DNA of 64,000 nt, taken from the IMG/VR virus record IMGVR_UViG_3300031133_000417, positions 970-64,969 of that record. One strand, given 5' to 3'. The notes under the pieces are model-generated. The model was not told the origin of the DNA. It was given only the letters and a program-made list of their open reading frames with translations, and searched no databases. This stretch comes from a virus. How positions within the stretch are numbered: position 1 is the stretch's first letter; every line of letters starts with the position of its first letter. This document shows, piece by piece, positions 1 through 64,000 of this stretch. The translations under genes were made by a program, and so were the position numbers.

Positions 1-219
1 AATCTCAAGGTATTATCTTCTATGGCTGGGATTGAGAAGAAAGCATCATCGCACCTGGCCAGGCACATTTATACAAAAAAAGCTATTGAAAAAATAAATA
101 ACCCCATGATCACAATGGAGTTATTAGGTCACAAAAGTCTTGCTGTTCATCAGGGCTATTTAAACGATGTCAGAAGGGATGATGTTCTTGATCAAGCCAA
201 TGATGATATTTTTGAATAG
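1..219 (+). CDS. Tyrosine recombinase/integrase, C-terminal part (5' truncated by window)
   Basis: Frame is open from base 1 (NLKVLSSMAGIEK...). HLARH (HxxR) box, LGH box and downstream Tyr. Confidence 0.9.
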   Translation, partial: NLKVLSSMAGIEKKASSHLARHIYTKKAIEKINNPMITMELLGHKSLAVHQGYLNDVRRDDVLDQANDDIFE

Positions 220-1029
220 TTAATAATTAAGGAAGTCATGCTCAATCCCAAGTGCTGGAATTAATTTTCCAGTTGTAGGAAAGTAATACTCAGCTCCTGT
301 AAAAGTAGTCCGCTTAAATCTTAACCGTAACTGGCTGCCAACAGCGAACCGCCCGCTCTGCGGAAAGAAAACAGTTTTGCCTGTAAGTGTTGCTCCAAAC
401 TTTTTTTCTGGCGGTGCAATCCTGAGTGTCCGGACACCGTTAATCGTTGAGTTCTTATCATCAGTTGAAATATCCGTTAAGAACCTATCCTTTCCAAACA
501 GCCAGCGTTTATCATTACCGCTAACAATACTCAATTTTTGATTATACTTATAATCGAAGGTGCCGGCGACATTAGGATCTACAGTAGGAGTATAAGATAA
601 ATATAAATTACTGTCTTGAAATTCGAACTTCTTCCTGTTAAGGGAATCTATAACCATTGTAGCTTGCAGCTTTTCCTTTGTTATTGTCTGAACAATTTGG
701 GATAGGCTCGTGACTTTGTCCTTCTGGAAATCTGTTTCAGCAATTAAACTATCTACAAATGCCTGATCATACTTGCCCTCAGATTTAACCAGGTTCTTTG
801 GCAAGACATTATTTGTTTCCTCAGTAATGGTGTGCTCTATTCCGTTTTTGTCAATCTTCTTACTGATGATCGCAGCTTCCGCCTGGACATAATCCTTTGC
901 CTTTGTATCGGTAGTTACCGATTTTGACGGCTGCGGATCCATATAATATATGTAAAATGCCAGTCCGCCTGCAAGCAGCAACACCAGTAGTGTGATGCAT
1001 AGCATTATTTTAGTTCCTCTTGTCATCAT
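220..1029 (-). CDS. Membrane-anchored lysis-cassette protein, spanin candidate
   Basis: N-terminal hydrophobic anchor, beta-rich C-terminus ending in an aromatic residue, last gene of the lysis cassette. Confidence 0.7.
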   Translation of the reverse strand: MMTRGTKIMLCITLLVLLLAGGLAFYIYYMDPQPSKSVTTDTKAKDYVQAEAAIISKKIDKNGIEHTITEETNNVLPKNLVKSEGKYDQAFVDSLIAETDFQKDKVTSLSQIVQTITKEKLQATMVIDSLNRKKFEFQDSNLYLSYTPTVDPNVAGTFDYKYNQKLSIVSGNDKRWLFGKDRFLTDISTDDKNSTINGVRTLRIAPPEKKFGATLTGKTVFFPQSGRFAVGSQLRLRFKRTTFTGAEYYFPTTGKLIPALGIEHDFLNY

Positions 1030-1330
1030 TCTTTTTATTTAAGCTGTCAGTGATAACTGTAAGTTTTTCGATCACACCGTTCTTCACCAGTATATTATTA
1101 ATAAGGTTGTCTTTAATAGTTCTTTCCTGTTGTGTCTCCTGCCTTGATTGCCTGAGCTCTTTTCTTAGTTCAGCTTTTTCCATCTCGCAGTCAGCATTGC
1201 TTTTATTGGTCATGTCCTTATTTGAATAGATGAAAAACCACATCACACTCACGACCGTCACCAGCAGGTAGGTGTATGGGTTTTTAACGATTTGCAGGAA
1301 GGACATTTTAACCTGAGGTTCATTAGCCAT
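1010..1330 (-). CDS. Holin-like or i-spanin-like protein (1 TM + coiled coil)
   Basis: Single TM (YTYLLVTVVSVMWFFIY) then charged helix, directly downstream of the endolysin. Confidence 0.65.
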   Translation of the reverse strand: MANEPQVKMSFLQIVKNPYTYLLVTVVSVMWFFIYSNKDMTNKSNADCEMEKAELRKELRQSRQETQQERTIKDNLINNILVKNGVIEKLTVITDSLNKKNDDKRN

Positions 1331-1333
1331 CTA

Positions 1334-1984
1334 TTATATTTTATTTAATTCAGCCAATGTTTGTGGACCGGCTATTCCATCTGCAATGAGGTTGTGTTTT
1401 TTCTGGAAAGCCATTACCGCAGCCTTCGTATTCTTGCCAAATATTCCATCATCAGGAAGACCGAGTTTGGTTTGGATATATTTCACTTGGTTGATGTAAA
1501 TTTGTTCGTCGGTAGCCTGTTGAATATTTTCTTCTGTGAAATAAAGGGCTGCTTCTCGTTTTCTCCGAGACAGAAGGATAGGCTTACCTCCGGCATTTTT
1601 CCAAGCTTCGAATGCTGCTTTGATCTTAGGATCCTCTTTATCTGCATTTACCTTTTTAACCAGGTCAGATATTTTGAAGCCATTAGTGCCTACATTGTAA
1701 GTAAAACTGGTGAGAGCATCAAATTGGTTATGGTTTATATCATCACGGGTGAGAGAATAAACAGCCAGCTCATATCCTCTTAATGTAGTCCGGAACAATT
1801 GAATTGCTCGCTCCGTTGTTATTGGAGCATCCGACATCTTAACTTTCCTGCCATCTTCCCAGTATGTACTTCCAACTCCAATTGTTGGCACTCCTACCTG
1901 GTCCAGGTACGGGCGTTTAATAAGACCTTCCTCTTGAATTAAAAATTGAATCCCCTTATTTGATGTTTCCCTAATCTCCTTCAT
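1334..1984 (-). CDS. Endolysin: GH24 lysozyme + C-terminal peptidoglycan-binding domain
   Basis: EEG-x7-D-x5-TIG catalytic motif; DDGIFGKNT..FQ..DGIAGPQT PG-binding repeats. Confidence 0.93.
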   Translation of the reverse strand: MKEIRETSNKGIQFLIQEEGLIKRPYLDQVGVPTIGVGSTYWEDGRKVKMSDAPITTERAIQLFRTTLRGYELAVYSLTRDDINHNQFDALTSFTYNVGTNGFKISDLVKKVNADKEDPKIKAAFEAWKNAGGKPILLSRRKREAALYFTEENIQQATDEQIYINQVKYIQTKLGLPDDGIFGKNTKAAVMAFQKKHNLIADGIAGPQTLAELNKI

Positions 1985-2051
1985 ATCTCCCTCACATTAA
2001 GCGGTGTGATACAAACTTACCGCCACTATTGACCTTACGGGAGTATTACTT

Positions 2052-2074
2052 TTGACAATGTATACCATTGTCAA
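2052..2074. promoter_or_regulatory. 23-bp palindromic site, copy 1 (TTGACAATG-TATAC-CATTGTCAA)
   Basis: Exact reverse complement of the copies at 15198 and 28771; 68 nt upstream of the endolysin start. Confidence 0.75.
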
Positions 2075-2211
2075 GCATTAGATACATATAGTACTTAAAG
2101 AGTATTTCTCAGTGAGACCTGATCACTTATCTTTATGAAATAAAAGAACATCATTGAAATACGGAATACCGTAAAATGTCCTATAAAATATTTAATATAA
2201 TTGCCACTCTC

Positions 2212-2376
2212 ATGAAAAGCATTTTACTCATTCTTATCACCTCTGTTATCATCTGCAGCTGTTCCAAAGAACATGAGGCTGAACCTGTTGCTGATACTGT
2301 AGTGATAAAAAAACCTCCTATAAAAGATAATCCGCCTATTATACCACCGGTTACACCTTATATAGGAGGAAATTAA
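2212..2376 (+). CDS. Small Pro-rich lipoprotein (moron)
   Basis: MKSILLILITSVIICSC lipobox-like signal; opposite strand to the late genes. Confidence 0.65.
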   Translation: MKSILLILITSVIICSCSKEHEAEPVADTVVIKKPPIKDNPPIIPPVTPYIGGN

Positions 2377-2377
2377 A

Positions 2378-2467
2378 CTATGATCCGTTACCGTCGAGTA
2401 TTCCGTCCGGTATTACCGGGGTAGTTCCTGCTACAGGAGTTCCACTGATGTCAATTGAGATATTCAT
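2378..2467 (-). CDS. 29-aa micro-ORF MNISIDISGTPVAGTTPVIPDGILDGNGS
   Basis: ATG overlaps the upstream stop (TAATG); not in the ORF track. Confidence 0.45.
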   Translation of the reverse strand: MNISIDISGTPVAGTTPVIPDGILDGNGS

Positions 2468-2796
2468 TAGTAAATTGGGTTAACTGCTGCCTGAAACTCC
2501 ACACTGTCGACTTTACCTACAGTTACTCCTGCTGTAATTAGTCTGAACTGGATATGTATAAATGACGTTCCTGATAGAAGTATCATTTCATTACCATTTG
2601 CTGGCACTAGTAATTTAGTTGCGCCTTCAATCTTTGACCATGGCCCAGATTTATCGGTAGATGCCCACACCTCAATACTGACATTAGCAGCTACTATACC
2701 GCTGAATACGAATTGTGCGGCAACTGTTTTGTCTATAGCCTGAACTTGTAAAAGCGTCTTATTGCCACCGGCTAGCGCATAATTTATTGTTTTCAT
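2467..2796 (-). CDS. Hypothetical tail-module protein
   Basis: 109-aa beta-rich ORF co-oriented with the late operon. Confidence 0.7.
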   Translation of the reverse strand: MKTINYALAGGNKTLLQVQAIDKTVAAQFVFSGIVAANVSIEVWASTDKSGPWSKIEGATKLLVPANGNEMILLSGTSFIHIQFRLITAGVTVGKVDSVEFQAAVNPIY

Positions 2797-2815
2797 AATT
2801 TGTCTATTTATTAAG

Positions 2816-5800
2816 TTAAGCGCCTGGACCTAGTACACTATCTATAATTGAACCGTTCTGTATGACTAAATGATAAACTTGAGTACCTAGAGAGTAATCA
2901 ACGTTTCTGTTCAGAGGAGCTACGCCATTTACAACAGTCATTCCTGCCCCAGAAATACTGGATAAAACATTACCGTTTACATCTATAATTTCTACAACTC
3001 CAGTAGTTTGAATCTTCTTTCTACCAAGTGTGGTAAAACCATCTGCACTTTTGTTTACGCCAATTGATATTCCTGGCCCCATTGTAGCGTACCTATATTG
3101 CGCCCCTGCTCTACCCAAATAATCAGCAGGATAAATCACAGTTCCATCAGGCGCGATAGCTGTTACAGGTTCGGCATTACTTAAATAATTACCTTCTCTT
3201 GCACTGTCATCATCATGCACAATCAACGGTACCCCGCCTGCACTTACTATTTTAATGTTGTTATCCGAACCATTGATCTCTACATGCTTAATACCGGCCT
3301 CAGCAGTTCTAACACTTCTAACGGTGAGGTTATCAATCGTTGCTGCAGAAGCTAACAATAAACCTGTAGCGATGCTATCAAACTGTGCTCCTATACTGTT
3401 CCATTTGGTAATGTCCGTCGGTAATACTCCGGTGAATGTCCCTGCATCTGACCTGGTTAAATACCATAATCCATTATAAAAAGCAGCTTCCACTTTTAAA
3501 GCTGTACCATGATACTCTTTGGTTGCCGAATAGTTGCCTGTGTTCGCCAGGGCTGCACCTGTCGCACCTTGCATACCGCTGACTCTTACAGGCGTAGACC
3601 ATGAACCTACAAGTGAAGATAAATCTTGATAAGCCTGATCTTCTGGTGCTGGTGTCCATGGGTCAGAAACTGCGCCTTTTTGTATTTTTAAATTCGTAAT
3701 AGAAAACGAAACTTGCGGAATATTACTTATATCTACAAACTGGTAATTATTTACGTCATTAACATCAAATGTTAATGAGAAAGGCGTTATTGTGTTTGCA
3801 GCTACAAAAACGTTTTGAGGGCTTCCGTCGCATATATCCACTGCTGCAGTGAATTGCTGATTTGAAGACATGCCCCCTGAAATAGTCCACTTACCATTAC
3901 TTTTAATAATATTCCGAATACGTATATTTCCCCCACCTCCGGGCTGACCTACGGTATATATCCCGTTAGTGGATCCATTCCCAGGATTACCATGGCCTGT
4001 TTGAGATACGTTTGTTCCTAAAATAGAAATTGTTGTTCCGAAAAAATTTCTACCACCATCAGGCGGCATCTTCAATGCGCTGATCATCCAGAGATACTCT
4101 CCTGTATTTATGACGGGCTGACTCAGTGACCATATCGCAGTATTAAGGTCCGTGATTGTCAATGCCGGCGGCGTTGTGGTACTCCCATTTTTCGCATACC
4201 GCAACTGTGTAAACATAGAGGTACTACCAGCAGTCCCAGACGAACCGGCTGCTCCTGTACCACCAACAGAAGCATAAATATCCCAGTATACATCATCAAC
4301 AGGTGTATGTCCAGCTATCGGTGTATTGTTAACAAATAACCATTGAGTTCCATTATACAAAACAGTATCTCCCTTGTAGTAAGTTACAGAAGAGCTGTAT
4401 GCACCTCTGTAACTTGGAAGAGGCACCACAATACCGGACCCGCTCTGAATCAAAGCACCGCGCAGACTTAAAGCGTTAGCAACAGATATACCGTAATCCC
4501 ATCCGCTGGCAGTTGTACCAAAATTGGCGGTACCGTTGGTAAGGTTAATGAAGTTCAGTCCATCCAGTGACTTTAGTATACCAGCAGTGATCTGGTCACC
4601 GATAATAAAGGTCATACCATGAGTAAATTCGTAATCCCTACGGCCATCTACTACAGTGAATAATACACCGGTTTGGAAGTGCCAAAAACCAGATACAGCC
4701 TCAACATTTATAATCTGATCAGTCACCACCCAGACACCCGTAAGTGCGTTTCGAGTAACTTTGGCATATACATAATATGTCTTTGCCGGATCCAGGTTAT
4801 TGAAATTCTGCGCAGCCATTTCCCATACGAACCCTAAACCATCGATTTGCAATGCGTAATGGACCAGCTGACCTGCACCAACATTGAAGTTCGCAGGATT
4901 ACCGGCTACGTTAGGTTTAAATGTAGTGCCCTTCAGAGCAAAATTTGTCCACTTCGCACCGACAGCCAGATAAAGCGTTTCCACACTGGCAGCTTTTAGC
5001 ATATCGGCATACAACTTATTGTCAGAAGGGTCAACAATGAAATTTTTAACCTCCGACAATGTTGTTGAGTTTCGACGTGCTCGAGCAATATCATATACCT
5101 GATTCTGAGCGAGCGCCTTATCCAGTTTCACTTCTTTGCCGATCTCCTGAATAATAGGCGACCCTTTGATAGTGGTATTGGATAATTTAAGATTCGTGTA
5201 CTTGAATTCCTCATGTAGATCTCGGGTAAAGCCAATCATCCGGATGTCTGCATCCAGTAATAAATCGAAAGCAGTTACATGAGCTGTGTCGCCTAAGTTC
5301 AATCTGGTTTTATTACGGGTAAACATGAACCAATCCGGCACCACACCGAAGGTGTATTTTGGAGCTGACTCAGCATCAAAATAAGCCTGTCCTCTGTTAG
5401 CAATTTTCTGTTCTCCAGCATCCACGTAGGTTTGCGGCATCTGGATATCAATGAAACGATACTTATCACCTACTTTTGGTTTTAGTGTAGCAGAAGGCAT
5501 AGGAAAAGATGTCTCAGCTTCGTTTTTTAGAAAAGTGACTGTTTTAGTTGTATTGTTGTAACCGCTTTTAGCAATTTCAAACTGATAACCCGCAAGACTG
5601 CCAGTTTGAAATTCTACCTTCGCAGATAGGCCAGCGTAAACCTGGAGATTAACATCGAAATCAATAGATGAATCAGAAAATTGATATATAGTATCTACGG
5701 ATGTTACGGTGCCGATCCTATCGGGCATTACATCTTCAAAGGTGATCGAAGCCTCAATTTCTTCAGATCCATATTTCGGCCCCTGAATGTAGCCAAGTGC

Positions 5801-6499
5801 ATTTGGAAGTGCTAATCTCTTAGCTCCACTTCTATACCCTACCGGTAAGTTCTTATCAGATCCGTAAACGTACAGCCTCGAAAACACACTAGACCCATCA
5901 GCATTTATCCTGGTTAACTCCCCTCGCAGACCCTTGTTAAAACCGTACGAGAAACTATATCCACTTTTATTGACCTTCTTGATGAGATGGATTATCTTGT
6001 TGACAACTCGCCATTCCGTATCAAATGCTTCTGCCAGCTGGCTCAGGGCTTGTAAAATGTTCTCTCCGGAGAATGATAGATTTTGATAATCAGAAACCAA
6101 CACCTCACCTTTAGTCCAGCCGCTGCTTAACCGATTTGCATTCGCGACGATTAGATCCAGGAAGCCACTTGCATTTGACATCAGGTCAAATTCATCCATA
6201 TTCAGCACATTGGCTGAATCATAGAATTTATACTTCCATTTTGCCAGTGCATAATACTGAGCTTGAAATGTAAGCTTATACTCAAATGAATTCTCATTGT
6301 GCATTGTCGGCTCAGCAGGATTATTCAGGGTGTAGGTTTCGCCCCAGACTTCAATGTAATCACCATGCATGAACTGGATTGACGTAGGAGTATTGAAGGT
6401 AATAGAAACGATATCCTGCACCATCACCTCCTTCTGCTGCCCCCCTTCCGGCCTGACAGTAGCAACGACTATTCCATTTCTTTTTATATCGTAATTCAT
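2816..6499 (-). CDS. Large tail hub/host-specificity protein with carbohydrate-binding-like modules
   Basis: N-terminal prophage tail-protein region; YRGAYSSSVTYYKGDTVLYNG-type module; WTPAPED-terminated insert; KWNSIGAQFDSIATGLLLA motif as in Bacteroidota phage tail proteins. Confidence 0.85.
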   Translation of the reverse strand: MNYDIKRNGIVVATVRPEGGQQKEVMVQDIVSITFNTPTSIQFMHGDYIEVWGETYTLNNPAEPTMHNENSFEYKLTFQAQYYALAKWKYKFYDSANVLNMDEFDLMSNASGFLDLIVANANRLSSGWTKGEVLVSDYQNLSFSGENILQALSQLAEAFDTEWRVVNKIIHLIKKVNKSGYSFSYGFNKGLRGELTRINADGSSVFSRLYVYGSDKNLPVGYRSGAKRLALPNALGYIQGPKYGSEEIEASITFEDVMPDRIGTVTSVDTIYQFSDSSIDFDVNLQVYAGLSAKVEFQTGSLAGYQFEIAKSGYNNTTKTVTFLKNEAETSFPMPSATLKPKVGDKYRFIDIQMPQTYVDAGEQKIANRGQAYFDAESAPKYTFGVVPDWFMFTRNKTRLNLGDTAHVTAFDLLLDADIRMIGFTRDLHEEFKYTNLKLSNTTIKGSPIIQEIGKEVKLDKALAQNQVYDIARARRNSTTLSEVKNFIVDPSDNKLYADMLKAASVETLYLAVGAKWTNFALKGTTFKPNVAGNPANFNVGAGQLVHYALQIDGLGFVWEMAAQNFNNLDPAKTYYVYAKVTRNALTGVWVVTDQIINVEAVSGFWHFQTGVLFTVVDGRRDYEFTHGMTFIIGDQITAGILKSLDGLNFINLTNGTANFGTTASGWDYGISVANALSLRGALIQSGSGIVVPLPSYRGAYSSSVTYYKGDTVLYNGTQWLFVNNTPIAGHTPVDDVYWDIYASVGGTGAAGSSGTAGSTSMFTQLRYAKNGSTTTPPALTITDLNTAIWSLSQPVINTGEYLWMISALKMPPDGGRNFFGTTISILGTNVSQTGHGNPGNGSTNGIYTVGQPGGGGNIRIRNIIKSNGKWTISGGMSSNQQFTAAVDICDGSPQNVFVAANTITPFSLTFDVNDVNNYQFVDISNIPQVSFSITNLKIQKGAVSDPWTPAPEDQAYQDLSSLVGSWSTPVRVSGMQGATGAALANTGNYSATKEYHGTALKVEAAFYNGLWYLTRSDAGTFTGVLPTDITKWNSIGAQFDSIATGLLLASAATIDNLTVRSVRTAEAGIKHVEINGSDNNIKIVSAGGVPLIVHDDDSAREGNYLSNAEPVTAIAPDGTVIYPADYLGRAGAQYRYATMGPGISIGVNKSADGFTTLGRKKIQTTGVVEIIDVNGNVLSSISGAGMTVVNGVAPLNRNVDYSLGTQVYHLVIQNGSIIDSVLGPGA

Positions 6500-6514
6500 G
6501 TTGACGTTTAAAAC

Positions 6515-7900
6515 TTATTGAGCAGCAGTAATCTTTGATGGTAATGCCGGGATAGCTTTTACAGCATCAGCATAGGTTTTATAGTAGATGTTATTTATTG
6601 AGGTTAAAGGAGTCACCACAGGATCATTCATCGGGTGAATACTGGTAGCAGGATCCTTTTCAGTATTGAAATATGCAAAGCCTGTATTATCGTGTACGTT
6701 GATGGTAGCATATGTATTGTAAGCCACAAACAGTACCCCTGCCCAATCTCCTGAAGTACTGAGTACACCGGCAAGGTTTCCATATGCTTCAGATGTTGCT
6801 ACACTAGCCCACTTCGGATACCTATCAATGAAGGTTTTCATTTCATCTGTAGTCTGTACCTCCAAAGCGCTGTACTTTCGGGAATTGTAAACGAAGTTAT
6901 TATACATGACCACCGACTTAACTACTGGACCGAAACTCATCGTCCTTGACCTGATCAGGTAGCCTTCATGATCAACCAGAGTGTTGTTGAAAACAGAGCC
7001 AGTGCCGTAGGCCATTATAATTCCGTTATCATTGTTGTTGATCGCATTGAGGTTGCTGAACTTGTTCCCAGAGAATACGTAACCATCACACGCTCCTAAG
7101 TAAAATGCCTGGGCTATGTTAGGACTGTTTTTGACTGTCGAATTCGTTATTGAGAAGTTCTTTAAAAGGTTCTTTACGCCTTTGGCATCCAGAGAAGCAT
7201 CAGATTGAAAACAGGTAGAAGTATTTTCAAATGTCAGTTTGTCAAACCTCCAGTTCTTAGCTGCAGTTGCATCTGTTCCATCCCAGTATGTCTGATTATA
7301 GTTACCTATTACATAGTTGGAAACATTCTTGAAGCTGATATCATGCAGGTATACATCATTACTCAGGCCATTGAAGTTGATGCAGCGGTATGGCTGATCA
7401 TGCATTGTGGCACCGAAAATCTCTAAACCACTTGCCACTGCAATATCAATGGCCCCAGACTGCATGTCCACTCCGGTAAGGTCAATCACAGAGTTTACTA
7501 CCTTACCTACATTCAGATAATTAAGTGTTCCCTTTGCAATGACTATCCGTTTGTTCGTAATATCTCCCAGAACAATCTGCTTATTTACCGGGATCACCAT
7601 ATTAATAACTGCACGGGTGTCTGTAGATGGGGAAGTCACCGGTGGCACAACAACCACAGGAGGAATCACTACAACGGGGGGAGTGACTACAGGCGGCACA
7701 ACCGGAATGGTAGCCGTTGCATACGCTTTTTTAAAGTCTGTACTGGCAATTGAAGGAACTGCTACCTTTTTGTTTGAGTAGATGATCCTCCCATCAGTTA
7801 CCTGATAAGTAATGCGTTTGCCGACATCAGTAATAGACCCGGTTTGTCCCACGGCCAGCAGGCTGCATGAGACGAGTAATAGCGTTAACAGCTTTTTCAT
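6515..7900 (-). CDS. Secreted right-handed beta-helix (pectin-lyase-like) protein
   Basis: Sec-type signal peptide, Pro/Val-rich linker, Asn-rich beta-helix-like repeats. Confidence 0.7.
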   Translation of the reverse strand: MKKLLTLLLVSCSLLAVGQTGSITDVGKRITYQVTDGRIIYSNKKVAVPSIASTDFKKAYATATIPVVPPVVTPPVVVIPPVVVVPPVTSPSTDTRAVINMVIPVNKQIVLGDITNKRIVIAKGTLNYLNVGKVVNSVIDLTGVDMQSGAIDIAVASGLEIFGATMHDQPYRCINFNGLSNDVYLHDISFKNVSNYVIGNYNQTYWDGTDATAAKNWRFDKLTFENTSTCFQSDASLDAKGVKNLLKNFSITNSTVKNSPNIAQAFYLGACDGYVFSGNKFSNLNAINNNDNGIIMAYGTGSVFNNTLVDHEGYLIRSRTMSFGPVVKSVVMYNNFVYNSRKYSALEVQTTDEMKTFIDRYPKWASVATSEAYGNLAGVLSTSGDWAGVLFVAYNTYATINVHDNTGFAYFNTEKDPATSIHPMNDPVVTPLTSINNIYYKTYADAVKAIPALPSKITAAQ

Positions 7901-7936
7901 AATTTATTTTTGCTTTAAATTTTTAGATGAGTTCTC

Positions 7937-10018
7937 TTAAAACGGGGTAAGCGTATTTAAAAATTTACCCATTTTTTTACCTAGCAAAGCGCCGCCGTAT
8001 GCTCCAGGGTGAAGGTTATCCGGGCAGTGAGTAACTAGGTTGTAAGAGTTTATTCCTGAATTTGTAAGTAGGTCATAGCATGGCAGGCCTAAAAATCTAC
8101 ACTCATCGATAATTGCTTCTGCTATGTTTTTAATGGTCAGTCCATTTGTATTCGGAGTATACCCATTACCCTCACCAGAATAAATCCCTCTGTTGAATGG
8201 AGTAAAGAATACCAGCGGAATATTCGGTTTTAAAGAGAAAACCCTTTGAGCTACCAGTTTAATTGATCCATGTATTGTAGTTCCGTCAATAGGACTATTT
8301 ATTGTTCCTAAAGTAGCGCCACCGTGACCATAATCATTTGTACCGGCAAGAACTGTGATGATATCTAAATTCGCAATATTAGCGGCAGTAAGGCCTGTGC
8401 CCATTACAGAAATCACCTGCCCATTTTGACCCTCTACATATCCATCTGACATTCTTGTCATAGCAAGCATTGCAGCAGCGTATTGAGATTGCACAGTTAT
8501 ACTATCCCCTAATCTACCTGCCTTCTTTCCGTCCCATGGATAAACATTTGCGTCTTTAAGTTCTACAAAGTCAGCAAAAGAGAAACCGTAATTAACAAAC
8601 TGAGCAGGGGAAGCTGTTCCTTCAATCAACATGTAGTAAGGCTGGTATTGAGGCTGAAGCGTAGTGTAAACAATCATGACGGTATCTGCTTTAGTCATTG
8701 CATACCCATCTGTTGAGAACGTTGATTTATTAGCAATGTCACTCAATCCGCCAGCTGCATCCACACATAGCACATAATTTGTTTCCCTTACCGGGTTAGC
8801 TCCGCTAAACTGAGAATATGCGGTATTTGGTTTTACATTGACATAATTCAGCTGCTGTGTTGGTGATCCGCTTGTGCTTACAACCCCGCCCCCGGTAATG
8901 TAGCCTGTTTTTATAGACCTCGAGTCATAGAGATTTACAAGGTTAATCTTCTGTGTCAGGAAATTCAAATTGTTTGGTTTTACCCAACTATCAACAGTTT
9001 GAATACCGGCAATAATTCTATTCTTAACGACAGTTTTATCTAATGCAGGTAATATGAAATCAGAACCTGCGTATAATGGTTTTCTACCACCGTTAAGGAT
9101 ATAACCACCGGGAACGTATGCCGCCGGTACTGGAACAACAGCCTCGGTACTTTCTTTCAAGAACGCAGTAGATACCGCATTAGTCAGCAATGATACCCTA
9201 ATATATTTTGTATTTGCGGGGGCTTGTGGGTAAGATCCCGGCGCTGTATCTGAATATAACACCAGTGAACCGGAAGAATTATAAAAGGCCATTCTCGTAT
9301 ATGGAGAAATTGACCCTATATATAATTTGTAATACTTGCCAGCGGTAGCAGGCAGAAAATCAGAAGTATAATACGACGTTTGGTTAGTTATAATTCCGCC
9401 AGTAGCATCCAGAAGCCCAACGACAGCCCCCTTGAAGTGAAGTAAATTTTCTGATAACGATGTTTCAACTCCTTCATAAGCAGAGAGCCTGTTTGCCCAT
9501 TTAAATGACGATCCGGGTATATCTGTTGCGGTAGTAGAAGACATAGCTACCCAATCCACTCCAAGATAGTTAACCTTTGCGCCAGCAGCAAATGATTGAG
9601 CTGTCCAGTTCAAAATTACATCAGATTTAACTGCATAATTAGTGAGGTCAATAGGAATAATTACTTTACTCCAACCACCATTTGTTTTTCTACCCTGAAC
9701 TATCCCGGCAGCCAGATCGCCAGATGAAACTACAATACCGCCTAAATTTGCGTATGTACCGGCGCTATTCAGATTATAGGTTGTAATAGAAGCATCAGGA
9801 ATGGTGGTAGGATCAGCGTTACCAATCCCAGTTGTAATACCTGTCAAGTCTAACGCAAAAGGAAGCGCATTCCAAGCGGTAACACCGTCACCTATCTTGA
9901 ATTTTCGCGGAACGGTATCAGTGGTTACACCAATTTCCCTGTCCATCAAAACTTCATTGAGCGATGCCCAAAGAGCGGTAGTTTTACCCCGCATTAATAA
10001 TCGTGTGTAAGTTGCCAT
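7937..10018 (-). CDS. Tail fibre/spike with Mtd_N-like N-terminus and C-terminal SGNH/GDSL esterase
   Basis: EIGVTTDT..KFKIGDGVTAWNALPF N-terminus; GDS, GTND and DNLHP catalytic blocks. Confidence 0.85.
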   Translation of the reverse strand: MATYTRLLMRGKTTALWASLNEVLMDREIGVTTDTVPRKFKIGDGVTAWNALPFALDLTGITTGIGNADPTTIPDASITTYNLNSAGTYANLGGIVVSSGDLAAGIVQGRKTNGGWSKVIIPIDLTNYAVKSDVILNWTAQSFAAGAKVNYLGVDWVAMSSTTATDIPGSSFKWANRLSAYEGVETSLSENLLHFKGAVVGLLDATGGIITNQTSYYTSDFLPATAGKYYKLYIGSISPYTRMAFYNSSGSLVLYSDTAPGSYPQAPANTKYIRVSLLTNAVSTAFLKESTEAVVPVPAAYVPGGYILNGGRKPLYAGSDFILPALDKTVVKNRIIAGIQTVDSWVKPNNLNFLTQKINLVNLYDSRSIKTGYITGGGVVSTSGSPTQQLNYVNVKPNTAYSQFSGANPVRETNYVLCVDAAGGLSDIANKSTFSTDGYAMTKADTVMIVYTTLQPQYQPYYMLIEGTASPAQFVNYGFSFADFVELKDANVYPWDGKKAGRLGDSITVQSQYAAAMLAMTRMSDGYVEGQNGQVISVMGTGLTAANIANLDIITVLAGTNDYGHGGATLGTINSPIDGTTIHGSIKLVAQRVFSLKPNIPLVFFTPFNRGIYSGEGNGYTPNTNGLTIKNIAEAIIDECRFLGLPCYDLLTNSGINSYNLVTHCPDNLHPGAYGGALLGKKMGKFLNTLTPF

Positions 10019-10021
10019 ATG

Positions 10022-10474
10022 TTAACCGTTTCCGTCTAAAATTTCTGTTGTTATTGATTGATTTTCTGCACCGAAGCATTTTGTAATGGTGAGTGTGAAT
10101 CGAGCAATCATATTAGTTCCGGATCCGTACCATGTGAATGGTGACATCTTTTTTAGCCGCACGCTATATGATTTACCTGTCAATGGAAAAGACAGGGTCT
10201 TGAAACCGTTTTTTTTGAATTCAGCCTTAAGCAGGTCTTTTTTACTGATGATATCGGCAACAGAGGTTCCTTTTATATACACGTTAAAATCCACGTCAGT
10301 GTCCTGGTACACTATAGGAGCGGAGGAATACTCTAATCCCGGGCGCTCAGGCCAGTTGTAAGATTCGGTTTCTTTTAAATCACCTGCATCTTCAAATTTT
10401 TTGATACCATCTTCGATATGCAGCCCAAAAGTTGTATATAATCCAAGCTGATTAAGTGTTCCTTGATCTGTCAT
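10022..10474 (-). CDS. Distal tail (Dit-like) protein
   Basis: 150 aa, immediately after the tape measure gene, YNWPERPG motif. Confidence 0.65.
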   Translation of the reverse strand: MTDQGTLNQLGLYTTFGLHIEDGIKKFEDAGDLKETESYNWPERPGLEYSSAPIVYQDTDVDFNVYIKGTSVADIISKKDLLKAEFKKNGFKTLSFPLTGKSYSVRLKKMSPFTWYGSGTNMIARFTLTITKCFGAENQSITTEILDGNG

Positions 10475-13400
10475 AATCCACCGTAACCTGAGCCTTGTTT
10501 GATATCCGTAACGCTTACAATTTTGTTATCCATAGATGCCAGTGATTTTTCAATATTTGCCAGTCTGCCAGTATTTTCGGCGGTGCGAAGCGTGTTTGCT
10601 TCAATCCTAAGTGCGCTTTCCAAATGAGATCTGGATACGTTAAGCTGTTCAATCGCATTCAAACCCATCGGACGTATGATTTCATTTGTCTCCATCTGGG
10701 TTATCCTGAATCCGTTGAATAATCCAGATAATTTATCTGCCTGATCAACTGTGATGGAGGAGATTTTACCAGATAAGGTATCTGTAGAGGTAGTCCCGCT
10801 GCCTGACAAATCAGACCCGGTTATCTTTTGAAGATCTTCATATTGTTTAGCGGCATCATCGGTGAATGCTTTAAAAAGAGCTTGCAGGTCAGCTATTTTA
10901 GCATCGGTCAATCCTCCATCAGATTGCGATTGCTTTACAAACTCCTGGTAAAACTTATCTACACCTTCAGCAAGAACCTTATTTTTGAACACGCTATTAG
11001 CCGCATCATCCATGGTTTGCTTAAAGAAGTCAGCCAGATCCTGCGCGCTGGCCTTCCCGTTTTTAAACATGTCGGCCAGTGTATTGGTCAGGTTATCAGA
11101 TGTAGTGCCGGTAAACAGTTCCGCAGTACTCTCGGCCAGGTCCCTAATGGCCTGATCAGCATCGTACCCTTTTTGTTCAAGCTCAACCAATCGCTCAACC
11201 AGAGTCTTTGCATTCCCTTCCAGTTTGCCCTGTGAAAGTAGTTGAGAAAGTTCACTGAAATCTTTACCTCCAAGGCTGGCAGTGGTTTTCTCTACTTTAG
11301 CCTTACGGAACCAGGTACCATGAGTATAGGTTTCGCCAGTAACATAACTTTGCCCGCTAAGCTGGGCCATGATTTCATCAGCTTCCTTTTTATATGCTGC
11401 AGTCTGCTCTTTTCTGATGGCAACCTCTTCCAAGATACCTTTAAGCGCAGAGCTGTTGTTTTTTGCATTGAGAATAGCGCGTTCCTTCAGTTGTTCCTGA
11501 TATTCTCTTTCGCCTGCGATCGCGTTTGTATAATAGTCAGCAACCTCTTGACGGGCCGCAGCATTCATTTCTTTTACCTTTTTTCCAATTGAAAGAACAG
11601 AGGTTACAGCGCTAATCGTCTTAGTGACACCGCCTATGATATCTCCCGAAGAGAAAGAAGCAAAAGCGCCTGCAGCATCTGAACCGGCCTGAGCAAGTTT
11701 ACCAAAGGTGTCCAATGCATAGCCAGCTTCTGTGTCAACCCCTCCTAATGCTTCAGATAATTCACTGAAGCCACTGGCCGCTCTACCAAGATCGTTCGAT
11801 AATCCTTCCGCGACTTCTTTAGTGCTTCCTTTTAAGTATTTAAATTGTTCAGATATCTTATCCCCGAAATTTACCTTGCCATCACCATTTACATCCAGCT
11901 TATCAAGAGCAAGTTGCACCTCAACAATATCCTTTAGCGTCTGTTTCTTTTGATCCGGACTGATAAGACTATTGCCCTTTTCGTCAGTAGCATTGAGCTT
12001 AGTTTTAAGATCATTCAGCTTTTCAGACAAAATGTTCAGGTTTGCCTGATCGGTACCTACTTTCAGTGTAAGCTTGAGGCCTTCTACCTGCGATTTGATC
12101 TTTTGCGTAACGTCATCAGGAAGATCGGCGGCAGCAAGGATCTTATCAAGTGCTTTAATCTGCTCGTCCACTTGATCCCTGGTAAGCAATATTGTTTCCT
12201 GCGATAATTTCTTATAGATAGCAGTACGCGCCAAGTACTCATCATTGGCAGCCGAAATGAGATTATCGCGTTGATAGTTTAATTGAACTTTCTCGTCATC
12301 GGTTATTGTAGCTCTTAGGTCATAGGCTTTTTTCTGAAAATCTTTATTTATCCTTTCTAACTTTTGAGAATGAGTTAGTGCAGCTTGATACGCCTCTGCA
12401 TAATCAGCATCGCGTTTAGTGGCAATACCCTTCTGAGCCTCTTCAATTCTTTTGGCTCCAGCTTTAAATTCTTCTTCTTCAGGACCTGATAAATTATTCT
12501 TACCAGTTAATGTTCCCACTACGTTTTTAAAAATGAGTTTGGAGTATCGATCTTTTAATGCATCAAGGTATGTTGTACTGGTATCAAGTTCGTCTGCAAA
12601 CCGTTGCTTTGCACTGGCCTCTCCAAACATCCGTTTCCAATTCTCATACGCCTCATAAGCATCTTTCTGCTTAGTGATAGCAAATTCGAACCTGGCTGTT
12701 TCCTGACGATAGTCAAGATCTTCCAGAGCAGCTTTACGTATAGGCTCAATCTGGGCAGTAGTTTCTTTGGGGCCTAATACTGATAGCGCTTTTGCAGCAC
12801 CGTATTTCTTGGCGTATTCATCATATTTCTTACCCTGCTGTTCAATATCGAATGCAAGCTTTTTAAATTCATCAACAATGGCCTGTCTGGCCTCCTGCTC
12901 TTTAGTCAGGCCTTGACGCTCGAACTTGTCTTTAAGAACCTGAATCCTTTGCTGCAAACTTTCCTGAGCACTTAATGCAGCAGAGTCTGCAGCGTCTTGT
13001 CTTTCTTGTGCTCTACGAAGTTTATCAGCAGCTTTTCGCTCGGCTTCTTCAGCTTTGCCGTCATCCGTTTTGGTTATTTTAGCAAACTCCTCATTTTCCT
13101 TTTGCCTCTTGGCAAGGAGCTGACCGCTGTCAGACGCTAAAAGGGCTTCGTATTTAGCCTTTTCTTTTATTAAAGTTTGATAAGAGCCTACAATTGTTTT
13201 AACCTCCTTAGCGGTCGCGTCACGGAATGTTGTTAGGCCACCGCCAAACTGTCCCTGAGAGGTAGTCTCAGGAATTTTGAATGTTCCTGACTTGGCAATT
13301 TCATCAATAGACTTTTTGACGCCTGGTATCCTCCTGTTCAGATCATCAATTTTATTTGTGGTAGCCTCAATTCTGTCCGCATTTATAGCTTGAAGAATCA

Positions 13401-15153
13401 GTACTTGCTGATCGATGAATTCTTTTGCCCTAGTTGTGCTGATGGAAATTGCATTACCATATTTATCGAACTGTGTGATAGCTGTTGGTATCTCCTCACC
13501 GACCTGTTTAATGATGTCCTTCATCAAGGATTGTTCAACCTTGTTTAATTTTGTGACACCTCCATTTTTAGCCGCTTTTTCAGATAATTCGTCATACTTT
13601 GATAGGAGGGGTGAGATGTTTCGTTGCAGTGATTGGACTTGCAATCCAGTTTCATAGAACTCTTTGTTGGCTTCCCGAACAGCATCATAATTAAGGACAA
13701 GGTTAATCTTTTGTCCAACGAGCTCTTTTACATTAGCAATTTTAGTTGCAAACTGAGCCATCTTATCTGCGGTGGTCTCTGTAACCTCCCCCATGGATTT
13801 AAGCTTGGCTTCAACGACATTACCAACCGCTGTTTGAAAATCACCAGTTTTTTTAATCTCAGCACGCAATTGTACTTGTGAAATCTGAAGATTATCCAGG
13901 ATGAGCAGGGACTTACGCCCCAGCCCATTTACGAAACTATCCGTTAAATAAGTTACATCCTGTCCAGTTTGCCGGGAGACTTTACCCGCCAGCTCTAATC
14001 CTTTTGCAAGAAGCTCCGGGGCAATCTGAAAGTTTTTTGCACGTAACGCCGCAGCCATCAAATCAATATCTGATGTAGCACCGCGGGTTGCCGTTCTCAA
14101 CAGTTGTAGCGTTTTTCCATTATCTAGCTTAGCGAAGGCTTCACGGATACCCTCACCTCTTGCAGCAAGTTCCCTTGCTTCCTTTGCCCAGCTGATGATC
14201 ATTTGAACACTGAACGCCGCGAGGATGGCCGCGCCTATAGATTTCAACGTGTTGACGAATTTCTGGGAAGCAGTATCAGCCACTACAATCTTATTTCCAA
14301 GATCATCAAATCCCTTTTTCCCGGCATTCGCCAATCGGTTAAGCTGCTCTTCAGTTTCTTGGATTTTGCGATTTAATGAAACGAAGGATTGTGGTGCCTT
14401 GGCAAACTGCAGCTGGTCCTGAAAATATTTCAGCCTGTTCGTAAGGATTTCCTGCTGTCCAATAGTAGATTTGATCCGGTTACCCAGTTCATCATATCCA
14501 CGCTTACCAATATTATTTAGCTTGGCAATTTCTGCTTGAGCCTCTTGAATTTTCTTTGTGTATTCAGCAATCACCGCCGGATCGGTAGTGCTGCTTTTTA
14601 TATTTTGGTAGGACTGTACCTTGAGTTTCCAACTGTCCTCGGCCACGATAGCGTTCTTTATTGCTTCAGTGGTCTTATTGGTGGAATCCGTTGCAACCCT
14701 ATTTGCATCAGCTGCAGCAGTCCCAAACGCCGCAGCTTGGTTCGCTGCTTTATTATATTCTTCCGCGGTACCTACAACTGGACCAGTGGTTATAGATCCG
14801 GTTTTACCTGAATTACTTGCATTGACCTCATCCAGTGAACTTGTCATTTGGACAGGCTTAATCTGCAAGCCGGTCACAGCATCAAAGGCTGCTTTTTTCC
14901 TTTTGATAGCCTCAGTTGATTTGTCGATCGCCTTGACTTCTTCGTTAACAGAATTAACTACTTCCAGAGACACTGACTTTTGATCCTGAGTAACTTTTAC
15001 AGCCTTCTCCCTGGCTTTAACCTCTGAATCTACGCCCTTGGCAATTTCCTTGGAAATCTGGTCATTGGCATCCTTTGAATACTTCGCTACATTGGCTAAA
15101 GTCTTCTTAAGTTCCGCGTCATCACCGGTGATTTTGAAGTTTAATTCGGGCAT
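10471..15153 (-). CDS. Tail tape measure protein
   Basis: 1560 aa, Ala/Lys/Glu-rich helical sequence, located before Dit and tail proteins. Confidence 0.93.
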   Translation of the reverse strand: MPELNFKITGDDAELKKTLANVAKYSKDANDQISKEIAKGVDSEVKAREKAVKVTQDQKSVSLEVVNSVNEEVKAIDKSTEAIKRKKAAFDAVTGLQIKPVQMTSSLDEVNASNSGKTGSITTGPVVGTAEEYNKAANQAAAFGTAAADANRVATDSTNKTTEAIKNAIVAEDSWKLKVQSYQNIKSSTTDPAVIAEYTKKIQEAQAEIAKLNNIGKRGYDELGNRIKSTIGQQEILTNRLKYFQDQLQFAKAPQSFVSLNRKIQETEEQLNRLANAGKKGFDDLGNKIVVADTASQKFVNTLKSIGAAILAAFSVQMIISWAKEARELAARGEGIREAFAKLDNGKTLQLLRTATRGATSDIDLMAAALRAKNFQIAPELLAKGLELAGKVSRQTGQDVTYLTDSFVNGLGRKSLLILDNLQISQVQLRAEIKKTGDFQTAVGNVVEAKLKSMGEVTETTADKMAQFATKIANVKELVGQKINLVLNYDAVREANKEFYETGLQVQSLQRNISPLLSKYDELSEKAAKNGGVTKLNKVEQSLMKDIIKQVGEEIPTAITQFDKYGNAISISTTRAKEFIDQQVLILQAINADRIEATTNKIDDLNRRIPGVKKSIDEIAKSGTFKIPETTSQGQFGGGLTTFRDATAKEVKTIVGSYQTLIKEKAKYEALLASDSGQLLAKRQKENEEFAKITKTDDGKAEEAERKAADKLRRAQERQDAADSAALSAQESLQQRIQVLKDKFERQGLTKEQEARQAIVDEFKKLAFDIEQQGKKYDEYAKKYGAAKALSVLGPKETTAQIEPIRKAALEDLDYRQETARFEFAITKQKDAYEAYENWKRMFGEASAKQRFADELDTSTTYLDALKDRYSKLIFKNVVGTLTGKNNLSGPEEEEFKAGAKRIEEAQKGIATKRDADYAEAYQAALTHSQKLERINKDFQKKAYDLRATITDDEKVQLNYQRDNLISAANDEYLARTAIYKKLSQETILLTRDQVDEQIKALDKILAAADLPDDVTQKIKSQVEGLKLTLKVGTDQANLNILSEKLNDLKTKLNATDEKGNSLISPDQKKQTLKDIVEVQLALDKLDVNGDGKVNFGDKISEQFKYLKGSTKEVAEGLSNDLGRAASGFSELSEALGGVDTEAGYALDTFGKLAQAGSDAAGAFASFSSGDIIGGVTKTISAVTSVLSIGKKVKEMNAAARQEVADYYTNAIAGEREYQEQLKERAILNAKNNSSALKGILEEVAIRKEQTAAYKKEADEIMAQLSGQSYVTGETYTHGTWFRKAKVEKTTASLGGKDFSELSQLLSQGKLEGNAKTLVERLVELEQKGYDADQAIRDLAESTAELFTGTTSDNLTNTLADMFKNGKASAQDLADFFKQTMDDAANSVFKNKVLAEGVDKFYQEFVKQSQSDGGLTDAKIADLQALFKAFTDDAAKQYEDLQKITGSDLSGSGTTSTDTLSGKISSITVDQADKLSGLFNGFRITQMETNEIIRPMGLNAIEQLNVSRSHLESALRIEANTLRTAENTGRLANIEKSLASMDNKIVSVTDIKQGSGYGGL

Positions 15154-15161
15154 GCCACGAA

Positions 15162-15177
15162 ATTACCCTTTGGTAAT
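15162..15177. promoter_or_regulatory. ATTACC-N4-GGTAAT palindrome
   Basis: Same motif at 23457, 23513, 35780 and 43591; 9 nt upstream of the tape measure ATG. Confidence 0.65.
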
Positions 15178-15197
15178 ACCGAGTAACAGGTGGGGTT

Positions 15198-15220
15198 TTG
15201 ACAATGGTATACATTGTCAA
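15198..15220. promoter_or_regulatory. 23-bp palindromic site, copy 2 (TTGACAATG-GTATA-CATTGTCAA)
   Basis: Identical to the copy at 28771-28793. Confidence 0.75.
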
Positions 15221-15316
15221 TGATTTGCTTATACAGTTTAGGCAAATCGTCGCATAAGTTCAGCAATACACGTTATTTATTGCTAATATTATTAGTATTT
15301 ATTAGATTGCGGCGCT

Positions 15317-15634
15317 ATGAAAACCATGACAATTTACAATCACAAAGACAATGCTGACTGCCTTATCATGACAGTTGCTGATTATGAGGAACTAAAGGGA
15401 AGGATTGCTGATGCACTACTGAGTTTCTTCGATCGTATCGAGTTTGGAACTTATCGAGAGAGTCAAAATTATGAGCTGCTTATTCGTGGGTATCGAAAGG
15501 AATGGGTTGCGATCAATACTTTTTTTATTAAGGACTGGTTCTTAATCTCGCTTGATGAGTTTACATTTGCCATGGAAAACAGGCTATCCTTTTTGCAGAC
15601 CAACTACTCTAAATTATTCCCTGAAACAATATGA
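15317..15634 (+). CDS. Hypothetical protein
   Basis: 105-aa ORF overlapping the next gene by ATGA. Confidence 0.6.
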   Translation: MKTMTIYNHKDNADCLIMTVADYEELKGRIADALLSFFDRIEFGTYRESQNYELLIRGYRKEWVAINTFFIKDWFLISLDEFTFAMENRLSFLQTNYSKLFPETI

Positions 15635-15858
15635 TTGATCGATTTACAATTATTTTAGCTGAAGATGTATGCATTGATGTTCAGCCAGTCGTATCTGGTT
15701 CAGAGATGTCAGCCTATCAGTTATACATTAAAGGGAAGTATCACGGAGAGGTCTACCCGGATCCTGAAAATCCTTTTATTGAATGGAAGTCCCACGATCA
15801 AATTGACCCATACCTGGTGCAGTTGATCGGCCGAGCAATTGAAAATCACAATGCATAA
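15631..15858 (+). CDS. Hypothetical protein
   Basis: 75-aa ORF, translationally coupled. Confidence 0.6.
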   Translation: MIDRFTIILAEDVCIDVQPVVSGSEMSAYQLYIKGKYHGEVYPDPENPFIEWKSHDQIDPYLVQLIGRAIENHNA

Positions 15859-15981
15859 AACAAACCTTACAGAATTTAAGGTTTGTTATGATTGTAATAA
15901 ATTAATTACATCAATAGGTGTATTTAATAACCCCGCTTTTTTATTTTTGAGTAAGAGAATAATCATTAACAATTTTTTATT

Positions 15982-16260
15982 TTGGTACATCCTATTGAAC
16001 AATATGCTATTGATGTAGCTATAAAACTTAGACTTAAACATAAGCTGAGAGGTCAAGACCTTGCAAAAATCTTAAATACCACACGATCGTTTATTGGTAA
16101 TGTGGAAAGCACAATTAATGCTGCAAAATATAATTTAAAACATTTGCATTTAATGGCAGCATATTTTGATGTTTCCCCTAGAATATTTTTACCTCCTGAA
16201 CCTTTTAAGGAACCTTGTGATGATAAAAATCCCCTCATTTTTGAAGGCTTTGATAGTTAG
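15982..16260 (+). CDS. XRE-family HTH protein
   Basis: LRGQDLAKILNTTRSFIGNVES helix-turn-helix pattern. Confidence 0.7.
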   Translation: MVHPIEQYAIDVAIKLRLKHKLRGQDLAKILNTTRSFIGNVESTINAAKYNLKHLHLMAAYFDVSPRIFLPPEPFKEPCDDKNPLIFEGFDS

Positions 16261-16271
16261 ATGGTGTGTGT

Positions 16272-16457
16272 TTATTTAGCTAAATACTTCTTAACAGCCT
16301 CTTGGGAGGACCCCACTTTACTAATAGCCTCCTTAATCTGGGCAGGTGTCACTTTGAATGAATTTGCAGCATATTGCACTTCACTCGGATCATTACTATC
16401 AATCTTACTATCGTCCCTTCCGTCTTGTTTCTTTTTATTGTCTGACATAGTTATCAA
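16272..16457 (-). CDS. DUF3606-like small protein
   Basis: DDSKID..EVQY...F.VT..QIKEAI.KVG.S..AV pattern. Confidence 0.75.
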   Translation of the reverse strand: MITMSDNKKKQDGRDDSKIDSNDPSEVQYAANSFKVTPAQIKEAISKVGSSQEAVKKYLAK

Positions 16458-16506
16458 TTTAGTTCTCCTTTAAAACAACACATGGTTGTATAGGTTTTGA
16501 AAGAAA

Positions 16507-16540
16507 TAAAAAAGCCTCCGTATGACTACGAAGGCTTACT
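16507..16540 (-). terminator. Intrinsic terminator
   Basis: AAGCCT(T/C)CGTA..TACG(G/A)AGGCTT hairpin followed by a T-run on the minus strand. Confidence 0.6.
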
Positions 16541-16604
16541 AAATGTAACCCAGCTGTAAGATCTAACCTGACGTCACTGGATTAATCCGCATCCGCGAAT
16601 ATTG

Positions 16605-16835
16605 TTATCTATACAATTTGTTGGTGTAGTTTTTAGAGTGACGCTCACGATTCTTAAGCCGTTCATTAACCAAAAACAATACAAACTCATCAGCTGATAT
16701 ATTGATTAATGAAAGTATATCAAAAACTCTATTGATCGGAATCCTCAAATTCTTTGCGATGAATTCTAACTTCTCTCCATTGAATGGAAGTATGTTTTTG
16801 ATCTCTAAGGGATTATCGGATAGTTGCATGGCCAT
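16605..16835 (-). CDS. Hypothetical protein (possible HTH)
   Basis: 76-aa ORF followed by a terminator. Confidence 0.5.
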   Translation of the reverse strand: MAMQLSDNPLEIKNILPFNGEKLEFIAKNLRIPINRVFDILSLINISADEFVLFLVNERLKNRERHSKNYTNKLYR

Positions 16836-16966
16836 GTTTAGTACACATACAACTGTACTGTTTACTTATTGTTTTACTTTGCCGCTTTATTATTTAATAC
16901 GATTTGAACGTTCAAACAATTTGCTTTAGATTAGGCACCATGTGCTTTACAACACTAATTCCATTT

Positions 16967-16998
16967 AGGGACGGACCGGTGCGGTCTGTCCCTTTTTG
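16967..16998 (+). terminator. Intrinsic terminator
   Basis: GGGACGGACCG-GTG-CGGTCTGTCCC followed by TTTTT. Confidence 0.65.
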
Positions 16999-17201
16999 TA
17001 TTTATTAAATATAAGCAACTTAACTTTTCCGTAAGGCTCATATTTTTATGATAATTTATTAATTTATCTTTCGTATAAATACTATTCTGAATAAGTAAAT
17101 TGCTTTAACAATCCGTATTTCCACAAGTTCGTTTTGTACTATCTTGGATTATACTACAGAAAATTACTGTATGAAACATTATTCCACTATATACTACGCT
17201 T

Positions 17202-17507
17202 ATGGAGACCTATTCATTTCAACTATTATTTGAAAATTACCATGTACTATATCACCCCCATGTAAAGAACTTTATAATTTTTGAACACCGATTTGATATC
17301 TATGTAATGGTAAAATCGGAAAAGGGGTGGCGTTGTCTCAATAATAAAACTGCAGACCTAAGAAATCTTCCCGTACAAGACCTGTATAATGAGTGTTTGA
17401 AAACAATGCCTTTAAATAAGTCTTTTTTGATTAGCTCTCAAATTGAAAAAAATCGAATTGGTAGCGTACTAAGTGTTGTAAAAAAGATAAAAGTACACCA
17501 GAACTAA
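17202..17507 (+). CDS. Hypothetical protein
   Basis: 101-aa ORF with an AT-rich promoter-like upstream region. Confidence 0.55.
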   Translation: METYSFQLLFENYHVLYHPHVKNFIIFEHRFDIYVMVKSEKGWRCLNNKTADLRNLPVQDLYNECLKTMPLNKSFLISSQIEKNRIGSVLSVVKKIKVHQN

Positions 17508-17702
17508 CCAGCATCTATGCTATTAGGTCCAAAGAATTGCATTTACCCTGCTTAAGCTCAGCGTTCAAGGTGACACCCGGTTACCCGCATTCTTGCGTTG
17601 ATAATTTTGGTAAATTATCAGGATTTATCTTATGACAAGTCAAGTATTTTATTCTGTATTTACAGTATTTTATTTAGATGTATAACCTATATTTTTACTG
17701 AT

Positions 17703-17791
17703 GTAACAACTGGATGGGAGTTATGTTGTCGAACGTTTCTAATGGCGAGTGTACAGAAGGGGGTTCTAATTGCCGCCCTTCTGTTATTTTG
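17703..17791 (+). ncRNA. Candidate sRNA, unit 1 of 3
   Basis: CAGTATTTT 40 nt upstream, TAnnTTTA + 5 nt, GTAAC..GAGTTA 5' hairpin, GAAGGG..CCCTTC 3' hairpin. Confidence 0.6.
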
Positions 17792-17893
17792 ATGGTTTAT
17801 AAATGTTTAAAGGGTATTTGATCGCAGATTATTAGGTATTTACCGGCTCTTTCCAGTATTTTAATTACATCTTTTAGCCCTAAATTTATCATT

Positions 17894-18051
17894 GTAACTA
17901 TCGGAAGAGTTACACATATGGTTTTCGATTCAAGGTGGTAAGTTTCTTACAGACCTGAATTTTCGTCTGATAATCTCTGGATGGAATTATCAATCTAAGA
18001 ACAAATGAGTGTAAGGAAGGGGCTAAGTCATTATGGCCCCTTCTTGATTTC
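17894..18051 (+). ncRNA. Candidate sRNA, unit 2 of 3
   Basis: Same promoter architecture, 5' hairpin and 3' hairpin; longer middle with extra hairpins. Confidence 0.6.
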
Positions 18052-18230
18052 CATTATAAACTCTTTGTTTGATTACTGATTTGATTATTTCTAGTGTTTC
18101 GGTGGTAAACGTTTTTCAGGTATCCTTCTAAGGATCATATTCCCTTTTGCGACTTACCGTGTGAAAATTCAAGTATTTCACGGCCACTACCAGTATTTTA
18201 ATTTAGAAAATTCAACCTAACTTTATGCCA

Positions 18231-18310
18231 GTAACATCCGGAGGGAGTTATTTTTTTCACAAACATGAATAGGGCAATGAAGGGGATCGTAGTTGCTCCC
18301 CTTCATTTTG
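18231..18310 (+). ncRNA. Candidate sRNA, unit 3 of 3
   Basis: Same promoter architecture, 5' hairpin and 3' hairpin. Confidence 0.6.
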
Positions 18311-18316
18311 CTTACC

Positions 18317-18790
18317 TTACCCTCTCAGTGCAATCACTGATTTAATCAACTTTAATGTTTTACTTGTGCAAAGTTCTGATGGCGTTCTTCTAATAATCAC
18401 CCACCCAAGAGACTGAGCCAAGTTTGATTTTTCCATGTCTCTCTGGATGCCGATAGCATAGCTGTAGTCGATTTTGCCTTTTGCCCAAATGCCGCCTTCA
18501 CGCTCAATAGCGATCTTGTATACAGGCAAAGCATAATCAAACCGGCATAGCCGCTCAGTGCTAATGAAATAACTCCAACCAAACATCGCCCCCCCCTTTT
18601 CCATCAACATCATGAATATATCCCGCTATTATGCTTTGTTTTTGATGTTCGCGTTATCATCGATCCAGCAAGTTTTGACGTGTACTATCTCCGCCGTCCG
18701 CTTCGGATTATTCAGACCAATCGAAGCAGGAACGGGCGGGGGCAGCGCTTATCACCGACCAAGACATACCCATGTCCAGGCAATCGTTAA
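18317..18790 (-). pseudogene. Decayed DUF559/Vsr-like endonuclease gene
   Basis: C-terminal RFDYALP.YKIAIE.EGGIW...DMEKSNLAQSLGW is intact; upstream part broken by stops and frameshifts (G-run near 18590). Confidence 0.6.
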
Positions 18791-18847
18791 AAATTACTTT
18801 CAGTTGTGCTTATGAGTTCACTGGAATTTGTATATTAGTTTAAACTG

Positions 18848-19147
18848 ATGTCTATGAAAATTAAAACATACATTCCCGATGGTTTTCCATCTATAATTAT
18901 AGGCGACATTTTACCTATTAAATTGTCGTCCGAGGAGATCCCTATAGGAAAGGCCATACTTATTGAAAGAAGTAATTCTTACTATCAATTTGACTTAAGT
19001 CTTAACCATGAAGTAAGCCTCGACCTATATCCCTCTATACAGCAATCGTCAACTAATGGCATCATTGACGGGCCTCCCTCGCTAAGTTTATCGACAAATT
19101 CACAAGGTGGATTTGCTACTTCGCTCAGAGACCAGGTTAACGGTTAA
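18848..19147 (+). CDS. Hypothetical protein
   Basis: 99-aa ORF with ATG start. Confidence 0.55.
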   Translation: MSMKIKTYIPDGFPSIIIGDILPIKLSSEEIPIGKAILIERSNSYYQFDLSLNHEVSLDLYPSIQQSSTNGIIDGPPSLSLSTNSQGGFATSLRDQVNG

Positions 19148-19235
19148 GGGTCAACTTTATGCATGCATTTTAACACGGTTGCTAGTTGAAGTGTTCGTTT
19201 CTGTTCTCGTTAATATTTATTCCTGCTTTAGGTTA

Positions 19236-19462
19236 ATGAGTAATATTGTTTTAAAGCTGCTTACGGTGATGACAAAAAGGATGTGGAACTGTCCTCACCT
19301 TTTGGTGGCGGTGGTCACTATCACATCTATATCGATCGGTTTTACTATGGTGCCATTATCTCAATTGAGGGCCAGTGGAGAGTTGCTTTAAATCCTAAAG
19401 CCGATGAAGAGCTGACAACTGATGACCGGATGATACTTGTTGACCTCCTAACTGGGAATTGA
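19236..19462 (+). pseudogene. Small gene split by a -1 frame offset at T-TTA-AAG (pseudogene or programmed frameshift)
   Basis: ATG frame MSNIV-LK; the -1 frame from 19250 gives a protein-like 70-codon ORF (FKAAYGDDKKDVELSSPFGGGGHYHIYIDRFYYG...). Confidence 0.5.
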
Positions 19463-19696
19463 TTTACTTTCCAGACTGAGCAAACACTGTTTCGTTCCTT
19501 TCGGGTAATCCTTCTCATGTATACCAATATCCCTGAGACACTTAACATATCCATCTACAAATCCAGCGCTGATAAGCAGCTTCTGACCATATGTATAGTC
19601 ATCGCTTAATTTATTGTAATAGAAATCCCGGGTTACATACAGATGCTGAAATCTGGCTTTGATCAGGTATAGTTTTTTAAAAAGTTTGATGATCAT
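19448..19696 (-). CDS. Hypothetical protein
   Basis: Likely start MIIKLFKK at 19696, overlapping the upstream micro-gene. Confidence 0.55.
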   Translation of the reverse strand: MIIKLFKKLYLIKARFQHLYVTRDFYYNKLSDDYTYGQKLLISAGFVDGYVKCLRDIGIHEKDYPKGTKQCLLSLESKSIPS

Positions 19697-19841
19697 CCTC
19701 CTTCCCAATAACACGTTCCGTCTCCTTATCAATCTCAGCAGTCATCTTTTTCCACGCAACATTGACACCCCAGATGATTAGTCCTACTATAATCAGCGCA
19801 GATACACCGATCAGCGATTCTTTTGAATAAAATATGTTCAT
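19677..19841 (-). CDS. 54-aa single-TM protein
   Basis: MNIFYSKESLIGVSALIIVGLIIWGVNVAWKK...; TGATG coupling; below the ORF-track cutoff. Confidence 0.6.
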   Translation of the reverse strand: MNIFYSKESLIGVSALIIVGLIIWGVNVAWKKMTAEIDKETERVIGKEDDHQTF

Positions 19842-19960
19842 CACTTTTCAAATATTAAATGGTAATTCACCAGGATAGAAAGCACAAGCAAGAAAAGACA
19901 GATTACTATCCACTTCCACGGCGGTGTATCCTGGCCGGATCCGTGAGCAGTTAAACTCAT
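19841..19960 (-). CDS. 39-aa single-TM protein
   Basis: MSLTAHGSGQDTPPWKWIVICLFLLVLSILVNYHLIFEK; ATGA coupling. Confidence 0.6.
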   Translation of the reverse strand: MSLTAHGSGQDTPPWKWIVICLFLLVLSILVNYHLIFEK

Positions 19961-20139
19961 GGCAGTTTCGATTTAGGGTTAGACGTTGGGATGCGAGAGT
20001 GATCAGGGAAAGATTCAACCAATTTCGCCAATGCAGTGCGATATAACTGCTTATTCATTGCATATATGACTCCTGTTCCCGCCATGAGCACAGCTAAAGC
20101 GACCAGAGCAGCCGCAATTGTTTTCTTGATCTCTTTCAT
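19957..20139 (-). CDS. 60-aa single-TM protein
   Basis: Hydrophobic TIAAALVALAVLMAGTGVIYAM; coupled to neighbours. Confidence 0.65.
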   Translation of the reverse strand: MKEIKKTIAAALVALAVLMAGTGVIYAMNKQLYRTALAKLVESFPDHSRIPTSNPKSKLP

Positions 20140-20321
20140 CGTTTCTCCTTTTTCGCCTGTTTAATCAGGATATCCATATTCTGTTTAATGTAATCGGTAT
20201 ACCGGCCGGCTTTTTCATTGTCATAAAGAAACAGCAGGTATTTTGCTGGTACACTCACCAGCGGATAGTCTTTGTATTTACCCCACTGCATACGGCTATT
20301 GTCGTTTATATCTTCTGTCAT
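20136..20321 (-). CDS. DUF3820/ExoX C-terminal-like small protein
   Basis: M.WGKYKD.PL..VPAKYL.FL motif. Confidence 0.7.
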   Translation of the reverse strand: MTEDINDNSRMQWGKYKDYPLVSVPAKYLLFLYDNEKAGRYTDYIKQNMDILIKQAKKEKR

Positions 20322-20323
20322 TG

Positions 20324-20887
20324 TTAGGAAGCTATAAGTTTTAAAAAAGTCTTGTTCTTAACGTCACCACGCAACATTTTCCCTAAATGCCTCCCTGTAA
20401 TGCCATGTGCATAGGCTGCAATTTTTATTGTAGGGAACTCTTCTCCTGTATTGATGTTTATTACACCCATTGCCCTGGAAGTGTTCCCCCCATAAAGTTT
20501 AGGGGTTAAGCCACTTACATATGCGTGTTTGGCATTTTCATTACGCGTACACCATTCCAGATTGTTTACGTGATTATTCGTCTTAATGCCGTCCTTATGA
20601 TTTACTAAAGTTCTCACTGGATCAATTGTATGAAAACCCATAGCAACCAATCTATGCACCGTCATTGTCCTTCCGTTGCTCGATCTGAATAGGGACACTA
20701 TAGAGTACCCGGCTTTATTTACACCTGGTTTCAACATTCTCTCATTAACCTTTTTAGATATGGTCCTATTGTCTTGAAGAACTTTGTCAACATTTCTTGA
20801 GACGGATTTCACTCGGCCAAGGTTGCTGACCTGATATAACCCTTCAAAGTTTTGAATATCTACCCACTTTTCAATTCTATCTTCCAT
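20324..20887 (-). CDS. NUMOD4-HNH homing-type endonuclease
   Basis: W.DI..FEGLYQVSNLGRVKS (NUMOD4); VHRLVA..F..VNHKDG.KTNN..NLEW (HNH). Confidence 0.9.
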   Translation of the reverse strand: MEDRIEKWVDIQNFEGLYQVSNLGRVKSVSRNVDKVLQDNRTISKKVNERMLKPGVNKAGYSIVSLFRSSNGRTMTVHRLVAMGFHTIDPVRTLVNHKDGIKTNNHVNNLEWCTRNENAKHAYVSGLTPKLYGGNTSRAMGVININTGEEFPTIKIAAYAHGITGRHLGKMLRGDVKNKTFLKLIAS

Positions 20888-20889
20888 CT

Positions 20890-21183
20890 CTAATAAGGAT
20901 CAATTTCCAATTCATCACTATTCAGAGCATCCAACATCCGGAAGCACATGGCTGCAGTTTGAATGCATTCGTTTTTAAGCACGCTTAACGAACCTTTGCC
21001 TTCATCCAGTAGGTTTGCCTCTCTGATAAGTTCGCCGGATTCCTCGGCTACTATTGCAGCACGTTTCACATTGTCAACCGGCCACTCAGGATGCTTATGA
21101 ATTGCTCGCTGCATTTCAGCCAGCACCATAACCACCGCCCCGGCCATTTCGGGATTCTTTACAAGTAAATTTAATTCCGTCAT
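20890..21183 (-). CDS. MazG-like (all-alpha NTP pyrophosphatase) protein
   Basis: EESGEL...ECIQTAAM helical acidic motifs. Confidence 0.55.
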   Translation of the reverse strand: MTELNLLVKNPEMAGAVVMVLAEMQRAIHKHPEWPVDNVKRAAIVAEESGELIREANLLDEGKGSLSVLKNECIQTAAMCFRMLDALNSDELEIDPY

Positions 21184-21503
21184 GGCTGATCCTCCCCCAA
21201 AGCTTTGTTTATTGCTGCACTAGCTTTATCAACTGCAGCATACCATTCTGCTCCCGATGGCTGTCCAGAACCAATACCTTCCTGCTCACACATATAGTAA
21301 TGAACCAATAGTTCCAACGCTTCCAATAAATCAGGTGCAGAAGCTACCAGTCGTGCATTCGCCCATTCCAATTCTGTTAAAAGATCATCTTCATTATTAG
21401 CCGTTACACTACATACCTCTAATTCACTGCTAATTATCGCTATGGAGTTTATTGCGTCTGCTTCCGTTTCCCACGGTCCTCTTGTTCCTTTGAATCTGTC
21501 CAT
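21180..21503 (-). CDS. Conserved phage hypothetical protein
   Basis: KGT.GPW...ANARL.ASAPDLLEAL motif common in phage early genes. Confidence 0.75.
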   Translation of the reverse strand: MDRFKGTRGPWETEADAINSIAIISSELEVCSVTANNEDDLLTELEWANARLVASAPDLLEALELLVHYYMCEQEGIGSGQPSGAEWYAAVDKASAAINKALGEDQP

Positions 21504-21505
21504 GA

Positions 21506-21886
21506 CTATGCTCTTTGAAAATCCTTCGTTATTCCTTGCTGAAGCAGGAAGTCACGATAATCAGATAATGTCTCTGGTAGGGCGATCGAGTGAACGCCAT
21601 TGTCACTGTGATAAACGAAACGGCCATGATCATTCATCAGGAAGTCATTCAATAATAAAAACTTTGTCTCGTGCTTAAACTCAGGATCTACCACAGGTAT
21701 AGACTTGCCGAACATGTCCCCCTGGGAGATATGAGCGGGCTTTGCATGGATTCTTGCCATATCATCAACCTCTTTCTCCAGCTTCTTTGATTTTTGGAGA
21801 GCGATACTGGATCTTGTCCTGAAGTATTCGCTCTGGGCGTTCCGCATTTGCTGTACGGATTCCGCGAATTTTGAAATGTCTGTCAT
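21506..21886 (-). CDS. Hypothetical protein
   Basis: 126-aa ORF within the operon. Confidence 0.7.
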   Translation of the reverse strand: MTDISKFAESVQQMRNAQSEYFRTRSSIALQKSKKLEKEVDDMARIHAKPAHISQGDMFGKSIPVVDPEFKHETKFLLLNDFLMNDHGRFVYHSDNGVHSIALPETLSDYRDFLLQQGITKDFQRA

Positions 21887-21917
21887 TGGGTTTGCTTTAA
21901 AATGTTAGTGGGTAATA

Positions 21918-22163
21918 TTATTGTTCGCCGTTGCGATCGGTAACGTCGTATGCTTTTTCATTGAAAAACCTACCTTCGACTTTAGAAAGGTGTTGATCAA
22001 TATCTTTCTCCAGCGTCAGGCCTGCCTCACGTTTTGATGACTTAAGCAATCCAACTGCGATCGCTTCATCCTGGTCAAAGCTGGCAGCGATACTAAGTGC
22101 TGCAGGTAAATTAATAACGCCATTAACGGCGGCGCTCCTCAGAGCAATTTGTAGTCTGTTCAT
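21918..22163 (-). CDS. Hypothetical protein
   Basis: 81-aa ORF within the operon. Confidence 0.65.
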   Translation of the reverse strand: MNRLQIALRSAAVNGVINLPAALSIAASFDQDEAIAVGLLKSSKREAGLTLEKDIDQHLSKVEGRFFNEKAYDVTDRNGEQ

Positions 22164-22184
22164 ATAATTTTAAAATCCTTGTTT

Positions 22185-22380
22185 ACAAATAAACCGGGAT
22201 GCGTACACCCCGGCTTTGATCTCCCTCACATGGCTTACTGCCCCTTGCGACGATTTCGCTCGTCCTGCTATCCCGGTTCTACTTATGCCCGGGCTTCTCT
22301 CATCTGGAATTTGCGTTTGCCTTGCTTACCGCCTCTACACCCGCTTATGATCAATGCAGGACGTTTTCACAAGGGCTTTA
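22185..22380 (-). ncRNA. Candidate structured ncRNA with 3' terminator
   Basis: Long-range pairings CGTCCTGC/GCAGGACG and CCCTTG/CAAGGG, internal CCCGG/CCGGG stem, 3' CCGGG hairpin + TTTATTT. Confidence 0.5.
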
Positions 22381-22381
22381 T

Positions 22382-22501
22382 CTAATTCAATGATGCCGGC
22401 ACCAAGAGATAATCCTTCACCTTCAAATCAGGAGGCGTGATCACAGTGATCTTATTCGATTTGATATTAAAGGCGGGTTTAACTTTCTTTTCCTTATTCA
22501 T
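22382..22501 (-). CDS. 39-aa micro-ORF MNKEKKVKPAFNIK...
   Basis: ATG with an A-rich upstream region; no homology recognised. Confidence 0.4.
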   Translation of the reverse strand: MNKEKKVKPAFNIKSNKITVITPPDLKVKDYLLVPASLN

Positions 22502-22703
22502 TGAAGTTTATTTACTGTTTAAAAAGCAATGGGGCTACTGGGTCGCGGATCACGCTGCTGTCACCCCATTGTTGCTCTCGGTTAATCGACCTACCGATTC
22601 CAAACGGAGTACCTTGTGTACTCACCTGCATCTGATTTCTCCTAACGGCTATCAGCAAACGGACCTTAGGTTCTGCATACTAAAAAGCATGCTACCGACG
22701 GTG

Positions 22704-22776
22704 CGGAGAAGAAAGGAATCGAACCTTTGACCTGAGTGTTAACAGCACCCTGCTCTGCCTATTGAGCTACTTCACC
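22704..22776 (-). tRNA. tRNA-Asn (GTT)
   Basis: Cloverleaf: GGTGAAG/CTTCTCC acceptor (one U-U mismatch), anticodon loop CTGTTAA, T-loop TTCGATT, G73; no encoded CCA. Confidence 0.9.
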
Positions 22777-22918
22777 AAATAGCGGTCTTTCCCGCTGGTC
22801 ATTTCGTTTTACTATCCAAAACGACCAAAATCCAGACAGCTTCGTACTGACAAACCCGATACCCCTCGCTTTTTAGACAAAGGAGCCTTTCCTGATATCG
22901 GCTTACTTACGCTCCTTG

Positions 22919-22989
22919 CGCAAGTACAAGGATTCGAACCCTGATCAATGGTTTTGGAGACCACCATACTACCGTTGTACGATACTTAC
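22919..22989 (-). tRNA. tRNA-Trp (CCA)
   Basis: GTAAGTA/TACTTGC acceptor, anticodon loop CTCCAAA, T-loop TTCGAAT, G73. Confidence 0.9.
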
Positions 22990-23288
22990 GTGTTGCAGAT
23001 CCACACCTTACGACTTCTGCTTGCCGGTTCTCCTTATGTGATAGGAAAGGGTATTTATGACGATTAATTCCCCTCTATGATCATAATGAAAAGGATGCAT
23101 CCTAATTCGCCCAATGATCTAGACCTTTTTTCCATTCCCTGAGCCAGACGATCCGCTGAGTATTTCATCAGACTAACTAGCCTCTTGCTTGCGATCATTT
23201 TTGTTTTGCAGGAAGGAAATTACTTCTTTCGCTTTTCAAAAAGGAAGTGTGCGCCATCCGGCAACACACTTATCTAAACTAACGCTCG

Positions 23289-23362
23289 ATGCGGGGGGCG
23301 GACTCGAACCGCCGACCTGAAGGATATGAGCCTTCCGAGCTACCAACTGCTACCACCCCACA
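23289..23362 (-). tRNA. tRNA with CAT anticodon (Met/fMet-like, atypical)
   Basis: TGTGGGG/CCCCGCA acceptor, GAAGG-CTCATAT-CCTTC anticodon arm, GGCGG-TTCGAGT-CCGCC T arm; one extra base in the D stem. Confidence 0.85.
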
Positions 23363-23446
23363 TTTTATGTCAAAAAAAACAAAGCCACTTTCATGACTTT
23401 GTTATATCTCCCTCACTATTCCCATTGACATTTCAAACATAGAAAC

Positions 23447-23528
23447 ATTACCTTGTATTACCAAATGGTAATATACAATTTTATTTAAATCCTTGATTAT
23501 CAGAAAGAATAAATTACCAATAGGTAAT
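23447..23528. promoter_or_regulatory. Two ATTACC-N4-GGTAAT sites (23457-23472, 23513-23528) plus a phased half-site at 23447
   Basis: Direct sequence match; upstream of the tRNA/accessory operon. Confidence 0.7.
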
Positions 23529-23541
23529 AATATGTAATATT

Positions 23542-23802
23542 TTAATTGAGACCTGCCAGCTTTTTACCGAAATCAAAGAAGCTAATTGGATCAGATGATC
23601 CTGCACCGTCACCCTTGTCATCATTGGAGGGAATGGTCGCATTGAGCATCATAGCATTAATGTAGCCCTGATCCATAGCCTCATCGAAGTTTTTATAATG
23701 CCAGTACTTCATCATGGGGCCGACAATTCCCCAGGGAGAATCATAGCCAGGCTGTTTTATATCAGACTTAGATTTTGGACTAATTCCATAGAGCCGAAAA
23801 AA
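23542..23802 (-). CDS. Tail assembly chaperone frameshift extension (gpT-like, -1 frame)
   Basis: Slippery T-TTT-TTC at 23796-23802; the -1 frame is open for 86 codons (RLYGISPK...YDSPWGIVG...LAGLN). Confidence 0.75.
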   Translation of the reverse strand, partial: FFRLYGISPKSKSDIKQPGYDSPWGIVGPMMKYWHYKNFDEAMDQGYINAMMLNATIPSNDDKGDGAGSSDPISFFDFGKKLAGLN

Positions 23803-24218
23803 GATTGGACGTCTAACCTCCGGTAGACTTCTTTTGTAGCCAGATGAAGCTCTTCATTTGTAAAATTATCTGCAATCGCAGTGATCAGGTGCCGCGGAGT
23901 TTCAGATGGCTGGTTATGTATTGCTGTGGCAATATACCCTGCCATCTGGAAAGTATTCATGTGCATCAGGTCCATAAGCTGGGCCTGCTCTCCATCTTTA
24001 TCGCTGACAGTAGTTAAAGCATTGGTAATCGCCGTTAGTCTCCAGTTGGTAGACAACTTCAATCCACAGATATAAAGCATCTTAAATGTCGGCTTTCTGA
24101 TCCTAAGAAACAGCAGTACCTTGGTTAAAATATTTGTCGGCTTGATCTCCACTTCTTTCAGCGGGGTAGGAATATTCAGTATCGTGGATAAGATTCCGTC
24201 CTTTTCTTTTTTAGTCAT
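23757..24218 (-). CDS. Tail assembly chaperone (gpG-like)
   Basis: Follows the tail tube gene; ends ...LDVQSFF at a slippery site. Confidence 0.8.
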   Translation of the reverse strand: MTKKEKDGILSTILNIPTPLKEVEIKPTNILTKVLLFLRIRKPTFKMLYICGLKLSTNWRLTAITNALTTVSDKDGEQAQLMDLMHMNTFQMAGYIATAIHNQPSETPRHLITAIADNFTNEELHLATKEVYRRLDVQSFFGSMELVQNLSLI

Positions 24219-24239
24219 ATTAATGATATTGTTCTACAA

Positions 24240-24267
24240 AAAAGCCTGGCATCAACCAGGCTTTTTA
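24240..24267. terminator. Bidirectional intrinsic terminator-like hairpin
   Basis: AAAAGCCTGG-CATCAA-CCAGGCTTTTT. Confidence 0.6.
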
Positions 24268-24288
24268 TGATATTAAGTTGTGTTAGAT

Positions 24289-24825
24289 TTACACTGCAGG
24301 GGAAGCAATGAATTTAAATCCCCATGGTGACACAGCTGCGCCAGTTGCATCTGCCGGCGTCGTAGCCTCTCCAGAGTAACTAATCGAAAGGAAACCTTTT
24401 CTTGACAAGTTGTTTGCTAAACCAGCGTTACCAGCTGCTACCGGAATACTTAATTGGAATTTCTGTCCCTGGAAAGGTTTAGATGTAAACCTTACTGCCA
24501 AGTTTACAATTCCCGGGTTAGCAGGGTATGTATACTCCTTAGCAGTCGCATCCCATGCTCCACCAAATAATATAACAGCTTTAGGGCCATCAATATCAAT
24601 CGATTTGAAAGCGAATGTTGCTCCATCTGTATCACCAGGAAGAACATAACGAACACCGCCCTTATCTTCAACCCTGAATTTAACTTTTTCTAAAGGTGGA
24701 ACTGTAAATGATACAGAGTCATCCTCGATATCCACAATTTTTACCCAACCTGTCGTTGGCATTGCTCCGTTAAGGCCAATTGGCGCTAACTCAATGCTCT
24801 CTACCCCTGAAACTCCTTGTGGCAT
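24289..24825 (-). CDS. Major tail tube protein
   Basis: 178 aa, beta-rich, positioned after the tail terminator. Confidence 0.8.
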   Translation of the reverse strand: MPQGVSGVESIELAPIGLNGAMPTTGWVKIVDIEDDSVSFTVPPLEKVKFRVEDKGGVRYVLPGDTDGATFAFKSIDIDGPKAVILFGGAWDATAKEYTYPANPGIVNLAVRFTSKPFQGQKFQLSIPVAAGNAGLANNLSRKGFLSISYSGEATTPADATGAAVSPWGFKFIASPAV

Positions 24826-24866
24826 AATTTTAATTTTATTTGTTTAATAATCCCTGCAAGCAGGCT

Positions 24867-25292
24867 TTAATTTCTTCTTCTCATTGTCCAGTACTCCACC
24901 TGAACGTTTACAAACCAGTCAAGACCATCCCTATACGGTAGACCTGGAGCTTTTACATCAATGCGGAAATCGTAGCCGTCATAACTTGCCAGTACCGGTA
25001 TCACCACCTCAAGGATTTCATTGAATCGTTCCGTATCTGGTTCAGTTGCTCCTGATGACATCTTCATGTTTGGAACATGGATATTGACATTGAAGACACC
25101 TTCCTGTAGCTGTTCGGCATTCATGGTTAGGATACCTACTACGATATCCTCCTTTTGACTATCATCCGGCTTCTTCATTTTATATATCCCCCCAGTCAGC
25201 CGAGCTGTTGATATCACTTTCTTTTCAATTAAGCGATCGAATATTGCGTCCTGAGCGGTGAATGCTGTTTTAATTTCCATATTAAGCTGCAA
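24867..25292 (-). CDS. Tail terminator/completion protein
   Basis: Synteny; GVFNVNIHVPN motif. Confidence 0.65.
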   Translation of the reverse strand: MQLNMEIKTAFTAQDAIFDRLIEKKVISTARLTGGIYKMKKPDDSQKEDIVVGILTMNAEQLQEGVFNVNIHVPNMKMSSGATEPDTERFNEILEVVIPVLASYDGYDFRIDVKAPGLPYRDGLDWFVNVQVEYWTMRRRN

Positions 25293-25830
25293 AGGCGGTG
25301 ATTACGTTTTTAAAGGCGACTTCAAGTTTCTTCTGGGCACCGATTGTACTGCCGGTGATAACATCGTAACCAAGAGCCTCAACCCAACTGGCATACTCCA
25401 TTCCTGCAACAGTGATAATGGCCCAGCCAGTGTTATACTCCTGAGCAAGCTTATTTGCATAAGCAATACCCGCAGCTAATCCGGTAGATTTATCAGTTCC
25501 TCCGGATGATAACTGGAAGTCTTGGTAAACGATCTCACCGTAATACATCAGAATGAAACCGATTGAACTTCTCAGGTTACCAGTATCATCATTGAAACCG
25601 TCAGCAGACGAAAGGTTGATTGATCCACCGACTAATCGGGCCGCAATCCTCGCATCTCCTGCAACCAGGTGATACTGCTTTGTAGGAATCTTTGATCTTG
25701 CATCCCTTACAAACTGAAGGCCAACCTGCAGCAACTCATTTCGAGTGACCTTCCATACTCTTTGCAAATACTCTTTTGTGATTTTATCAATATCAGCCTG
25801 AGTGAAGTTCGCTTCCAGTTTAATTTTCAT
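25282..25830 (-). CDS. HK97 gp10-like tail completion protein
   Basis: DDTGNLRSSIG and AGMEYASWVE motifs. Confidence 0.8.
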   Translation of the reverse strand: MKIKLEANFTQADIDKITKEYLQRVWKVTRNELLQVGLQFVRDARSKIPTKQYHLVAGDARIAARLVGGSINLSSADGFNDDTGNLRSSIGFILMYYGEIVYQDFQLSSGGTDKSTGLAAGIAYANKLAQEYNTGWAIITVAGMEYASWVEALGYDVITGSTIGAQKKLEVAFKNVITAFAA

Positions 25831-26156
25831 ATCCAGCCCAGTATACTTCTTTCGCCTCGCTGCATTCCCATCAGTTCCCCTTCAAATAATAGCTCATCCT
25901 GCACACCGGTGATTCTCACAGGGGTATTTTTGGGGATATCTTGCGTATCATAAGGGAAACCCAGATCAAATGAATACTCAGTGAGCATACCATCCTTATT
26001 TGGTTTCTTTCTTCCAGATCCGTTTGGCTTTGCTCTGCATGCTACCTCAACAATTCCACCGAGAGCGCCAACGCTCCAGGTACCTTTCTCCTGGTCATAG
26101 ACATCACCAGAGATCTTCTCCTGATAAGTCAGCTTATGTATGTATTGCTCATTCAT
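25827..26156 (-). CDS. Head closure protein (putative)
   Basis: Synteny, 109 aa. Confidence 0.6.
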   Translation of the reverse strand: MNEQYIHKLTYQEKISGDVYDQEKGTWSVGALGGIVEVACRAKPNGSGRKKPNKDGMLTEYSFDLGFPYDTQDIPKNTPVRITGVQDELLFEGELMGMQRGERSILGWI

Positions 26157-26159
26157 AAT

Positions 26160-26483
26160 TTACCATGGGGAACGGCCGGTTACCGTGTTTTCCTTTTCGG
26201 CCAGTTCATCAACCAGACCATATCTGTTAATGATCACCAGGCGAAGCTTTAGCAGATCATCCATATCATGCTCGGTCACTTGGTAATCAAGTTCCTTTAC
26301 ACTCTTTGGACTCACGGAAATGGTGTAAATAAGCCCTGCAAGGGCTACTTCGACAGGTTTTATATTATCTGGTACGGTATAAAGAACATCTTTGTTCAGA
26401 CCGTTTTCCAATAAGGCTAATTCCAAAGTGACCTCTGGCAGTTTTCTGTTTAGCTTTGCTTGCAGGGCTTGTAAGTTGGTCAT
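26160..26483 (-). CDS. Head-tail adaptor (putative)
   Basis: Directly after the major capsid gene, 107 aa. Confidence 0.65.
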   Translation of the reverse strand: MTNLQALQAKLNRKLPEVTLELALLENGLNKDVLYTVPDNIKPVEVALAGLIYTISVSPKSVKELDYQVTEHDMDDLLKLRLVIINRYGLVDELAEKENTVTGRSPW

Positions 26484-26487
26484 ATGA

Positions 26488-27585
26488 TTATGATAACTTG
26501 GTTTTCAGGATGTGATTAGTAGAAGCTGTATTCAATACCGGAGTGGTATAGGCTACGCCTTTAGTCACTACAGTGATAGGATCTTCTTCACCCCATGTTT
26601 TAACCAGAACAATTCCTGATTTAGTTTTAGTTGCGGTACCCAATGTTACATACTCATCTGCAGTCAGTGTATAAGGAGAATCTCCCAATTGTAATGACTC
26701 TGAGAAGGTAACATTACCATCAACCCATCCAGATACAGTTTCTTGTTCACCAGCTTTATTTTCAACAGTTACGAAGCTGTCCCAAAGAACTACGATAGGC
26801 AATCCCTGACGAGATAATGCGGCGTTTACGGCAGCAACATCCGGTCTTGCTTCTAATCCCAAGGCAACTTGAGCATAAGTTGCTGTAAACTTCTGGATGC
26901 CGGCATTTCTGGCCATTAGATTGAAGTTATCCAGCTCCATCCACATGTAACGCAGAATCTTTCCTTTCTTACGGGCGATATCCCTGCGAGCTTCGATATC
27001 AGCGATGATATCAGCAGAAGGATCTGACCAATCTTTAGCTGCGTTAGCACGGTTAGCTGTTGGAATACCGAAATCGACATCAGTTTTTGTCTGGATGCCG
27101 GCTTCGTTATTAGTTAAAGTTAGGCTGTACTTACCATTTGAGGCAATCTGTTTAGACAACCACTCATGACGAGCCTGAACACCGTCCACAACAAACACCT
27201 GGTCATCATATCTCCAGTCAATGATCTGTTTTAAAATGTTCGATCTTGCAGCAGCATTATTTACGCCGCCAAAGTCGTTCATCAACCCTCTGTAGGTATT
27301 GAAGTCAGTTTCGACTTTATCCCTTGCCACCTCAATTTTAGGCATGTCGCCTGAAGCCTTGCCAGGAAGAGGCCTTCCTTTACGAGGTGCCCTTGAATTG
27401 AAAGACACAACGTCTGCCATAACCTTAGCGCCAGTTTGTGCCTCGATCTGCTTCCATGTCAGGCCTGATTGGTACCTCTCAGGAAATACAGACTGGTACC
27501 TTAGGGTTCCAAACTGGTATTCGTCTAAGTGTGCCTGTGCATCAGCCTCTCTGAATTCACCAATAATATTGGTTACATTAACCAT
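26488..27585 (-). CDS. Major capsid protein (lambda gpE-like family)
   Basis: 365 aa; ADVVSFNSRAPRKGR, DVDFGIP, W.D..ADII.DI motifs. Confidence 0.9.
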   Translation of the reverse strand: MVNVTNIIGEFREADAQAHLDEYQFGTLRYQSVFPERYQSGLTWKQIEAQTGAKVMADVVSFNSRAPRKGRPLPGKASGDMPKIEVARDKVETDFNTYRGLMNDFGGVNNAAARSNILKQIIDWRYDDQVFVVDGVQARHEWLSKQIASNGKYSLTLTNNEAGIQTKTDVDFGIPTANRANAAKDWSDPSADIIADIEARRDIARKKGKILRYMWMELDNFNLMARNAGIQKFTATYAQVALGLEARPDVAAVNAALSRQGLPIVVLWDSFVTVENKAGEQETVSGWVDGNVTFSESLQLGDSPYTLTADEYVTLGTATKTKSGIVLVKTWGEEDPITVVTKGVAYTTPVLNTASTNHILKTKLS

Positions 27586-27629
27586 ATTCTTAAATTATTA
27601 TAAGTAATAAACTTTTGTTAATTGATTGA

Positions 27630-27986
27630 TTACACGTGTGTAATTCTCGGCAGGGCAGTTGCGCGTGCGCCAGCTGTACCTTGTCCTGTAGGAAGTGCCT
27701 TCTCTCTGATGGTTCCACTGATACCAACTTCAGATAGACAATTATCCTCGGCTTTCACAGTTCTGATCGTGTAACCCAAAGGTTTAACCGCACCATTCGT
27801 TGCAGTAAGGATCTTTCCAAATCCTGTAGCGAAGTCTTTACCTACAAGTGTGCCGGCAGGAATATTCCCGTCTGCAGGAATTGTATAACCCTCCAGATCC
27901 AATGTCACGCCACCAGGCAGGGTGTCAAGGACGTTCTCCCAGACAATTTTCTCAAATCCACCGCCTTCTCTTTTTACTCCAAACAT
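27630..27986 (-). CDS. Head decoration protein
   Basis: IPAGTLVG motif; between scaffold and capsid genes. Confidence 0.7.
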   Translation of the reverse strand: MFGVKREGGGFEKIVWENVLDTLPGGVTLDLEGYTIPADGNIPAGTLVGKDFATGFGKILTATNGAVKPLGYTIRTVKAEDNCLSEVGISGTIREKALPTGQGTAGARATALPRITHV

Positions 27987-28004
27987 GTTTGAGTGTTTAA
28001 ATTG

Positions 28005-28679
28005 TTAGACTGTAGCTTTTGGCTTTTCTGCCGCTCTATCAGCCAAATATTGTTTCATTTCAGCTGATACCTCTTTCTCAGCTAATACCTTACCTAATGC
28101 TGTACTACGCGGACGTGCATCGACACCTAAACCAGCATTTGACTCGCCTTGAATAAATTCAGCAGCATCTGTTTCGCTTTCAGCAATGAAAGCATCGAAT
28201 TCCTCGTCGGTGTCAAACTTCATTCTGCTGAAATCTTTCAAAGCTTTGTTACGGTAGGCTTCCGGAGTATCTGCTAATAGTTTGGTTAATTGGTCTTTTC
28301 TGGATCCAGTGACTTTCTCAGTCTGCAGCGCAGTCAATCCTTTTGATAGAGTTTCAAGGGCAGTCGTAAAACCTTTGGCCCATTCTGGAACTTCAGCAGA
28401 TGGAGCTGGAGCAGGAGTAGTTACAGTAACCGGCTCCGTGATCACTTCTTCAGGTTTAGGTAATTTGCTTTTAACTTCATTCGCATACCGGGTATTTTCA
28501 GCTTGCATAATGTCGACGTATGGCTTAACCCCGGCTATGGCGGTGTCAATTTCTTCCTGTGTTGAAGTTTCTGTAAGGTTACCAGCGATTAAAATATCAG
28601 CGATACCCTCTAAAGTTTTTTGTCCAAAACCCTTGCTTGCAAACAAGGTTTTTAGCATCAAGATCAATTTGTTTTTCAT
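28005..28679 (-). CDS. Capsid scaffolding protein
   Basis: Acidic/Pro-rich; likely start MKNKL at 28679 (A-rich upstream) rather than 28793. Confidence 0.75.
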   Translation of the reverse strand: MKNKLILMLKTLFASKGFGQKTLEGIADILIAGNLTETSTQEEIDTAIAGVKPYVDIMQAENTRYANEVKSKLPKPEEVITEPVTVTTPAPAPSAEVPEWAKGFTTALETLSKGLTALQTEKVTGSRKDQLTKLLADTPEAYRNKALKDFSRMKFDTDEEFDAFIAESETDAAEFIQGESNAGLGVDARPRSTALGKVLAEKEVSAEMKQYLADRAAEKPKATV

Positions 28680-28770
28680 TTGTTTTGGTTTGGAAGTGAC
28701 ACCCCTAAACGGGTTATACTTGCTTAAAACCAAAAATACCTCGCGGATCGCGGGGTAAGAAGGAGGTGTT

Positions 28771-28793
28771 TTGACAATGGTATACATTGTCAA
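28771..28793. promoter_or_regulatory. 23-bp palindromic site, copy 3
   Basis: TTGACAATGGTATACATTGTCAA, identical to 15198. Confidence 0.75.
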
Positions 28794-29157
28794 AGAATTC
28801 GGAAAAGAGGAATCAGAGATATGGCGTAGAGAAAATGAAATTATATTAAATATATTTTACCGAACGACCGAATTTAACGAGTTATAAGGAGGCTTGTATG
28901 AATAGGTCACGTAGTCTTATAGGCGAGTGCGTAACTATTGTAGAGGCTGTTAGCCCCATGCAATTCAAATTCCCTTTTAAAAAAAATATTTTGTTCTATT
29001 AGCACATAAAACTTAAAGGTATTCGCAGTCTATTTTAAGCCACGATTGTTGCGATATATCAAAACAATTTTATAAATTTGAACATTATAACATGAAATAA
29101 ATAAATACTACTTAAGTGATTAGCGATTTTTATTTTACATGGAAAGGATTAAAATAA

Positions 29158-29772
29158 ATGCTCAATTTGCAATTTAAATTTAAAAAAGCGGTTCAAGCCG
29201 TTAACTACTTTGCCTGCGCCAGCGGCGGAACTATACCAAAGTTAAAAGCTATCAAACTCCTGTGGCTTGCAGATAGATTACACTTAAGAAACTATGGGAG
29301 GACTATATCTGGGGATTCCTATGTCGCAATGCCATTAGGTCCAGTAGCATCTCAGACATTGGACATAATAAACGGAAGCAGCTATTTTAAGCCCGATTTG
29401 CAGCCATGTGTTGATTATAGTAAAGAATTTATTCACCTTGTGAACAAGAATGACTTACGCGCGATCGGTGATGTGAATACCAAAGTTTTCTCAGCAACTG
29501 ACTTAGAGGCTATTGAGGCTATATCGAGAGAATATTTGTCACTTGGAAAGTATGATCTGTCTCATAAGATATCTCACCATTTTCCTGAATGGACAAGATT
29601 TAGGAAAAACTTGGAAGAGGAGGGCTCGCCTAGAAAAAGTTTCGATATGGAAATGTTAGACTTTTTTCAGGACGTACCAAATTTTGCATTATTTAACGAT
29701 CAGGATCAAGACATAAAAGAGACCGCTAAAGAATTATTCATAGAGAAACAACAGGTTTACAATAGTTTTTAA
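29158..29772 (+). CDS. Panacea-domain (DUF4065/SocA-like) antitoxin
   Basis: KLKAIKLLWLADRLHL..YGR.I.GD.Y.AMPLGPV motif. Confidence 0.85.
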   Translation: MLNLQFKFKKAVQAVNYFACASGGTIPKLKAIKLLWLADRLHLRNYGRTISGDSYVAMPLGPVASQTLDIINGSSYFKPDLQPCVDYSKEFIHLVNKNDLRAIGDVNTKVFSATDLEAIEAISREYLSLGKYDLSHKISHHFPEWTRFRKNLEEEGSPRKSFDMEMLDFFQDVPNFALFNDQDQDIKETAKELFIEKQQVYNSF

Positions 29773-30206
29773 TGGATATTCCTAGCTCTCTTGTGTCCTC
29801 AATAATTGAAGAGGGCAAAATGTACTATTTTAGCAGTACAAAACTTAATACTAGCGAACCTCATCATTTTATATGCATTAAAAGGTCGGATCAGGTTCTG
29901 CTGTTTTCTTGCTGTACTTCAAAATTCGAGTCAATGACAAAGTTTGTACAAGCAAGAAAGCTAAGGGAAGAAACTATCGTAACTGTTCCGTCAGCAACAG
30001 ATGGAACAAAATTGACTAAGCACACATATATTAATTGCAATGAGGATCCCATTGAAATTGCATTGCCAGATTTTATTGAAAGATTAAAAAACAATTCTGT
30101 CAAGAGTACCGGCACTCTACCACCTGAATATATGGAAAAAATACTTATTGGTATTAGAGCTAGTGATATGATTGATGAAGAAATGAAGGAATTTATCGGA
30201 TGTTAA
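29772..30206 (+). CDS. Putative toxin, PemK/MazF-like fold
   Basis: Coupled (TAATG) to the Panacea gene; HHFICI...LLFSCCTS...TYINC beta pattern. Confidence 0.55.
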   Translation: MDIPSSLVSSIIEEGKMYYFSSTKLNTSEPHHFICIKRSDQVLLFSCCTSKFESMTKFVQARKLREETIVTVPSATDGTKLTKHTYINCNEDPIEIALPDFIERLKNNSVKSTGTLPPEYMEKILIGIRASDMIDEEMKEFIGC

Positions 30207-31258
30207 TGTTCTAAGATATTTTCAATAAGTTTGACATTATCCTTCCACCAGTATGGACGATCCTTCCAGCCTTCGACGCGTTCGACATTGGAAGACACCC
30301 ACGCATTGAATGCTTCAGGAGGATCTGATATCCTCGCAGCCTTTTGAAGATCTTTTATAGCATCTTCTGTGTCTAAACCTTGAGCCACTAGCTTCTGATA
30401 TTTAGCCATTAGTTTATCATCCATCAGGATAGGTATTTTAAAGCACAGGCAGTTCGGGTGCCATCCATTCCAAACAAACCACACCGGGTACTTTCCTTCA
30501 AGGCTTCTGCACAGTTCACACCTTGTTTTTGGTTTTGCTGTAGCTGACAAACGGATTTCATAACCGAGAACTAAAGGGTTGTTCTGCCATGCAGCCCCGT
30601 CAGCAGCGCGATAACCTCTGTTTATTTCAGTTCTGGCTAATCGTTCAGTGTTTTTAGCAGCGGACCGGTATACCCCTTGACCTGGATTGTAAGCCTCAGC
30701 CGGTTTGGATAACTTGAGCTTACTGCTAGAATTACGTACGCGCCGGAATAATTGGTCAGGCTCCTGTAGGTTTTGCCTTAACTCTCGTCCAATTGCCTTG
30801 GCTCCTTTTCCTTCGGCCACCCCGATATCAAGACTCATCTCAACATTACTGGTAAATTGCTGGGCAGATTTCCATACACGACCAGATAAATCCAGTCCCC
30901 CGTCTTTTCGCGCAATGAATGCCTCCAGTCTGTTCGTGTTGGGATTAGATAATATCTTCTTGATTTTATCAGGAATATCGAACCCTGCAAGCCTCTTTTC
31001 CATGTAAGCGAGGTTCTTTTTATTTGATATATCCCAGGAGTATTTAATACCTGATTCGATCTTAGCTGTTACATTTGTCCGGAACTGCTTTAACAATAAG
31101 TTGAGTTTACGCTGCACAATGGAGCGGGCCGCACCTGACTCTACAAGCGGACTTATCTGGGCTATAATCGAATTATATTGTTTGTTGATATAATTGACCA
31201 CATGGTCCTGCTCATTGAAGTGCAGTTTCTCATACTTATTGTTAATCGGATCTGCCAT
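30203..31258 (-). CDS. MuF/SPP1 gp7-like minor head protein
   Basis: ERLARTEINRGY, CELC..L.G.YP, WHPNCLC motifs. Confidence 0.85.
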   Translation of the reverse strand: MADPINNKYEKLHFNEQDHVVNYINKQYNSIIAQISPLVESGAARSIVQRKLNLLLKQFRTNVTAKIESGIKYSWDISNKKNLAYMEKRLAGFDIPDKIKKILSNPNTNRLEAFIARKDGGLDLSGRVWKSAQQFTSNVEMSLDIGVAEGKGAKAIGRELRQNLQEPDQLFRRVRNSSSKLKLSKPAEAYNPGQGVYRSAAKNTERLARTEINRGYRAADGAAWQNNPLVLGYEIRLSATAKPKTRCELCRSLEGKYPVWFVWNGWHPNCLCFKIPILMDDKLMAKYQKLVAQGLDTEDAIKDLQKAARISDPPEAFNAWVSSNVERVEGWKDRPYWWKDNVKLIENILEH

Positions 31259-32760
31259 TATACTGCTTCCTGTTCTTCAATCTCCTTACCCAGCGTGTCC
31301 GCAGCGGCCTGAATCAACTTTATCTCAGCCTTTGGATCATCAGTAAGCCCCGCCATAGCAACCGCAGTTTCAATTGAAGCTACACCACCAGCTAGGGCAA
31401 CAATACTATCGTCAATTGCCTCTCTACGGTCATCAATTCTAAATAGGGTGAACTTTGGTGAGATGGTCATATTTCTCTCTTTTGCAAGAGTTTTGTTTAT
31501 GGCTATACAAGCGGATTTCAGAAAGGATAATTCCCTTTGTGCACCTTCGCCATATGATCCGTCAAGTTTATCCTGAGCAGCTAAATGCGGATCCATCAGT
31601 ACGCGATCAAAGGCCGCACCTGAAGGGGCAGCGCCTATCCCGGACATTTCTTTCACGGTGATATTGGGGGTTTGAGAGCATGTGAAAATAAAATCTACTA
31701 AGGAATCAATTTCCAGTTTGATTGACACCGGGGCCTGCTCCCAGGTTACATACTTAATATCGGAATCTTTACCATCTAATTCAAGCACCTTGCCGCGCTC
31801 ACCTTTAGCAGAGAATCCTTTGATAACACCTTTTGACACGAGGATAGGAGAACCATTATAATCGTTCGTATCGGCAAAGTTTGACAACACCACTTCAAGT
31901 CTTGTGATCTCAGATTGAACATCGGCCCATTCTGGGCGATCCTGAGCATAGTAGATAACTGGTATCTTGCCGTAAGAATGTTTGATCTTCTTCTTCATCA
32001 GCCATCCACCAGGCACCTGCTCAAATAGGTAAATGAAGGTGTCGGTATATACATCAAAGTGAACAACCTTTTCAGAAGCCTTCGCGACCAGCTCCTTTGT
32101 GATCGCAAGGCCCGTAATGTCCATTAGGGTTTCATATTGCCTACCGAAGTAAGATAGCTTACCAAGCCCGTTAAATACAGGAAATAGCTTGTCACCTTTT
32201 GCCGGACTCAACACCTCCATCCTCATCCGTTTGGTGGCCGCTGGAGCAAGATCACCCCAATAACCAGCCTCTACATCTTCGCTGAACCATAATGCTGCAC
32301 ATTGTAGTTCAGACATCATCCGTTTGACAATTTCTTTGGCTTTATATTGAACCTTATTGTCGTCACGGCATTTTTTAATCATGCCTAATAACTTTTCCTG
32401 AGGCAGGCCGACCGGTTTACAGTCAATCTCCATTTTAGCCACATTCATAAATGCAGCACGCCTGGTAACTATCAACTTTTGAAGAGGGAGGGCAATGCGA
32501 TTTACCTCCTCATGCGTGGTGGTAATAATTGGTTTACCGTTGGTATCATTAATAGCACTTGGCTTCTGTACGGGTTTCTTTGGACGCTTTGCCTCTTTAA
32601 AAACATCATGCTCCGCAACATCGTACTGTTCCATTGCTTCTGAAACACCGGACACTTTCTGACCAATAGCTAAAACTAATTCTACCAGCGGGGTTTCATC
32701 AACCGCAACCTCTACCTCACCCGTTACCACTACAGCCACATCCTCACTTTTCTTTGCCAT
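31258..32760 (-). CDS. Portal protein (SPP1 gp6-like)
   Basis: 500 aa after TerL; H.YGKIPVIYY, LSNFADTNDY.GSPIL motifs. Confidence 0.9.
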   Translation of the reverse strand: MAKKSEDVAVVVTGEVEVAVDETPLVELVLAIGQKVSGVSEAMEQYDVAEHDVFKEAKRPKKPVQKPSAINDTNGKPIITTTHEEVNRIALPLQKLIVTRRAAFMNVAKMEIDCKPVGLPQEKLLGMIKKCRDDNKVQYKAKEIVKRMMSELQCAALWFSEDVEAGYWGDLAPAATKRMRMEVLSPAKGDKLFPVFNGLGKLSYFGRQYETLMDITGLAITKELVAKASEKVVHFDVYTDTFIYLFEQVPGGWLMKKKIKHSYGKIPVIYYAQDRPEWADVQSEITRLEVVLSNFADTNDYNGSPILVSKGVIKGFSAKGERGKVLELDGKDSDIKYVTWEQAPVSIKLEIDSLVDFIFTCSQTPNITVKEMSGIGAAPSGAAFDRVLMDPHLAAQDKLDGSYGEGAQRELSFLKSACIAINKTLAKERNMTISPKFTLFRIDDRREAIDDSIVALAGGVASIETAVAMAGLTDDPKAEIKLIQAAADTLGKEIEEQEAV

Positions 32761-32771
32761 CCCTATTTCCT

Positions 32772-34076
32772 TTATCCAAACACACTTAAAACCGCTGTAT
32801 TACTTTCCTGACCCTCTGTCAGCTTACGGAACGCGTAACGGGCTGCATCAATCGTGTGATTCCACTTATCGATCGGTATGCCGGCCTTTTTATCGTTCCA
32901 CTTATATTTTCTCAATTCTTTTTTTATGTTAATACTTCTTTCAGTCACAATGATCTTGTAGTCATTCATCGCAGTAAGGCCAGCTTTCACACTACCTGGC
33001 CCCTTCTCACATTCAATTATGTTAAGGCCCAACTGCCGCAGATCTTCGATCAGCCTATCCTCAGCGCTATCGCCTACAATCAAATCATCCTCATACCGGA
33101 TTCTGCTCTTATTGATCTCATACAGATCATTCAAGCCCAGCTGCTTGGTATCGCAATATTCTTCATCCAGGTATATCAGCATTCGCTTACGATCCACAGC
33201 CACATTGATCAGCGTATCTGGATCCACAGAGAAACCGTAATCCTGACCGTAGGCATGTGGAAGAGCATGGTTAAACTCTCCCTCTTCCCAGTTTGGCAGA
33301 ATAACACCTTCTGCGATATCGGACCAGCGCCCTATGATCTTCAGGGCATACTTTGTCATCTGGAAAGCGGCTTTATTAAACACTCCGTTGATGGTTGCTT
33401 TTGCGATCGACTCTTCCTTTATCCGGGCAATCTCATTTAGGAATTGCTCACCGAGGTTATCCTCATTATCATGGAAGGTGGTGTGAATGTGCAACACATC
33501 AGGGTGCGTGCTGATCTGGACCATGACACCATCGAAGTCAACCAGCTTGTGAGTGTTCTCAATGTATTTTTTGTATACAAAGTGCTCACCATCGCTGGGG
33601 TTCATGATCAGGATACATCTGTTCTGGATATCTTTCTGTCTGATAGATAGCCGCAGCGTATCATAATCTTCCTCATCCTGCCATTCTTCCATCTCATCAC
33701 CTACAAATGTTGTGATACCCTGAATGGACTTCAGGTTTGCGGTCTGGTTCCCTGACGAGGTTTTAATACCACGAAACAGGATCTTGCTGCCAGAGAACTT
33801 ATTCACGATTTCAGTCTTGGTGGATTTAAATTTGCTTTTAAAACCATCAAGCTCAATCTTTTGCTCAAACTCCGGTATAACAGATATGCTGGCCGCTGTA
33901 AGCGTATACCGGCACATAAGTATTATGTGTCTGATCTGAAATGTTAACCTTTCAATGAACGTGGCAGCGTTGAAGGACTTTCCAGATCCCCTGCCGCCAG
34001 TAATGAGTATTATAAATTTTTCCTTGTCCTTATATAGTGGCCTGTACGGTTTTTGTACTTTAATTTTACCGCCCAT
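32772..34076 (-). CDS. terL: Terminase large subunit (PBSX family)
   Basis: GGRGSGKS Walker A, GDEMEE Walker B, DYGFSVDP and NHTIDAARYA nuclease motifs. Confidence 0.95.
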   Translation of the reverse strand: MGGKIKVQKPYRPLYKDKEKFIILITGGRGSGKSFNAATFIERLTFQIRHIILMCRYTLTAASISVIPEFEQKIELDGFKSKFKSTKTEIVNKFSGSKILFRGIKTSSGNQTANLKSIQGITTFVGDEMEEWQDEEDYDTLRLSIRQKDIQNRCILIMNPSDGEHFVYKKYIENTHKLVDFDGVMVQISTHPDVLHIHTTFHDNEDNLGEQFLNEIARIKEESIAKATINGVFNKAAFQMTKYALKIIGRWSDIAEGVILPNWEEGEFNHALPHAYGQDYGFSVDPDTLINVAVDRKRMLIYLDEEYCDTKQLGLNDLYEINKSRIRYEDDLIVGDSAEDRLIEDLRQLGLNIIECEKGPGSVKAGLTAMNDYKIIVTERSINIKKELRKYKWNDKKAGIPIDKWNHTIDAARYAFRKLTEGQESNTAVLSVFG

Positions 34077-34079
34077 ACC

Positions 34080-34658
34080 TTATTCATCATCCATGTTATC
34101 TTCCAGCCATTTATCAGGGGAAATGCTGCCTTTAAGGGTGAGCTCTGATTTATCAACCGCATATAATCCTAGTAGCTTCCTACGCTCCATCCTAAGCTTG
34201 TTGATCAGGTCCTGGTAACGTGGATCACCGAAGTTGATCTCAGTCTTTTCGCTCTTCTGTATGGCAGTAGTGATGATCTTTGCCACGCCTTCTGCAATCT
34301 CTCCCTCCGGAGTAACCGCTTTCCCCTTATTGGAAATACCAGACTGTTTGGTAGACTTTAAGGTCTGATCTGTCTTAGATCGTTCCCATGCTTCCCACAA
34401 TTCCCGCAGCTGATCATCGATCGCGGCAAGTTCCAGCTGGATAGCCATGTCTACATCATCGATGCGCGTTTTGCGCCATTCAGTCAGCAGCGCATCGACA
34501 TCTTTCTTTACTGTCTGCAGGGAATAGGTTTCTTTACCCTCCCGCTTCATCACCTCGGCCCGGATAGCACGAAAGGCGTAACCCTTTTTATAGAGTTCGC
34601 CAACGATCACTAAACGTGCTTCTCTTGCCTGCTTGGCAGACTGGTGAGGGATGATCAT
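34080..34658 (-). CDS. terS: Terminase small subunit (putative)
   Basis: N-terminal HTH-like region, RRKLLGLY motif, upstream of TerL. Confidence 0.75.
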   Translation of the reverse strand: MIIPHQSAKQAREARLVIVGELYKKGYAFRAIRAEVMKREGKETYSLQTVKKDVDALLTEWRKTRIDDVDMAIQLELAAIDDQLRELWEAWERSKTDQTLKSTKQSGISNKGKAVTPEGEIAEGVAKIITTAIQKSEKTEINFGDPRYQDLINKLRMERRKLLGLYAVDKSELTLKGSISPDKWLEDNMDDE

Positions 34659-34661
34659 TTA

Positions 34662-35327
34662 TTATGATTTTATTTTTGCCCCGGGATATGATCTCAATAA
34701 TTCCTCTACTTCTGCTCTTACGGTATCATAGACACCTAAATCATCAAATTCAATGGAGAACTTAACAGCAGAGACTTTCGGCTCTGGCTCTTCTTCTACC
34801 TCTTCAGGTTCAAAGTCCATCAGGATCATTCCGAATCCTTCGATTTCTTCCTTATCCCAATCTGCTTTGATTAAATCCCAGTCATCCTGACCGAAGCCTA
34901 CGTTATCCTTGATTACAATCGCACGGAGTTTAGCAACTGGTGTATTGGAGGGCACAATCTTGCAAGGAATGGCTTTGGATGATCGCAGGTTATTGATAGC
35001 CGATAGCCAGGCTTTGAAATCAAGTCCGTTATCCTTCTCCTCTTGCTTCTTTTTAGCAATCAACTCGCTGAACGCAGCCTCATCCATGTTGGAAACTTCA
35101 ATGGTAGCCTTGAGTCTCATGTTCCCGGCCAGAGCCACATAGGCCGCAGCGTACTCGATAACAATTACCTCACGCAATTCCAGCATCTCTGGATCATCCT
35201 GAATTGATTTCACCAGGGCTTCATACCTTTCATCCCTGATCAACCGGGGATTCTTTGGCAAGCCATGTATTTGACCATCGTTAGGCCATATTTGTACGGT
35301 CGGGATTAATTTTATCTCTACTATCAT
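34662..35327 (-). CDS. ParB/Srx N-terminal-domain protein
   Basis: NPRLI...LVKSI..DPEML..R....LAGNMRLKA; likely start MIVEIK at 35327. Confidence 0.8.
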   Translation of the reverse strand: MIVEIKLIPTVQIWPNDGQIHGLPKNPRLIRDERYEALVKSIQDDPEMLELREVIVIEYAAAYVALAGNMRLKATIEVSNMDEAAFSELIAKKKQEEKDNGLDFKAWLSAINNLRSSKAIPCKIVPSNTPVAKLRAIVIKDNVGFGQDDWDLIKADWDKEEIEGFGMILMDFEPEEVEEEPEPKVSAVKFSIEFDDLGVYDTVRAEVEELLRSYPGAKIKS

Positions 35328-35737
35328 GCGCAGGGTATTTGGTTGAGGTATTGTTCTGTGATTGATGTAACGGACGCTTTGAAAGATTTTATTTTCATGT
35401 AAGCGCGGGCTTGCCCGATGTAGTAATGGGCATTGGTGCCAGAATCCCCCAGGCATTTAGCGAGAGAGCTGCGCAGTCCGTTCCTTAATTTGCAGTCAAT
35501 GATCAGCGCGTCTGGATTAAAGAGCCTGAGTATTGTTGCAATGAATAAAAGTTTGTGCTGGTAGTCCGTGTTGGGGTGGTAGGATAGGCAGACGTAGTCA
35601 TATATTTCCCTGATCATGATCAGGTCATTCATCACTGGCGTGATATTTTGTTGTGCTTCCTGTATTAAGTGCGGATAAGTCACAGCGATTACTTTCAATA
35701 ATCGAGCATCAATCGTTAACTGTTTCACATCTGCCAT
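35324..35737 (-). CDS. Conserved phage protein, possible late-gene regulator
   Basis: First gene of the packaging operon; helical; function inferred from position only. Confidence 0.6.
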   Translation of the reverse strand: MADVKQLTIDARLLKVIAVTYPHLIQEAQQNITPVMNDLIMIREIYDYVCLSYHPNTDYQHKLLFIATILRLFNPDALIIDCKLRNGLRSSLAKCLGDSGTNAHYYIGQARAYMKIKSFKASVTSITEQYLNQIPCA

Positions 35738-35769
35738 ATCCCATTCACCGTTTAGGCAAATGTAAAAAT

Positions 35770-35797
35770 ATTACACGATATTACCAATAGGTAATAT
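35770..35797. promoter_or_regulatory. ATTACA-N4-ATTACC-N4-GGTAAT site
   Basis: Extended palindrome ATATTACCAATAGGTAATAT upstream of the packaging operon. Confidence 0.7.
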
Positions 35798-35809
35798 TCT
35801 TGATAAAAT

Positions 35810-35832
35810 AAAAAGGCCCTAAGGCCTTTTTA
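35810..35832 (-). terminator. Intrinsic terminator of the three-gene moron
   Basis: AAAAGGCC-CTAA-GGCCTTTT. Confidence 0.55.
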
Positions 35833-35835
35833 TTT

Positions 35836-36372
35836 TTATTCAGGCATATTTATATGGTTTTCGTCGTAATTAGCGATGACTTTGAGAGTTTTTAATAGTC
35901 TTCGTCTGAAGAAGGTCTTCATCGAAGGTGGCTTATTTTTACTCACTTTAATACCATCTCTATAAAACCAAGCTTCTGTATGAGCATAGTTACAAATGCC
36001 TGGGGCATGTTCTGGTAATAACTGACATTCTACCATCTTTCCCTGAAGGTTAAAAGGTACAGGTTCTATCATCTCACCCACAGTAACACTGATTATTCCC
36101 CAATTAGAATAATGTTGACCATTATCTTGTATTCGTGTATTAAAAAGAACATCGTATTCTGTAGAGCAATATTTTGATCGATTATATGAATCATCTTTAA
36201 TTTCAAATAATTCAACACCGATTGTATCATCATCTCGAAAGTCAGCGGGAAGAGGTGTTTGAATTCGTCTATAAAGAACTTCGTCAGGTTCAAAATTAGG
36301 ATCCTCAGGCCTGTTTGATATCCATAGCCTTTGCGGAATACTCATCATCGGACAAACCTCATTTTCATCCAT
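35836..36372 (-). CDS. Putative ADP-ribosyltransferase-fold toxin/effector
   Basis: LYRR ... SYNRSKY ... H.P...NYAH pattern. Confidence 0.5.
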   Translation of the reverse strand: MDENEVCPMMSIPQRLWISNRPEDPNFEPDEVLYRRIQTPLPADFRDDDTIGVELFEIKDDSYNRSKYCSTEYDVLFNTRIQDNGQHYSNWGIISVTVGEMIEPVPFNLQGKMVECQLLPEHAPGICNYAHTEAWFYRDGIKVSKNKPPSMKTFFRRRLLKTLKVIANYDENHINMPE

Positions 36373-36853
36373 TAAATTCCGTTTTCAGTCTATTAATCAG
36401 TCCAGCATAAGAGTAATCCCAACCCTCAGGTATCTTATTGCCTTCTTCCTTATAAAAAGAAGCCTCACCACTATTCGCTATCTCGAAATTATAGTATTTA
36501 TCAGCCACGATAATTTCAATACATACGCCCCCCTCGGAAATAGGGAAGGTATTTGAGGGCACAATATTTTTGCTATTGAAGAATTCGTTCAGCGTCAAAA
36601 CAAACTTCTTAGCATCATGATTCATAGGCTCAAAACCTTTGTGCACTGCTTTATTTGCAATTGCTTCCATATCAATAGCGTCGTTTACAATAAATACCTT
36701 TGCCAAGATCGAACTATTGAATCCAAGAACCGGCTGCAAGCCAGTTGGTCCATAAGAAGACACGCAAACAATGTTATCTTTTTTTCTAGGCCTCAATAAT
36801 GACTGGTTTGCTGTTGTGGCATCTAAACCACTTAGAACTATTTCTGCTAACAT
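36365..36853 (-). CDS. Hypothetical protein (antitoxin-like position)
   Basis: Low-complexity N-terminus; P.S.GGVCIE...NFEI.NSG C-terminal domain; overlaps the downstream gene. Confidence 0.65.
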   Translation of the reverse strand: MLAEIVLSGLDATTANQSLLRPRKKDNIVCVSSYGPTGLQPVLGFNSSILAKVFIVNDAIDMEAIANKAVHKGFEPMNHDAKKFVLTLNEFFNSKNIVPSNTFPISEGGVCIEIIVADKYYNFEIANSGEASFYKEEGNKIPEGWDYSYAGLINRLKTEFNG

Positions 36854-36854
36854 A

Positions 36855-37181
36855 TTATTGGGTTTTATTATTAGATTCCACTTGAGATATTCTATCGCTC
36901 AGCCAAGCAACAATTGACTTTGCGGTTGCCAAGTCCAGCAATACTCCTGCAGGTGTTTCACGAACAATACCTAACTTAGCTTCTCTACCAATCTCGGTAA
37001 CCAAACCTTCGTCTGATACCTCATATGTAATTTCTTTGGGAATGACATTTCTTTCGATAAAGAACGACATACTAATTTGATTCGCACTTGTAACACCGCC
37101 AAAAATTCCAGTGATGTAATGTGTTTTAAAATCCGACGTTTTCACGAAGTGTGTTGTCAGCGTTTGGTTCTTTTTTTCCAT
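36855..37181 (-). CDS. DUF3467-like small protein
   Basis: Y.TG..GG....I.M.FF.ER ... V.LDL.TAK.I..WL...I pattern. Confidence 0.65.
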   Translation of the reverse strand: MEKKNQTLTTHFVKTSDFKTHYITGIFGGVTSANQISMSFFIERNVIPKEITYEVSDEGLVTEIGREAKLGIVRETPAGVLLDLATAKSIVAWLSDRISQVESNNKTQ

Positions 37182-37550
37182 TAATAAATCATTGGCTGAG
37201 CCATAAATATTGTTTAATAAAATAAGCCGTGACTTTACAGGCCCAGGCTTCCTTTATTTCCTAACATATACCAAAGATATACCAAATATGCCTGTGGCAA
37301 AATATCACAATGCCCCAGAATGAACTTACCCAATGACTAGGTGAGGAAAATAACGATGTTGTTATATAGCACAATAAATGTGGAAAAAAAGCCCACTATT
37401 ACGCTCCATATGGTTCATTCACCCATAGCATGGACGTGCACCGCATTTGTGAATAAAATGCGCCATAAGCTCTTAAATGAAGCGACAAAGACCCATGGCT
37501 CTCAATATATATTTTATATCATGACATTTCCATGACACTAAGAGGCGACA

Positions 37551-37569
37551 TTATCCACACTGTGGACAA
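37551..37569. promoter_or_regulatory. Pair of DnaA-box-like 9-mers
   Basis: TTATCCACA (37551) and TGTGGACAA (37561), inverted, 1 nt apart. Confidence 0.4.
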
Positions 37570-37900
37570 CTATTCCTTTGCAAAGCAATAAAAACCACTC
37601 TTAATTGTCGCCCCGGATTGGTCAATAATAGCGACATCACGATAAATTAGGTGTAGAGATAATTCCCCGTCTTATAGAAATACAGCAATTCCCTTCTGCC
37701 TGACTGATTTGTTCCAGGATACAATCTCCACGTTAACGCTTTTACCTGAGGCAGACATCCAATAATCGCTACGGTTCGCGAACTCAACATAAAACTTCTT
37801 ACCGTCTAGTTCCAGAGTGAGCTCAGGGTACGGCTGCTTATACTTGCAGTCCAACAGCTCGGGTCGACATTCCTTTTCTGCGTATGATATGATCCAGACT

Positions 37901-39451
37901 TTATTCAATGACTTTTTGCTTGAGTAATTTTTGAAGGGCCAATTGTAAATAGTGATAAGGGTCTGGTTTTGATTGACTATGCACATTGGTGACATCTACA
38001 ACACCTGGATGAAATACCCCTAAGCATTTTGGTAGGTCGACTCGATCGAACTTGAGAGCCAGATCAACTACATCTTCATTTTTATTTTTAACTGAGGCTC
38101 TTTTTATACCCGTTTCTATATGGTCACTAAATTCCTCATCCTTGAGCAAGAAAATAGCTGCATATCCAATTAATATATTGATTATAGTGTGTTCAATTGA
38201 TCCAACTGCTTCATTTCTGTTGTCTTCAACAAATTTGGAACTAAGTTTTTTTAAGACCTCTAACAAATCAATATATGTAGGATAAAATTGTCTTAAAATA
38301 TGAAACAATACTAACAAAGGAAAATCATATGATTTATAAGTTCTACCATTTGCATAGCTAAATTCAAAAACAGGAACGGAATAGCCTCTGAATTTTCTGA
38401 AATTTCTCATTTTCAATAGATTCTCATTGATTAACTCTGAAACAATATAAAGCAACACCTCGGCAAAATTTGATCTCGTTACATGGATTGAATACCTTTG
38501 ATAAATGTAGTGTGGAGCTTGACATGATTCAAAATACATCCCAAAAGCATCAACATTCTCTGTAAATAATAGATGAGACTGCTGCTTTAAATATTTTTTA
38601 AAATTAAATTCAAAAATATTATTTGAGTAGAACTTATCAATATATCCTGTAAAATCAACATTATAACCAAATTTATGGTGAAACATGTGCCGAACATTTT
38701 CTATATCACAAACGAAAATTATCCTGTCGAAATCAAATTTATTTTCCTCGGTTCGGCTATCATAATGCGCTGTAAACACATTAAAAAGCCTAAAAGCATG
38801 TTCAGGGTCAAGTCTATCAAGGTCATCTATAACTAAAACTATTTGTTTAATTTCTTCGATGTTCTTAATGCGTAAAATAAAGTCTTTTATCAATACCGTT
38901 ATTTCATCAGCTTCTCTTATTGAGCCCTTTTTAAGTTTGTGAGCTGCAAGATATTTCTTTACAATTTCAGTTTCATCCATGTGCATCTCCTTTGCAAATG
39001 TATCAAAGTCCGCCTTCATATCTTCAACCTGCTCCGCTACTTCCACTCCAGGAATAATAGAGGTAAATAGCTTGAGGAGGGGAAGAATCTTCAACTTATC
39101 TTTTGCATATACCTGTGCTAACAAAAGGTTATCAAAATCTTCTTGCTTCAAGTTAATTTCCTTTTCAAAATTTGACGTTAATTCATAAAGAATATCATAC
39201 TTAATAATTTCTAATATATCCTCATTGCTTGAGACAGAATAGTCCACAGGATTAATTGTAATACGCTTAATTGACGAATGGACGGAAAAAAACTCCTCCA
39301 AAAAAGTACTCTTTCCTGCGCCAAATGGCGCCGAAAACATAATACGCTTATTGGTAGCATCAGCTATGTGAAAGGCAAAGCTTTCAATCATCTCAAGGGT
39401 TGGAACTTTTGTTTTGGGTGTATTAACTGACATAATCGCGTTGTAATTCAC
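37901..39451 (-). CDS. KAP-family P-loop NTPase
   Basis: APFGAGKST Walker A, LVIDDLDRLDP Walker B, GYIDKFY motif. Confidence 0.85.
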   Translation of the reverse strand: MNYNAIMSVNTPKTKVPTLEMIESFAFHIADATNKRIMFSAPFGAGKSTFLEEFFSVHSSIKRITINPVDYSVSSNEDILEIIKYDILYELTSNFEKEINLKQEDFDNLLLAQVYAKDKLKILPLLKLFTSIIPGVEVAEQVEDMKADFDTFAKEMHMDETEIVKKYLAAHKLKKGSIREADEITVLIKDFILRIKNIEEIKQIVLVIDDLDRLDPEHAFRLFNVFTAHYDSRTEENKFDFDRIIFVCDIENVRHMFHHKFGYNVDFTGYIDKFYSNNIFEFNFKKYLKQQSHLLFTENVDAFGMYFESCQAPHYIYQRYSIHVTRSNFAEVLLYIVSELINENLLKMRNFRKFRGYSVPVFEFSYANGRTYKSYDFPLLVLFHILRQFYPTYIDLLEVLKKLSSKFVEDNRNEAVGSIEHTIINILIGYAAIFLLKDEEFSDHIETGIKRASVKNKNEDVVDLALKFDRVDLPKCLGVFHPGVVDVTNVHSQSKPDPYHYLQLALQKLLKQKVIE

Positions 39452-39458
39452 AATATAC

Positions 39459-39967
39459 TTATTCCTTATGATTGTAAATGTATTGTTTGTCGTAAATGCT
39501 TTCTATGTGACCCTTTATGTGCAGCCGGCGGAGTGCTGAGAACATAAACCCATGCTCAGACAGGATGTTTCGGTTCTGAAACCCGTCTGACCATATATTA
39601 CCCTCATTGGATACGCAATATGGGTTAACAACACATTTTGCTTTGCCAGTAACAGATACGTATATCAGGCCCCAGTTGTCTGGTAAGTCTTCGGGCTTGA
39701 TCAGTCCAGATGGGCACATGTAAAATCTGTACCGGCCCATTCCTCGCTCTGGATACTTGCGGAAGATCTTTTTTTTATCACATAAGAAATCAGATCTGCT
39801 GACCTTAACTTCAATCAGCACAGACCGCCCAAAGCCACCGAAGCCAATACATCAGGGTATTCACCATTGCTGGCATGGGTATTCAGCTCTTTGAAAGCTA
39901 CACCGCAGCTGCCGCGTTTCAGCACCCATTTGTAAGCAATGGGAATTAAATCTTTGTGTGTAAACAT
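39459..39967 (-). pseudogene. PD-(D/E)xK nuclease (MmcB-like) gene with a 1-nt frameshift
   Basis: MFTHKDL...GEYPDV in one frame continues as IGFGGFGRSVLIEVKVSRSDF in another; break near 39850. Confidence 0.7.
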
Positions 39968-40002
39968 ATTTACTATATTGTATAGAAATTAACAATTTAA
40001 TT

Positions 40003-40203
40003 ATGGCTCTAAAATCTAAATGTCCAAGATGTCAAAACACTTCATTTGAAATAGTGACGGAAACCCCTAAAGGATCAGCCTTTAAAATGCTTTTCACCAG
40101 GTGCGCTTCATGTCAGACGGTGGTCGGTGTAAATGAATACTATAACACAGGCGCACTCCTTGAAACTTTAGCCAAGAAACTTAATATAGACCTCTTTCGT
40201 TAA
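40003..40203 (+). CDS. Small zinc-ribbon protein
   Basis: CPRC and CASC pairs; opposite strand to neighbours. Confidence 0.7.
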   Translation: MALKSKCPRCQNTSFEIVTETPKGSAFKMLFTRCASCQTVVGVNEYYNTGALLETLAKKLNIDLFR

Positions 40204-40247
40204 GGCTTCACCTTGGGACATGTCCTGCGACATGTCCCATTTATGTC

Positions 40248-41096
40248 CTACAACTCTGCCTCTATTGTTTCATTAACCTTCGCCGCAGCTGGTAGATCGA
40301 TCGGGTAATTTGCAGTCAGCACCTCAACCTTCCGCTTCTGGTACCCGCTTTTACTATTCACCGATACATTCTGCTCTACGCTCCAGGTAAACCATCCGTT
40401 TGATTTAGAGTACTGCTTCAGCAATGGTGAAGGATAAGAGCTCATCAGGAATTTACCTTTTAACTCAGACAGTGTGATCAGCAGGTTTTCAAAGTCCTGC
40501 TGGCTGTATCCGTCATAATGACCACAGTCACTATTAAAATACGGCGGATCCAGATAGAAGAATGATGCTTCCCGATCGCGGCCCTTAATTATGTATAGCG
40601 CATCAGCCGACTCAATCTGCACATTCTGCAGCCTGATTGCCATATCCTCAGTAAACCGATCACGATTATTGATGATCTTTTTCGTGGTAGTGTTCTTGCT
40701 TATATCATACCCCCAGCTGCTGTCGAGCTGCGCACTGAAACTTTGGGAACTCAACACCCACACCGCCCAGGCTCTGCGTATCTCACTGAACATATCTGGG
40801 TGATTGTAGATCACCGACGCTTTACGATGCAGATCTCTGCTGTGCAGGCTAATCCTGATCTCCTTCTCCAATCCTACAAACTCGTTTTGGACCATCTTGT
40901 AAAAGTTAATAAGCTCTTTGTTGGTATCATTCAGCACCTCAATCTCTGAGGGTTGTTTAGCGAAGAACACAGCAGCACCGCCAATGAATGGCTCGCAATA
41001 CAGCGTGTGTTCAGGGATTAACGAAATGATCTTGTTAGCAAGTTTCTGTTTGCCACCATAGTAGCTAATTGGTGTTTTTAAATTCTGTTTTGACAT
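40248..41096 (-). CDS. Dam-like N6-adenine DNA methyltransferase
   Basis: SYYGGKQKL, EPFIGGAAV (motif I), DPPY (motif IV); likely start MSKQ at 41096. Confidence 0.93.
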   Translation of the reverse strand: MSKQNLKTPISYYGGKQKLANKIISLIPEHTLYCEPFIGGAAVFFAKQPSEIEVLNDTNKELINFYKMVQNEFVGLEKEIRISLHSRDLHRKASVIYNHPDMFSEIRRAWAVWVLSSQSFSAQLDSSWGYDISKNTTTKKIINNRDRFTEDMAIRLQNVQIESADALYIIKGRDREASFFYLDPPYFNSDCGHYDGYSQQDFENLLITLSELKGKFLMSSYPSPLLKQYSKSNGWFTWSVEQNVSVNSKSGYQKRKVEVLTANYPIDLPAAAKVNETIEAEL

Positions 41097-41101
41097 ATTA
41101 T

Positions 41102-41216
41102 TTTTCTTAGTTTTGTTATTCTCACGACTTCTTAATGCATACAATGCGGCCGATGCTATACGCATCCAGCATGCATTTGTATGCAAACTTTACGAGGTCG
41201 TGAGAAACTAAGAAAG
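41102..41216 (-). promoter_or_regulatory. Long nested leader hairpin upstream of the methyltransferase
   Basis: Four nested stems of 11, 9, about 12 and 5 bp, ending 5 nt before the ATG. Confidence 0.65.
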
Positions 41217-41238
41217 GGGCTGGGTGCGTTATTTTATC

Positions 41239-41334
41239 TTAAGGTGGCTTATTGCAAATCGGGCATCTTACCCAGGCTCTCACATCGAACTCCCTCCCAC
41301 AGCAGGTCGCCCACATCTCATGGTTATAAACCAT
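41239..41334 (-). CDS. 31-aa Cys-rich micro-ORF (MVYNHEMWATCC...CPICNKPP)
   Basis: CC and CPIC; overlaps the end of the resolvase gene. Confidence 0.35.
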   Translation of the reverse strand: MVYNHEMWATCCGREFDVRAWVRCPICNKPP

Positions 41335-41806
41335 ACACAAGCATTGCTGCGTCCCTGCCGTGATTGTTCGTTCTGCCAGCCCATCCGGTGATGATCTTAA
41401 ACTTCTTCGCATCTACTTTGGTCTTAATCTGGGCAGGCGCAACCAGATCAAAGCTGATGCCCTCCTGCTGCAAGAACATTTCCCACTGCCGGCACTGAAT
41501 CTTAATAGCACCGGCACCCTGAATCTTTGCATTTGAATTAGGGCCGTAACGTTTGCGTTTTCTGGCATCCTCGACACGAACAAATAATTTGATACCATCT
41601 TGATTCATCCGCTTCACAAGCTCAAAAGCCTGGTGCACTTGAACAGTCATCACCGCAGTAAGCTTCTTGCCCTGCTTATCATAAAGGGCTAAACCCGTAT
41701 TGATCCCGGGGTCAATTCCTACCACGTATACAATCTGCGGCACCGGAACACTCACGATAACGTGCAAACCCTTTTCCTTCTCACTTTTTAAATCGTTCAC
41801 CTTCAT
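41324..41806 (-). CDS. RuvC-like Holliday junction resolvase
   Basis: VVGIDPG, VRVED, NHGRDAAML motifs. Confidence 0.8.
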   Translation of the reverse strand: MKVNDLKSEKEKGLHVIVSVPVPQIVYVVGIDPGINTGLALYDKQGKKLTAVMTVQVHQAFELVKRMNQDGIKLFVRVEDARKRKRYGPNSNAKIQGAGAIKIQCRQWEMFLQQEGISFDLVAPAQIKTKVDAKKFKIITGWAGRTNNHGRDAAMLVYGL

Positions 41807-41820
41807 GATGTTTGCTTTAT

Positions 41821-42669
41821 TTAAAATTCCTCATTTACGGCCTGATCGATCGTTGTACCGAATTGCTTCAGGTCTTCAAACCATTCTATTAGCCCCAGCG
41901 CCATGGCACGATTTATCACTTGCGGATCTTCCATCTCATTCTGGAGCAATACGTCGAATGCAGCAGACATTCTCCTGCGCTCATCCTTGTTGATGGCTCT
42001 TTTTGGATCGGCTTCTTTTTTGATCTGGACCAGGGCTTTTGCCTTTAGTGCATTCCTGCGGCTCTCATCAAAATTTATTATTCTGGACCGGCGAAGAACT
42101 TTGAAGACGAAGGTGGCTTCTGCAGGTTGAATGATTATGCCGGTAAGAAAATTTGAGTACAACACACGCAACCTGACTACGAAGTTTTCCCATTGCTGCT
42201 CAGGAGTAGGCTCTGGCTTCGGTAATTTACCTTGCTCTTCGATGTTTAACTGAATTACCTTTGCATCTTTTCTGTTTTCGCTTTCCAGATAGGCCCTTAT
42301 CCATCCCGTAACGCTTTTAGGTGCTATTCCCATAAAGTTTCCATATTGGCCGTCGGATCCTCTTTTGATCGCAATTGACACCTCGTCAATGGAAACAGCC
42401 TGGTATATCTTTTCACTGTTCAGAAAATCTGTGAGGTATATTTGAAGCTTTAAAAATTCTTCAACACCCGGGGCTTTATATCCTGTGTGGTAATATGCTT
42501 TGGTAAGTGCGTCTTTTAGCTTGTTCCCAATCTCATATGGAGCTATGGCTAATATTTTAGGGCTTTTGAATGCTTCTATCAATTCCATGCATTCAATTGA
42601 TGGTGATGAGATAATCTCTCCGGCAACTGATACCGATTGCGTATAGCCGCTTAATTGAACTTCTTTCAT
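41821..42669 (-). CDS. Replication-associated protein (helicase-loader-like position)
   Basis: Follows the initiator gene; EV..AIKRG..G.YG.F motif. Confidence 0.6.
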   Translation of the reverse strand: MKEVQLSGYTQSVSVAGEIISSPSIECMELIEAFKSPKILAIAPYEIGNKLKDALTKAYYHTGYKAPGVEEFLKLQIYLTDFLNSEKIYQAVSIDEVSIAIKRGSDGQYGNFMGIAPKSVTGWIRAYLESENRKDAKVIQLNIEEQGKLPKPEPTPEQQWENFVVRLRVLYSNFLTGIIIQPAEATFVFKVLRRSRIINFDESRRNALKAKALVQIKKEADPKRAINKDERRRMSAAFDVLLQNEMEDPQVINRAMALGLIEWFEDLKQFGTTIDQAVNEEF

Positions 42670-43550
42670 GATTCCGAATTTTGTTTGTTAATGTGGGCCA
42701 GCTTCTGTTGCTCCCAATAATCTGTACTTGCATCGTGCAGATCCAGTACTGCCTCAGCTTTACCTTTTTCTTTTTGCCCGGAACCTTTTTCTTTTTGGAC
42801 CTGGGTCCGTATCCAGTTGTAGCAATGACTGCGGGCATCGTTCAATTCTCTCTTATCCTGCCCTGCTGCCCTTTGCTCATCGAAAAATTCTTCAACCCAT
42901 TTTTTTGCTTCAACCAAATTTCTTAAACCGAGTTTCCTACTCATGTGTTCCTGCCAAACCGTGCTTTGATTTAGGCAGATAAATTCGACGTCATCCATGG
43001 AAGAATAAACCGAAGAGTTCCCGATCGGGATAGGTGTTTTTTGTTGGCGACTTTCCTCTTCTTTCTCCTCTACCTCTCCTTTTTTTGCATTAAACATGCT
43101 TTCCTCTATATCGTTAGATATGTAGTGGTTCTCTGTGGACCCCTTTATTTGTGTGTTTTCAGTATAAAGGGGTTCTGTGTGACCCTCTTTATGAACCCCT
43201 TTTGTACTATTAAGGGGTTCACTGTGACATCCTTTTTTAAGAGAAAGAGGTTCTGTGTGAACCCCTTTGCCAGGACTCTTTAAAAGATAGACAGTGTTAT
43301 TTCTTCTGCCATCACCAGGATCATAACTTATTAATTCTGCTTTCTCCAAGAGCAATCGGGACCTCTTAACTGAACTTACACTGACCCCGGCTTCTGCTGC
43401 CAGTTCTTCCCTGCTCATATTAAAAGGGTTTTTTCTATGAAGATCATTCCACTTATACAGCAGAGCGAAATAAACAGCTTTCTCATTCGGTGTAAATGAA
43501 AACTCTTTATTTATCTTCCAGAAGTGGTTTAAAAGGTCAATGTAGTTCAT
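42666..43550 (-). CDS. Replication initiator (lambda O-like, N-terminal HTH)
   Basis: wHTH-like N-terminus and internal iterons. Confidence 0.8.
   Translation of the reverse strand: MNYIDLLNHFWKINKEFSFTPNEKAVYFALLYKWNDLHRKNPFNMSREELAAEAGVSVSSVKRSRLLLEKAELISYDPGDGRRNNTVYLLKSPGKGVHTEPLSLKKGCHSEPLNSTKGVHKEGHTEPLYTENTQIKGSTENHYISNDIEESMFNAKKGEVEEKEEESRQQKTPIPIGNSSVYSSMDDVEFICLNQSTVWQEHMSRKLGLRNLVEAKKWVEEFFDEQRAAGQDKRELNDARSHCYNWIRTQVQKEKGSGQKEKGKAEAVLDLHDASTDYWEQQKLAHINKQNSES
43127..43268. repeat. Four iteron-like repeats (probable phage origin)
   Basis: GGTTCTCTGTGGACCCCTTT, GGTTCTGTGTGACCCTCTTT, GGTTCACTGTGACATCCTTT, GGTTCTGTGTGAACCCCTTT, spaced about 35-45 nt apart. Confidence 0.75.
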
Positions 43551-43580
43551 AGAATGTAGACAGCTAAAATACTAAAATTA

Positions 43581-43606
43581 ATTACACTCAATTACCAAAC
43601 GGTAAT
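43581..43606. promoter_or_regulatory. ATTACA-N4-ATTACC-N4-GGTAAT site
   Basis: Upstream of the replication initiator gene. Confidence 0.65.
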
Positions 43607-43609
43607 GTT

Positions 43610-43849
43610 TTATTTTACACCGAAGTAATCCTCGTAGCTTGGCTTTAAATCGTGTGTGTTGCAATTAAACTGGATTCCATGGTTATCTCTTACTTTCGAG
43701 TTACCTGTTCCGTTGTGCAGCCTTACAATCGTCACTTCTTCTGTCATTGCTCTTAGGGTTGCTTCTACTCTTGATTTATGAGCAGAGGATCCCGTTAATT
43801 TCATTGTGCTGCTACCGGGTACAAGTATTGCTTTTTCTCCGTCTTTCAT
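43610..43849 (-). CDS. Hypothetical protein
   Basis: 79-aa ORF within the operon. Confidence 0.6.
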   Translation of the reverse strand: MKDGEKAILVPGSSTMKLTGSSAHKSRVEATLRAMTEEVTIVRLHNGTGNSKVRDNHGIQFNCNTHDLKPSYEDYFGVK

Positions 43850-43850
43850 A

Positions 43851-45167
43851 TTATGCTGCTTCCTTTTGTTGTTTATTATGCTTTTTTCTTTTGCTTATCT
43901 GTCGAAAATTTGATTTCATCAGCCTGATAATTTGATCATGATAATCTGAAGGTTTATTGTGTAATCCCCTGGATTGAACGAGTGTCATCTTGCTGATAGA
44001 AACTTCGACCGTCTCGACAGGGAGACCTGACACAGATGCAGAGAAGATCAAAGAATCTGGCTTAGTATAATACTTGTTTGTATATACACAGTGCTTATGA
44101 ACTTCACTTTCCGTAATGAATTCCTGAACGCTTTCCAAAACTTTAATAGTCAGATCACCATCAATGAATACCAAACCGAGGTAAGGCGACTTATTTTTTA
44201 AGTATTCAATACTCTCCTGCTCTGCAATCGCTTTACGTTTCTCAGCCTGTTGTATTGCTCTGGCTGCATCCTCAGCTCGCTGATCTTTTGCTCTTTTTTT
44301 TACCAGGCGATTGTGTTCCCGGTGAAAATTGGCTGGGCATACATACTTCGGGTTCCTGAGGTCTTTTCCATAATGACGTAGCAGATCTAGATAGTCCAAA
44401 TACGATGACGCATCTTTAACGATATATTTGTTCCGCATACAGATCTTTATTGAATCCCAGAATTTGTATACATCATGTTCTCTGCGGCCCTGCCTAACAG
44501 ATAGCAAATCGAATTGCCCTGCTTTTAGCAACGTTTCCATTTTACTATCCTGAAGAAGGGTTTTCATCATGGAATACAGATTTACATCCTGCACTTTGGC
44601 AGACATTCCATTACGTTTGTAAATCGGCAGAAATTCGGACTCAGGCAATATCTTCTCGATGAAAGTGTCGTATTTATTGGAATTATAATAGTTGGAGATG
44701 TTGGTCCGGATCTCCAAATCACCATTATATCCTCCTGTATAGTAAGCCATCATCCGAGCTATAATCGTTAGCTTTTCACCAGGCTTAAACCATTGCTGCA
44801 CTATTTCTTTATTATAATGATCAGCACTTTCTCCTATTTTGTGGTAGGATTTTATTTCGAATATTCTATTCACCTGGAATCCATCAGCAGTATCCGTCAA
44901 TGCAACTGTAGTGCTCTGCTCATATTTTCTTTTAAGGGTATCCTCAATTTTTAGCTTTTCACCACATTTTGGGCATATACAAGATTTCACTTTCATCTTT
45001 CCCAACCAAACATGACCGCAATCAAGGCATGCAGTCTTCTTTGTAGTCCGATAAGCTACATGGTTAAGAGCATTTTTATGGATCCACTCAATCTGTGATT
45101 TATATAATGGATGTAATTCTTGGCTCAGGCTGTGCACCTGAACCTGCAGTTTGGTTCTTGGTTGCAT
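43851..45167 (-). CDS. PcfJ-domain protein
   Basis: CLDCGH/CPKCG zinc finger; YLDYLDLL...KDL.NPK...P, HHCV-like (HKHCVY) and ETVEV..QSRG motifs. Confidence 0.88.
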   Translation of the reverse strand: MQPRTKLQVQVHSLSQELHPLYKSQIEWIHKNALNHVAYRTTKKTACLDCGHVWLGKMKVKSCICPKCGEKLKIEDTLKRKYEQSTTVALTDTADGFQVNRIFEIKSYHKIGESADHYNKEIVQQWFKPGEKLTIIARMMAYYTGGYNGDLEIRTNISNYYNSNKYDTFIEKILPESEFLPIYKRNGMSAKVQDVNLYSMMKTLLQDSKMETLLKAGQFDLLSVRQGRREHDVYKFWDSIKICMRNKYIVKDASSYLDYLDLLRHYGKDLRNPKYVCPANFHREHNRLVKKRAKDQRAEDAARAIQQAEKRKAIAEQESIEYLKNKSPYLGLVFIDGDLTIKVLESVQEFITESEVHKHCVYTNKYYTKPDSLIFSASVSGLPVETVEVSISKMTLVQSRGLHNKPSDYHDQIIRLMKSNFRQISKRKKHNKQQKEAA

Positions 45168-45172
45168 ATCAA

Positions 45173-45544
45173 TTAGAATAAAGAAGTTTGCTCTACCAGA
45201 ACTGGTGGAGATTTTTTGGTTACCTTTTTTACTGGCCTCACTACTTCTGGGATTGCGGCCGACTCCGTGAACGCTTCCGCTGTTCTATTAATCACAACTT
45301 TACCATTTACTTTTGATCCTACCTTGATATCATCTTCATCATAATAATGGATAGCCATACTATAGATTTCATCATCCGCAAAACCATTACATCCAGAAGC
45401 CTTTACTGCGTTTAGGATATACGTGATACAGTCATCTATATTTTTCCCCGGTTTAGCAAATGTTACTGCAAAGAGGGGATCTGCTACTGCAACAGTTTTT
45501 AAATGCTCATGAATTACTGTCTTAAAGGAAGGTGATGCTTTCAT
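45173..45544 (-). CDS. PcfK-like protein
   Basis: KNIDDCITYILN.VK.SGCNGFADDEIY.MAIHYYDED. Confidence 0.88.
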   Translation of the reverse strand: MKASPSFKTVIHEHLKTVAVADPLFAVTFAKPGKNIDDCITYILNAVKASGCNGFADDEIYSMAIHYYDEDDIKVGSKVNGKVVINRTAEAFTESAAIPEVVRPVKKVTKKSPPVLVEQTSLF

Positions 45545-45622
45545 AATAGTGAGGTTAAGGCGAGGCGATTGACCAGATCAAGGGCTGTTTGCGACCTCGC
45601 CTTTGGATTTATAATTGAACTA

Positions 45623-46381
45623 TTAAAAATTTGAGGTTATGCCGAGCATGCTCTCGATGATTCGAACAGTGTCCGGAGCGAAGTCTTTGCCATACATCCA
45701 TTGCAGGTATCCATGATCATTCTTGGCTTTTACACCGCGTTTGCTGCCGAAGTTGAAGACGATGTCGCCGTCCTTATCAATCGTAAACTTGCCGGAGAGA
45801 TCCAGTACTGGCTTATCATGGTTGCAATACAATGCAAGGCTATCAATGTCAGAAGGTAGGTCTGTGTACTTTTCCAGTTGCTTTAGGAAAACAGATACGG
45901 TGGCGTTGATATCAGCTGCAGCACTATGCGCATTTGCCAGTTCATACTTGCAATAGAATTCGACTGCTGCAGCAAGAGTGCGCGGCTCTTTACGCTTGAA
46001 TATGTTACCGCAGTCAATGAACCTGATGGTTGAATAATCGAATGCGAGGCCTGCTCTAACAAATTCATTGTAAAGCATAGGGATGTCAAACTGGTTACTA
46101 TTAAATCCTCCGAAATCACAATGGTTGAGGATGGCCCAGATATTTAGACTCAGGTCAATAAAGGTTGGCTCACCAGCAACCATGTCATTTGTAATGCCAT
46201 GAATGGCAGTTGCCTCTGGAGGTATTAACATTTGAGGATTGATCAACCAGGAGAAATTCTCAGTAGTGTAATCAGGATAGAGTTTGCAGATAGCTAATTC
46301 AACTATTCTGTCGTTTGCTGTGTCTAAGCCCGTTGCCTCTATATCAAAGAAGGTTATGGGGCGGAAAAATTGGAAACTCAT
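45623..46381 (-). CDS. DnaQ-like 3'-5' exonuclease (DEDDh)
   Basis: FDIEATG, FNSNQFD, HSAAAD; likely start at 46381. Confidence 0.9.
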   Translation of the reverse strand: MSFQFFRPITFFDIEATGLDTANDRIVELAICKLYPDYTTENFSWLINPQMLIPPEATAIHGITNDMVAGEPTFIDLSLNIWAILNHCDFGGFNSNQFDIPMLYNEFVRAGLAFDYSTIRFIDCGNIFKRKEPRTLAAAVEFYCKYELANAHSAAADINATVSVFLKQLEKYTDLPSDIDSLALYCNHDKPVLDLSGKFTIDKDGDIVFNFGSKRGVKAKNDHGYLQWMYGKDFAPDTVRIIESMLGITSNF

Positions 46382-46391
46382 GAATTTTGCT

Positions 46392-47126
46392 TTAATATGG
46401 GGTTTTGTTAAAATTGATCTCCAAACCTTTGGAAGCCACATTTACTGTTTTAACAGTTTGTTCCTTTATTTCCCGTTTGAATTGATCAGCATTGCTGTTA
46501 CTGTCACTTAGGTGGATCAGAAGGATATTGTTGACCTTGCTGAGGTCGTTTGCTTTTAAAAACTCTTTGCAGGTAGCCAGGCTCATATGTGATTTAAGCA
46601 CCCGATTCCTGAGAAATTCAGGTGTTGCGCCGGCAGCAACTTTTGCATCCAGAATATTCTGGCAATAGTTTGCTTCAATAATCATATTGTGCAGGCCCGG
46701 GAAGGTATATTCACAGAAGTATGTATCTGTTAGGAATACAAACTTGCCGGTTTCCGAATGCTCAATCATAAAGCCCAGGCAGGGTACATCATGCTGCAGT
46801 GGGAATCCCATGATTTTAAAATTTCCGATGTTAAAGGATGTCTCGGGTCGTATGTATTTTAATCGATGACTTTTGAAACCAAATGTTTCCGCTGTTTCCT
46901 TTAGGCAGTGCACATTAATCCCGGCGTTTACAGCTTCCCTTACCCCTTTGCAGTGATCTTGGTGAGAGTGGGATACAATGCATCCCACTACCTTTTTAAG
47001 ATTGAAATTTAACGATTGCTTGATATCGCCGAATTTGACACCGCACTCAATCAGCAGCGCTTCATCGTCGTTATGGACGATGTAAGCGTTGCCTATGGAC
47101 CCTGAGCTGACAACTTTAAGTTTCAT
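46392..47126 (-). CDS. MBL-fold metallo-hydrolase (YycJ-like)
   Basis: SGSIGN, SHSHQDH, HDV, HMS, LIHLS motifs. Confidence 0.9.
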   Translation of the reverse strand: MKLKVVSSGSIGNAYIVHNDDEALLIECGVKFGDIKQSLNFNLKKVVGCIVSHSHQDHCKGVREAVNAGINVHCLKETAETFGFKSHRLKYIRPETSFNIGNFKIMGFPLQHDVPCLGFMIEHSETGKFVFLTDTYFCEYTFPGLHNMIIEANYCQNILDAKVAAGATPEFLRNRVLKSHMSLATCKEFLKANDLSKVNNILLIHLSDSNSNADQFKREIKEQTVKTVNVASKGLEINFNKTPY

Positions 47127-48049
47127 TAGAAAGGGGCTCTACTTTTTGGTGCAGCAGCTGGTCCGCCAGAGATATCCGGGGTTTGTTGTGCATTATCAAA
47201 ATTGGAATTAGGTTGTATAGCTGATTTAAGCGGTTCAGGTTCTTTTTTATCAATTACCACCTGGGCTTCTTCAAATACTAACTCTTTTTTATTTGCTTTC
47301 TGATCAATGATATTGTGAACATTGGCAGCTTCGGGATCTGTAACCAGCAATGACGAATCGTCTGAGGATCCTGATTCGATTTTCAGGGCCCGACCAATAA
47401 CTGTCTTCTCACACATCTGATCAGGGAAGTTTTTGTGCGCTGGGGAATTACCTTTAGATCCCCCCTGTGCCCAGGCTTTATGTATTTGTCCAAGTGACAT
47501 GATCTCACTATCCGAGGTGCCATCATTATAGTTTACGATGGCATACGCTCCAACAATTTCATCAGGATTAACATTGCCCAGCGACTGTTCGTGCTTTACA
47601 ATCTGTTTTCTTCCGGTAGTGTGATCAATTGAGTAATGAAAGTCATCCTGTTTATAAACTGTGACTGCATTAACCTCTTTAACGTTCGCATTCCTTTTAG
47701 CGATCGCAATCTTTCCGATATAGCTTTCTTCAAGTTCCAGTTTGTTGCCATAAACAACAAAGTAACATTGCTTTTTTACTACGCTAAGACCTTGTGTGAC
47801 CATTTCTAAGAAAGCATTTGCAATACTTTCCATGGTGCATACTTCCAGAGCTGGTTTCTTGTTGAGGTCTACCGTTTGCTGCAAAACTAACCACGCTGAT
47901 CTTACGGCGTTTTCTGGAATGTAGTTAGGGGGGAGTACTAACTCACCTGCTGACTGAAAGTCACTGACCCTTTTCAATATTGAATCCACAGTACCTTCTG
48001 CGAATTTTTTAACAGCCTGTTGCTGCTGTGGTGCTACTTCTGTTGACAT
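47126..48049 (-). CDS. recT: RecT-family single-strand annealing protein
   Basis: GLSVVKKQCYFVVYG, IVGAYA, MCEKTVI motifs. Confidence 0.85.
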   Translation of the reverse strand: MSTEVAPQQQQAVKKFAEGTVDSILKRVSDFQSAGELVLPPNYIPENAVRSAWLVLQQTVDLNKKPALEVCTMESIANAFLEMVTQGLSVVKKQCYFVVYGNKLELEESYIGKIAIAKRNANVKEVNAVTVYKQDDFHYSIDHTTGRKQIVKHEQSLGNVNPDEIVGAYAIVNYNDGTSDSEIMSLGQIHKAWAQGGSKGNSPAHKNFPDQMCEKTVIGRALKIESGSSDDSSLLVTDPEAANVHNIIDQKANKKELVFEEAQVVIDKKEPEPLKSAIQPNSNFDNAQQTPDISGGPAAAPKSRAPF

Positions 48050-48077
48050 ATATTTGTTTTTAAATATGAGTAATTGA

Positions 48078-50033
48078 TTAAGCTACCCTGAGCGTCTTGT
48101 CGTCTGGTGACACGATCAGGTTAATTATCTGGCTTTTTATCTCAGGAATTAGAGTTACAGATTCGCGGTTATCTAAGAAGATAGGAGCAGAAAGGTTATA
48201 GTGCTTGCTCAGGGTATTGATGATATCTATACCCGCCCAGATCTTTCCGGCAGTATTAAGGTCAGAAAATGGAACTCCTTGATACATTGTTTCACAAACT
48301 TCAAACTCATCACCGTCAATCTTTTTATCGAACAGTTTGAAGGTGACATCCCTGAACATTCCATTAATACGTCCCTCGGTAGTTTCTATCTTGGCACGAT
48401 TGAAGTCATCAATAGTAAATTCAACACCCTCCAGGTCAGCAATCTGTTGGGCAAAATTACTTTCGTCGTTCTCAAGATCGGCTAAACGTTTCAAAGCGGC
48501 TTCTCTTTGATTTTTAGTGGAAAGCTGTTGTTTTAGAATGTCGATATCCGCATTCAATTCTGTCCTTTTTTGATTAAGGTCACTCAAATCAATCTGGGGG
48601 CTTTGAGGAATAGTTGTTTCCAGCAAGAGCAGCTGATCACTTAGCTCTGTGTATTTTTGATTATTTAAAAGAACCTCTGCTAAAGTTTTTACCGGTCCAG
48701 AATTATTTATATCAAACTGGGATAGCTCAACCCGTGCGTCGTTGAGCTGGGTATTTAATGCTTGTAATGATCTTTCAAGATTTGCAACAAGATCATTTGT
48801 CTCCTGCACTTCTCCTTTATGCCCGGCAGCTAAAGCCTCAATTTTGTGTAGGGAGGTTTCTTTACTTCTGTTGAAATTTGATTGTAACTCAATTTTTTTT
48901 GATTCAATATCAGCCTGCTCTAACTCTCTTTTACAGGTAGGACATGCGAATTCCCCATCATCATACTTAAGCTCAGATTCGTTTTGCTCAACCCACCTAT
49001 CACGTAGAGTATTTGTTATTATAGAAAGTTCATCAACTTTCTTCTTGGAGGAAGCTATTAATAAGCTTTTGCTTTTAGTATCCCTTTCAAGGGAATCAAT
49101 ATTGTTTTGTAATTCTACACGCTTATTCCTAACATTATTTTCCTTTGTCTGAATATCAGATTTGACATCAAAGGTCAGCTGATTAATGCTGGATTTCAGG
49201 CCATGTATCTCCGATTGAATACTTTGTATCTTTTTGTAATCAGCATCATAAGCTGCGTTACGATCATTCATTGCCCCCTCAACAGTATCAATTTCAGCCT
49301 TTTTTATCACGATCTCAGATTCAATAGCCACATAATCCACTATTTCGGGCATAGCCCTTTGCAGCTCATCAATACGGGTAGGAATAGCCTGCAAGTCGTC
49401 TTTCAATTTCTTCTTTTTAGCAGAAACCTCACGTTTATATTCCACAAGACTTTTGTTGCTCAGAGAAGCCATTAAGGCCATAAACTCTGGACGACTCCCA
49501 GCGATATCCGTATCAGAGACATTGCCCGCCAATTCAAACAGGATATTCCTGCGTTCAGTCCATTTCAATGTGTTAAAATGGTTTGGGTTTGTCAGCAGTT
49601 TCAAGGCTCCTTCAGCTATAATTGAATCAATTTTGGCTTGGTACTCCTTTGCTTGCATAGGCACGTCATGGCAATAGAATAAGTTTTCATTGCCAGTATA
49701 AACCTGATCCTTCTGGCCCTTAGGTTTGGTCCACTTCTCACGGAATACTCTTTTGAATACATCCTGGTTGCTGCCAGTAGTAACAAAAACTGATACCTCG
49801 TGATCACCACGATTCAAGGACGTGTCGGCAGTGTTTTTAATATTAAAGTCTTTTCGGTCCTGACTATCCTTTCCGTACAAAACCCAGTACCAAGCATCAG
49901 CAATTGTTGTTTTGAAACCGCCGTTTTGCGCGTAGATGTTTGTGACTTTGCTGAAGTTGATCGTAAGATCCTTGACTCCTTTAAAATTGTGAATGATCAT
50001 TTTATCGATGAACATCGTTTTTGAATTTTCCAT
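48078..50033 (-). CDS. SMC/Rad50-like coiled-coil ATPase
   Basis: NFKG.K N-terminus, CPTC zinc hook, LNTAGK signature, PIFLDNRES Walker B; atypical Walker A. Confidence 0.85.
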   Translation of the reverse strand: MENSKTMFIDKMIIHNFKGVKDLTINFSKVTNIYAQNGGFKTTIADAWYWVLYGKDSQDRKDFNIKNTADTSLNRGDHEVSVFVTTGSNQDVFKRVFREKWTKPKGQKDQVYTGNENLFYCHDVPMQAKEYQAKIDSIIAEGALKLLTNPNHFNTLKWTERRNILFELAGNVSDTDIAGSRPEFMALMASLSNKSLVEYKREVSAKKKKLKDDLQAIPTRIDELQRAMPEIVDYVAIESEIVIKKAEIDTVEGAMNDRNAAYDADYKKIQSIQSEIHGLKSSINQLTFDVKSDIQTKENNVRNKRVELQNNIDSLERDTKSKSLLIASSKKKVDELSIITNTLRDRWVEQNESELKYDDGEFACPTCKRELEQADIESKKIELQSNFNRSKETSLHKIEALAAGHKGEVQETNDLVANLERSLQALNTQLNDARVELSQFDINNSGPVKTLAEVLLNNQKYTELSDQLLLLETTIPQSPQIDLSDLNQKRTELNADIDILKQQLSTKNQREAALKRLADLENDESNFAQQIADLEGVEFTIDDFNRAKIETTEGRINGMFRDVTFKLFDKKIDGDEFEVCETMYQGVPFSDLNTAGKIWAGIDIINTLSKHYNLSAPIFLDNRESVTLIPEIKSQIINLIVSPDDKTLRVA

Positions 50034-50060
50034 TTTGCTTTAAAATATTAGGGGTGAGAA

Positions 50061-50183
50061 CTATTTATTTAAAATCGCCTCTGAGGCGATCCGCATAGCT
50101 TTGCATTCCGCCTGCATCGCCAGTATCTTATTGTACACTTGCGTGGCAAGCGTGAGCAATTCCTGTTTATCCTTTTTTGACAT
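50061..50183 (-). CDS. 40-aa helical micro-protein
   Basis: MSKKDKQELLTLATQVYNKIL...; overlaps the upstream ORF; below the track cutoff. Confidence 0.5.
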   Translation of the reverse strand: MSKKDKQELLTLATQVYNKILAMQAECKAMRIASEAILNK

Positions 50184-50376
50184 TGAGAAATAATCTATAG
50201 TAAGCGGCCATTTTTTCTGAGAGCACAGGTTCGTTGTGCAATTGTTCTTTGATGTAGTTTGTCCAGTTATTAAACCCTTCCGTGGATTTATCGTAACTAT
50301 ATGGGACGAATGTTTTAGAGATCGCCAGCACTTTTGGCTGGTTACCTGCTGTTTGGTTTGATGACTGATTAATCAT
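50167..50376 (-). CDS. Hypothetical protein
   Basis: 69-aa ORF in the early operon. Confidence 0.6.
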   Translation of the reverse strand: MINQSSNQTAGNQPKVLAISKTFVPYSYDKSTEGFNNWTNYIKEQLHNEPVLSEKMAAYYRLFLNVKKG

Positions 50377-50448
50377 AACTTTGCGTTGCTTTAAAATGTT
50401 AAGGGGTAACTCTTGACTATTTGCCCCGGGTTGCTGCCCAGGGCATTT

Positions 50449-50739
50449 TTATTTTCTTCTTTTTGATTTGTAGTAATCCTCTTCGATGAAGGCATCCAGG
50501 TCTTTCCTCTTGAAAATAAGCTTTCCACCTTTTGTGCTGCAGCCTATGTCGAACTTATGATCTGTTATCCAATCCCTGCTAAATCCTGTGATATCCATTA
50601 CTTCTTGAGCAGTCAGGTATGGCCTTTTGGACTGTTTTAATTCATCTGCCATGCCCTCAACTCTGTCACTTAATTTTTCTATCTTAGAAATGAGAAGCAG
50701 GACTGCTTCTGTTTCGATGATCGATACTCCAGTTATCAT
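50449..50739 (-). CDS. Excisionase-like HTH (MerR/HTH_17) protein
   Basis: PYLTAQEVMDITGFSRDWI...GGKLIFKRKDLDAF. Confidence 0.8.
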   Translation of the reverse strand: MITGVSIIETEAVLLLISKIEKLSDRVEGMADELKQSKRPYLTAQEVMDITGFSRDWITDHKFDIGCSTKGGKLIFKRKDLDAFIEEDYYKSKRRK

Positions 50740-51017
50740 TTTTTGATCTTAAAATAATTTCTGCACATATATTCATCGACATCTTCTTTCTTGAACCTAA
50801 GGCACCCACCGACAGTGGTAAATCCTATATCCTGCTTATTAGCGGTAACCCATGACTTGCCAAATCCAGTTATTTCCATTACGTCCTCTGTAGTCAAGTA
50901 AGGCTTATATGCACCTTTTAATTCCGACATGGTAGAGTTTACCATCTCAGCGAGAATGGCGACTGATCCAACCAAATCTTTTAAGGTCTTTGTTTCTACA
51001 AGTGATATTCCTTCCAT
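50736..51017 (-). CDS. Excisionase-like HTH protein (paralogue)
   Basis: PYLTTEDVMEITGFGKSWV...GGCLRFKKEDVDEY. Confidence 0.8.
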   Translation of the reverse strand: MEGISLVETKTLKDLVGSVAILAEMVNSTMSELKGAYKPYLTTEDVMEITGFGKSWVTANKQDIGFTTVGGCLRFKKEDVDEYMCRNYFKIKK

Positions 51018-51268
51018 TATTTATTCCTCCAAACTTTTAAGTATTCAAAATCCCTTTTCAGCTTCACGTTGCCGAGAACCTCTTTAATCGTCTCGTATTC
51101 CCTATCAGGGAACTCTATGCGGATATCTTTGCTAATCAATGGCGCTACCTTCATTCGGTCTGCATACCAGAAATAAATAGGCTTCTTTATCTCATCCAAT
51201 TTCCTTAGTGGCCCTATCCAAGTGAATTTCTCCTTTGGAGCCTCAATCACGTTCACTACCATATCCAT
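51017..51268 (-). CDS. Hypothetical protein
   Basis: 83-aa coupled ORF. Confidence 0.6.
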   Translation of the reverse strand: MDMVVNVIEAPKEKFTWIGPLRKLDEIKKPIYFWYADRMKVAPLISKDIRIEFPDREYETIKEVLGNVKLKRDFEYLKVWRNK

Positions 51269-51843
51269 TTTATTATTCCTTTCTTCGTTGCGAAATACAC
51301 ATATTCGGCCCGGGTGCTCATGCCGGTTTTAGCTTTCATGTTCTGCCAGTGCTTTTTTAAAGTAGAGATTGAGATAAATAGGTCGTCAGCGATCCTCTTA
51401 TTGGAAAGCATTGCCTTTTTAAGGATGTTAACTTCCATTTTCGTAAGCGAACCATTCTTTACCTTGATACTGCAGCATAGTTTTCCTTCCGCTTTACAAG
51501 CCCCTCTGAAACCACAATCGAAATATTCTGATTCACCCATATTACCATTCACATCGATATCTGGATTAGGGTCTAATCCTCCGTACTTGCAAAAGGCATA
51601 GTGCTTCAGGTAATCTTCTTTTGTAATACCTTTCATTTGGCTAAGGGAACGCATGGCAATCGGGTTCTTAGCAAGATCCTGCTCAAGCTTTAATTTTATC
51701 CATTCTGGGAATTCAGAGAACGAATTGTAGACGATTCCCATATTAATGCACCTGACGTCAATTATCCCCTTCTCTGCGAAGAACTCGACGCCGTTATCAA
51801 TCATGCCGGCGAAATGGTTGTTTTTGTATTGAGCTGTTAACAT
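51256..51843 (-). CDS. LuxR-type HTH regulator (first early gene, Cro position)
   Basis: C-terminal LTKMEVNIL...SNKRIADDLFISISTLKKHWQNMKAK; Cys cluster upstream. Confidence 0.8.
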   Translation of the reverse strand: MLTAQYKNNHFAGMIDNGVEFFAEKGIIDVRCINMGIVYNSFSEFPEWIKLKLEQDLAKNPIAMRSLSQMKGITKEDYLKHYAFCKYGGLDPNPDIDVNGNMGESEYFDCGFRGACKAEGKLCCSIKVKNGSLTKMEVNILKKAMLSNKRIADDLFISISTLKKHWQNMKAKTGMSTRAEYVYFATKKGIIKWIW

Positions 51844-51914
51844 ATAGTCCTTTATAAGTATATGCCTAGTAGGCGTTTTATATTATCTTTGTTGTGTTGT
51901 ACAATACAAATATG

Positions 51915-52005
51915 ATTAGAAATATTTTCTATTGCAATAGATTATTAGACATTTAATCTAATAAAACCACATCTATCTGATTATTAGATAGATTTATTTT
52001 CTATT
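51915..52005. promoter_or_regulatory. Three CI operator-like sites (A/G)(T/A)TAGA-N7-TCTA(T/A)T
   Basis: 51915-51933, 51944-51962 and 51987-52005, between the divergent switch genes. Confidence 0.65.
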
Positions 52006-52752
52006 ATGAGTATCAAAAACAGAATTAAAGAATTCATATTATCATTAGGGATTGAGACTAAGGCATTTGAAATAGCTGCCGGACTATCAAATGGCTTCGT
52101 AAATAATATTGGGCAGAGCATAAGAGAAAAGTCTATGAATCAAATTCTGTCAGTTTACCCGGAACTCAATAGAAATTGGCTTCTAACTGGGGAGGGCAAC
52201 ATGCTTGTACAAAATTCAAAATCTAACGCAATCGATCTCGGAGAGCTACCGAGCAATTTTGAATTAGATGAGACTCCATTTATAGAATTACCAGGAGGAG
52301 ATATATTAATGGTATTTCCACTAGTGGAAGAATCTGCCTATGCAGGTTACTTAAATGGTTACGCCGATCCAGAGTTTATAGAGCAGAGACCAAAACATAG
52401 TTTGATAGTGCAGAAGTACCATAAGGGATTATATAGAGGATTTGAAATAGTCGGAGATAGTATGGACAATGGTACGATTGAAAGTATTCCCGACAAAAGT
52501 AAAGTCACAGGCAGATTTTTAATGCACCACCATTGGGAGAACAAATTACACCTTCATAGGTATAAAGATTTTATAATCGTCCATAAGACAGATGGTATTA
52601 TTGCAAAGCGTATAATAAAACATAATGTCGAAGAGGGAATAATTTTAATTCACTCTCTCAACCCAGATAAGGAGTCCTATCCAGATAAGGAAATACACTT
52701 GAATGATGTAAAAGAATTATATAATATAATTGACGTTTCGATAAGAAGATAA
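52006..52752 (+). CDS. CI-like repressor (HTH + S24 peptidase)
   Basis: N-terminal HTH, LNRNWLLTGEG linker, GDSM and IAKRI catalytic motifs. Confidence 0.9.
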   Translation: MSIKNRIKEFILSLGIETKAFEIAAGLSNGFVNNIGQSIREKSMNQILSVYPELNRNWLLTGEGNMLVQNSKSNAIDLGELPSNFELDETPFIELPGGDILMVFPLVEESAYAGYLNGYADPEFIEQRPKHSLIVQKYHKGLYRGFEIVGDSMDNGTIESIPDKSKVTGRFLMHHHWENKLHLHRYKDFIIVHKTDGIIAKRIIKHNVEEGIILIHSLNPDKESYPDKEIHLNDVKELYNIIDVSIRR

Positions 52753-52762
52753 ACAAGATGAA

Positions 52763-53320
52763 ATGAAATTACTAACTACATTAATTCTAAGCTGTGCAAC
52801 CTTAATAGCATCAGCACAAGAATTTAAGCCAGATAACAATACCGTAAGTGCGTTTAAAGACCAGCCAGCTCACCTTCTTGATACTGTAATTACAAGCACT
52901 CTTACAAAACAACAGCTTTATAGCAATTCGCTATCCTACATTTCATCTTCGTTTAGAAATAGCAAAAAGAGCATAGAAAGTAAGGATTTAGAACTTGGGG
53001 AACTTTCCTTCGTAGGATCGGCTATTGTTTCTGTGCAGGACAGTAGTGAACAAAAGCTTAAAAAGAAAACTGTATATGTTCACACGGATCGCGACTTGAC
53101 TCTACACTTCAAATGCAGAATATATGTAAAGAACCAGAAAGCCAAAATTGTCTTGTCATCTTTAAAGTATGATTACTATATATCAGATGATCAATCAATA
53201 AGGATAGCCCCGACCCGCTCTGATGTCTTCAAGGGTAATGATGTAGCAGCTACATTGGCAATAGATATTATCAAGGACATTGCATCGTCTTTGAATAAGA
53301 AGCCTGAAAACGAATTTTAA
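52763..53320 (+). CDS. Exported DUF4468-like protein
   Basis: Signal peptide; LTKQQLYSN..YI and F.C.I.VK..KAKI pattern. Confidence 0.65.
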   Translation: MKLLTTLILSCATLIASAQEFKPDNNTVSAFKDQPAHLLDTVITSTLTKQQLYSNSLSYISSSFRNSKKSIESKDLELGELSFVGSAIVSVQDSSEQKLKKKTVYVHTDRDLTLHFKCRIYVKNQKAKIVLSSLKYDYYISDDQSIRIAPTRSDVFKGNDVAATLAIDIIKDIASSLNKKPENEF

Positions 53321-53332
53321 TACAGAAAAAAC

Positions 53333-53677
53333 ATGCAAGACTTAAAGGCAATTGGAGCCAGAATAAAATCATTTAGGCAATCACGCAAGATCACTCAAGA
53401 CAATCTTGCTGAGGAAACCGGCTACAATAAGAAAACCATATCTCTATTGGAGAATGGGCATAGGGCACCCACGCAGAAATTACTTTCATACCTTTCAGAA
53501 AAATACAATCTTGACCTGGACTGGGTAGCCTCCGGAAAGGGAGATCAAATCAACGATCGAAAGGCTGATCCGAACTCAGCTGCAAACTTGCACGCGAAAA
53601 TTGTTGAAATGGAAATTGAATTGAGAGAGGTGAAGAAAATGATGGAGCAAATTTTAGGTAAAATTCAGCAGCTATAA
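53333..53677 (+). CDS. XRE-family HTH regulator
   Basis: ITQDNLAEETGYNKKTISLLENG. Confidence 0.85.
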   Translation: MQDLKAIGARIKSFRQSRKITQDNLAEETGYNKKTISLLENGHRAPTQKLLSYLSEKYNLDLDWVASGKGDQINDRKADPNSAANLHAKIVEMEIELREVKKMMEQILGKIQQL

Positions 53678-53686
53678 ATAGAATCA

Positions 53687-53767
53687 GTACACCATCTGTA
53701 CACCGTTCAAAAAAAAATCCTCTAACTCACTAATATTGTATTAGTTTGTTAGAGGATGCGTGGTCCC
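53687..53767. other. Probable att junction: GTACACC arm-type repeats, terminator hairpin and GTGGTCCC core
   Basis: GTACACC at 53687 and 53698; ATCCTCTAAC/GTTAGAGGAT hairpin with a minus-strand T9 run; GTGGTCCC resembles the reverse complement of a tRNA 3' end. Confidence 0.5.
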
Positions 53768-53883
53768 CGAGATACAGGACACGAACTTTTTTATAGATGA
53801 TCTGCGTAATGCAGCTGGTTTAGAGGATGATTCTTTTAACCCTCTCCCGCCTGGATTGACCGGTTTATAGCACCAAAAAAATC

Positions 53884-53914
53884 AAAGCCAGTGGGAAATT
53901 CCACTGGCTTTTTT
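53884..53914 (+). terminator. Intrinsic terminator (bidirectional-capable)
   Basis: AAAGCCAGTGG-GAAATT-CCACTGGCTTTTTT. Confidence 0.7.
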
Positions 53915-53960
53915 GGCTCTGAGCCGAAAAGAACCAGTTAGCGCTATCAAGGGGCAATAA

Positions 53961-54710
53961 TTACAATAATATATAGTGAGCTGCTCGCCCTGCTCCCTTT
54001 CTTTCAATCAGTCTCTTTTCAATCAATCTGTTCAGCATTCTTTTAGTGGTAGCGGTAGACTTCCCCAGCTTCTTGGTGGTCAGTGAAGTTCTGATCCCCT
54101 GGTGTTGCTCAATGATATGAATGAGAAGTTTTTCAGTGAAGGTCAATTCTTGTCCAATTCCACCAACATCTATCTTTTGCAGGAAGTTTAATTGTCCGTC
54201 CCTTAGAACTGACAGAAAATAAAACATCCATTCATTTATGTCCAAGTTGTCGAGGGGAAGCCATTTGATGTACCTTGCCCAAACGTATCCCGATTTGATC
54301 AGTGTCAGCACTGCCGCCCTTACCCCGATCTCATGATCGGTTTGCAGGATAGGGGCAATGAGTTGTACATAATAGCCAAATAGGACGCACCTAAATAGCG
54401 GATGGATTTCCATTTCTGTCTCATACCAAAATATCAAATCTTTAAGATCGGCCAGGGCATCAGCAGTTACCGATTCACTACTTCCCTCAAGTCCCGCTAA
54501 AAATAGATCCTCAACGTTACTGCCAAGCCAGGAATTTTGGTCAACTGCCGCTATGGCCAATTCCTCCAGCACATTTTTTTCCCTCTGGCGGATCGATGGC
54601 CATGTGGCATCGAACCTTTCGATACCGCTCATCAGATTAATCAAAAGCCAGTTAAGCCGAAGCAGATTGACATGGGTCTGTATTTCAATTTCAAGTTTCA
54701 TAAGCATCAT
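53961..54710 (-). CDS. Degenerate Fic-family protein with C-terminal wHTH
   Basis: IERFDATW N-terminus and HPLFRC helix, but the HPFxDGNGR motif is replaced; C-terminal HTH LIERKGAGRAAHY. Confidence 0.65.
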   Translation of the reverse strand: MMLMKLEIEIQTHVNLLRLNWLLINLMSGIERFDATWPSIRQREKNVLEELAIAAVDQNSWLGSNVEDLFLAGLEGSSESVTADALADLKDLIFWYETEMEIHPLFRCVLFGYYVQLIAPILQTDHEIGVRAAVLTLIKSGYVWARYIKWLPLDNLDINEWMFYFLSVLRDGQLNFLQKIDVGGIGQELTFTEKLLIHIIEQHQGIRTSLTTKKLGKSTATTKRMLNRLIEKRLIERKGAGRAAHYILL

Positions 54711-54827
54711 ATATGAATATGCACATCTCTGAAAAACCGTTTTCCAAAGATGGGTGTGGATGGGGAGACAAATCGGGTTCTAGACCTATTCTCCCCAATA
54801 AAACAATAAATTCGATTGTAAAAAAGG

Positions 54828-55295
54828 CTATAACAGCCCTTCATCTCCAAATGAATAGTAGCTGTATCTGCTCAATATCAAATGATCAAATACCTGTAAG
54901 TCTAGTAGCTTACCAGCCTCAACCAGTCTTTGTGTGATTTTCAAGTCCTGTTCACTTGGTACCAAGTTTGAACTCGGATGGTTATGGGCTAGAATGATGG
55001 ATGATCCCGCAAATTTTAGGGCAATTGAAAATATCAGTTTTGGATCGACATAAGTTCCAGCAAATCCTCCGTTTGATATTTCTGTCATCCCTATCACGTT
55101 ATTGGCTCTGTTCAGTATCAGTATACAGAACTGTTCGGTCATTTCAATCTTTCCCAGATCCCAGTTATTAAAAAGTATATCATAAGCCTGTTTTGATGTC
55201 GTTATTTTTGGCCTTTCCGAGGCCCTGAACTTTGGCTGATAACTTACTTTGATTTCCGATACGGTGAACAGTGAATTTTGGCTTTGCGCTTTCAT
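54828..55295 (-). CDS. radC: RadC-like JAB/MPN-domain protein
   Basis: EQF.IL.LNRAN, AHNHPS...PS..D...T, DHLIL motifs. Confidence 0.9.
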   Translation of the reverse strand: MKAQSQNSLFTVSEIKVSYQPKFRASERPKITTSKQAYDILFNNWDLGKIEMTEQFCILILNRANNVIGMTEISNGGFAGTYVDPKLIFSIALKFAGSSIILAHNHPSSNLVPSEQDLKITQRLVEAGKLLDLQVFDHLILSRYSYYSFGDEGLL

Positions 55296-55342
55296 AATCC
55301 TAATTTTTTAAATTGAAAATTTGATTAATTATGCGCGGCAAC

Positions 55343-55451
55343 AGGCAGGGGCTGAGCAAGCAAAAAATGCAGCGGAATAAATGGAAAAGCGGGCAAAGGC
55401 CATGTGAGCGTTTATGCCGAACAATTTTTGCGCCCCGAAAGCCCCCTGCCT
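55343..55451. other. Long-range GC hairpin upstream of radC (leading-region ssDNA-promoter-like)
   Basis: AGGCAGGGGCT ... AGCCCCCTGCCT inverted arms. Confidence 0.45.
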
Positions 55452-55521
55452 AACTTAGTGTAGAATTAATAGAAGAATCTCCTCCCTTGTACAGCTTTTG
55501 ATCATTGCTGCCCCTAAATTA

Positions 55522-55743
55522 TCAGAAGATGATCTTTATCAGTCCCATCAGGATCAGCAGCGTTCCCACTATATTGAAAAGCTTTTCCATCAGTGGCACC
55601 AGCTGCGAGGCGATATAACTTGAAAATACCTGAACCCCAGTAAAATTCCTTCGCGAGAATCTGCGCCTGCCGACAATGAACCTTACCGCTAGCCCAGCAA
55701 AAACGAGCAAAAGCCCATCGGTATCTAGATTTGAAAACATCAT
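55522..55743 (-). CDS. Small two-TM membrane protein
   Basis: LLLVFAGLAVRFIVGRRRF.RR; likely start at 55743. Confidence 0.65.
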   Translation of the reverse strand: MMFSNLDTDGLLLVFAGLAVRFIVGRRRFSRRNFTGVQVFSSYIASQLVPLMEKLFNIVGTLLILMGLIKIIF

Positions 55744-55795
55744 AATTTTTTGGAAATGGGGGATTGCTCCCCCGTGAAAGATCAGTTTGTTGGGT

Positions 55796-56572
55796 TCAGT
55801 TGTAAATGAGATCGAAAAGCTCCCCATCACTCATAAGCAGCTCCAACGGTGTTGCATAATAGCAGATCCGCTCGTCCAAAAGGGTGGCTTCTGGTCTGCC
55901 GTTACCGTTCATGTCCAGCCCCATCGCCACGCTCAATGCCGCGGGGGCAATGACCAGCTGAAAACCTTCCTCGTTCAGATCCGGAATCAACCGGCAATTG
56001 AAGCCTTTGCCAAGAAATTCAATGTTTTCCCAGGTAAACCCGTTATCGTCCTGGGTTTCTGGCACGACCATACTGATATAATCGTCGATTACCTCCCAAG
56101 TGATGCCCACATTACAATCGTGCTTTTCCTTCAGCAGCTCCAGAACCTCTAGCGTTTCGCCTTCCATTAAGATATATCCGTTCTGTTTCGCCCTATCCTC
56201 TATATCTTCCAGCCCCCAAACAATTGAGATCGTATCTTTCTCACTGCGCAGGTGACCCATGATCGCACGTTTGTAAACGTATTTAGTGGACTGGTCAAAG
56301 GCAGCGACCGCAAGATCATGATCACTGCCAAACTCGCTTCTGAACATTTCCGCAACATCGCCATTGAGTTCTTGGCTTGCAATCTTGCAAAGGTCATTGT
56401 TGCGCATGATCTCGTTGCATGAATTGTAATTGGGATAATATTTTTCTACAAAATCCCAAACGCCATCGGCATTTCTGGGATCGGGGGCAAAGATCGCATT
56501 TTCCTGCTCGATCTTATCAATCGCATATTTGTGCAATGAAAACGATCTGGTACTGGTGGCGTCCGTCATCAT
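55796..56572 (-). CDS. Hypothetical acidic protein
   Basis: 258-aa ORF; CNVGITWEVID motif. Confidence 0.7.
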   Translation of the reverse strand: MMTDATSTRSFSLHKYAIDKIEQENAIFAPDPRNADGVWDFVEKYYPNYNSCNEIMRNNDLCKIASQELNGDVAEMFRSEFGSDHDLAVAAFDQSTKYVYKRAIMGHLRSEKDTISIVWGLEDIEDRAKQNGYILMEGETLEVLELLKEKHDCNVGITWEVIDDYISMVVPETQDDNGFTWENIEFLGKGFNCRLIPDLNEEGFQLVIAPAALSVAMGLDMNGNGRPEATLLDERICYYATPLELLMSDGELFDLIYN

Positions 56573-56714
56573 ATCTCCGATAAATTTCTTGATATCGGTC
56601 GTTGACCGTTCTGTATCCCCCCTAACGTTAGGGTGAGATTTACTTTTATTTCCTGTGTCATCATGTTGTGCTATTTTAAAAGCGCTGCCCAGACAGGCAG
56701 CGCTTTGTGATTAT

Positions 56715-57503
56715 CTAATCTTCTGTTTTTTCAATAAGGCTTTCGGCGATATTTTTTGCCGCATGGTAGGCGGTATTTGAAATATGCCTTTGCCAAGCCA
56801 CCTCCGAACGGCACCAGCGGAAACCATTCTGTTTTAACAGATTGATCACCTCCGCCGCTGGCTTGCCATCGAAAAACACCTGCAAACGGTTTGCCTCCCT
56901 GTTCTCAAAAATGCGCACGCTGCCAATGACCCTATCAACTGCGGTACTTACTTCGCGGCGCTTCAGTACCACGATGCGCTGCTCGATCCTTCTCATGTTC
57001 GCATTATTGTTAGTCAGACTGAACGAAGCAAAACCCTGACCGCACCAGCTTCGAACGATCAGCTTTTCCCACATTTCGGGGGTTGCCATATCCAGTTTCA
57101 AAAACCCTTCACGGTCGCCCTTTTTGATCAGCCTGTTTGCCGATTTCATAAACTCCTGTTTGGCTTTCATCCCCGCAAGTTTCCGCTCCAGCTTCGCCAA
57201 AGCATCGGGGTCGTCCGAAAATATCGAATCGTTGCTTTTGATGCTTTCTGCCTTATCCGCATAATAATCCACTTTTTTGTCCGCCTCAATAGATCGGCGC
57301 ATCGTATTATCGATCTTCGCCCTATAATTTCGGTCACTCTTTTCAGAATGGTGACCAACAAGAATAGGTTGCCCCATCGGTATGACACTCGCCATTTCCG
57401 TGCTCCTTAAATAAAGTTTCTCTGATTCCGCTTCATTCCTTAAAGCCATTTTTTCCGCATGCTCAATGCGGTTCTCCCTGCGCTGATGAAAGTTATGTTT
57501 CAT
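56715..57503 (-). CDS. DUF3560-domain protein
   Basis: IPMGQPILVGHHSE..DR, SDDPDA, NNNAN.RR, GFRW motifs. Confidence 0.9.
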   Translation of the reverse strand: MKHNFHQRRENRIEHAEKMALRNEAESEKLYLRSTEMASVIPMGQPILVGHHSEKSDRNYRAKIDNTMRRSIEADKKVDYYADKAESIKSNDSIFSDDPDALAKLERKLAGMKAKQEFMKSANRLIKKGDREGFLKLDMATPEMWEKLIVRSWCGQGFASFSLTNNNANMRRIEQRIVVLKRREVSTAVDRVIGSVRIFENREANRLQVFFDGKPAAEVINLLKQNGFRWCRSEVAWQRHISNTAYHAAKNIAESLIEKTED

Positions 57504-57934
57504 AATAAATAATGCATTAAAAGGCTGCACCACACCATTAAAAAGGTTGAAAAATCTGTTAAATCTTTCCTCGCTGTCCCATCCTCAACAAAGCTTTTTT
57601 TCAAAGAAAAAAGGACAAAAAAGAAAGCAACAGAAGCATGGTTGACCATACCGGAGCGGTATAAGTCCCGAAGGGTGGCGGCAGCCATTATGCCCGCGCA
57701 GGTGCAGGCAAGCATATTGCTTCGCTTTCCTTTTTTGCCCTTTTTCTTAAAAGCTCATTCTCCCTAACCCGTTATTTTAGTGGCCTGGATAAAAAACAGG
57801 GCATACGCCGATCCAATTGCCCCTAGGAAGGGCATCGACCAATGAAATACAGAAAAAAGTAAGCTAAACCCGATTGCAAAGCGAGACTACAGGAAAATAG
57901 CAGCAGAACAGCACCTTTCCAAAAAAAGGAAATA

Positions 57935-58315
57935 CTACACCGCAGAAAAAAACGCACCACTGGACACCCTGACCTTCTTGACCGGACCTACATTCAGGAT
58001 CGGGTACATCCGTTTGCCCAGCTCCATCGCCGCCATGATCGAACAGGGTTTTGCCACGCCCATACCGTCAAAGGCGCACAGTGATTTCAGGTCAAGTTCC
58101 TGCAACTTCAAAAGATTACCACCTACCTTTTCCAAGATCCTTCCAGCTAGATCAACCGCCTTCTCGTTTGGCGTACCCGAACCGATCAGCATCGCCAAAA
58201 GCTCCGCATCAGCCATCAAAGGAGCGCCCATCTCCAGCATCTTTTCGCGCGGACGAAGCTCGGGCTCCCAGAACTTGACGCCATTGACCTTCAACTCCTG
58301 CTTTTTATGGTACAT
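57935..58315 (-). CDS. Stand-alone RadC N-terminal (UPF0758 HhH) domain protein
   Basis: RPREKM...G...ADAELLA.LIGSG, GMG.AK..SI.AAMELG; no JAB domain. Confidence 0.8.
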   Translation of the reverse strand: MYHKKQELKVNGVKFWEPELRPREKMLEMGAPLMADAELLAMLIGSGTPNEKAVDLAGRILEKVGGNLLKLQELDLKSLCAFDGMGVAKPCSIMAAMELGKRMYPILNVGPVKKVRVSSGAFFSAV

Positions 58316-58457
58316 ATCCTGTACCGTCTCACAGGACTCGTTCCGATAGGCCACACTTAAACTGGACAGCGTATGTGAGTCTAGCCCAGACAATAAATCT
58401 GTAGATTTGACAAAGTGGATTATAAACACCAAATTAGCTCTGAATTAACGTATTACT

Positions 58458-59435
58458 ATGTCACTAAATACAGCTCCGAACTCAAACACCCACACGATTA
58501 AGTTTTATTTACATACACTAAACTTCACTCCGTTTGCCGGGATTCAGGATAATTCTAATGACATTTTGATCAAACTGATCACCTTCCTGAACAAGGAACG
58601 CTTGGATAACAAAGCTTACCTTGTAGACAAAAACAAAAACCGTCAGGACAATGACAAACGAGAGCTTTTTATGAACGTTACCTACAGGATCCCCAAGACA
58701 AAAAAGATCCGATGTTCAATCGCATTGCTCAGAGCTGGAAAAAACCTGATGGTTAAACCATTGGACACCTACGAACTGGTACCTTTTAACAAAGCATCTG
58801 GATCTATAGCGGAGGTGACAAATTTTTTTATAGACTATAGCCGCAGCCCTGCGGTGATGTGCGTAGAATACAACCATAACGGGCCTAGGCTTTCAGATAT
58901 AGAATATTATTTCCGAAACCTTGCCCATGACGTACTTAGACTAGCAAAGGCTACAACAACCACAACCTTTATGGATGTGCCAATTGATAAGACGATTGCG
59001 GAACTTCATAACGTACTTAATTTTGAGATTAAGCTAAAACCACAGAACATCACCCAAATGGATGATGATATCAAGGGCTACATCACTGAATTTGCCAATC
59101 TGGGACAAAAACTGAAGCCAAACTTTATCAGGATTGAAGCCATGTTCCAAACTCCTGGTTCAAAAGTTAAAAGTACTGAACTGAACAAAGGCGCCATCAC
59201 AATGATGACCGCTTTGCTAGATAAGTTCCGAAAGAAGCCTTACCACATTGACCATTTTGAAGAATTTGAGTTGAAATACATTAACAAGGAAGGTGAAGAT
59301 GCTACTTTCAATTTGATGAAGGGCAAAAAAGAGATATCCGTGGAAATCGAGCCAGATGCCCACCTTACTTCTAAGGAGTGGTTTGAAAAAATTGAAAGTG
59401 ACTTTGATGAGTTTATGAAAAGATTTGAATCATGA
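58458..59435 (+). CDS. Soluble 325-aa protein, KwaB/DUF4747-like (putative defence)
   Basis: VEYNHNGPRLS.IE.YF pattern; coupled to a TM gene. Confidence 0.6.
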   Translation: MSLNTAPNSNTHTIKFYLHTLNFTPFAGIQDNSNDILIKLITFLNKERLDNKAYLVDKNKNRQDNDKRELFMNVTYRIPKTKKIRCSIALLRAGKNLMVKPLDTYELVPFNKASGSIAEVTNFFIDYSRSPAVMCVEYNHNGPRLSDIEYYFRNLAHDVLRLAKATTTTTFMDVPIDKTIAELHNVLNFEIKLKPQNITQMDDDIKGYITEFANLGQKLKPNFIRIEAMFQTPGSKVKSTELNKGAITMMTALLDKFRKKPYHIDHFEEFELKYINKEGEDATFNLMKGKKEISVEIEPDAHLTSKEWFEKIESDFDEFMKRFES

Positions 59436-59926
59436 TAGACTTTTATTTCAGGCGACCCTTGTTGTACGACTATCTTTTCTGTTGTATGGTAGCTTGTATA
59501 CTTTACATACTGCATACACGCAATCTAATTATCCTGCCTAAAGCGGAAATGAGTGTCTCCACCACAACGGATTTAGCAACGATTGCGCTGACTTTAGCGG
59601 GATTTGTGCTTACATTACTTACCGTCCTAATCACTTTTAAAACAGGAGCCAGGATTCCTAATAGCGGAGGAAATGAAGACGTACCATTATTTGACCTCTT
59701 TTTTTCGACCGGGTTATATTATCGGACGACTACATTGCTGAAAGGGTGTATAAAGTCACTGATATTTGTTGCGATACTTGGGTTTACACTAAAGCTATTC
59801 CTAACTGGTGGAGTTACAAAATATCTGTTTTTCGCAAATGTTATTGGATTGATCATTATCGCAACTACCCTTTGGAGAAGCCTATTGATACTGACTAATA
59901 TTATAAAGCTACAGAAGCAGGGCTAG
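59432..59926 (+). CDS. Four-TM membrane protein (putative defence partner)
   Basis: About 4 hydrophobic segments; ATGA overlap with the upstream gene. Confidence 0.7.
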   Translation: MIDFYFRRPLLYDYLFCCMVACILYILHTRNLIILPKAEMSVSTTTDLATIALTLAGFVLTLLTVLITFKTGARIPNSGGNEDVPLFDLFFSTGLYYRTTTLLKGCIKSLIFVAILGFTLKLFLTGGVTKYLFFANVIGLIIIATTLWRSLLILTNIIKLQKQG

Positions 59927-60064
59927 CCATTTTAAATTAATAATCCCTAAAAAACTATTCATTCTTTCTTCAGAAATAGGATTTTCTTGAAAAAACAAAA
60001 TAGCAATATTGGATTTCGGAATAGAAATAAGCATCTGTAGACTTCAAAAACAGTAGGCTCTACG

Positions 60065-61066
60065 TTAAAATTTCAGCACATATAAAGTGTCAAATTCCTG
60101 ATACTCCTGATTTAGAATATCCAGTCTTTTTTTAGCTAACTCAAATGTCGGCCGAACAAGGCTGGGATCCCCTCCGTTGTGGACCCCAAGGTCATCCGAT
60201 ACCAGAAAATTTCCCTTAGTAATATAAAAATAAGGATTCATATTCTTTCTAACGGCTTTCACAAACTCATTCACCCTAACGGTATACATGCAAAGAAAAG
60301 CAAACCCTCTTCGGCCCCATAAATTATGTCTGGCTACATAATAATCATAATTTAGGTTAGGAAATATTTTTTTGTAAGATGTGTCCGCGGCAAAAAAGTC
60401 ACTCCCTCCTTCCCTTATGGCAGAAAATTCCAAAAAACACTCAACAAAAGCAATATAGGAATTGATCAAATTTGTAATTGCGTTCTCTATTTCCAGGTTC
60501 TTCCCAGGTAGGTCAATTTCCAGTGACTTATGTTGCATCCTGTCAAAGGTATCAATGTAATATCCATGGAGTATGTTTCGTGAGGCATTAGCGATAAAGA
60601 GTTCCCATTCGTCAAGTTTGAGATTAGTGGAGAGAAAATCAATCAAAGATGTGTAAAGTATATCTGTGGCGGTTAGTTTTTTCGCGGAAAGTGATTCCTG
60701 AACCCACTGTTCGTGCTTGGTCTTAATGCGGTGGAGGATTTCGATTGGATATTTTTTTTCATCCCCATCAATCTGGGTGTGGTGGTTAGCACACAAAAGA
60801 ATCAGGTTATGGTATTCTGCACGATCCTTAGCAGTCATTGGGCTTATCCCCCTTGTCGCCTTCGTTTTCTCACCTACAATATGGCACATTTCACCGTATG
60901 TTAACATGCCTTCCTCAATTTTTTCGAGGGTAAGTTCCAGTCTGCACTCTTCTAATGAACATCTTCCTGCGGCACGTGCCCAAAGTATTTTGGCATTTTT
61001 CTGGGAGATAACGAAAATTTTCTCCTCAGTTTCTTCCATTAATTCTTTCTCTACCTTCTTTGTCAT
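60065..61066 (-). CDS. HNH endonuclease-domain protein with unknown C-terminal domain
   Basis: LWARAAGRCS..C, CHIVG, NLILLC.NHH..ID motifs. Confidence 0.85.
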   Translation of the reverse strand: MTKKVEKELMEETEEKIFVISQKNAKILWARAAGRCSLEECRLELTLEKIEEGMLTYGEMCHIVGEKTKATRGISPMTAKDRAEYHNLILLCANHHTQIDGDEKKYPIEILHRIKTKHEQWVQESLSAKKLTATDILYTSLIDFLSTNLKLDEWELFIANASRNILHGYYIDTFDRMQHKSLEIDLPGKNLEIENAITNLINSYIAFVECFLEFSAIREGGSDFFAADTSYKKIFPNLNYDYYVARHNLWGRRGFAFLCMYTVRVNEFVKAVRKNMNPYFYITKGNFLVSDDLGVHNGGDPSLVRPTFELAKKRLDILNQEYQEFDTLYVLKF

Positions 61067-61108
61067 TCGCGGCTCATTTAATAAAATTGATTGGGCATTT
61101 GGAGTGGA

Positions 61109-62230
61109 TCAAATGTTTCTTAAACCTAATATGTAGTCAAACTTCGAATGATTTTCGTCACTTTCTACATAATGAAAAAAAGCCGGGTTCAGCTTTTCAC
61201 TCTTTAACACCAGTTTTAGATATAGGTCAAGGTTCTTTCCCTGAACTGGGGTAAATTTACCAAATTCCTCCTTAATCATATCCTTACTGTTCAGATTTAT
61301 AAACTTACTCATTTTTCCAACAAACCCTACAATCACATCACATGCCTGCACTAAAATATCATTCTTAGAGTCGAGAAAGGAATAATTGTTCAACACCTTA
61401 TCTTCGACAATAAATCTTAGCTTAGCCATATCTGCCTTGATTTCCTCCTCATTGTCAAACAAGTGACCTGAAGTCGAAAACAAATAAACTGGACGATGAT
61501 AGAAACTTGTTAGCGCTGCAATAAGAACGTGGCTTGTGTCATCCATGATGAACGGAAGCCTGCCTGCTGAAGAAGCATTGATAAGTTCTTTTTTAAGGAT
61601 AAGCAAGGGCATTCCAAATTCTCTATCGGATTCATAAGGCTGAAAGATCGCCAGCAGCTCTGCCACAAAATTCACAAGTTCTTCTTTTTGTAGATTGGGA
61701 TATTTATACTTGTAAAACAAGGCTGTGATTTTATCTATCTCTTTCCGCGAGATTTCATAAAGTGCATTCTTTAAAAACCTGTTTAGACCCATATCATATT
61801 GAAGACTGCCATTTTCACTAAATGAAGAATCGACAATATCTACCAGCGAATAATAGAGAATATTAAGTGAGGAAAAATGCAGATAAAGATCGGTTTTGAG
61901 GATGTTCTCCAGAAATGTCGTAAGTTTTCTGGATTTGAGCACATCAAGAAATCCTCCGTTTGCTATATGCGCAAATTTTACCTCTTTTATGTTCGCTTGA
62001 AGTCTAACATTATCAAAAATACGGGCTGTATCAGGCCTGGAGCCCTTATATGCAAAACCACCTAGAACAAAATTAGAGTTGAAATCATTATTAAAGTTTC
62101 CCTCAATCATTTGGAACTTGCGGATATTGTTGGTTTCATCGTAAACAAAGGTGAAACCAGTATTAAAATCCGCATGTGGAAAAAGCTGCCTTGTAAACCT
62201 GGCAGCGGTAGTCATATCAATATCTTGCAT
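61109..62230 (-). CDS. DUF3800-family (RNase H-like) protein
   Basis: FVYDETNN, FVLGG, DSK..ILVQACDV motifs. Confidence 0.75.
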   Translation of the reverse strand: MQDIDMTTAARFTRQLFPHADFNTGFTFVYDETNNIRKFQMIEGNFNNDFNSNFVLGGFAYKGSRPDTARIFDNVRLQANIKEVKFAHIANGGFLDVLKSRKLTTFLENILKTDLYLHFSSLNILYYSLVDIVDSSFSENGSLQYDMGLNRFLKNALYEISRKEIDKITALFYKYKYPNLQKEELVNFVAELLAIFQPYESDREFGMPLLILKKELINASSAGRLPFIMDDTSHVLIAALTSFYHRPVYLFSTSGHLFDNEEEIKADMAKLRFIVEDKVLNNYSFLDSKNDILVQACDVIVGFVGKMSKFINLNSKDMIKEEFGKFTPVQGKNLDLYLKLVLKSEKLNPAFFHYVESDENHSKFDYILGLRNI

Positions 62231-62396
62231 TTTTAGGTTTTTTAATGGGATAAAACAAGAAATACTCGTAAAATACTCACTAAGTTACATTATTTTCATT
62301 TTAAGGACTTTCCCGAAATGGTTCAATTAAAAGATCCAAATATCAACATCAAACTTTAATTCTATGGTGCAAACACTTTTGGACTAAAACGACCTT

Positions 62397-62876
62397 CTAA
62401 TTTTTATAGGATAGTAAACGGATCAGATGTTCCTCAAAAGAATCATCAATTATTGCTGGATTGCTTTTCAGTGCCCTTTTGATAGCATTTTCCACTCCTA
62501 ATTCAGCAAATAAAATTAATAACAGCTGTGCCCTTCGCGGTGCTGCAGACCATTTCTTGGTTATTTTTCCGTCAAGATTTGCCAATATTATACCCTTGCA
62601 TACACTTAGGCATTCTAGTGGAGTCAAAAGCCTAACCGTTCTCATTTCAATTTCTACCGAAAACTCTGGGTCTCTAAGCAGTTTTTCAGGAAGATATTTG
62701 CCTAGATTAGAAATACCCAGATTGTACCTGGACGCATTTGATATATTACCATCAGTGAGATATCGATAGAAAGCGGATTGTCCTACAGCAAAGCTATCAT
62801 TATCCAATTTGAATACTGTGATATTGGCACCATCGGCCGTTAAGTTTCCCCTTAAAATGTGTTTCACAGTTATCAT
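62397..62876 (-). CDS. P63C-associated/anti-repressor-like protein (N-terminal part)
   Basis: ...CLSVCKG...A...G.I...AQLLLILFAELGV..AI pattern. Confidence 0.5.
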   Translation of the reverse strand: MITVKHILRGNLTADGANITVFKLDNDSFAVGQSAFYRYLTDGNISNASRYNLGISNLGKYLPEKLLRDPEFSVEIEMRTVRLLTPLECLSVCKGIILANLDGKITKKWSAAPRRAQLLLILFAELGVENAIKRALKSNPAIIDDSFEEHLIRLLSYKN

Positions 62877-63352
62877 TTTTCCTTTCTCTCAAATGAACCA
62901 GTTGCCAGTGTTATTTTTTTTAACATCCCCCACACGGTCTTCTGGTTCATGCCCAGTTGGCTTGCCATTTCAGAGCTGTTCATTTCTGGATACTGCCAAT
63001 TGAGCCAAATCACCTGGAACCATTTGACAAGGTCTATCTTGCTTTTCGAAAAAATCGTCCCGGTTAGTGCAGAAAAGCTACGCCCCGTGTCCATGCAGAC
63101 ATAAGTATCGTAAAACCCGATGTGTTTCACATTTTTCGATCCGGTATATGGAGAAAGCAACCCGTTTTTCCAACGAAGGGACTCAATGTATTGTTGGCAC
63201 TCATAACTATCACGGAAATGTTTTTCTATCTCCGCCGGGCTCTTGAAACTTTTAATCACGGGAACAATATCTACTAAATTTTCATAAAATACAAATGATC
63301 TAGTCGATGTCGTTACCCTGTCCTTTGGCTGTCGTTTATCGATAGCGATCAT
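62873..63352 (-). CDS. IS1595-transposase-derived zinc-ribbon/HTH protein lacking DDE
   Basis: F.D..EC..YIE.LRW.NG, FS..TGTIF..SK..L.KWF..I, S..MA..LG..QKT.W.ML; Cys ligands partly lost. Confidence 0.75.
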   Translation of the reverse strand: MIAIDKRQPKDRVTTSTRSFVFYENLVDIVPVIKSFKSPAEIEKHFRDSYECQQYIESLRWKNGLLSPYTGSKNVKHIGFYDTYVCMDTGRSFSALTGTIFSKSKIDLVKWFQVIWLNWQYPEMNSSEMASQLGMNQKTVWGMLKKITLATGSFERKEK

Positions 63353-63384
63353 TGTCCAATATTTATCAACACAAAAATTCACTA

Positions 63385-63573
63385 ATGAAAACAGAGAAAA
63401 TAATTGCGGCCTGGACAAGCATTGTCCTTATGTTTATTGGCGGTCTTCCACAGATCAGCCATCAGGGAACTAAGATTGGGATCATCTGCGCGATGGCATT
63501 ATTTACGATATTCCTATTTGGCTGGTCGATCCTCAAAAGAAAGAATTCTGATGATAACACCGGATCTGAATAA
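63385..63573 (+). CDS. Small two-TM protein
   Basis: Two hydrophobic segments. Confidence 0.5.
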   Translation: MKTEKIIAAWTSIVLMFIGGLPQISHQGTKIGIICAMALFTIFLFGWSILKRKNSDDNTGSE

Positions 63574-63632
63574 TAAGCACAACCGGGACTGAACACAGAT
63601 TTCGAAATAGGTTATATTTGAACAATTAGATT

Positions 63633-64000
63633 ATGAAAGTACAAAAGGATGTCATTCCAGATTTCAGAAATGGCGTTAGCCACGACCCCCACCTTGTAAT
63701 CCTGGGTGCAGGTGCCAGCTGCGCTGCATTTCCAAAGGGCGATAAAAACGGACGAAAACTTCCTGTGATGCGGAGCCTTGCAAAAGTTCTTGGCCTGACT
63801 GAAATGCTCAGTCCAAAATATAGCCATCTGTTGGAAGATTTTGAACTTTTGTACAGCACGTTATATCATAATGACGAAGACTCCAAATTGCGCAAAGCGG
63901 TGGATGATGCAGTGCATGGTTATTTTCTTGACCTTAAAGTTTCAGAAAAGCCCAACCTTTATGACTACCTGATCATGTCCCTACGCGAAAAGGATATTAT
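63633..64000 (+). CDS. SIR2-like domain protein (3' truncated by window; absent from the ORF track)
   Basis: MKVQKD...HLVILGAGASCAAFP...KLPVM...YDYLIMSLREKDI; open to the window end. Confidence 0.75.
   Translation, partial: MKVQKDVIPDFRNGVSHDPHLVILGAGASCAAFPKGDKNGRKLPVMRSLAKVLGLTEMLSPKYSHLLEDFELLYSTLYHNDEDSKLRKAVDDAVHGYFLDLKVSEKPNLYDYLIMSLREKDI

Follow-up and report, generated by a model that had tools for sequence, protein, structure and literature searches.

The locus raises the question of what three similar units, lying side by side on the + strand of a phage genome (17642-17791, 17814-18053 and 18171-18313), are there to do. They had been predicted to be co-regulated, non-coding units of promoter, RNA and terminator in which the scaffold is constant and the body varies, and this description is supported in silico. 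On balance we favour the reading that each of the three units is a gene in its own right for a small non-coding RNA (sRNA), the predicted lengths being about 88, 160 and 82 nt. Throughout, the window means the whole 64,000-nucleotide stretch of DNA that was analysed, and coordinates refer to it.

Architecture of the three units

Every unit contains RGTATTT direct repeats, a -7 box (TAnnTTTA), the sequence GTAAC, a stem-loop with GGA in its loop, and a GAAGGGG...CCCCTTC terminator. The motif CAGTATTTT starts at 17663, 17854 and 18191, and GTAAC follows exactly 40 nt further on, at 17703, 17894 and 18231. When the sequence was re-read, the coordinates originally given for all three units were found to be correct throughout. 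Taking the first base of CAGTATTTT as position 0, the units can be aligned without gaps from -5 to +75. In this ungapped three-way alignment 30 of 80 columns are invariant, as against 6.3 expected from base composition, and these form discrete blocks: CCAGTATTTTAWTT from 0 to +12, TAnnTTTA from +27 to +34, GTAAC at +40 and GGA.G at about +50. On the two strands of the 64-kb window, all 30 invariant positions are matched only at 17663, 17854 and 18191, the runner-up matching 21. The shared architecture is thus confirmed, and is unique in the window. The units are paralogues, and the similarity between them therefore reflects duplication. The telling point would appear to be that conservation is confined to discrete blocks, which orthologous variants also spare.

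The upstream control region of unit 1 (17642-17675) comprises a distal repeat, AAGTATTTT (17642-17650), an extra GTATTTA (17657-17663), and a proximal repeat, CAGTATTTTATTT, which lies over the -33 position. Unit 2 (17814-17866) has GTATTT at 17814, 17836 and 17856, with spacings of 22 and 20, and a CAGTATTTTAATT block. Unit 3 (18171-18203) has a distal AAGTATTTC and a proximal CAGTATTTTAATT, 20 bp apart. The distal RGTATTT is always 20-21 bp upstream of the proximal copy (the second GTATTT stands at 17644, 17836 and 18173 in units 1, 2 and 3, which is 21, 20 and 20 nt upstream), and unit 2 has a third copy 22 bp further away. The proximal RGTATTT overlaps the -33 position, and the repeats are two helical turns apart.

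The -7 boxes are TATTTTTA in unit 1 (17690-17697), TAAATTTA in unit 2 (17881-17888) and TAACTTTA in unit 3 (18218-18225). TAnnTTTA ends 5 nt before GTAAC in all three units and in a related metagenome contig described below (L117), so that the position of the Bacteroidota -7-like box and its 5-nt distance to GTAAC are as originally described. In the same four copies TTTT is found 18 nt upstream of the -7 box, at the site expected for the -33 TTTG. The consensus for the Bacteroidota sigma-A(Bfr) promoter is TAnnTTTG at -7 and TTTG at -33 (as cited in PMC7366714). In every copy, L117 included, the final G is missing from both elements, which we take to be sub-consensus elements of the sigma-A(Bfr) type in predicted promoters.

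Direct repeats about 21 bp apart, with the proximal one lying over a promoter element, are the arrangement found in promoters that depend on an activator of the AraC/XylS or LytTR type. On the basis of this geometry, a single activator, encoded by phage or host, may serve all three units. The phage encodes no AraC-type HTH protein and no LytTR protein. The candidate regulators that it does encode are a GerE/LuxR protein (51256-51843), two HTH_17 (excisionase/AlpA-like) proteins, a CI-like HTH protein and the small HTH protein (15982-16260) of the island in which the array lies; a host factor is equally possible as the activator. A match to sigma-70 region 4 was seen in the phage, below threshold.

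The predicted RNA of unit 1 (17703-17791) has a stem-loop at 17703-17724, a variable body, and a terminator stem at 17754-17783 with the tail TTATTTTG. That of unit 2 (17894-18053) has a stem-loop at 17894-17913, a fast-evolving body, a further copy of the stem-loop at 17969-17991, and a terminator stem at 18014-18045. That of unit 3 (18231-18313) has a stem-loop at 18231-18251, a U-rich body, and a terminator stem at 18277-18306 with the tail TTTGCTT.

The pattern of the 5' stem-loop, or handle, RTAAY-N2-5-GGA-N1-5-RTTAY, has four matches on the + strand between 17703 and 17990 and one outside this interval, about one match being expected per shuffled window. Six instances of the stem-loop were compared, namely the 5' copy of each unit, the internal one of unit 2 and two from L117. 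In these six the 5-bp stem has standard pairs in 30 of 30 cells, and it covaries at two pairs, the outer (G-U, G-C or A-U) and the inner (C-G, U-A or U-G). The loop varies between 10 and 12 nt. Because of the G-U pairs and the variable loop length, an RNA hairpin fits better than a protein-bound DNA palindrome. The covariation comes from paralogues, one orthologue (L117) and one read-derived variant from a metagenome (X2), of which the latter two are not independent, and its basis is narrow because the family was found in one phage lineage only. Covariation in homologues, which had been proposed as a check, is accordingly answered weakly: in L117 and X2 the changes are compatible with the structure, and the constraint follows the blocks.

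The 5' hairpin is weak when taken alone, at -2.4 to -6.1 kcal/mol. Its pair probability in full-length folds is 0.02 in unit 1, 0.36 in unit 2 and 0.95 in unit 3, and in units 1 and 2 it lies outside the minimum-energy fold. The stem-loop of unit 3, with a GGAG tetraloop, is the most stable. In unit 2 the additional CTGGATGGA hairpin (17969-17991) is a second copy of the stem-loop, and is possibly the fossil of a fourth unit. A weak sign of such a unit inside unit 2 is a 19-nt repeat (74%), and the corresponding test gave z=3.3 against unit 2's own promoter and was not significant against units 1 and 3. We may add, as an assumption of ours, that mimicry of 16S rRNA (its 3' end, at helix 45) is conceivable for the handle, GUAAC...CCGGAAGG.

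In the whole window, GAAGGG...CCCTTC hairpins are found only in the three units. They are G+C-rich hairpins followed by a U tract, as in intrinsic terminators, with stems of 10-12 pairs and a T-rich tail on the + strand only. A generic terminator scan was passed by unit 2 only; units 1 and 3 have the same GAAGGGG/CCCCTTC stem, and the U tracts are short. Folds of the whole units have z-scores of -2.4 to -3.3. In the terminator of unit 2, the changes in X2 at 18014 and 18015 keep the pairing (A-U to G-U, and G-U to A-U). Units 1 and 2 also have GAGTGTA before the last hairpin.

Between handle and terminator the units differ. The variable sequence is about 27-30 nt in units 1 and 3, and the body of unit 2 is 100 nt. 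Two changes in L117 (17939 and 17942) break stems in this body, most of which therefore has no conserved structure; it looks as if the handle, the internal copy and the terminator are the only structurally constrained parts. No ORF common to all units was found, in agreement with the original prediction. Their ATG-initiated frames, of 35, 7 and 26 codons in units 1, 2 and 3, are mutually unrelated; in L117 the stop of unit 2's 7-codon ORF is lost and the frame extends over more than 20 codons, so that this mini-ORF is not kept, and the other mini-frames extend through the terminator stems. The units are treated here as non-coding, as their sequences suggest. The weakest of the explanations that we considered, that the units produce very small peptides or leader peptides, draws on the presence of some ATG frame in each of them and would be hard to credit, since these frames have the properties just described and Bacteroidota are not reliant on SD sequences (PMC7366714).

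Constraint on the sequence follows the blocks. Over the promoter and 5' stem-loop of unit 2 (17827-17915), L117 and X2 have 12 substitutions at 54 paralogue-variable positions and none at 35 invariant positions (one-sided Fisher p=0.0014), the union of their changes being counted because the two variants share many of them. The spacer at 17782-17805 is 67% identical, as against about 90% inside the unit, and the control region at 17806-17845 has one difference from L117.

The phage, its cargo slot and the spread of the units

The window is part of an IMG/VR provirus record of 65.6 kb. The portal protein shares about 30% identity with those of Porphyromonas, Riemerella, Cellulophaga and Bacteroides phages. 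On account of this likeness a Bacteroidota host is well supported, as the original prediction had it. A capsid atlas search returned no label narrower than 'viruses'. We take the carrier to be a temperate Bacteroidota siphovirus, a prophage of soil or plant-surface Bacteroidota. The 54-64 kb part of the window is another mobile element, and not core host DNA.

Nearly all the phage genes are on the minus strand, and the array lies on the + strand, against the late operon. On one side of it is the tape-measure gene (10471-15153); on the other are an HNH endonuclease gene (20324-20887) and three tRNA genes. The gene downstream of unit 3 (18317-18613) is convergent with the array. The surrounding DNA is low in GC (0.34 over 16-18 kb). 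The neighbours of the array are small ORFs with no recognisable function, except for a weak HTH and a DUF3606, and no functional link for the proteins of the island was found in Pfam, PHROGs, PADLOC or NCBIfam.

Six related phages were found in IMG/VR, with tape-measure proteins 51-79% identical to that of the window. Nucleotide similarity continues to about 15230 in five of the six, and in the remaining one (L130) only to about 14590. It resumes from about 20140-20935 in four of the six, and none has any similarity in between. Because the relatives lack similarity here, the interval between the tape-measure gene and the accessory operon (15234-20141, roughly 15.2-20.1 kb) can be identified as a variable cargo slot, and the array as cargo. 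Units of the array type are absent from all six of these tape-measure-related phages, in which the slot is filled with other DNA.

The family is very narrow. With Rfam 15 at the gathering threshold, the whole window gave three tRNAs only, and at E<=10 the region 17300-18500 gave four noise matches of 13-19 bits, far under the cut-offs. The Rfam match that had been named at the outset as counting against the prediction thus did not appear at either level. There was no blastn match to the region among 50,697 phage records. Further relatives were sought with exact patterns built on the invariant positions. In IMG/VR, scans for the promoter, for the promoter with GTAAC-GGA, and for the -7 box with the hairpin returned chance or coding matches only, and in one genome each from 185,579 species the promoter and GGA pattern had two matches, both due to chance. 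A portal-based search of species-genome contigs gave nothing. Neither the 98-aa nor the 101-aa neighbour protein has close relatives in IMG/VR; for the 101-aa ORF no relative was found among 5.8 billion proteins, and the homologues of the 98-aa protein are found in other contexts, without such units.

Among JGI metagenome contigs there were 54 pattern matches, one of which, L117, is real. It is a contig of 1026 bp with a single unit. The control region and body are those of unit 2 (87.7% identical to 17782-18022), and from a junction inside the terminator the contig continues with the terminator and 3' flank of unit 3 (96% identical to 18276-18406). Of the convergent gene only a remnant follows the unit. 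The sequence upstream is unrelated to the window; inspected by eye, it looks like the last part of an IS3-like transposase gene together with a small ORF on the minus strand.

The window was also compared, over 15000-19500, with contigs from four further metagenome runs that belong to three studies (one run is labelled rhizosphere, one soil, and two carry no label). Identical copies of unit 1 are present on contigs of three other metagenomes, and a diverged copy of unit 2 is among the other runs. There are also contigs in which unit 2 (from 17796) or unit 3 (from 18066) is preceded by different DNA. Given these junctions and that of L117, the units are separable cassettes with borders just after the terminators, and the family as found consists of one phage lineage with variants in these four further runs. 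Three features go beyond the original prediction: the separate shuffling of the cassettes, the hypervariable slot, and the direct repeats that point to an activator-dependent promoter.

It could be argued from the shuffling that the units are promoter-terminator cassettes acting at the level of DNA or transcription, which would insulate the cargo on the opposite strand from the late operon and, as repeated sites of recombination, shuffle it in the manner of the PeSL (promoter-early stem-loop) elements of T4-type phages, the RNAs being by-products. This would suit an array that opposes late transcription and sits in a hypervariable slot, with no gene between promoter and terminator; the deletion or recombination in L117 lies exactly between two terminators, and the breakpoints at 17796 and 18066 fall just after terminators. 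PeSL-type elements, however, flank ORFs, whereas the units of the array flank none, and a transcribed stem-loop that is conserved, covarying and internally duplicated would be left unexplained. Moreover, the T tails are on the + strand only, so that the hairpins would not stop late (minus-strand) transcription. We regard this explanation as unlikely, although it is the strongest of the alternatives.

Possible function of the units

If the units are independent sRNA genes, we can propose how they would work. They would be carried as cargo ('moron' genes) in the variable slot of the phage, and each would be read from a host promoter of the sigma-A(Bfr) type. One DNA-binding activator at the RGTATTT repeats would switch on all three together, transcription starting at or next to GTAAC. 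The first 20-22 nt would fold co-transcriptionally into a stem-loop with the stem RUAAY/RUUAY and the loop YYGGAnG, this constant handle probably being a docking or stabilising element. The variable body would give each RNA its specificity, most plausibly by pairing with transcripts of the host or of a competitor phage, and the RNA would end at the GAAGGGG...CCCCUUC intrinsic terminator. Transcription, the activator and any target are here what we infer from this arrangement. The fuller version of the proposal, in which the sRNAs act in trans, the handle that they share serving to dock a protein or to stabilise the RNA and each body pairing with targets of its own, carries roughly half the probability that we give to sRNA genes as such.

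Three modes of action had been suggested at the outset, and none of them gained from the analysis. A protein sponge is disfavoured because there are only 1, 2 and 1 GGA loops per RNA in units 1, 2 and 3, the base before GGA is a pyrimidine and not A, and CsrA (PF02599) is absent from the phage record. Mimicry of the SD sequence finds GGAGG in unit 3 only. As to a guide or antisense role, no target in the phage genome stands out for any of the three bodies, Watson-Crick matches of 11-12 nt being as frequent as expected by chance, and in 401 sampled Bacteroidota genomes the handle pattern gave 23 single matches, no more than the reversed-pattern control, so that the handle is not multicopy there.

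The position of the array bears on a further alternative, namely that the units are leaders controlled by antitermination, as in lambda PR'-qut-tR' (6S RNA) or the AlpA system. From the GTATTT repeats a bound factor would then pass onto RNA polymerase and allow it to read through the terminators, and the short RNAs would be the 'off' product. The layout does fit, since a promoter beside a site for such a factor leads, three times in series, into a short leader that ends in an intrinsic terminator; the phage has the two HTH_17 (excisionase/AlpA-like) proteins and the GerE/LuxR protein; and terminated PR' transcripts can be sRNAs (PMC7547250). Against this, the next gene (18317-18613) is convergent, so that read-through would be antisense to it. 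In L117 the unit precedes only the remnant of that gene. Three full promoters in series would also be needless for one operon, no Q-like gene was identified, and nothing ties the HTH_17 proteins to the sites. We therefore consider antitermination improbable.

More speculative still is a view of the units as exchangeable 'programmes' of an undescribed RNA-guided system, in which the GGA handle would load a host or phage protein, the bodies would guide it to differing nucleic-acid targets, for example those of competing phages, and the cassettes would come, go and recombine at their terminators, as L117 and the metagenome variants show. We hold this to be a long shot. A relation to CRISPR, with the units as solitary repeat mimics (RNA anti-CRISPRs) or as guides for a Cas12-like or other RNA-guided protein, we consider very improbable. 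Units 1 and 3, where a hairpin handle that is constant at the 5' end precedes some 27-30 nt that vary, do have this appearance, and so does the shuffling of cassettes between contexts. However, the 23 matches to the handle in 401 sampled Bacteroidota genomes are no more than the reversed-pattern control gave, there is no match in IMG/VR, no gene for Cas or another RNA-guided nuclease was recognised next to the array, and the body of unit 2, at 100 nt, does not fit.

We give similarly little credence to the array as a set of DNA repeats, either origin iterons or repressor operators, with incidental hairpins. In its favour, direct GTATTT repeats recur every 20-22 bp and the region is AT-rich; a fixed distance to the -7 box, GTAAC and terminator is not expected of iterons, though, and the G-U pairs and variable loop length fit RNA. 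The replication and recombination genes, moreover, are at 40-50 kb (replication genes 41-50 kb), some 25 kb from the array.

sRNA genes thus continue to be the reading that we prefer. Phage regulatory RNAs are well studied in enterobacteria and almost unknown in Bacteroidota, which have neither Hfq nor ProQ and whose translation starts are of the non-SD type (PMC7366714). If the units are transcribed, they would provide a compact and testable case of prophage sRNAs under common control in Bacteroidota associated with soil or plants. RGTATTT, repeated every 20-21 bp, would then be a candidate motif for the binding of an activator, and the small GGA stem-loop could serve as bait for a new RNA-binding protein. 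Their general importance is limited by the very narrow distribution.

Comparison with known systems

Like CsrB/CsrC and RsmX/Y/Z, the array would encode small RNAs that have GGA in hairpin loops and end in a terminator. They differ in having only 1-2 GGA loops per RNA, in the loop sequence, which is YYGGAnG and not A(N)GGA, and in the lack of CsrA in the phage. CsrA is not known to be used by Bacteroidota.

The PeSL repeats of T4-type phages are modules of promoter and hairpin situated between ORFs in a hyperplastic region, with no conserved transcribed motif. The array shares with them the repeated promoter-hairpin module and a change of cargo by recombination between copies, which is seen in L117; in the metagenome contigs the breakpoints adjoin terminators. 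The difference is that nothing but RNA, and no ORF, lies within the units of the array, whose 5' stem-loop is kept and covaries.

The lambdoid PR'-tR' region (6S RNA, StxS) likewise has a phage promoter with an intrinsic terminator about 80-190 nt further on, and yields a short RNA in the lysogen (PMC7547250). In contrast to it, the units of the array occur three in series, away from the late genes and with a convergent gene downstream, and no Q-type antiterminator was recognised.

As regards control, the array resembles class II activator promoters in having two direct repeats about two turns apart, the proximal one over the upstream element of a weak promoter. Such promoters, with direct repeats at 21-bp spacing, include AraC I1-I2, XylS Pm and LytTR (AgrA). 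In contrast to these systems, the phage has no AraC or LytTR protein, and RGTATTT matches no motif known to us.

The closest kind of system would appear to be the multicopy sRNA families, such as FopS/GibS of Bacteroides. The copies of the FopS gene are presumably dispersed in the genome. Those of the array are in tandem, the 14 FopS genes being described as multicopy (PMC11697453). The FopS/GibS family also occurs on a phage and has been deposited in Rfam (PMC11697453). Array and family are alike in being paralogous Bacteroidota sRNA genes (predicted ones, in the case of the array) with promoters of the sigma-A(Bfr) type (PMC11697453, PMC7366714), in which the 5' part is conserved, the sequence downstream of it diverges, and an intrinsic terminator closes the gene. 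There is no match between them in sequence or in Rfam, and the array promoters have the extra direct repeats. The 5' end of FopS is a conserved single-stranded seed (R1) with the terminator directly behind it (PMC11697453), whereas that of the array can form a stem-loop. Also, FopS/GibS is a genus-wide core set, whereas the array is confined to one phage lineage. Membership of FopS/GibS was rejected in view of the missing Rfam match and the ability of the conserved 5' part to pair. From its sequence, then, the array is best described as a probable new sRNA-like family, of the same ordinary kind as these multicopy families.

The cargo slot and the gene beside unit 3

The three predicted sRNA units lie within a hypervariable cargo slot (15234-20141), bordered by the tape-measure gene on one side and an accessory operon on the other. 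In the six related phages found through the tape-measure protein, backbone nucleotide similarity flanks this slot on one or both sides, and none of the six has any nucleotide similarity to the window inside it. In a syntenic prophage (L063), part of a metagenome contig of 1.4 Mb, the corresponding slot contains tRNA genes on the opposite strand (its positions 13339-13687), just upstream of that prophage's own tape-measure gene. The genes are for Trp-CCA and for Pro-AGG, the latter unusually long at 93 nt; near 13760 there is a third tRNA-like T-arm, which ARAGORN did not call.

The neighbour of unit 3 is an ORF of 98 aa (18317-18613, minus strand). Its match, at 67% identity, is confined to residues 72-167, the C-terminal half, of a family of 169-aa proteins with members in other phages (loci L057 and L063). 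Judged from this partial coverage, the ORF is a truncated gene. In the 1026-bp metagenome contig that carries one unit, about 30 codons of the same gene are left, adjoining the sRNA unit.

Repeats within and around the units

A 19-nt stretch of the spacer before unit 3 (18101-18119) is repeated with 74% identity in the body of unit 2 (17934-17952), and the internal hairpin of unit 2 is preceded by CCTGAATTTT, which resembles a -7 box. Together these give a hint that two ancestral units were fused to form unit 2. Upstream of unit 1 there is a perfect inverted repeat, GATAATTT-TGGT-AAATTATC (17611-17630), with the same arms, GATAAT...ATTATC, as unit 2 has in its internal stem-loop. This inverted repeat may represent either a degenerate fifth copy of the 5' stem-loop (handle) or an operator. 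The same phage was assembled independently as a Logan contig (run SRR8869678) that stops within the terminator of unit 3, perhaps because the assembly broke at the repeated units.

Regulatory region and right end of the window

The region 50449-53677 is likely to be the phage regulatory region. It encodes two adjacent HTH_17 proteins (50449-51017) and a GerE/LuxR-type protein (51256-51843), all on the minus strand, and a CI-like HTH_3 protein on the plus strand (53333-53677). The right-hand 10 kb (53961-63418), containing RadC, DUF3560, UPF0758_N and DUF3800 genes, looks like a second mobile element, as opposed to phage or core host DNA.

The repeat word in an unrelated virus

A viral contig unrelated to the window (IMGVR_UViG_3300003154_000175) has two tandem 21-bp repeats at approximately 5231-5275, each containing CAGTATTTTATTT; a TATAAT-like box comes after the pair. 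The repeat word and its spacing are identical to those of the sRNA units, here in a setting of sigma-70 type, and the likeness may be a coincidence.

Follow-up and report, generated by a model that had tools for sequence, protein, structure and literature searches.

Which kind of gene, if any, occupies the interval between the tRNA genes of this phage and the protein genes that follow them? An earlier note had placed there an unassigned structured non-coding RNA of the phage, drawn as a rod of ~190 nt closed by two long-range helices and read as a possible 6S-like RNA or decoy. We analysed the interval within a window of 64,000 nucleotides (the whole stretch of DNA under study), which comprises nearly all of a 65.6-kb IMG/VR provirus record. 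The genes on the minus strand, read from high to low coordinates, begin with terminase, portal, head morphogenesis and major head protein and continue with connectors and a pair of tail-chaperone-like ORFs (24218-23757 and 23715-23542). There follow tRNA-Met (23288-23362), tRNA-Trp (22918-22989) and tRNA-Asn (22703-22776), all three called by ARAGORN and by the Rfam tRNA model, then the element, four small ORFs and an HNH endonuclease gene; past the latter a mixed-strand insert of ~5 kb precedes the tape-measure and tail-fibre genes. Since the nearest relatives of the element sit in Pedobacter prophages (P. gandavensis LMG 31462 and another Pedobacter genome), the most likely host of the phage is one of the Sphingobacteriaceae (Bacteroidota).

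The separate features described by the earlier note are all present on the minus strand of the window. The octamer CGTCCTGC (22363-22356) is complementary to GCAGGACG (22268-22261) and CCCTTG (22375-22370) to CAAGGG (22247-22242), the CCCGG/CCGGG stem is formed by 22293-22289 and 22276-22272, and a GC-rich terminal hairpin with a T-run lies at 22213-22187. A credible minus-strand ORF is lacking, as the note had stated, the sole one inside being a 23-codon frame that opens with TTG. The predicted fold (RNAfold) has an energy of -65.4 kcal/mol with z = -3.84, reached by none of 200 shuffles; with the terminator removed z is -2.56 and two of 200 shuffles are as good. In this sequence the 8-bp helix has a pair probability of ~0.99, and forcing a local hairpin (H2, below) in its place costs 4 kcal/mol. 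The window sequence taken alone is nonetheless only moderately convincing, because an isolated perfect 8-bp complement is expected ~0.3 times by chance within ~200 nt (an arithmetic estimate). The weight of the structural case is the conservation in relatives.

Relatives were located through the neighbouring 81-codon ORF (ORF81, 21918-22163 on the minus strand, ATG at 22163) and through conserved DNA words. Five independent ones were obtained: four IMG/VR phage contigs, namely L002 (the same copy in L003, L006 and L011), L004 (also in L014 and probably L007), L012 (also in L046) and L047, together with a Pedobacter gandavensis prophage, L005 (also in L009, at 2300-2470, and in L013). A further candidate from Pseudomonas (L010) was discarded as a spurious protein match. 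Looser DNA patterns gave no additional members in IMG/VR, and a two-mismatch pattern run over 401 Sphingobacteriaceae genomes returned the known prophage and otherwise chance-level matches that the covariance model rejected. This model, R1, was built for the core of the element and scores the six members at 90-126 bits, the next-best match across the sequences searched reaching 16.5 bits. A covariance-model search of 151 Pedobacter genomes yielded a single true copy and a reduced form (L049), the other two matches being chance ones in coding regions, and the element was not found in GenBank phages (INPHARED) by megablast and blastn. The family is real but narrow: six copies are complete, and one of these also occurs as a prophage in the genomes searched. 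The element matches no Rfam family at the gathering score or at E<=10, the models of GOLLD, ROOL and 6S RNA, Bacteroidota forms of the latter among them, included, and only tRNAs were matched. No cloverleaf was detected in it by ARAGORN or the Rfam tRNA model, which called only the three known tRNAs.

All six members have in common a core of ~120 nt (22304-22186 in the window, minus strand), within an element of 200-330 nt in total. The core consists of three hairpins, H1 to H3, joined by nearly invariant purine-rich linkers and followed by an intrinsic terminator. H1 (22272-22293) is the 5-bp CCCGG/CCGGG stem with a loop of 12 nt in the window and of 7-12 nt across the family; two of its pairs show double changes, and the stem is rewritten in L005, L012 and L047. 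The invariant linker ATAGCAG (22271-22265) leads to H2 (22249-22264), with a 5-bp stem (22264-22260 with 22253-22249) and a hexaloop that starts with invariant GCGAA. In H2 100% of the cells pair, with two double-change pairs in L012 and G-U pairs in three members. Beyond the conserved linker GCAAGG (22248-22243; GCAAG(R)G in the family) lies H3 (22232-22242), a 3-bp GGC/GCC stem with a variable loop of 4-6 nt and one extra pair in L047, which gives no covariation test because its stem is invariant. Between H3 and the terminator the purine motif GTGAGGGAG (22221-22229) is conserved, also in the reduced L049, and the purine stretch ahead of the terminator contains GTGAG family-wide. The terminator itself (22187-22213) is a hairpin of 8 bp with a 4-nt loop, followed by TTTATTT, and two of its pairs are changed on both sides across members.

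The alignment used for covariation (A5) comprises six sequences fitted to the structure model. In it 95.5% of the cells pair and six pairs are changed on both sides, which none of 500 shuffles equalled, and pairing halves when the partners slide by one column. RNAalifold recovered H1, H2, H3 and the terminator from A5 and extended the base of H2 by two invariant G-C pairs. With six sequences in a model-fitted alignment the covariation is modest but consistent, and on these comparative grounds we conclude that the element is a real, conserved and uncatalogued structured RNA motif of four hairpins. An antisense gene was also considered for the core and rejected, given that the plus-strand frames of 68 codons (window) and 60 codons (L005) read it in different frames.

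The same relatives decide against the rod as the family fold. Upstream of the core the window carries a variable 5' module (22306-22380, minus strand; it starts AAAGCCCTTG and ends GCAAGGCA) that holds both 5' arms of the proposed rod, 22375-22370 and 22363-22356, and is a paralogue of the one to three hairpin modules of the relatives. L002 and L004 have three such modules and the window one; L005 and L012 have one each, of a type differing from that of the window, and L047 has none. The modules open with AAAG-YCCT and close with a complementary AGG-CA, and the short one (module A) of L002, L004, L005 and L012 contains two covarying pairs. Two core sequences, GCAGG before H2 and CAAGG before H3, resemble the closing arms of the modules, which explains their pairing with upstream opening arms. 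In the window the single module presents CCCTTG and CGTCCTGC in nested order, and from this the rod arises. A 39-codon ORF just upstream (22501-22382) was dismissed as unrelated to the ORF at the corresponding place in L004.

The rod helices are present and thermodynamically dominant in the window, and a weaker nested version can be drawn in L002; in L004, L005, L012 and L047, however, the pairing sequences are either short, in crossing order or missing. For the inner 3' arm, the best complement upstream spans 8 bp in the window, 7 in L004, 6 in L002, 5 in L005 and 4 in L012, with none in L047, and in L004 the inner partner lies 5' of the outer one, so that the helices, if both formed, would cross one another. 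H2 uses as its 5' arm the GACG half of the inner helix, and two compensatory pairs support this local hairpin (22264-22249), which takes half of the 8-bp helix. In L012, the most divergent member, the H2 arm and its local partner are both changed at two positions while the upstream sequence is unchanged to match. The outer 3' arm CAAGGG is conserved even in members without CCCTTG, and L002 and L005 have an extra A inserted in it. The covariation of H2 and the weak or absent upstream partners indicate that the rod is not a family feature, and the long-range helix is at most a lineage-specific alternative state. A 6S-like RNA or decoy closed by two long-range helices is in our opinion highly improbable: no 6S-type model matches and the helices are not conserved. 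The resemblance to 6S RNA amounts to a similar length and a rod predicted in this window alone, whereas the central-bubble architecture is not present across members. What stands of the earlier proposal is a conserved, non-coding, terminator-ended RNA of the tRNA region; the rod and the function read from it do not.

The succession of repeated 5' modules, terminator and small ORF also has the order of parts of a type III toxin-antitoxin-like unit, in which ORF81 would be the small toxin. Unlike the RNA of ToxIN, the modules are not exact tandem repeats and are dissimilar in length and sequence, L047 has neither modules nor ORF81, and ORF81 has no PADLOC (defence), Pfam or PHROG match, so that we give this interpretation hardly any credence. 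AF2 predicts ORF81 to fold as a small bundle of helices, for which the PDB gave no significant match.

Conservation of the core was also compared with that of the neighbouring gene. Between the window and L004 and L005 the nucleotide identity of the core is 78-82% as against 58-61% for ORF81, whereas between L012 and L005 the core (68%) falls below ORF81 (76%). The latter comparison favours an unlikely explanation in which the element is functionless, a terminator joined to a relic of the end of the tail-chaperone gene and of an old intergenic region left by insertion of the tRNA cassette; that the apparent conservation would derive from recent recombination of phage modules is to be judged just as sceptically. 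The reduced form L049 speaks in the same direction. There the stop codon of the tail chaperone is followed immediately by the reduced form and then by ORF81, and tRNAs are absent; the GTGAG stretch and a near-identical terminator are kept and H1 and H2 are lost, so the terminator part can stand without these two hairpins. In the model alignment the last coding stretch of the L049 chaperone gene falls, with high posterior probability, on the 5' half of H1; part of the element may thus have originated as a copy of a gene end, duplicated on arrival of the tRNA cassette. The flanking of the cassettes by HNH endonuclease genes fits the relic explanation as well. Against it, H1, H2 and the terminator each contain double compensatory changes, a sign that pairing has been selected for, and the linkers are invariant though the neighbouring protein is only 46-52% identical.

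HNH endonuclease genes adjoin tRNA/element cassettes in two unrelated contexts (20887-20324, minus strand, in the window, and an L047 ORF ending at ~6713), which fits mobility of the cassettes by homing. The tRNA/accessory block of the window is inserted between the chaperone-like ORFs and the tape-measure gene. Near the 3' end of the 153-codon ORF 24218-23757 there is a slippery run, CAATCTTTTTTCG (23807-23795, minus strand), kept in L005, L012 and L049, and this ORF and the short ORF 23715-23542 look like a -1 frameshift pair of tail assembly chaperones.

Promoters were searched as TTTG/TAnnTTTG and not as sigma-70 hexamers, because the host is most likely a member of the Bacteroidota. A putative promoter of this type for the tRNA/accessory operon lies at 23434-23472 (minus strand). 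Its -33 TTTG (23465-23462) falls within an ATTACC-N4-GGTAAT palindrome (23472-23457), and a spacer of 20 nt separates it from the -7 box TATGTTTG (23441-23434); between 15471 and 28731 the minus strand has no other TAnnTTTG. A matching layout is found ahead of the first tRNA in L005, L012 and L002. No second TAnnTTTG box occurs between this promoter and the element, nor does one occur between the terminator and ORF81. Given that the only consensus promoter is located upstream of tRNA-Met on the same strand, the element appears to belong to the tRNA/accessory operon. Several terminator-like hairpins intervene between promoter and element, so that read-through must be common or internal promoters must depart from the consensus, and co-transcription with the tRNAs is for this reason not assured. 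A hairpin with a GAAAGA loop is found immediately 5' of tRNA genes in the arrays and, in L012 and L047, immediately 5' of the element, which puts the element in the position of an array gene. Sites of this hairpin, which may be a processing signal for 5' ends, are 22797-22780 (minus strand) in the window, 2195-2210, 2412-2427 and 2495-2510 in L002 and ~2440-2425 in L053.

Our preferred explanation, held tentatively, is that the element is a predicted stable small RNA that is transcribed along with the tRNAs and ends at its terminator, the latter also limiting expression of the genes downstream; on this explanation it is the last non-coding gene of the phage tRNA/accessory operon. Transcription would start at the operator-bearing promoter (23465-23434) and proceed through the three tRNAs and their spacers, and most transcripts would be stopped by the intrinsic terminator at 22213-22187. 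Processing of the tRNAs would then release a discrete structured RNA of ~120-200 nt composed of 5' module, H1-H2-H3 core and terminator hairpin. The working surface may be formed by the invariant single strands, that is ATAGCAG, the GCGAA of the H2 loop, GCAAGG and GTGAG, most likely for a protein partner, and only a fraction of the polymerases would pass the terminator into the genes from ORF81 through the HNH gene. We infer the discrete transcript, its action in trans and the partner. The explanation is supported by the R1 scores, by the covariation and by the higher identity of the core relative to ORF81 (window versus L004 and L005), and further by the absence of a second promoter box, the position of the GAAAGA hairpin and the independence of the element from one downstream gene. 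This independence is seen in L047, where core and terminator precede a small membrane-protein ORF in place of ORF81, and in three other genomes, where the element is absent upstream of more distant ORF81 homologues.

The terminator lies 25-45 nt ahead of the start codon of the first small protein gene in seven of seven loci, the reduced L049 included, and this constant distance also fits a cis-acting role. The main rival is therefore an attenuator, riboswitch-like or nut/boxB-like in form, in which the core, by binding a ligand or a protein of phage or host, sets the read-through into ORF81 and the accessory genes; we consider it possible, though rather doubtful. As in a terminator/antiterminator riboswitch, an intrinsic terminator stands directly before a gene in all relatives, and with no promoter box between terminator and ORF81 the downstream genes depend on read-through. 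The linkers and the H2 loop are invariant and the peripheral loops variable, as in aptamers, and three members (the window, L004 and L005) allow a pairing, at -10 to -14.6 kcal/mol, between the 5' arms of H1 and of the terminator. This alternative pairing is, however, weak or differently placed in L002, L012 and L047, the core has no closing helix, the riboswitch and aptamer classes of Rfam gave no match at E<=10, and the different gene downstream in L047 and the distant ORF81 homologues without the element also weigh against an attenuator. The nut sites of lambda (boxA-boxB) and the short terminated transcript PR'-tR' are cases of a hairpin and single strands ahead of an intrinsic terminator that gates phage genes. 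Like them, the element has, ahead of a terminator, a short hairpin whose purine-rich loop is conserved, as are the single strands on either side, but it is ~1.2 kb from the promoter instead of adjoining it, the host belongs to the Bacteroidota, and a NusG-like gene or domain was not found in the phage record.

Small RNAs of phage tRNA clusters have been known since T4, with roles still unexplained, and very little is known of RNA-based control in Bacteroidota phages. A precedent for the preferred explanation is the tRNA region of T4, which yields two small RNAs of unknown role, RNAC and RNAD (PMC3014915). Our element resembles them in being small, non-coding and encoded on the tRNA strand in a phage tRNA transcription unit; it differs in the phylum of the host, in ending with a terminator right before protein genes and in being known from sequence only. 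To our knowledge no relation in sequence or structure connects it with these two RNAs. GOLLD and ROOL are structured RNAs often found beside tRNA genes in prophages; both are large, ROOL having a mean length of 581 nt as well as multistem junctions and pseudoknots (PMC5737381). The element likewise is a structured RNA adjoining phage tRNA genes, but it has a core of ~120 nt with four simple hairpins and no Rfam match. What is new here is a narrowly distributed RNA motif, the general kind, structured RNAs of phage tRNA regions, being already known.

The element is compact and backed by covariation, and it is testable since one copy resides in a cultured, publicly held strain. Its natural variants act as deletion mutants: the count of 5' modules differs between members, and the reduced form lacks H1 and H2. 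Should the element gate read-through, it would represent a new class of attenuators; should it act in trans as a stable RNA, it would provide a tractable case for tRNA-linked phage RNAs. Its narrow distribution, with six full copies, limits the general reach of either. In a bolder and rather improbable version, the H1-H2-H3 core would be a new sensing gate of Bacteroidota phages that chooses between stopping and the accessory genes, or else a tRNA-array RNA that binds and blocks a host factor acting on tRNAs. As a gate it would bind a protein or a ligand while embedded in a tRNA operon, the stop coming after the stable RNAs.

Other non-coding features of the unit were observed alongside the element. 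A strong terminator-like hairpin with a T8 run occurs at 23416-23378 (minus strand), ~30-55 nt past the promoter and before tRNA-Met, and its sequence is nearly identical in L002, L004 and L012; a terminator so close to the promoter, ahead of the tRNA genes, suggests regulated read-through. A repeated signal of GTGAGGG plus terminator, considered on the basis of this leader, was abandoned as the motif is absent from the leaders of L002 and L012. The spacer 3' of tRNA-Asn (22640-22525, minus strand), which has ~35 nt in common with L004 (6500-6465) and a long T-run hairpin at its end (22555-22515), may be a further conserved non-coding element. In L047 a tRNA-like sequence (6760-6875, plus strand), called by neither ARAGORN nor the Rfam tRNA model, has a clear T-arm and a 7-bp acceptor-like pairing, and is similar in its 5' part to the element's ATAGCAGG...GCAAGG stretch. 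Finally, both ORF81 and the ORF after it are preceded in all relatives by a conserved AACA..TTTTAAAGCA-like stretch, 5-10 nt from the start codon (22190-22164 and 21915-21887 in the window, minus strand); it is probably a translation start signal that replaces the Shine-Dalgarno sequence.

Follow-up and report, generated by a model that had tools for sequence, protein, structure and literature searches.

We show that the hairpin in front of a DNA adenine methyltransferase gene in a 64,000-nucleotide stretch of phage DNA (the whole of which we refer to as the window) forms the centre of a module of ~140 nt, 41103–41238, and that phages of Bacteroidota carry ~100 distinct copies of this module, with Hankyphage p00 and Winogradskyella phage Peternella_1 among the carriers. 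The module is best read as a portable, two-stranded RNA control element for phage DNA-modification cassettes, which, by analogy with Mu mom, probably holds the modification genes off until the phage replicates. Comparison of the copies demonstrates, at the level of sequence, a conserved rod, a helix between the rod tip and the 3′ tail on the antisense strand, a tip hairpin on the mRNA strand, a promoter-like box, a U-tract and a linkage to modification genes, and a small RNA is probably read from the opposite strand. The initial annotation took the hairpin to be the whole element, and overlooked the opposite-strand promoter box, the long-range A:A′ pairing and the U-tract.

The methylase (Table 1) has relatives of 73-89% identity in Pedobacter, Mucilaginibacter and Arcticibacter genomes, with the closest ones in Sphingobacteriaceae, and in the provirus, which is 65.6 kb long, its gene stands after those for PcfK, PcfJ, a probable replication protein and a resolvase of Holliday junctions. 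One related contig has the resolvase and the methylase as in the window, but carries 961 other letters between 41191 and 41250; a search from the resolvase side retrieved no relatives that could supply an empty site for comparison. Similar DNA to a 25-28 aa ORF with a CC-x11-CxxC pattern, located between the resolvase and the element (41239-41325, minus strand), is also present in one related contig; this ORF has no Pfam or PHROG match, and we rejected it as a Com homologue on that ground and because its Cys spacing differs and it is missing from the upstream DNA of related loci. Several other features of the window were noted, i.e., four imperfect, internally palindromic repeats, spaced at intervals of 33-45 nt, at 43112-43273 inside the probable replication gene (42666-43550), which are likely to be iterons of the phage origin; a KAP-family P-loop NTPase gene (PF07693; 37901-39451, minus strand) downstream of the methylase, possibly exclusion or defence cargo; an 11-pair hairpin at 40214-40239, between the methylase stop and a convergent gene for a 66-aa Zn-ribbon protein (40003-40203, plus strand), possibly a shared terminator; and tRNA genes for Asn, Trp and Met at 22703-23362 (minus strand).

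On the minus strand, all four nested helices described in the initial annotation are present where it placed them. Its outer stem exists and adjoins the ATG at 41096, with 10 bp rather than 11, as the 5′ outer strand has three T, and with a spacing of 6 nt rather than 5; the 115-nt element is likewise real but larger, since conservation reaches ~41238, where homology starts abruptly at an A-tract. The minus-strand hairpin has a minimum free energy of -48.8 kcal/mol (z -7.27), with none of 200 shuffles folding equally well, and at -5.9 SD after GC correction it exceeds every other one of 4,260 windows of 120 nt taken from the two strands of the 64 kb. The second strongest folding region of the window, 35681-35910 (-4.5 SD), lies between the ORFs 35324-35737 and 35836-36372. 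Formation of the outer stem is restricted to the mRNA, because the downstream strand of this stem coincides with the predicted antisense promoter; own pairing gives -4.7 kcal/mol compared with -3.5 (sd 0.18) for swapped pairing across the family and -9.0 in this copy, and compensatory changes are seen among close relatives. Scans for sigma-70 promoters and standard terminators gave nothing convincing at the element, and T-rich tracts that could make the upper stem a sense-strand terminator, although frequent across the family, are weak here.

Table 1. Features of the module and of the adjoining methylase gene, in window coordinates
Feature	Position	Strand	Description
D12-class (Dam-like) orphan DNA adenine methyltransferase, 282 aa	40248..41096	-	PF02086, E 7.5e-25; phrog_56
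Outer stem, 10 bp	41206-41215/41103-41112 (span 41103..41215)	-	Covers -7 to -16 of the methylase start
Bacteroidota -7 promoter box TAGTTTTG	41108..41115	+	Predicted antisense promoter, directed away from the methylase
Predicted antisense small RNA, ~120 nt	41118..41237 (ends approximate)	+	Rod, 12-nt linker, G-rich tail, U-tract
Main imperfect rod (lower and upper stems, asymmetric central loop)	41119..41206	either	Nearly all Watson-Crick
Lower stem	41197-41205/41120-41128	-	
Upper stem, one bulge	41173-41185/41136-41147	-	
Tip hairpin A′:B	41152-41166	-	Selected on the mRNA strand
A′ element at rod tip	41160..41170	+	Pairs with the tail (antisense RNA) or with neighbouring B (mRNA)
Element A, G-rich 3′ tail of the predicted antisense RNA	41219..41229	+	Complementary to A′; 11 bp, one G-U
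U-rich tract after tail	41230..41237	+	Predicted antisense terminator; also 5′ boundary of the conserved module

Our set of 150 distinct leaders of related methylases (44-89% identity) contains the same architecture in approximately one-third of cases, behind unrelated upstream genes, and approximately two-thirds of the leaders are without it, so the module is dispensable or replaceable. The proposal that the hairpin is a conserved regulatory RNA tied to the methylase is supported by covariation analysis, in which 23 of 24 pairs change on both sides, a result reached by none of 500 shuffles. Across a 36-sequence alignment, which was fitted to the model and therefore leans towards structure, 91.6% of cells pair, whereas shuffles reach 65% and slid registers no more than 51%; an unfitted alignment of nine sequences has compensatory changes in 14 of the 24 pairs. 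The main rod is paired in ~96% of cells, with all 19 of its pairs varying on both sides, and the family members are related, so that these counts are not of independent events. Each genome carries one copy of the element, and a strict-filter search across the phylum found a match in 2 of 151 genomes; a common chromosomal repeat is therefore rejected for the genomes searched. An apparent relic with an internal deletion, at one locus (L065, 2930-3000), still has its A-tract and promoter box as well as the end of the lower stem.

A search of Rfam 15 gave no family at gathering score in the window or in 20 member loci, and at a relaxed E-value the window region and 13 small loci gave weak, chance-level matches only. 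A PreQ1 match (15.5 bits, cut-off 39) was rejected, as it consists of the A-rich tail only. Other leaders of the same methylase family have structures of their own: in roughly 20 of the 98 leaders without the long element (17 named loci), the ~60 nt leading up to the start contain a short hairpin that covers the start region. Its conserved loop is G-rich, followed by AAGC(A), and this hairpin is a candidate protein-binding translational operator. Six more distant methylases share a third, apparently structured leader ~150 nt upstream, which the model finds unrelated to the long element.

The opposite strand of the module carries the parts expected of a cis-antisense RNA. The sequence TAnnTTTG is the primary promoter element of Bacteroidota (PMC7366714), and when the methylase leaders were sorted by hairpin score alone, with the box playing no part in the sorting, we found it on the opposite strand in 50 of 57 hairpin-positive leaders and in 4 of 93 hairpin-negative ones. 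The -33 TTTG is missing at the usual spacing in this copy, and a -33 element is weakly enriched across the family. Element A occurs as 74 distinct sequences in 93 members and pairs better with its own rod tip than with swapped ones (-21.4 vs -14.7 kcal/mol), and in 82 of 98 members the tract that follows contains five or more T within 8 nt. We find both a conserved opposite-strand promoter box, on sequence evidence, and a helix followed by a U-tract that would give a defined 3′ end, although termination is something we infer because the 3′-end helix is long-range. Taken together, the box, element A and the U-tract delimit a predicted RNA on the opposite strand that is 115-132 nt long and, in nearly all members, has a linker of 8-16 nt between rod and tail, and in this copy the predicted RNA has a fold z of -6.5; the combination of promoter box, long-range pairing and U-tract points to an antisense RNA.

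Evidence for which strand folds comes from wobble pairs, since a G-U on one strand is an A-C mismatch on the other; helices were scored symmetrically, with both types counted. Among flanked non-Watson-Crick pairs in the A:A′ helix, 74 are G-U on the antisense strand and 1 is G-U on the sense strand, and in the tip hairpin A′:B the polarity is reversed, with 69 flanked wobbles that are G-U on the mRNA and 3 on the antisense RNA. The tip hairpin is the stronger on the sense strand in 81 members and on the other strand in 1, the partner of an A in A′ is C in element A in 66 of 126 cases and T in B in 70 of 72, and the main rod shows little polarity. These counts are inflated by relatedness, yet the wobbles are spread over many different positions. 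The opposite polarities mean that A′ bases take different partners on each strand, and both RNAs appear to be under selection. In nested folding the rod outcompetes the tip-tail helix (-47.5 vs -30 kcal/mol), so the latter must form as a pseudoknot, and by our own geometric estimate a linker of 10-12 nt could span the distance only with the rod bent at the conserved asymmetric loop. On the nascent mRNA, A:A′ is predicted to form transiently in 87 of 93 members and then to be displaced by the rod. We raise, as a tentative and rather less likely extension, that a single DNA segment of ~130 bp codes for two functional RNAs with different folds, with G-U pairs choosing the fold on each strand and with the antisense RNA using a pseudoknot-type terminator or a dedicated protein, in which case the module would be a distinct DNA-modification gate across Bacteroidota phages, beyond a plain antisense silencer.

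The masking of the translation start, the central claim of the initial annotation, is predicted in this copy (pairing 0.57 with the leader and 0.10 without it) and does not extend to the whole family. Masking is predicted in 21 of 30 members with an ATG within 12 nt of the promoter box and in 10 of 58 of the rest, and is therefore a feature of a subgroup. Adenines at -11 to -15 favour translation in this phylum (PMC7366714), and these positions are included in the outer stem; the start region by itself is unstructured. The predicted antisense RNA covers the anti-start strand, 41206-41215, and excludes the start region itself.

Scans with DNA patterns that were independent of the methylase, followed by covariance-model confirmation, gave 74 copies of the element, one of them via a genome search. 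The first pattern demanded the lower-stem words and the box, so that its copies cannot test those features, and 15 of the 80 hits of the second pattern were real, the rest being false positives. In 59 of the 70 copies with enough downstream sequence, a modification-type cassette lies within 1.5 kb downstream, and these cassettes include two D12 subfamilies (Dam-like), ThyA-like, Mom and Dcm genes, N6/N4 methylases and an ABC-type cluster, which in one locus includes a formyltransferase and which we take to be DNA-modifying. Other copies precede only the 80-aa gene that is usually at the head of these cassettes (four), a broken ThyA-like gene (one) or holin-like genes (several). In five loci the element precedes holin- or lysis-like genes and the following 1.5 kb contain no modification gene, which represents either loss of the cassette or reuse of the element for another harmful gene. 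In many copies, the gene directly behind the element encodes the 80-aa protein (phrog_17790, with a Mor activator domain annotation in some records; L196:2833-3072, with homologues including p00 40709-40951, where the region of the element is at about 40,540-40,705), and the ThyA-like and methylase genes come after it. The 80-aa protein is absent from this position in the window, and is possibly a dedicated regulator. A short (~212 aa) thymidylate-synthase-like gene is found repeatedly beside D12 methylases, in either order, at seven loci, and this repeated pairing suggests a joint base-modification cassette.

On balance, we consider it reasonably likely that the module comprises a ~120-nt cis-antisense RNA and a folded leader that together silence read-through into the methylase. 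The cassette would usually have no primary-sigma promoter of its own and would be supplied by read-through from the upstream phage operon, since the open frames upstream are co-directional in 59 cases and opposed in 10, and a sense-strand box is present in only 4 of 69 leaders. In the lysogen, the opposite-strand primary-sigma promoter would produce the ~120-nt RNA, whose rod tip, according to the comparative analysis, pairs with its own 3′ tail just before the U-tract as a combined pseudoknot and terminator. The mRNA leader is predicted to share this rod while differing at its tip and, in this copy, to add a further stem that covers the start region. Leaky transcripts would be removed by opposing transcription and by pairing of sense with antisense RNA, probably with RNase III cleavage, and the folded leader would block translation of those that remain. 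Strong lytic read-through would then exceed the antisense RNA, so that methylase is made when phage DNA needs protection. Both the silencing in the lysogen and the lytic release are steps that we infer by analogy with Mu mom.

The same antisense RNA might instead activate the cassette, by pairing with the linker and the 5′ arm (the anti-start strand) or by bringing RNase III to the leader, and so free the A-rich start region; the position of the predicted RNA, which spans the anti-start strand and spares a start region that alone is unstructured, speaks for this. We nevertheless consider activation unlikely, as the lysogen, in which one would least expect a modification gene to be switched on, is where a primary-sigma promoter should be active, and as members with distant starts are seldom masked by prediction, and would thus usually have nothing to unmask. 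It is distinctly unlikely, in our estimation, that the antisense RNA is a stable, compact fold acting in trans on a phage or host protein, as a regulator, decoy or cofactor, with the overlap in cis merely coupling its synthesis to the cassette. The conserved pseudoknot geometry and the central asymmetric loop do exceed the needs of plain antisense pairing, and the 5′ end is paired; against these stand the unrelated folds of the partner enzymes, the existence of close methylase relatives (77-83% identical) without the RNA, and the wide variation of its sequence. A reading along the lines of the initial annotation, in which a sense-only hairpin masks the start and gives way to a protein, to RNase III or to folding during transcription, leaves the 74:1 antisense polarity, the box and the U-tract as incidental and unexplained, and no conserved Com-like gene accompanies the element; even with the outer stem and tip hairpin selected on the mRNA, the transient A:A′ pairing on the nascent transcript, and the short start-masking hairpins in other leaders of the same enzyme family, we regard it as decidedly improbable.

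Two further readings carry still less weight. A structure acting at the level of DNA, such as a cruciform, a single-strand recombination site or a protein operator that mobilizes the cassette, would agree with the sharp 5′ boundary after unrelated genes and the near strand symmetry of the rod, and is very improbable given that the promoter box, the U-tract and the G-U polarity are signatures of RNA and that genomes have a single copy. We give the least credence of all to a riboswitch sensing SAM or SAH, a possibility floated in the initial annotation. The element does lie upstream of SAM-dependent methyltransferases in many phages, but it has few invariant unpaired bases and it also precedes Mom and ThyA-like genes, and this range of unrelated modification genes (Dam-like, Mom, Dcm, N6/N4, ThyA-like) speaks against SAM sensing. 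The accompanying remark that no SAM aptamer consensus is visible holds, with no SAM family reaching its cut-off (the best, SAM_alpha, gave 19.3 bits against 36, E 2.4, at one locus).

Bacteroidota phages, including the widespread gut Hankyphage, bear interchangeable DNA-modification genes, and to our knowledge, how these phages keep such genes off in the lysogen without Com has not been described. In this phylum, which lacks Shine-Dalgarno initiation, the module is one testable answer for no fewer than five types of enzyme, and the opposed G-U polarity of two helices with common bases makes it a clear case of two-strand structure selection. Lysogens of Hankyphage in B. thetaiotaomicron with induction-time transcriptomes exist (PMC12135933), and the main prediction may thus be checkable in published data.

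The module, as proposed, would act like known cis-antisense and leader controls, yet fits no tested family. In P22 Sar, lambda OOP, IS10 RNA-OUT and hok/Sok, a short opposite-strand RNA limits a harmful or timing-sensitive gene, and the Hok mRNA is folded and blocked for translation; the RNA predicted here differs in that it spares the translation start region and in that its terminator helix is a long-range tip-tail pairing. The Rfam D12-methyl motif (RF02950), which we take to be a candidate RNA upstream of D12-class methylase genes, is a 64-position model that matched none of four records at E ≤ 1 (that of the window and three element-carrying genomes). We find the family neither in Rfam nor in the literature searched, which includes the main text of the Hankyphage paper, where a keyword search met no mention of such an RNA. 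Fremin et al. 2023 (PMC10690425) reported four candidate structured RNAs upstream of N6-adenine methyltransferase genes, a gene context that they have in common with the module, and these candidates may overlap with the present family. The DonS-type cis-antisense RNAs of Bacteroides, which are 78-128 nt long, divergent from susC genes and repressive (PMC7366714, PMC11697453), are similar to our predicted RNA in phylum, size, position relative to the regulated gene and proposed repressive role, but differ in that the targets here are phage DNA-modification genes and in the conserved rod and pseudoknot and the selection for structure on two strands; homology between the two was compared via Rfam alone. 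A parallel in regulatory logic is the com-mom control of phage Mu, where the harmful mom gene is repressed in multiple ways, including by a divergent promoter (momP2) and a start-masking hairpin, a translation-inhibition structure that Com opens (PMC3299994, PMC3378877, PMC6483171). What the module appears to have in common with it is tight control of a phage DNA-modification gene and an opposing promoter (predicted here), along with Mom and methylase genes as interchangeable cargo; a hairpin over the start region, as in Mu, is predicted for this copy and for a subgroup of members. Unlike com-mom, the module has no conserved Com gene (in the window, no Com zinc-finger gene is directly upstream), and its opposing promoter appears to yield a defined, structured and terminated RNA from a ~140-nt module with tip-tail pairing.
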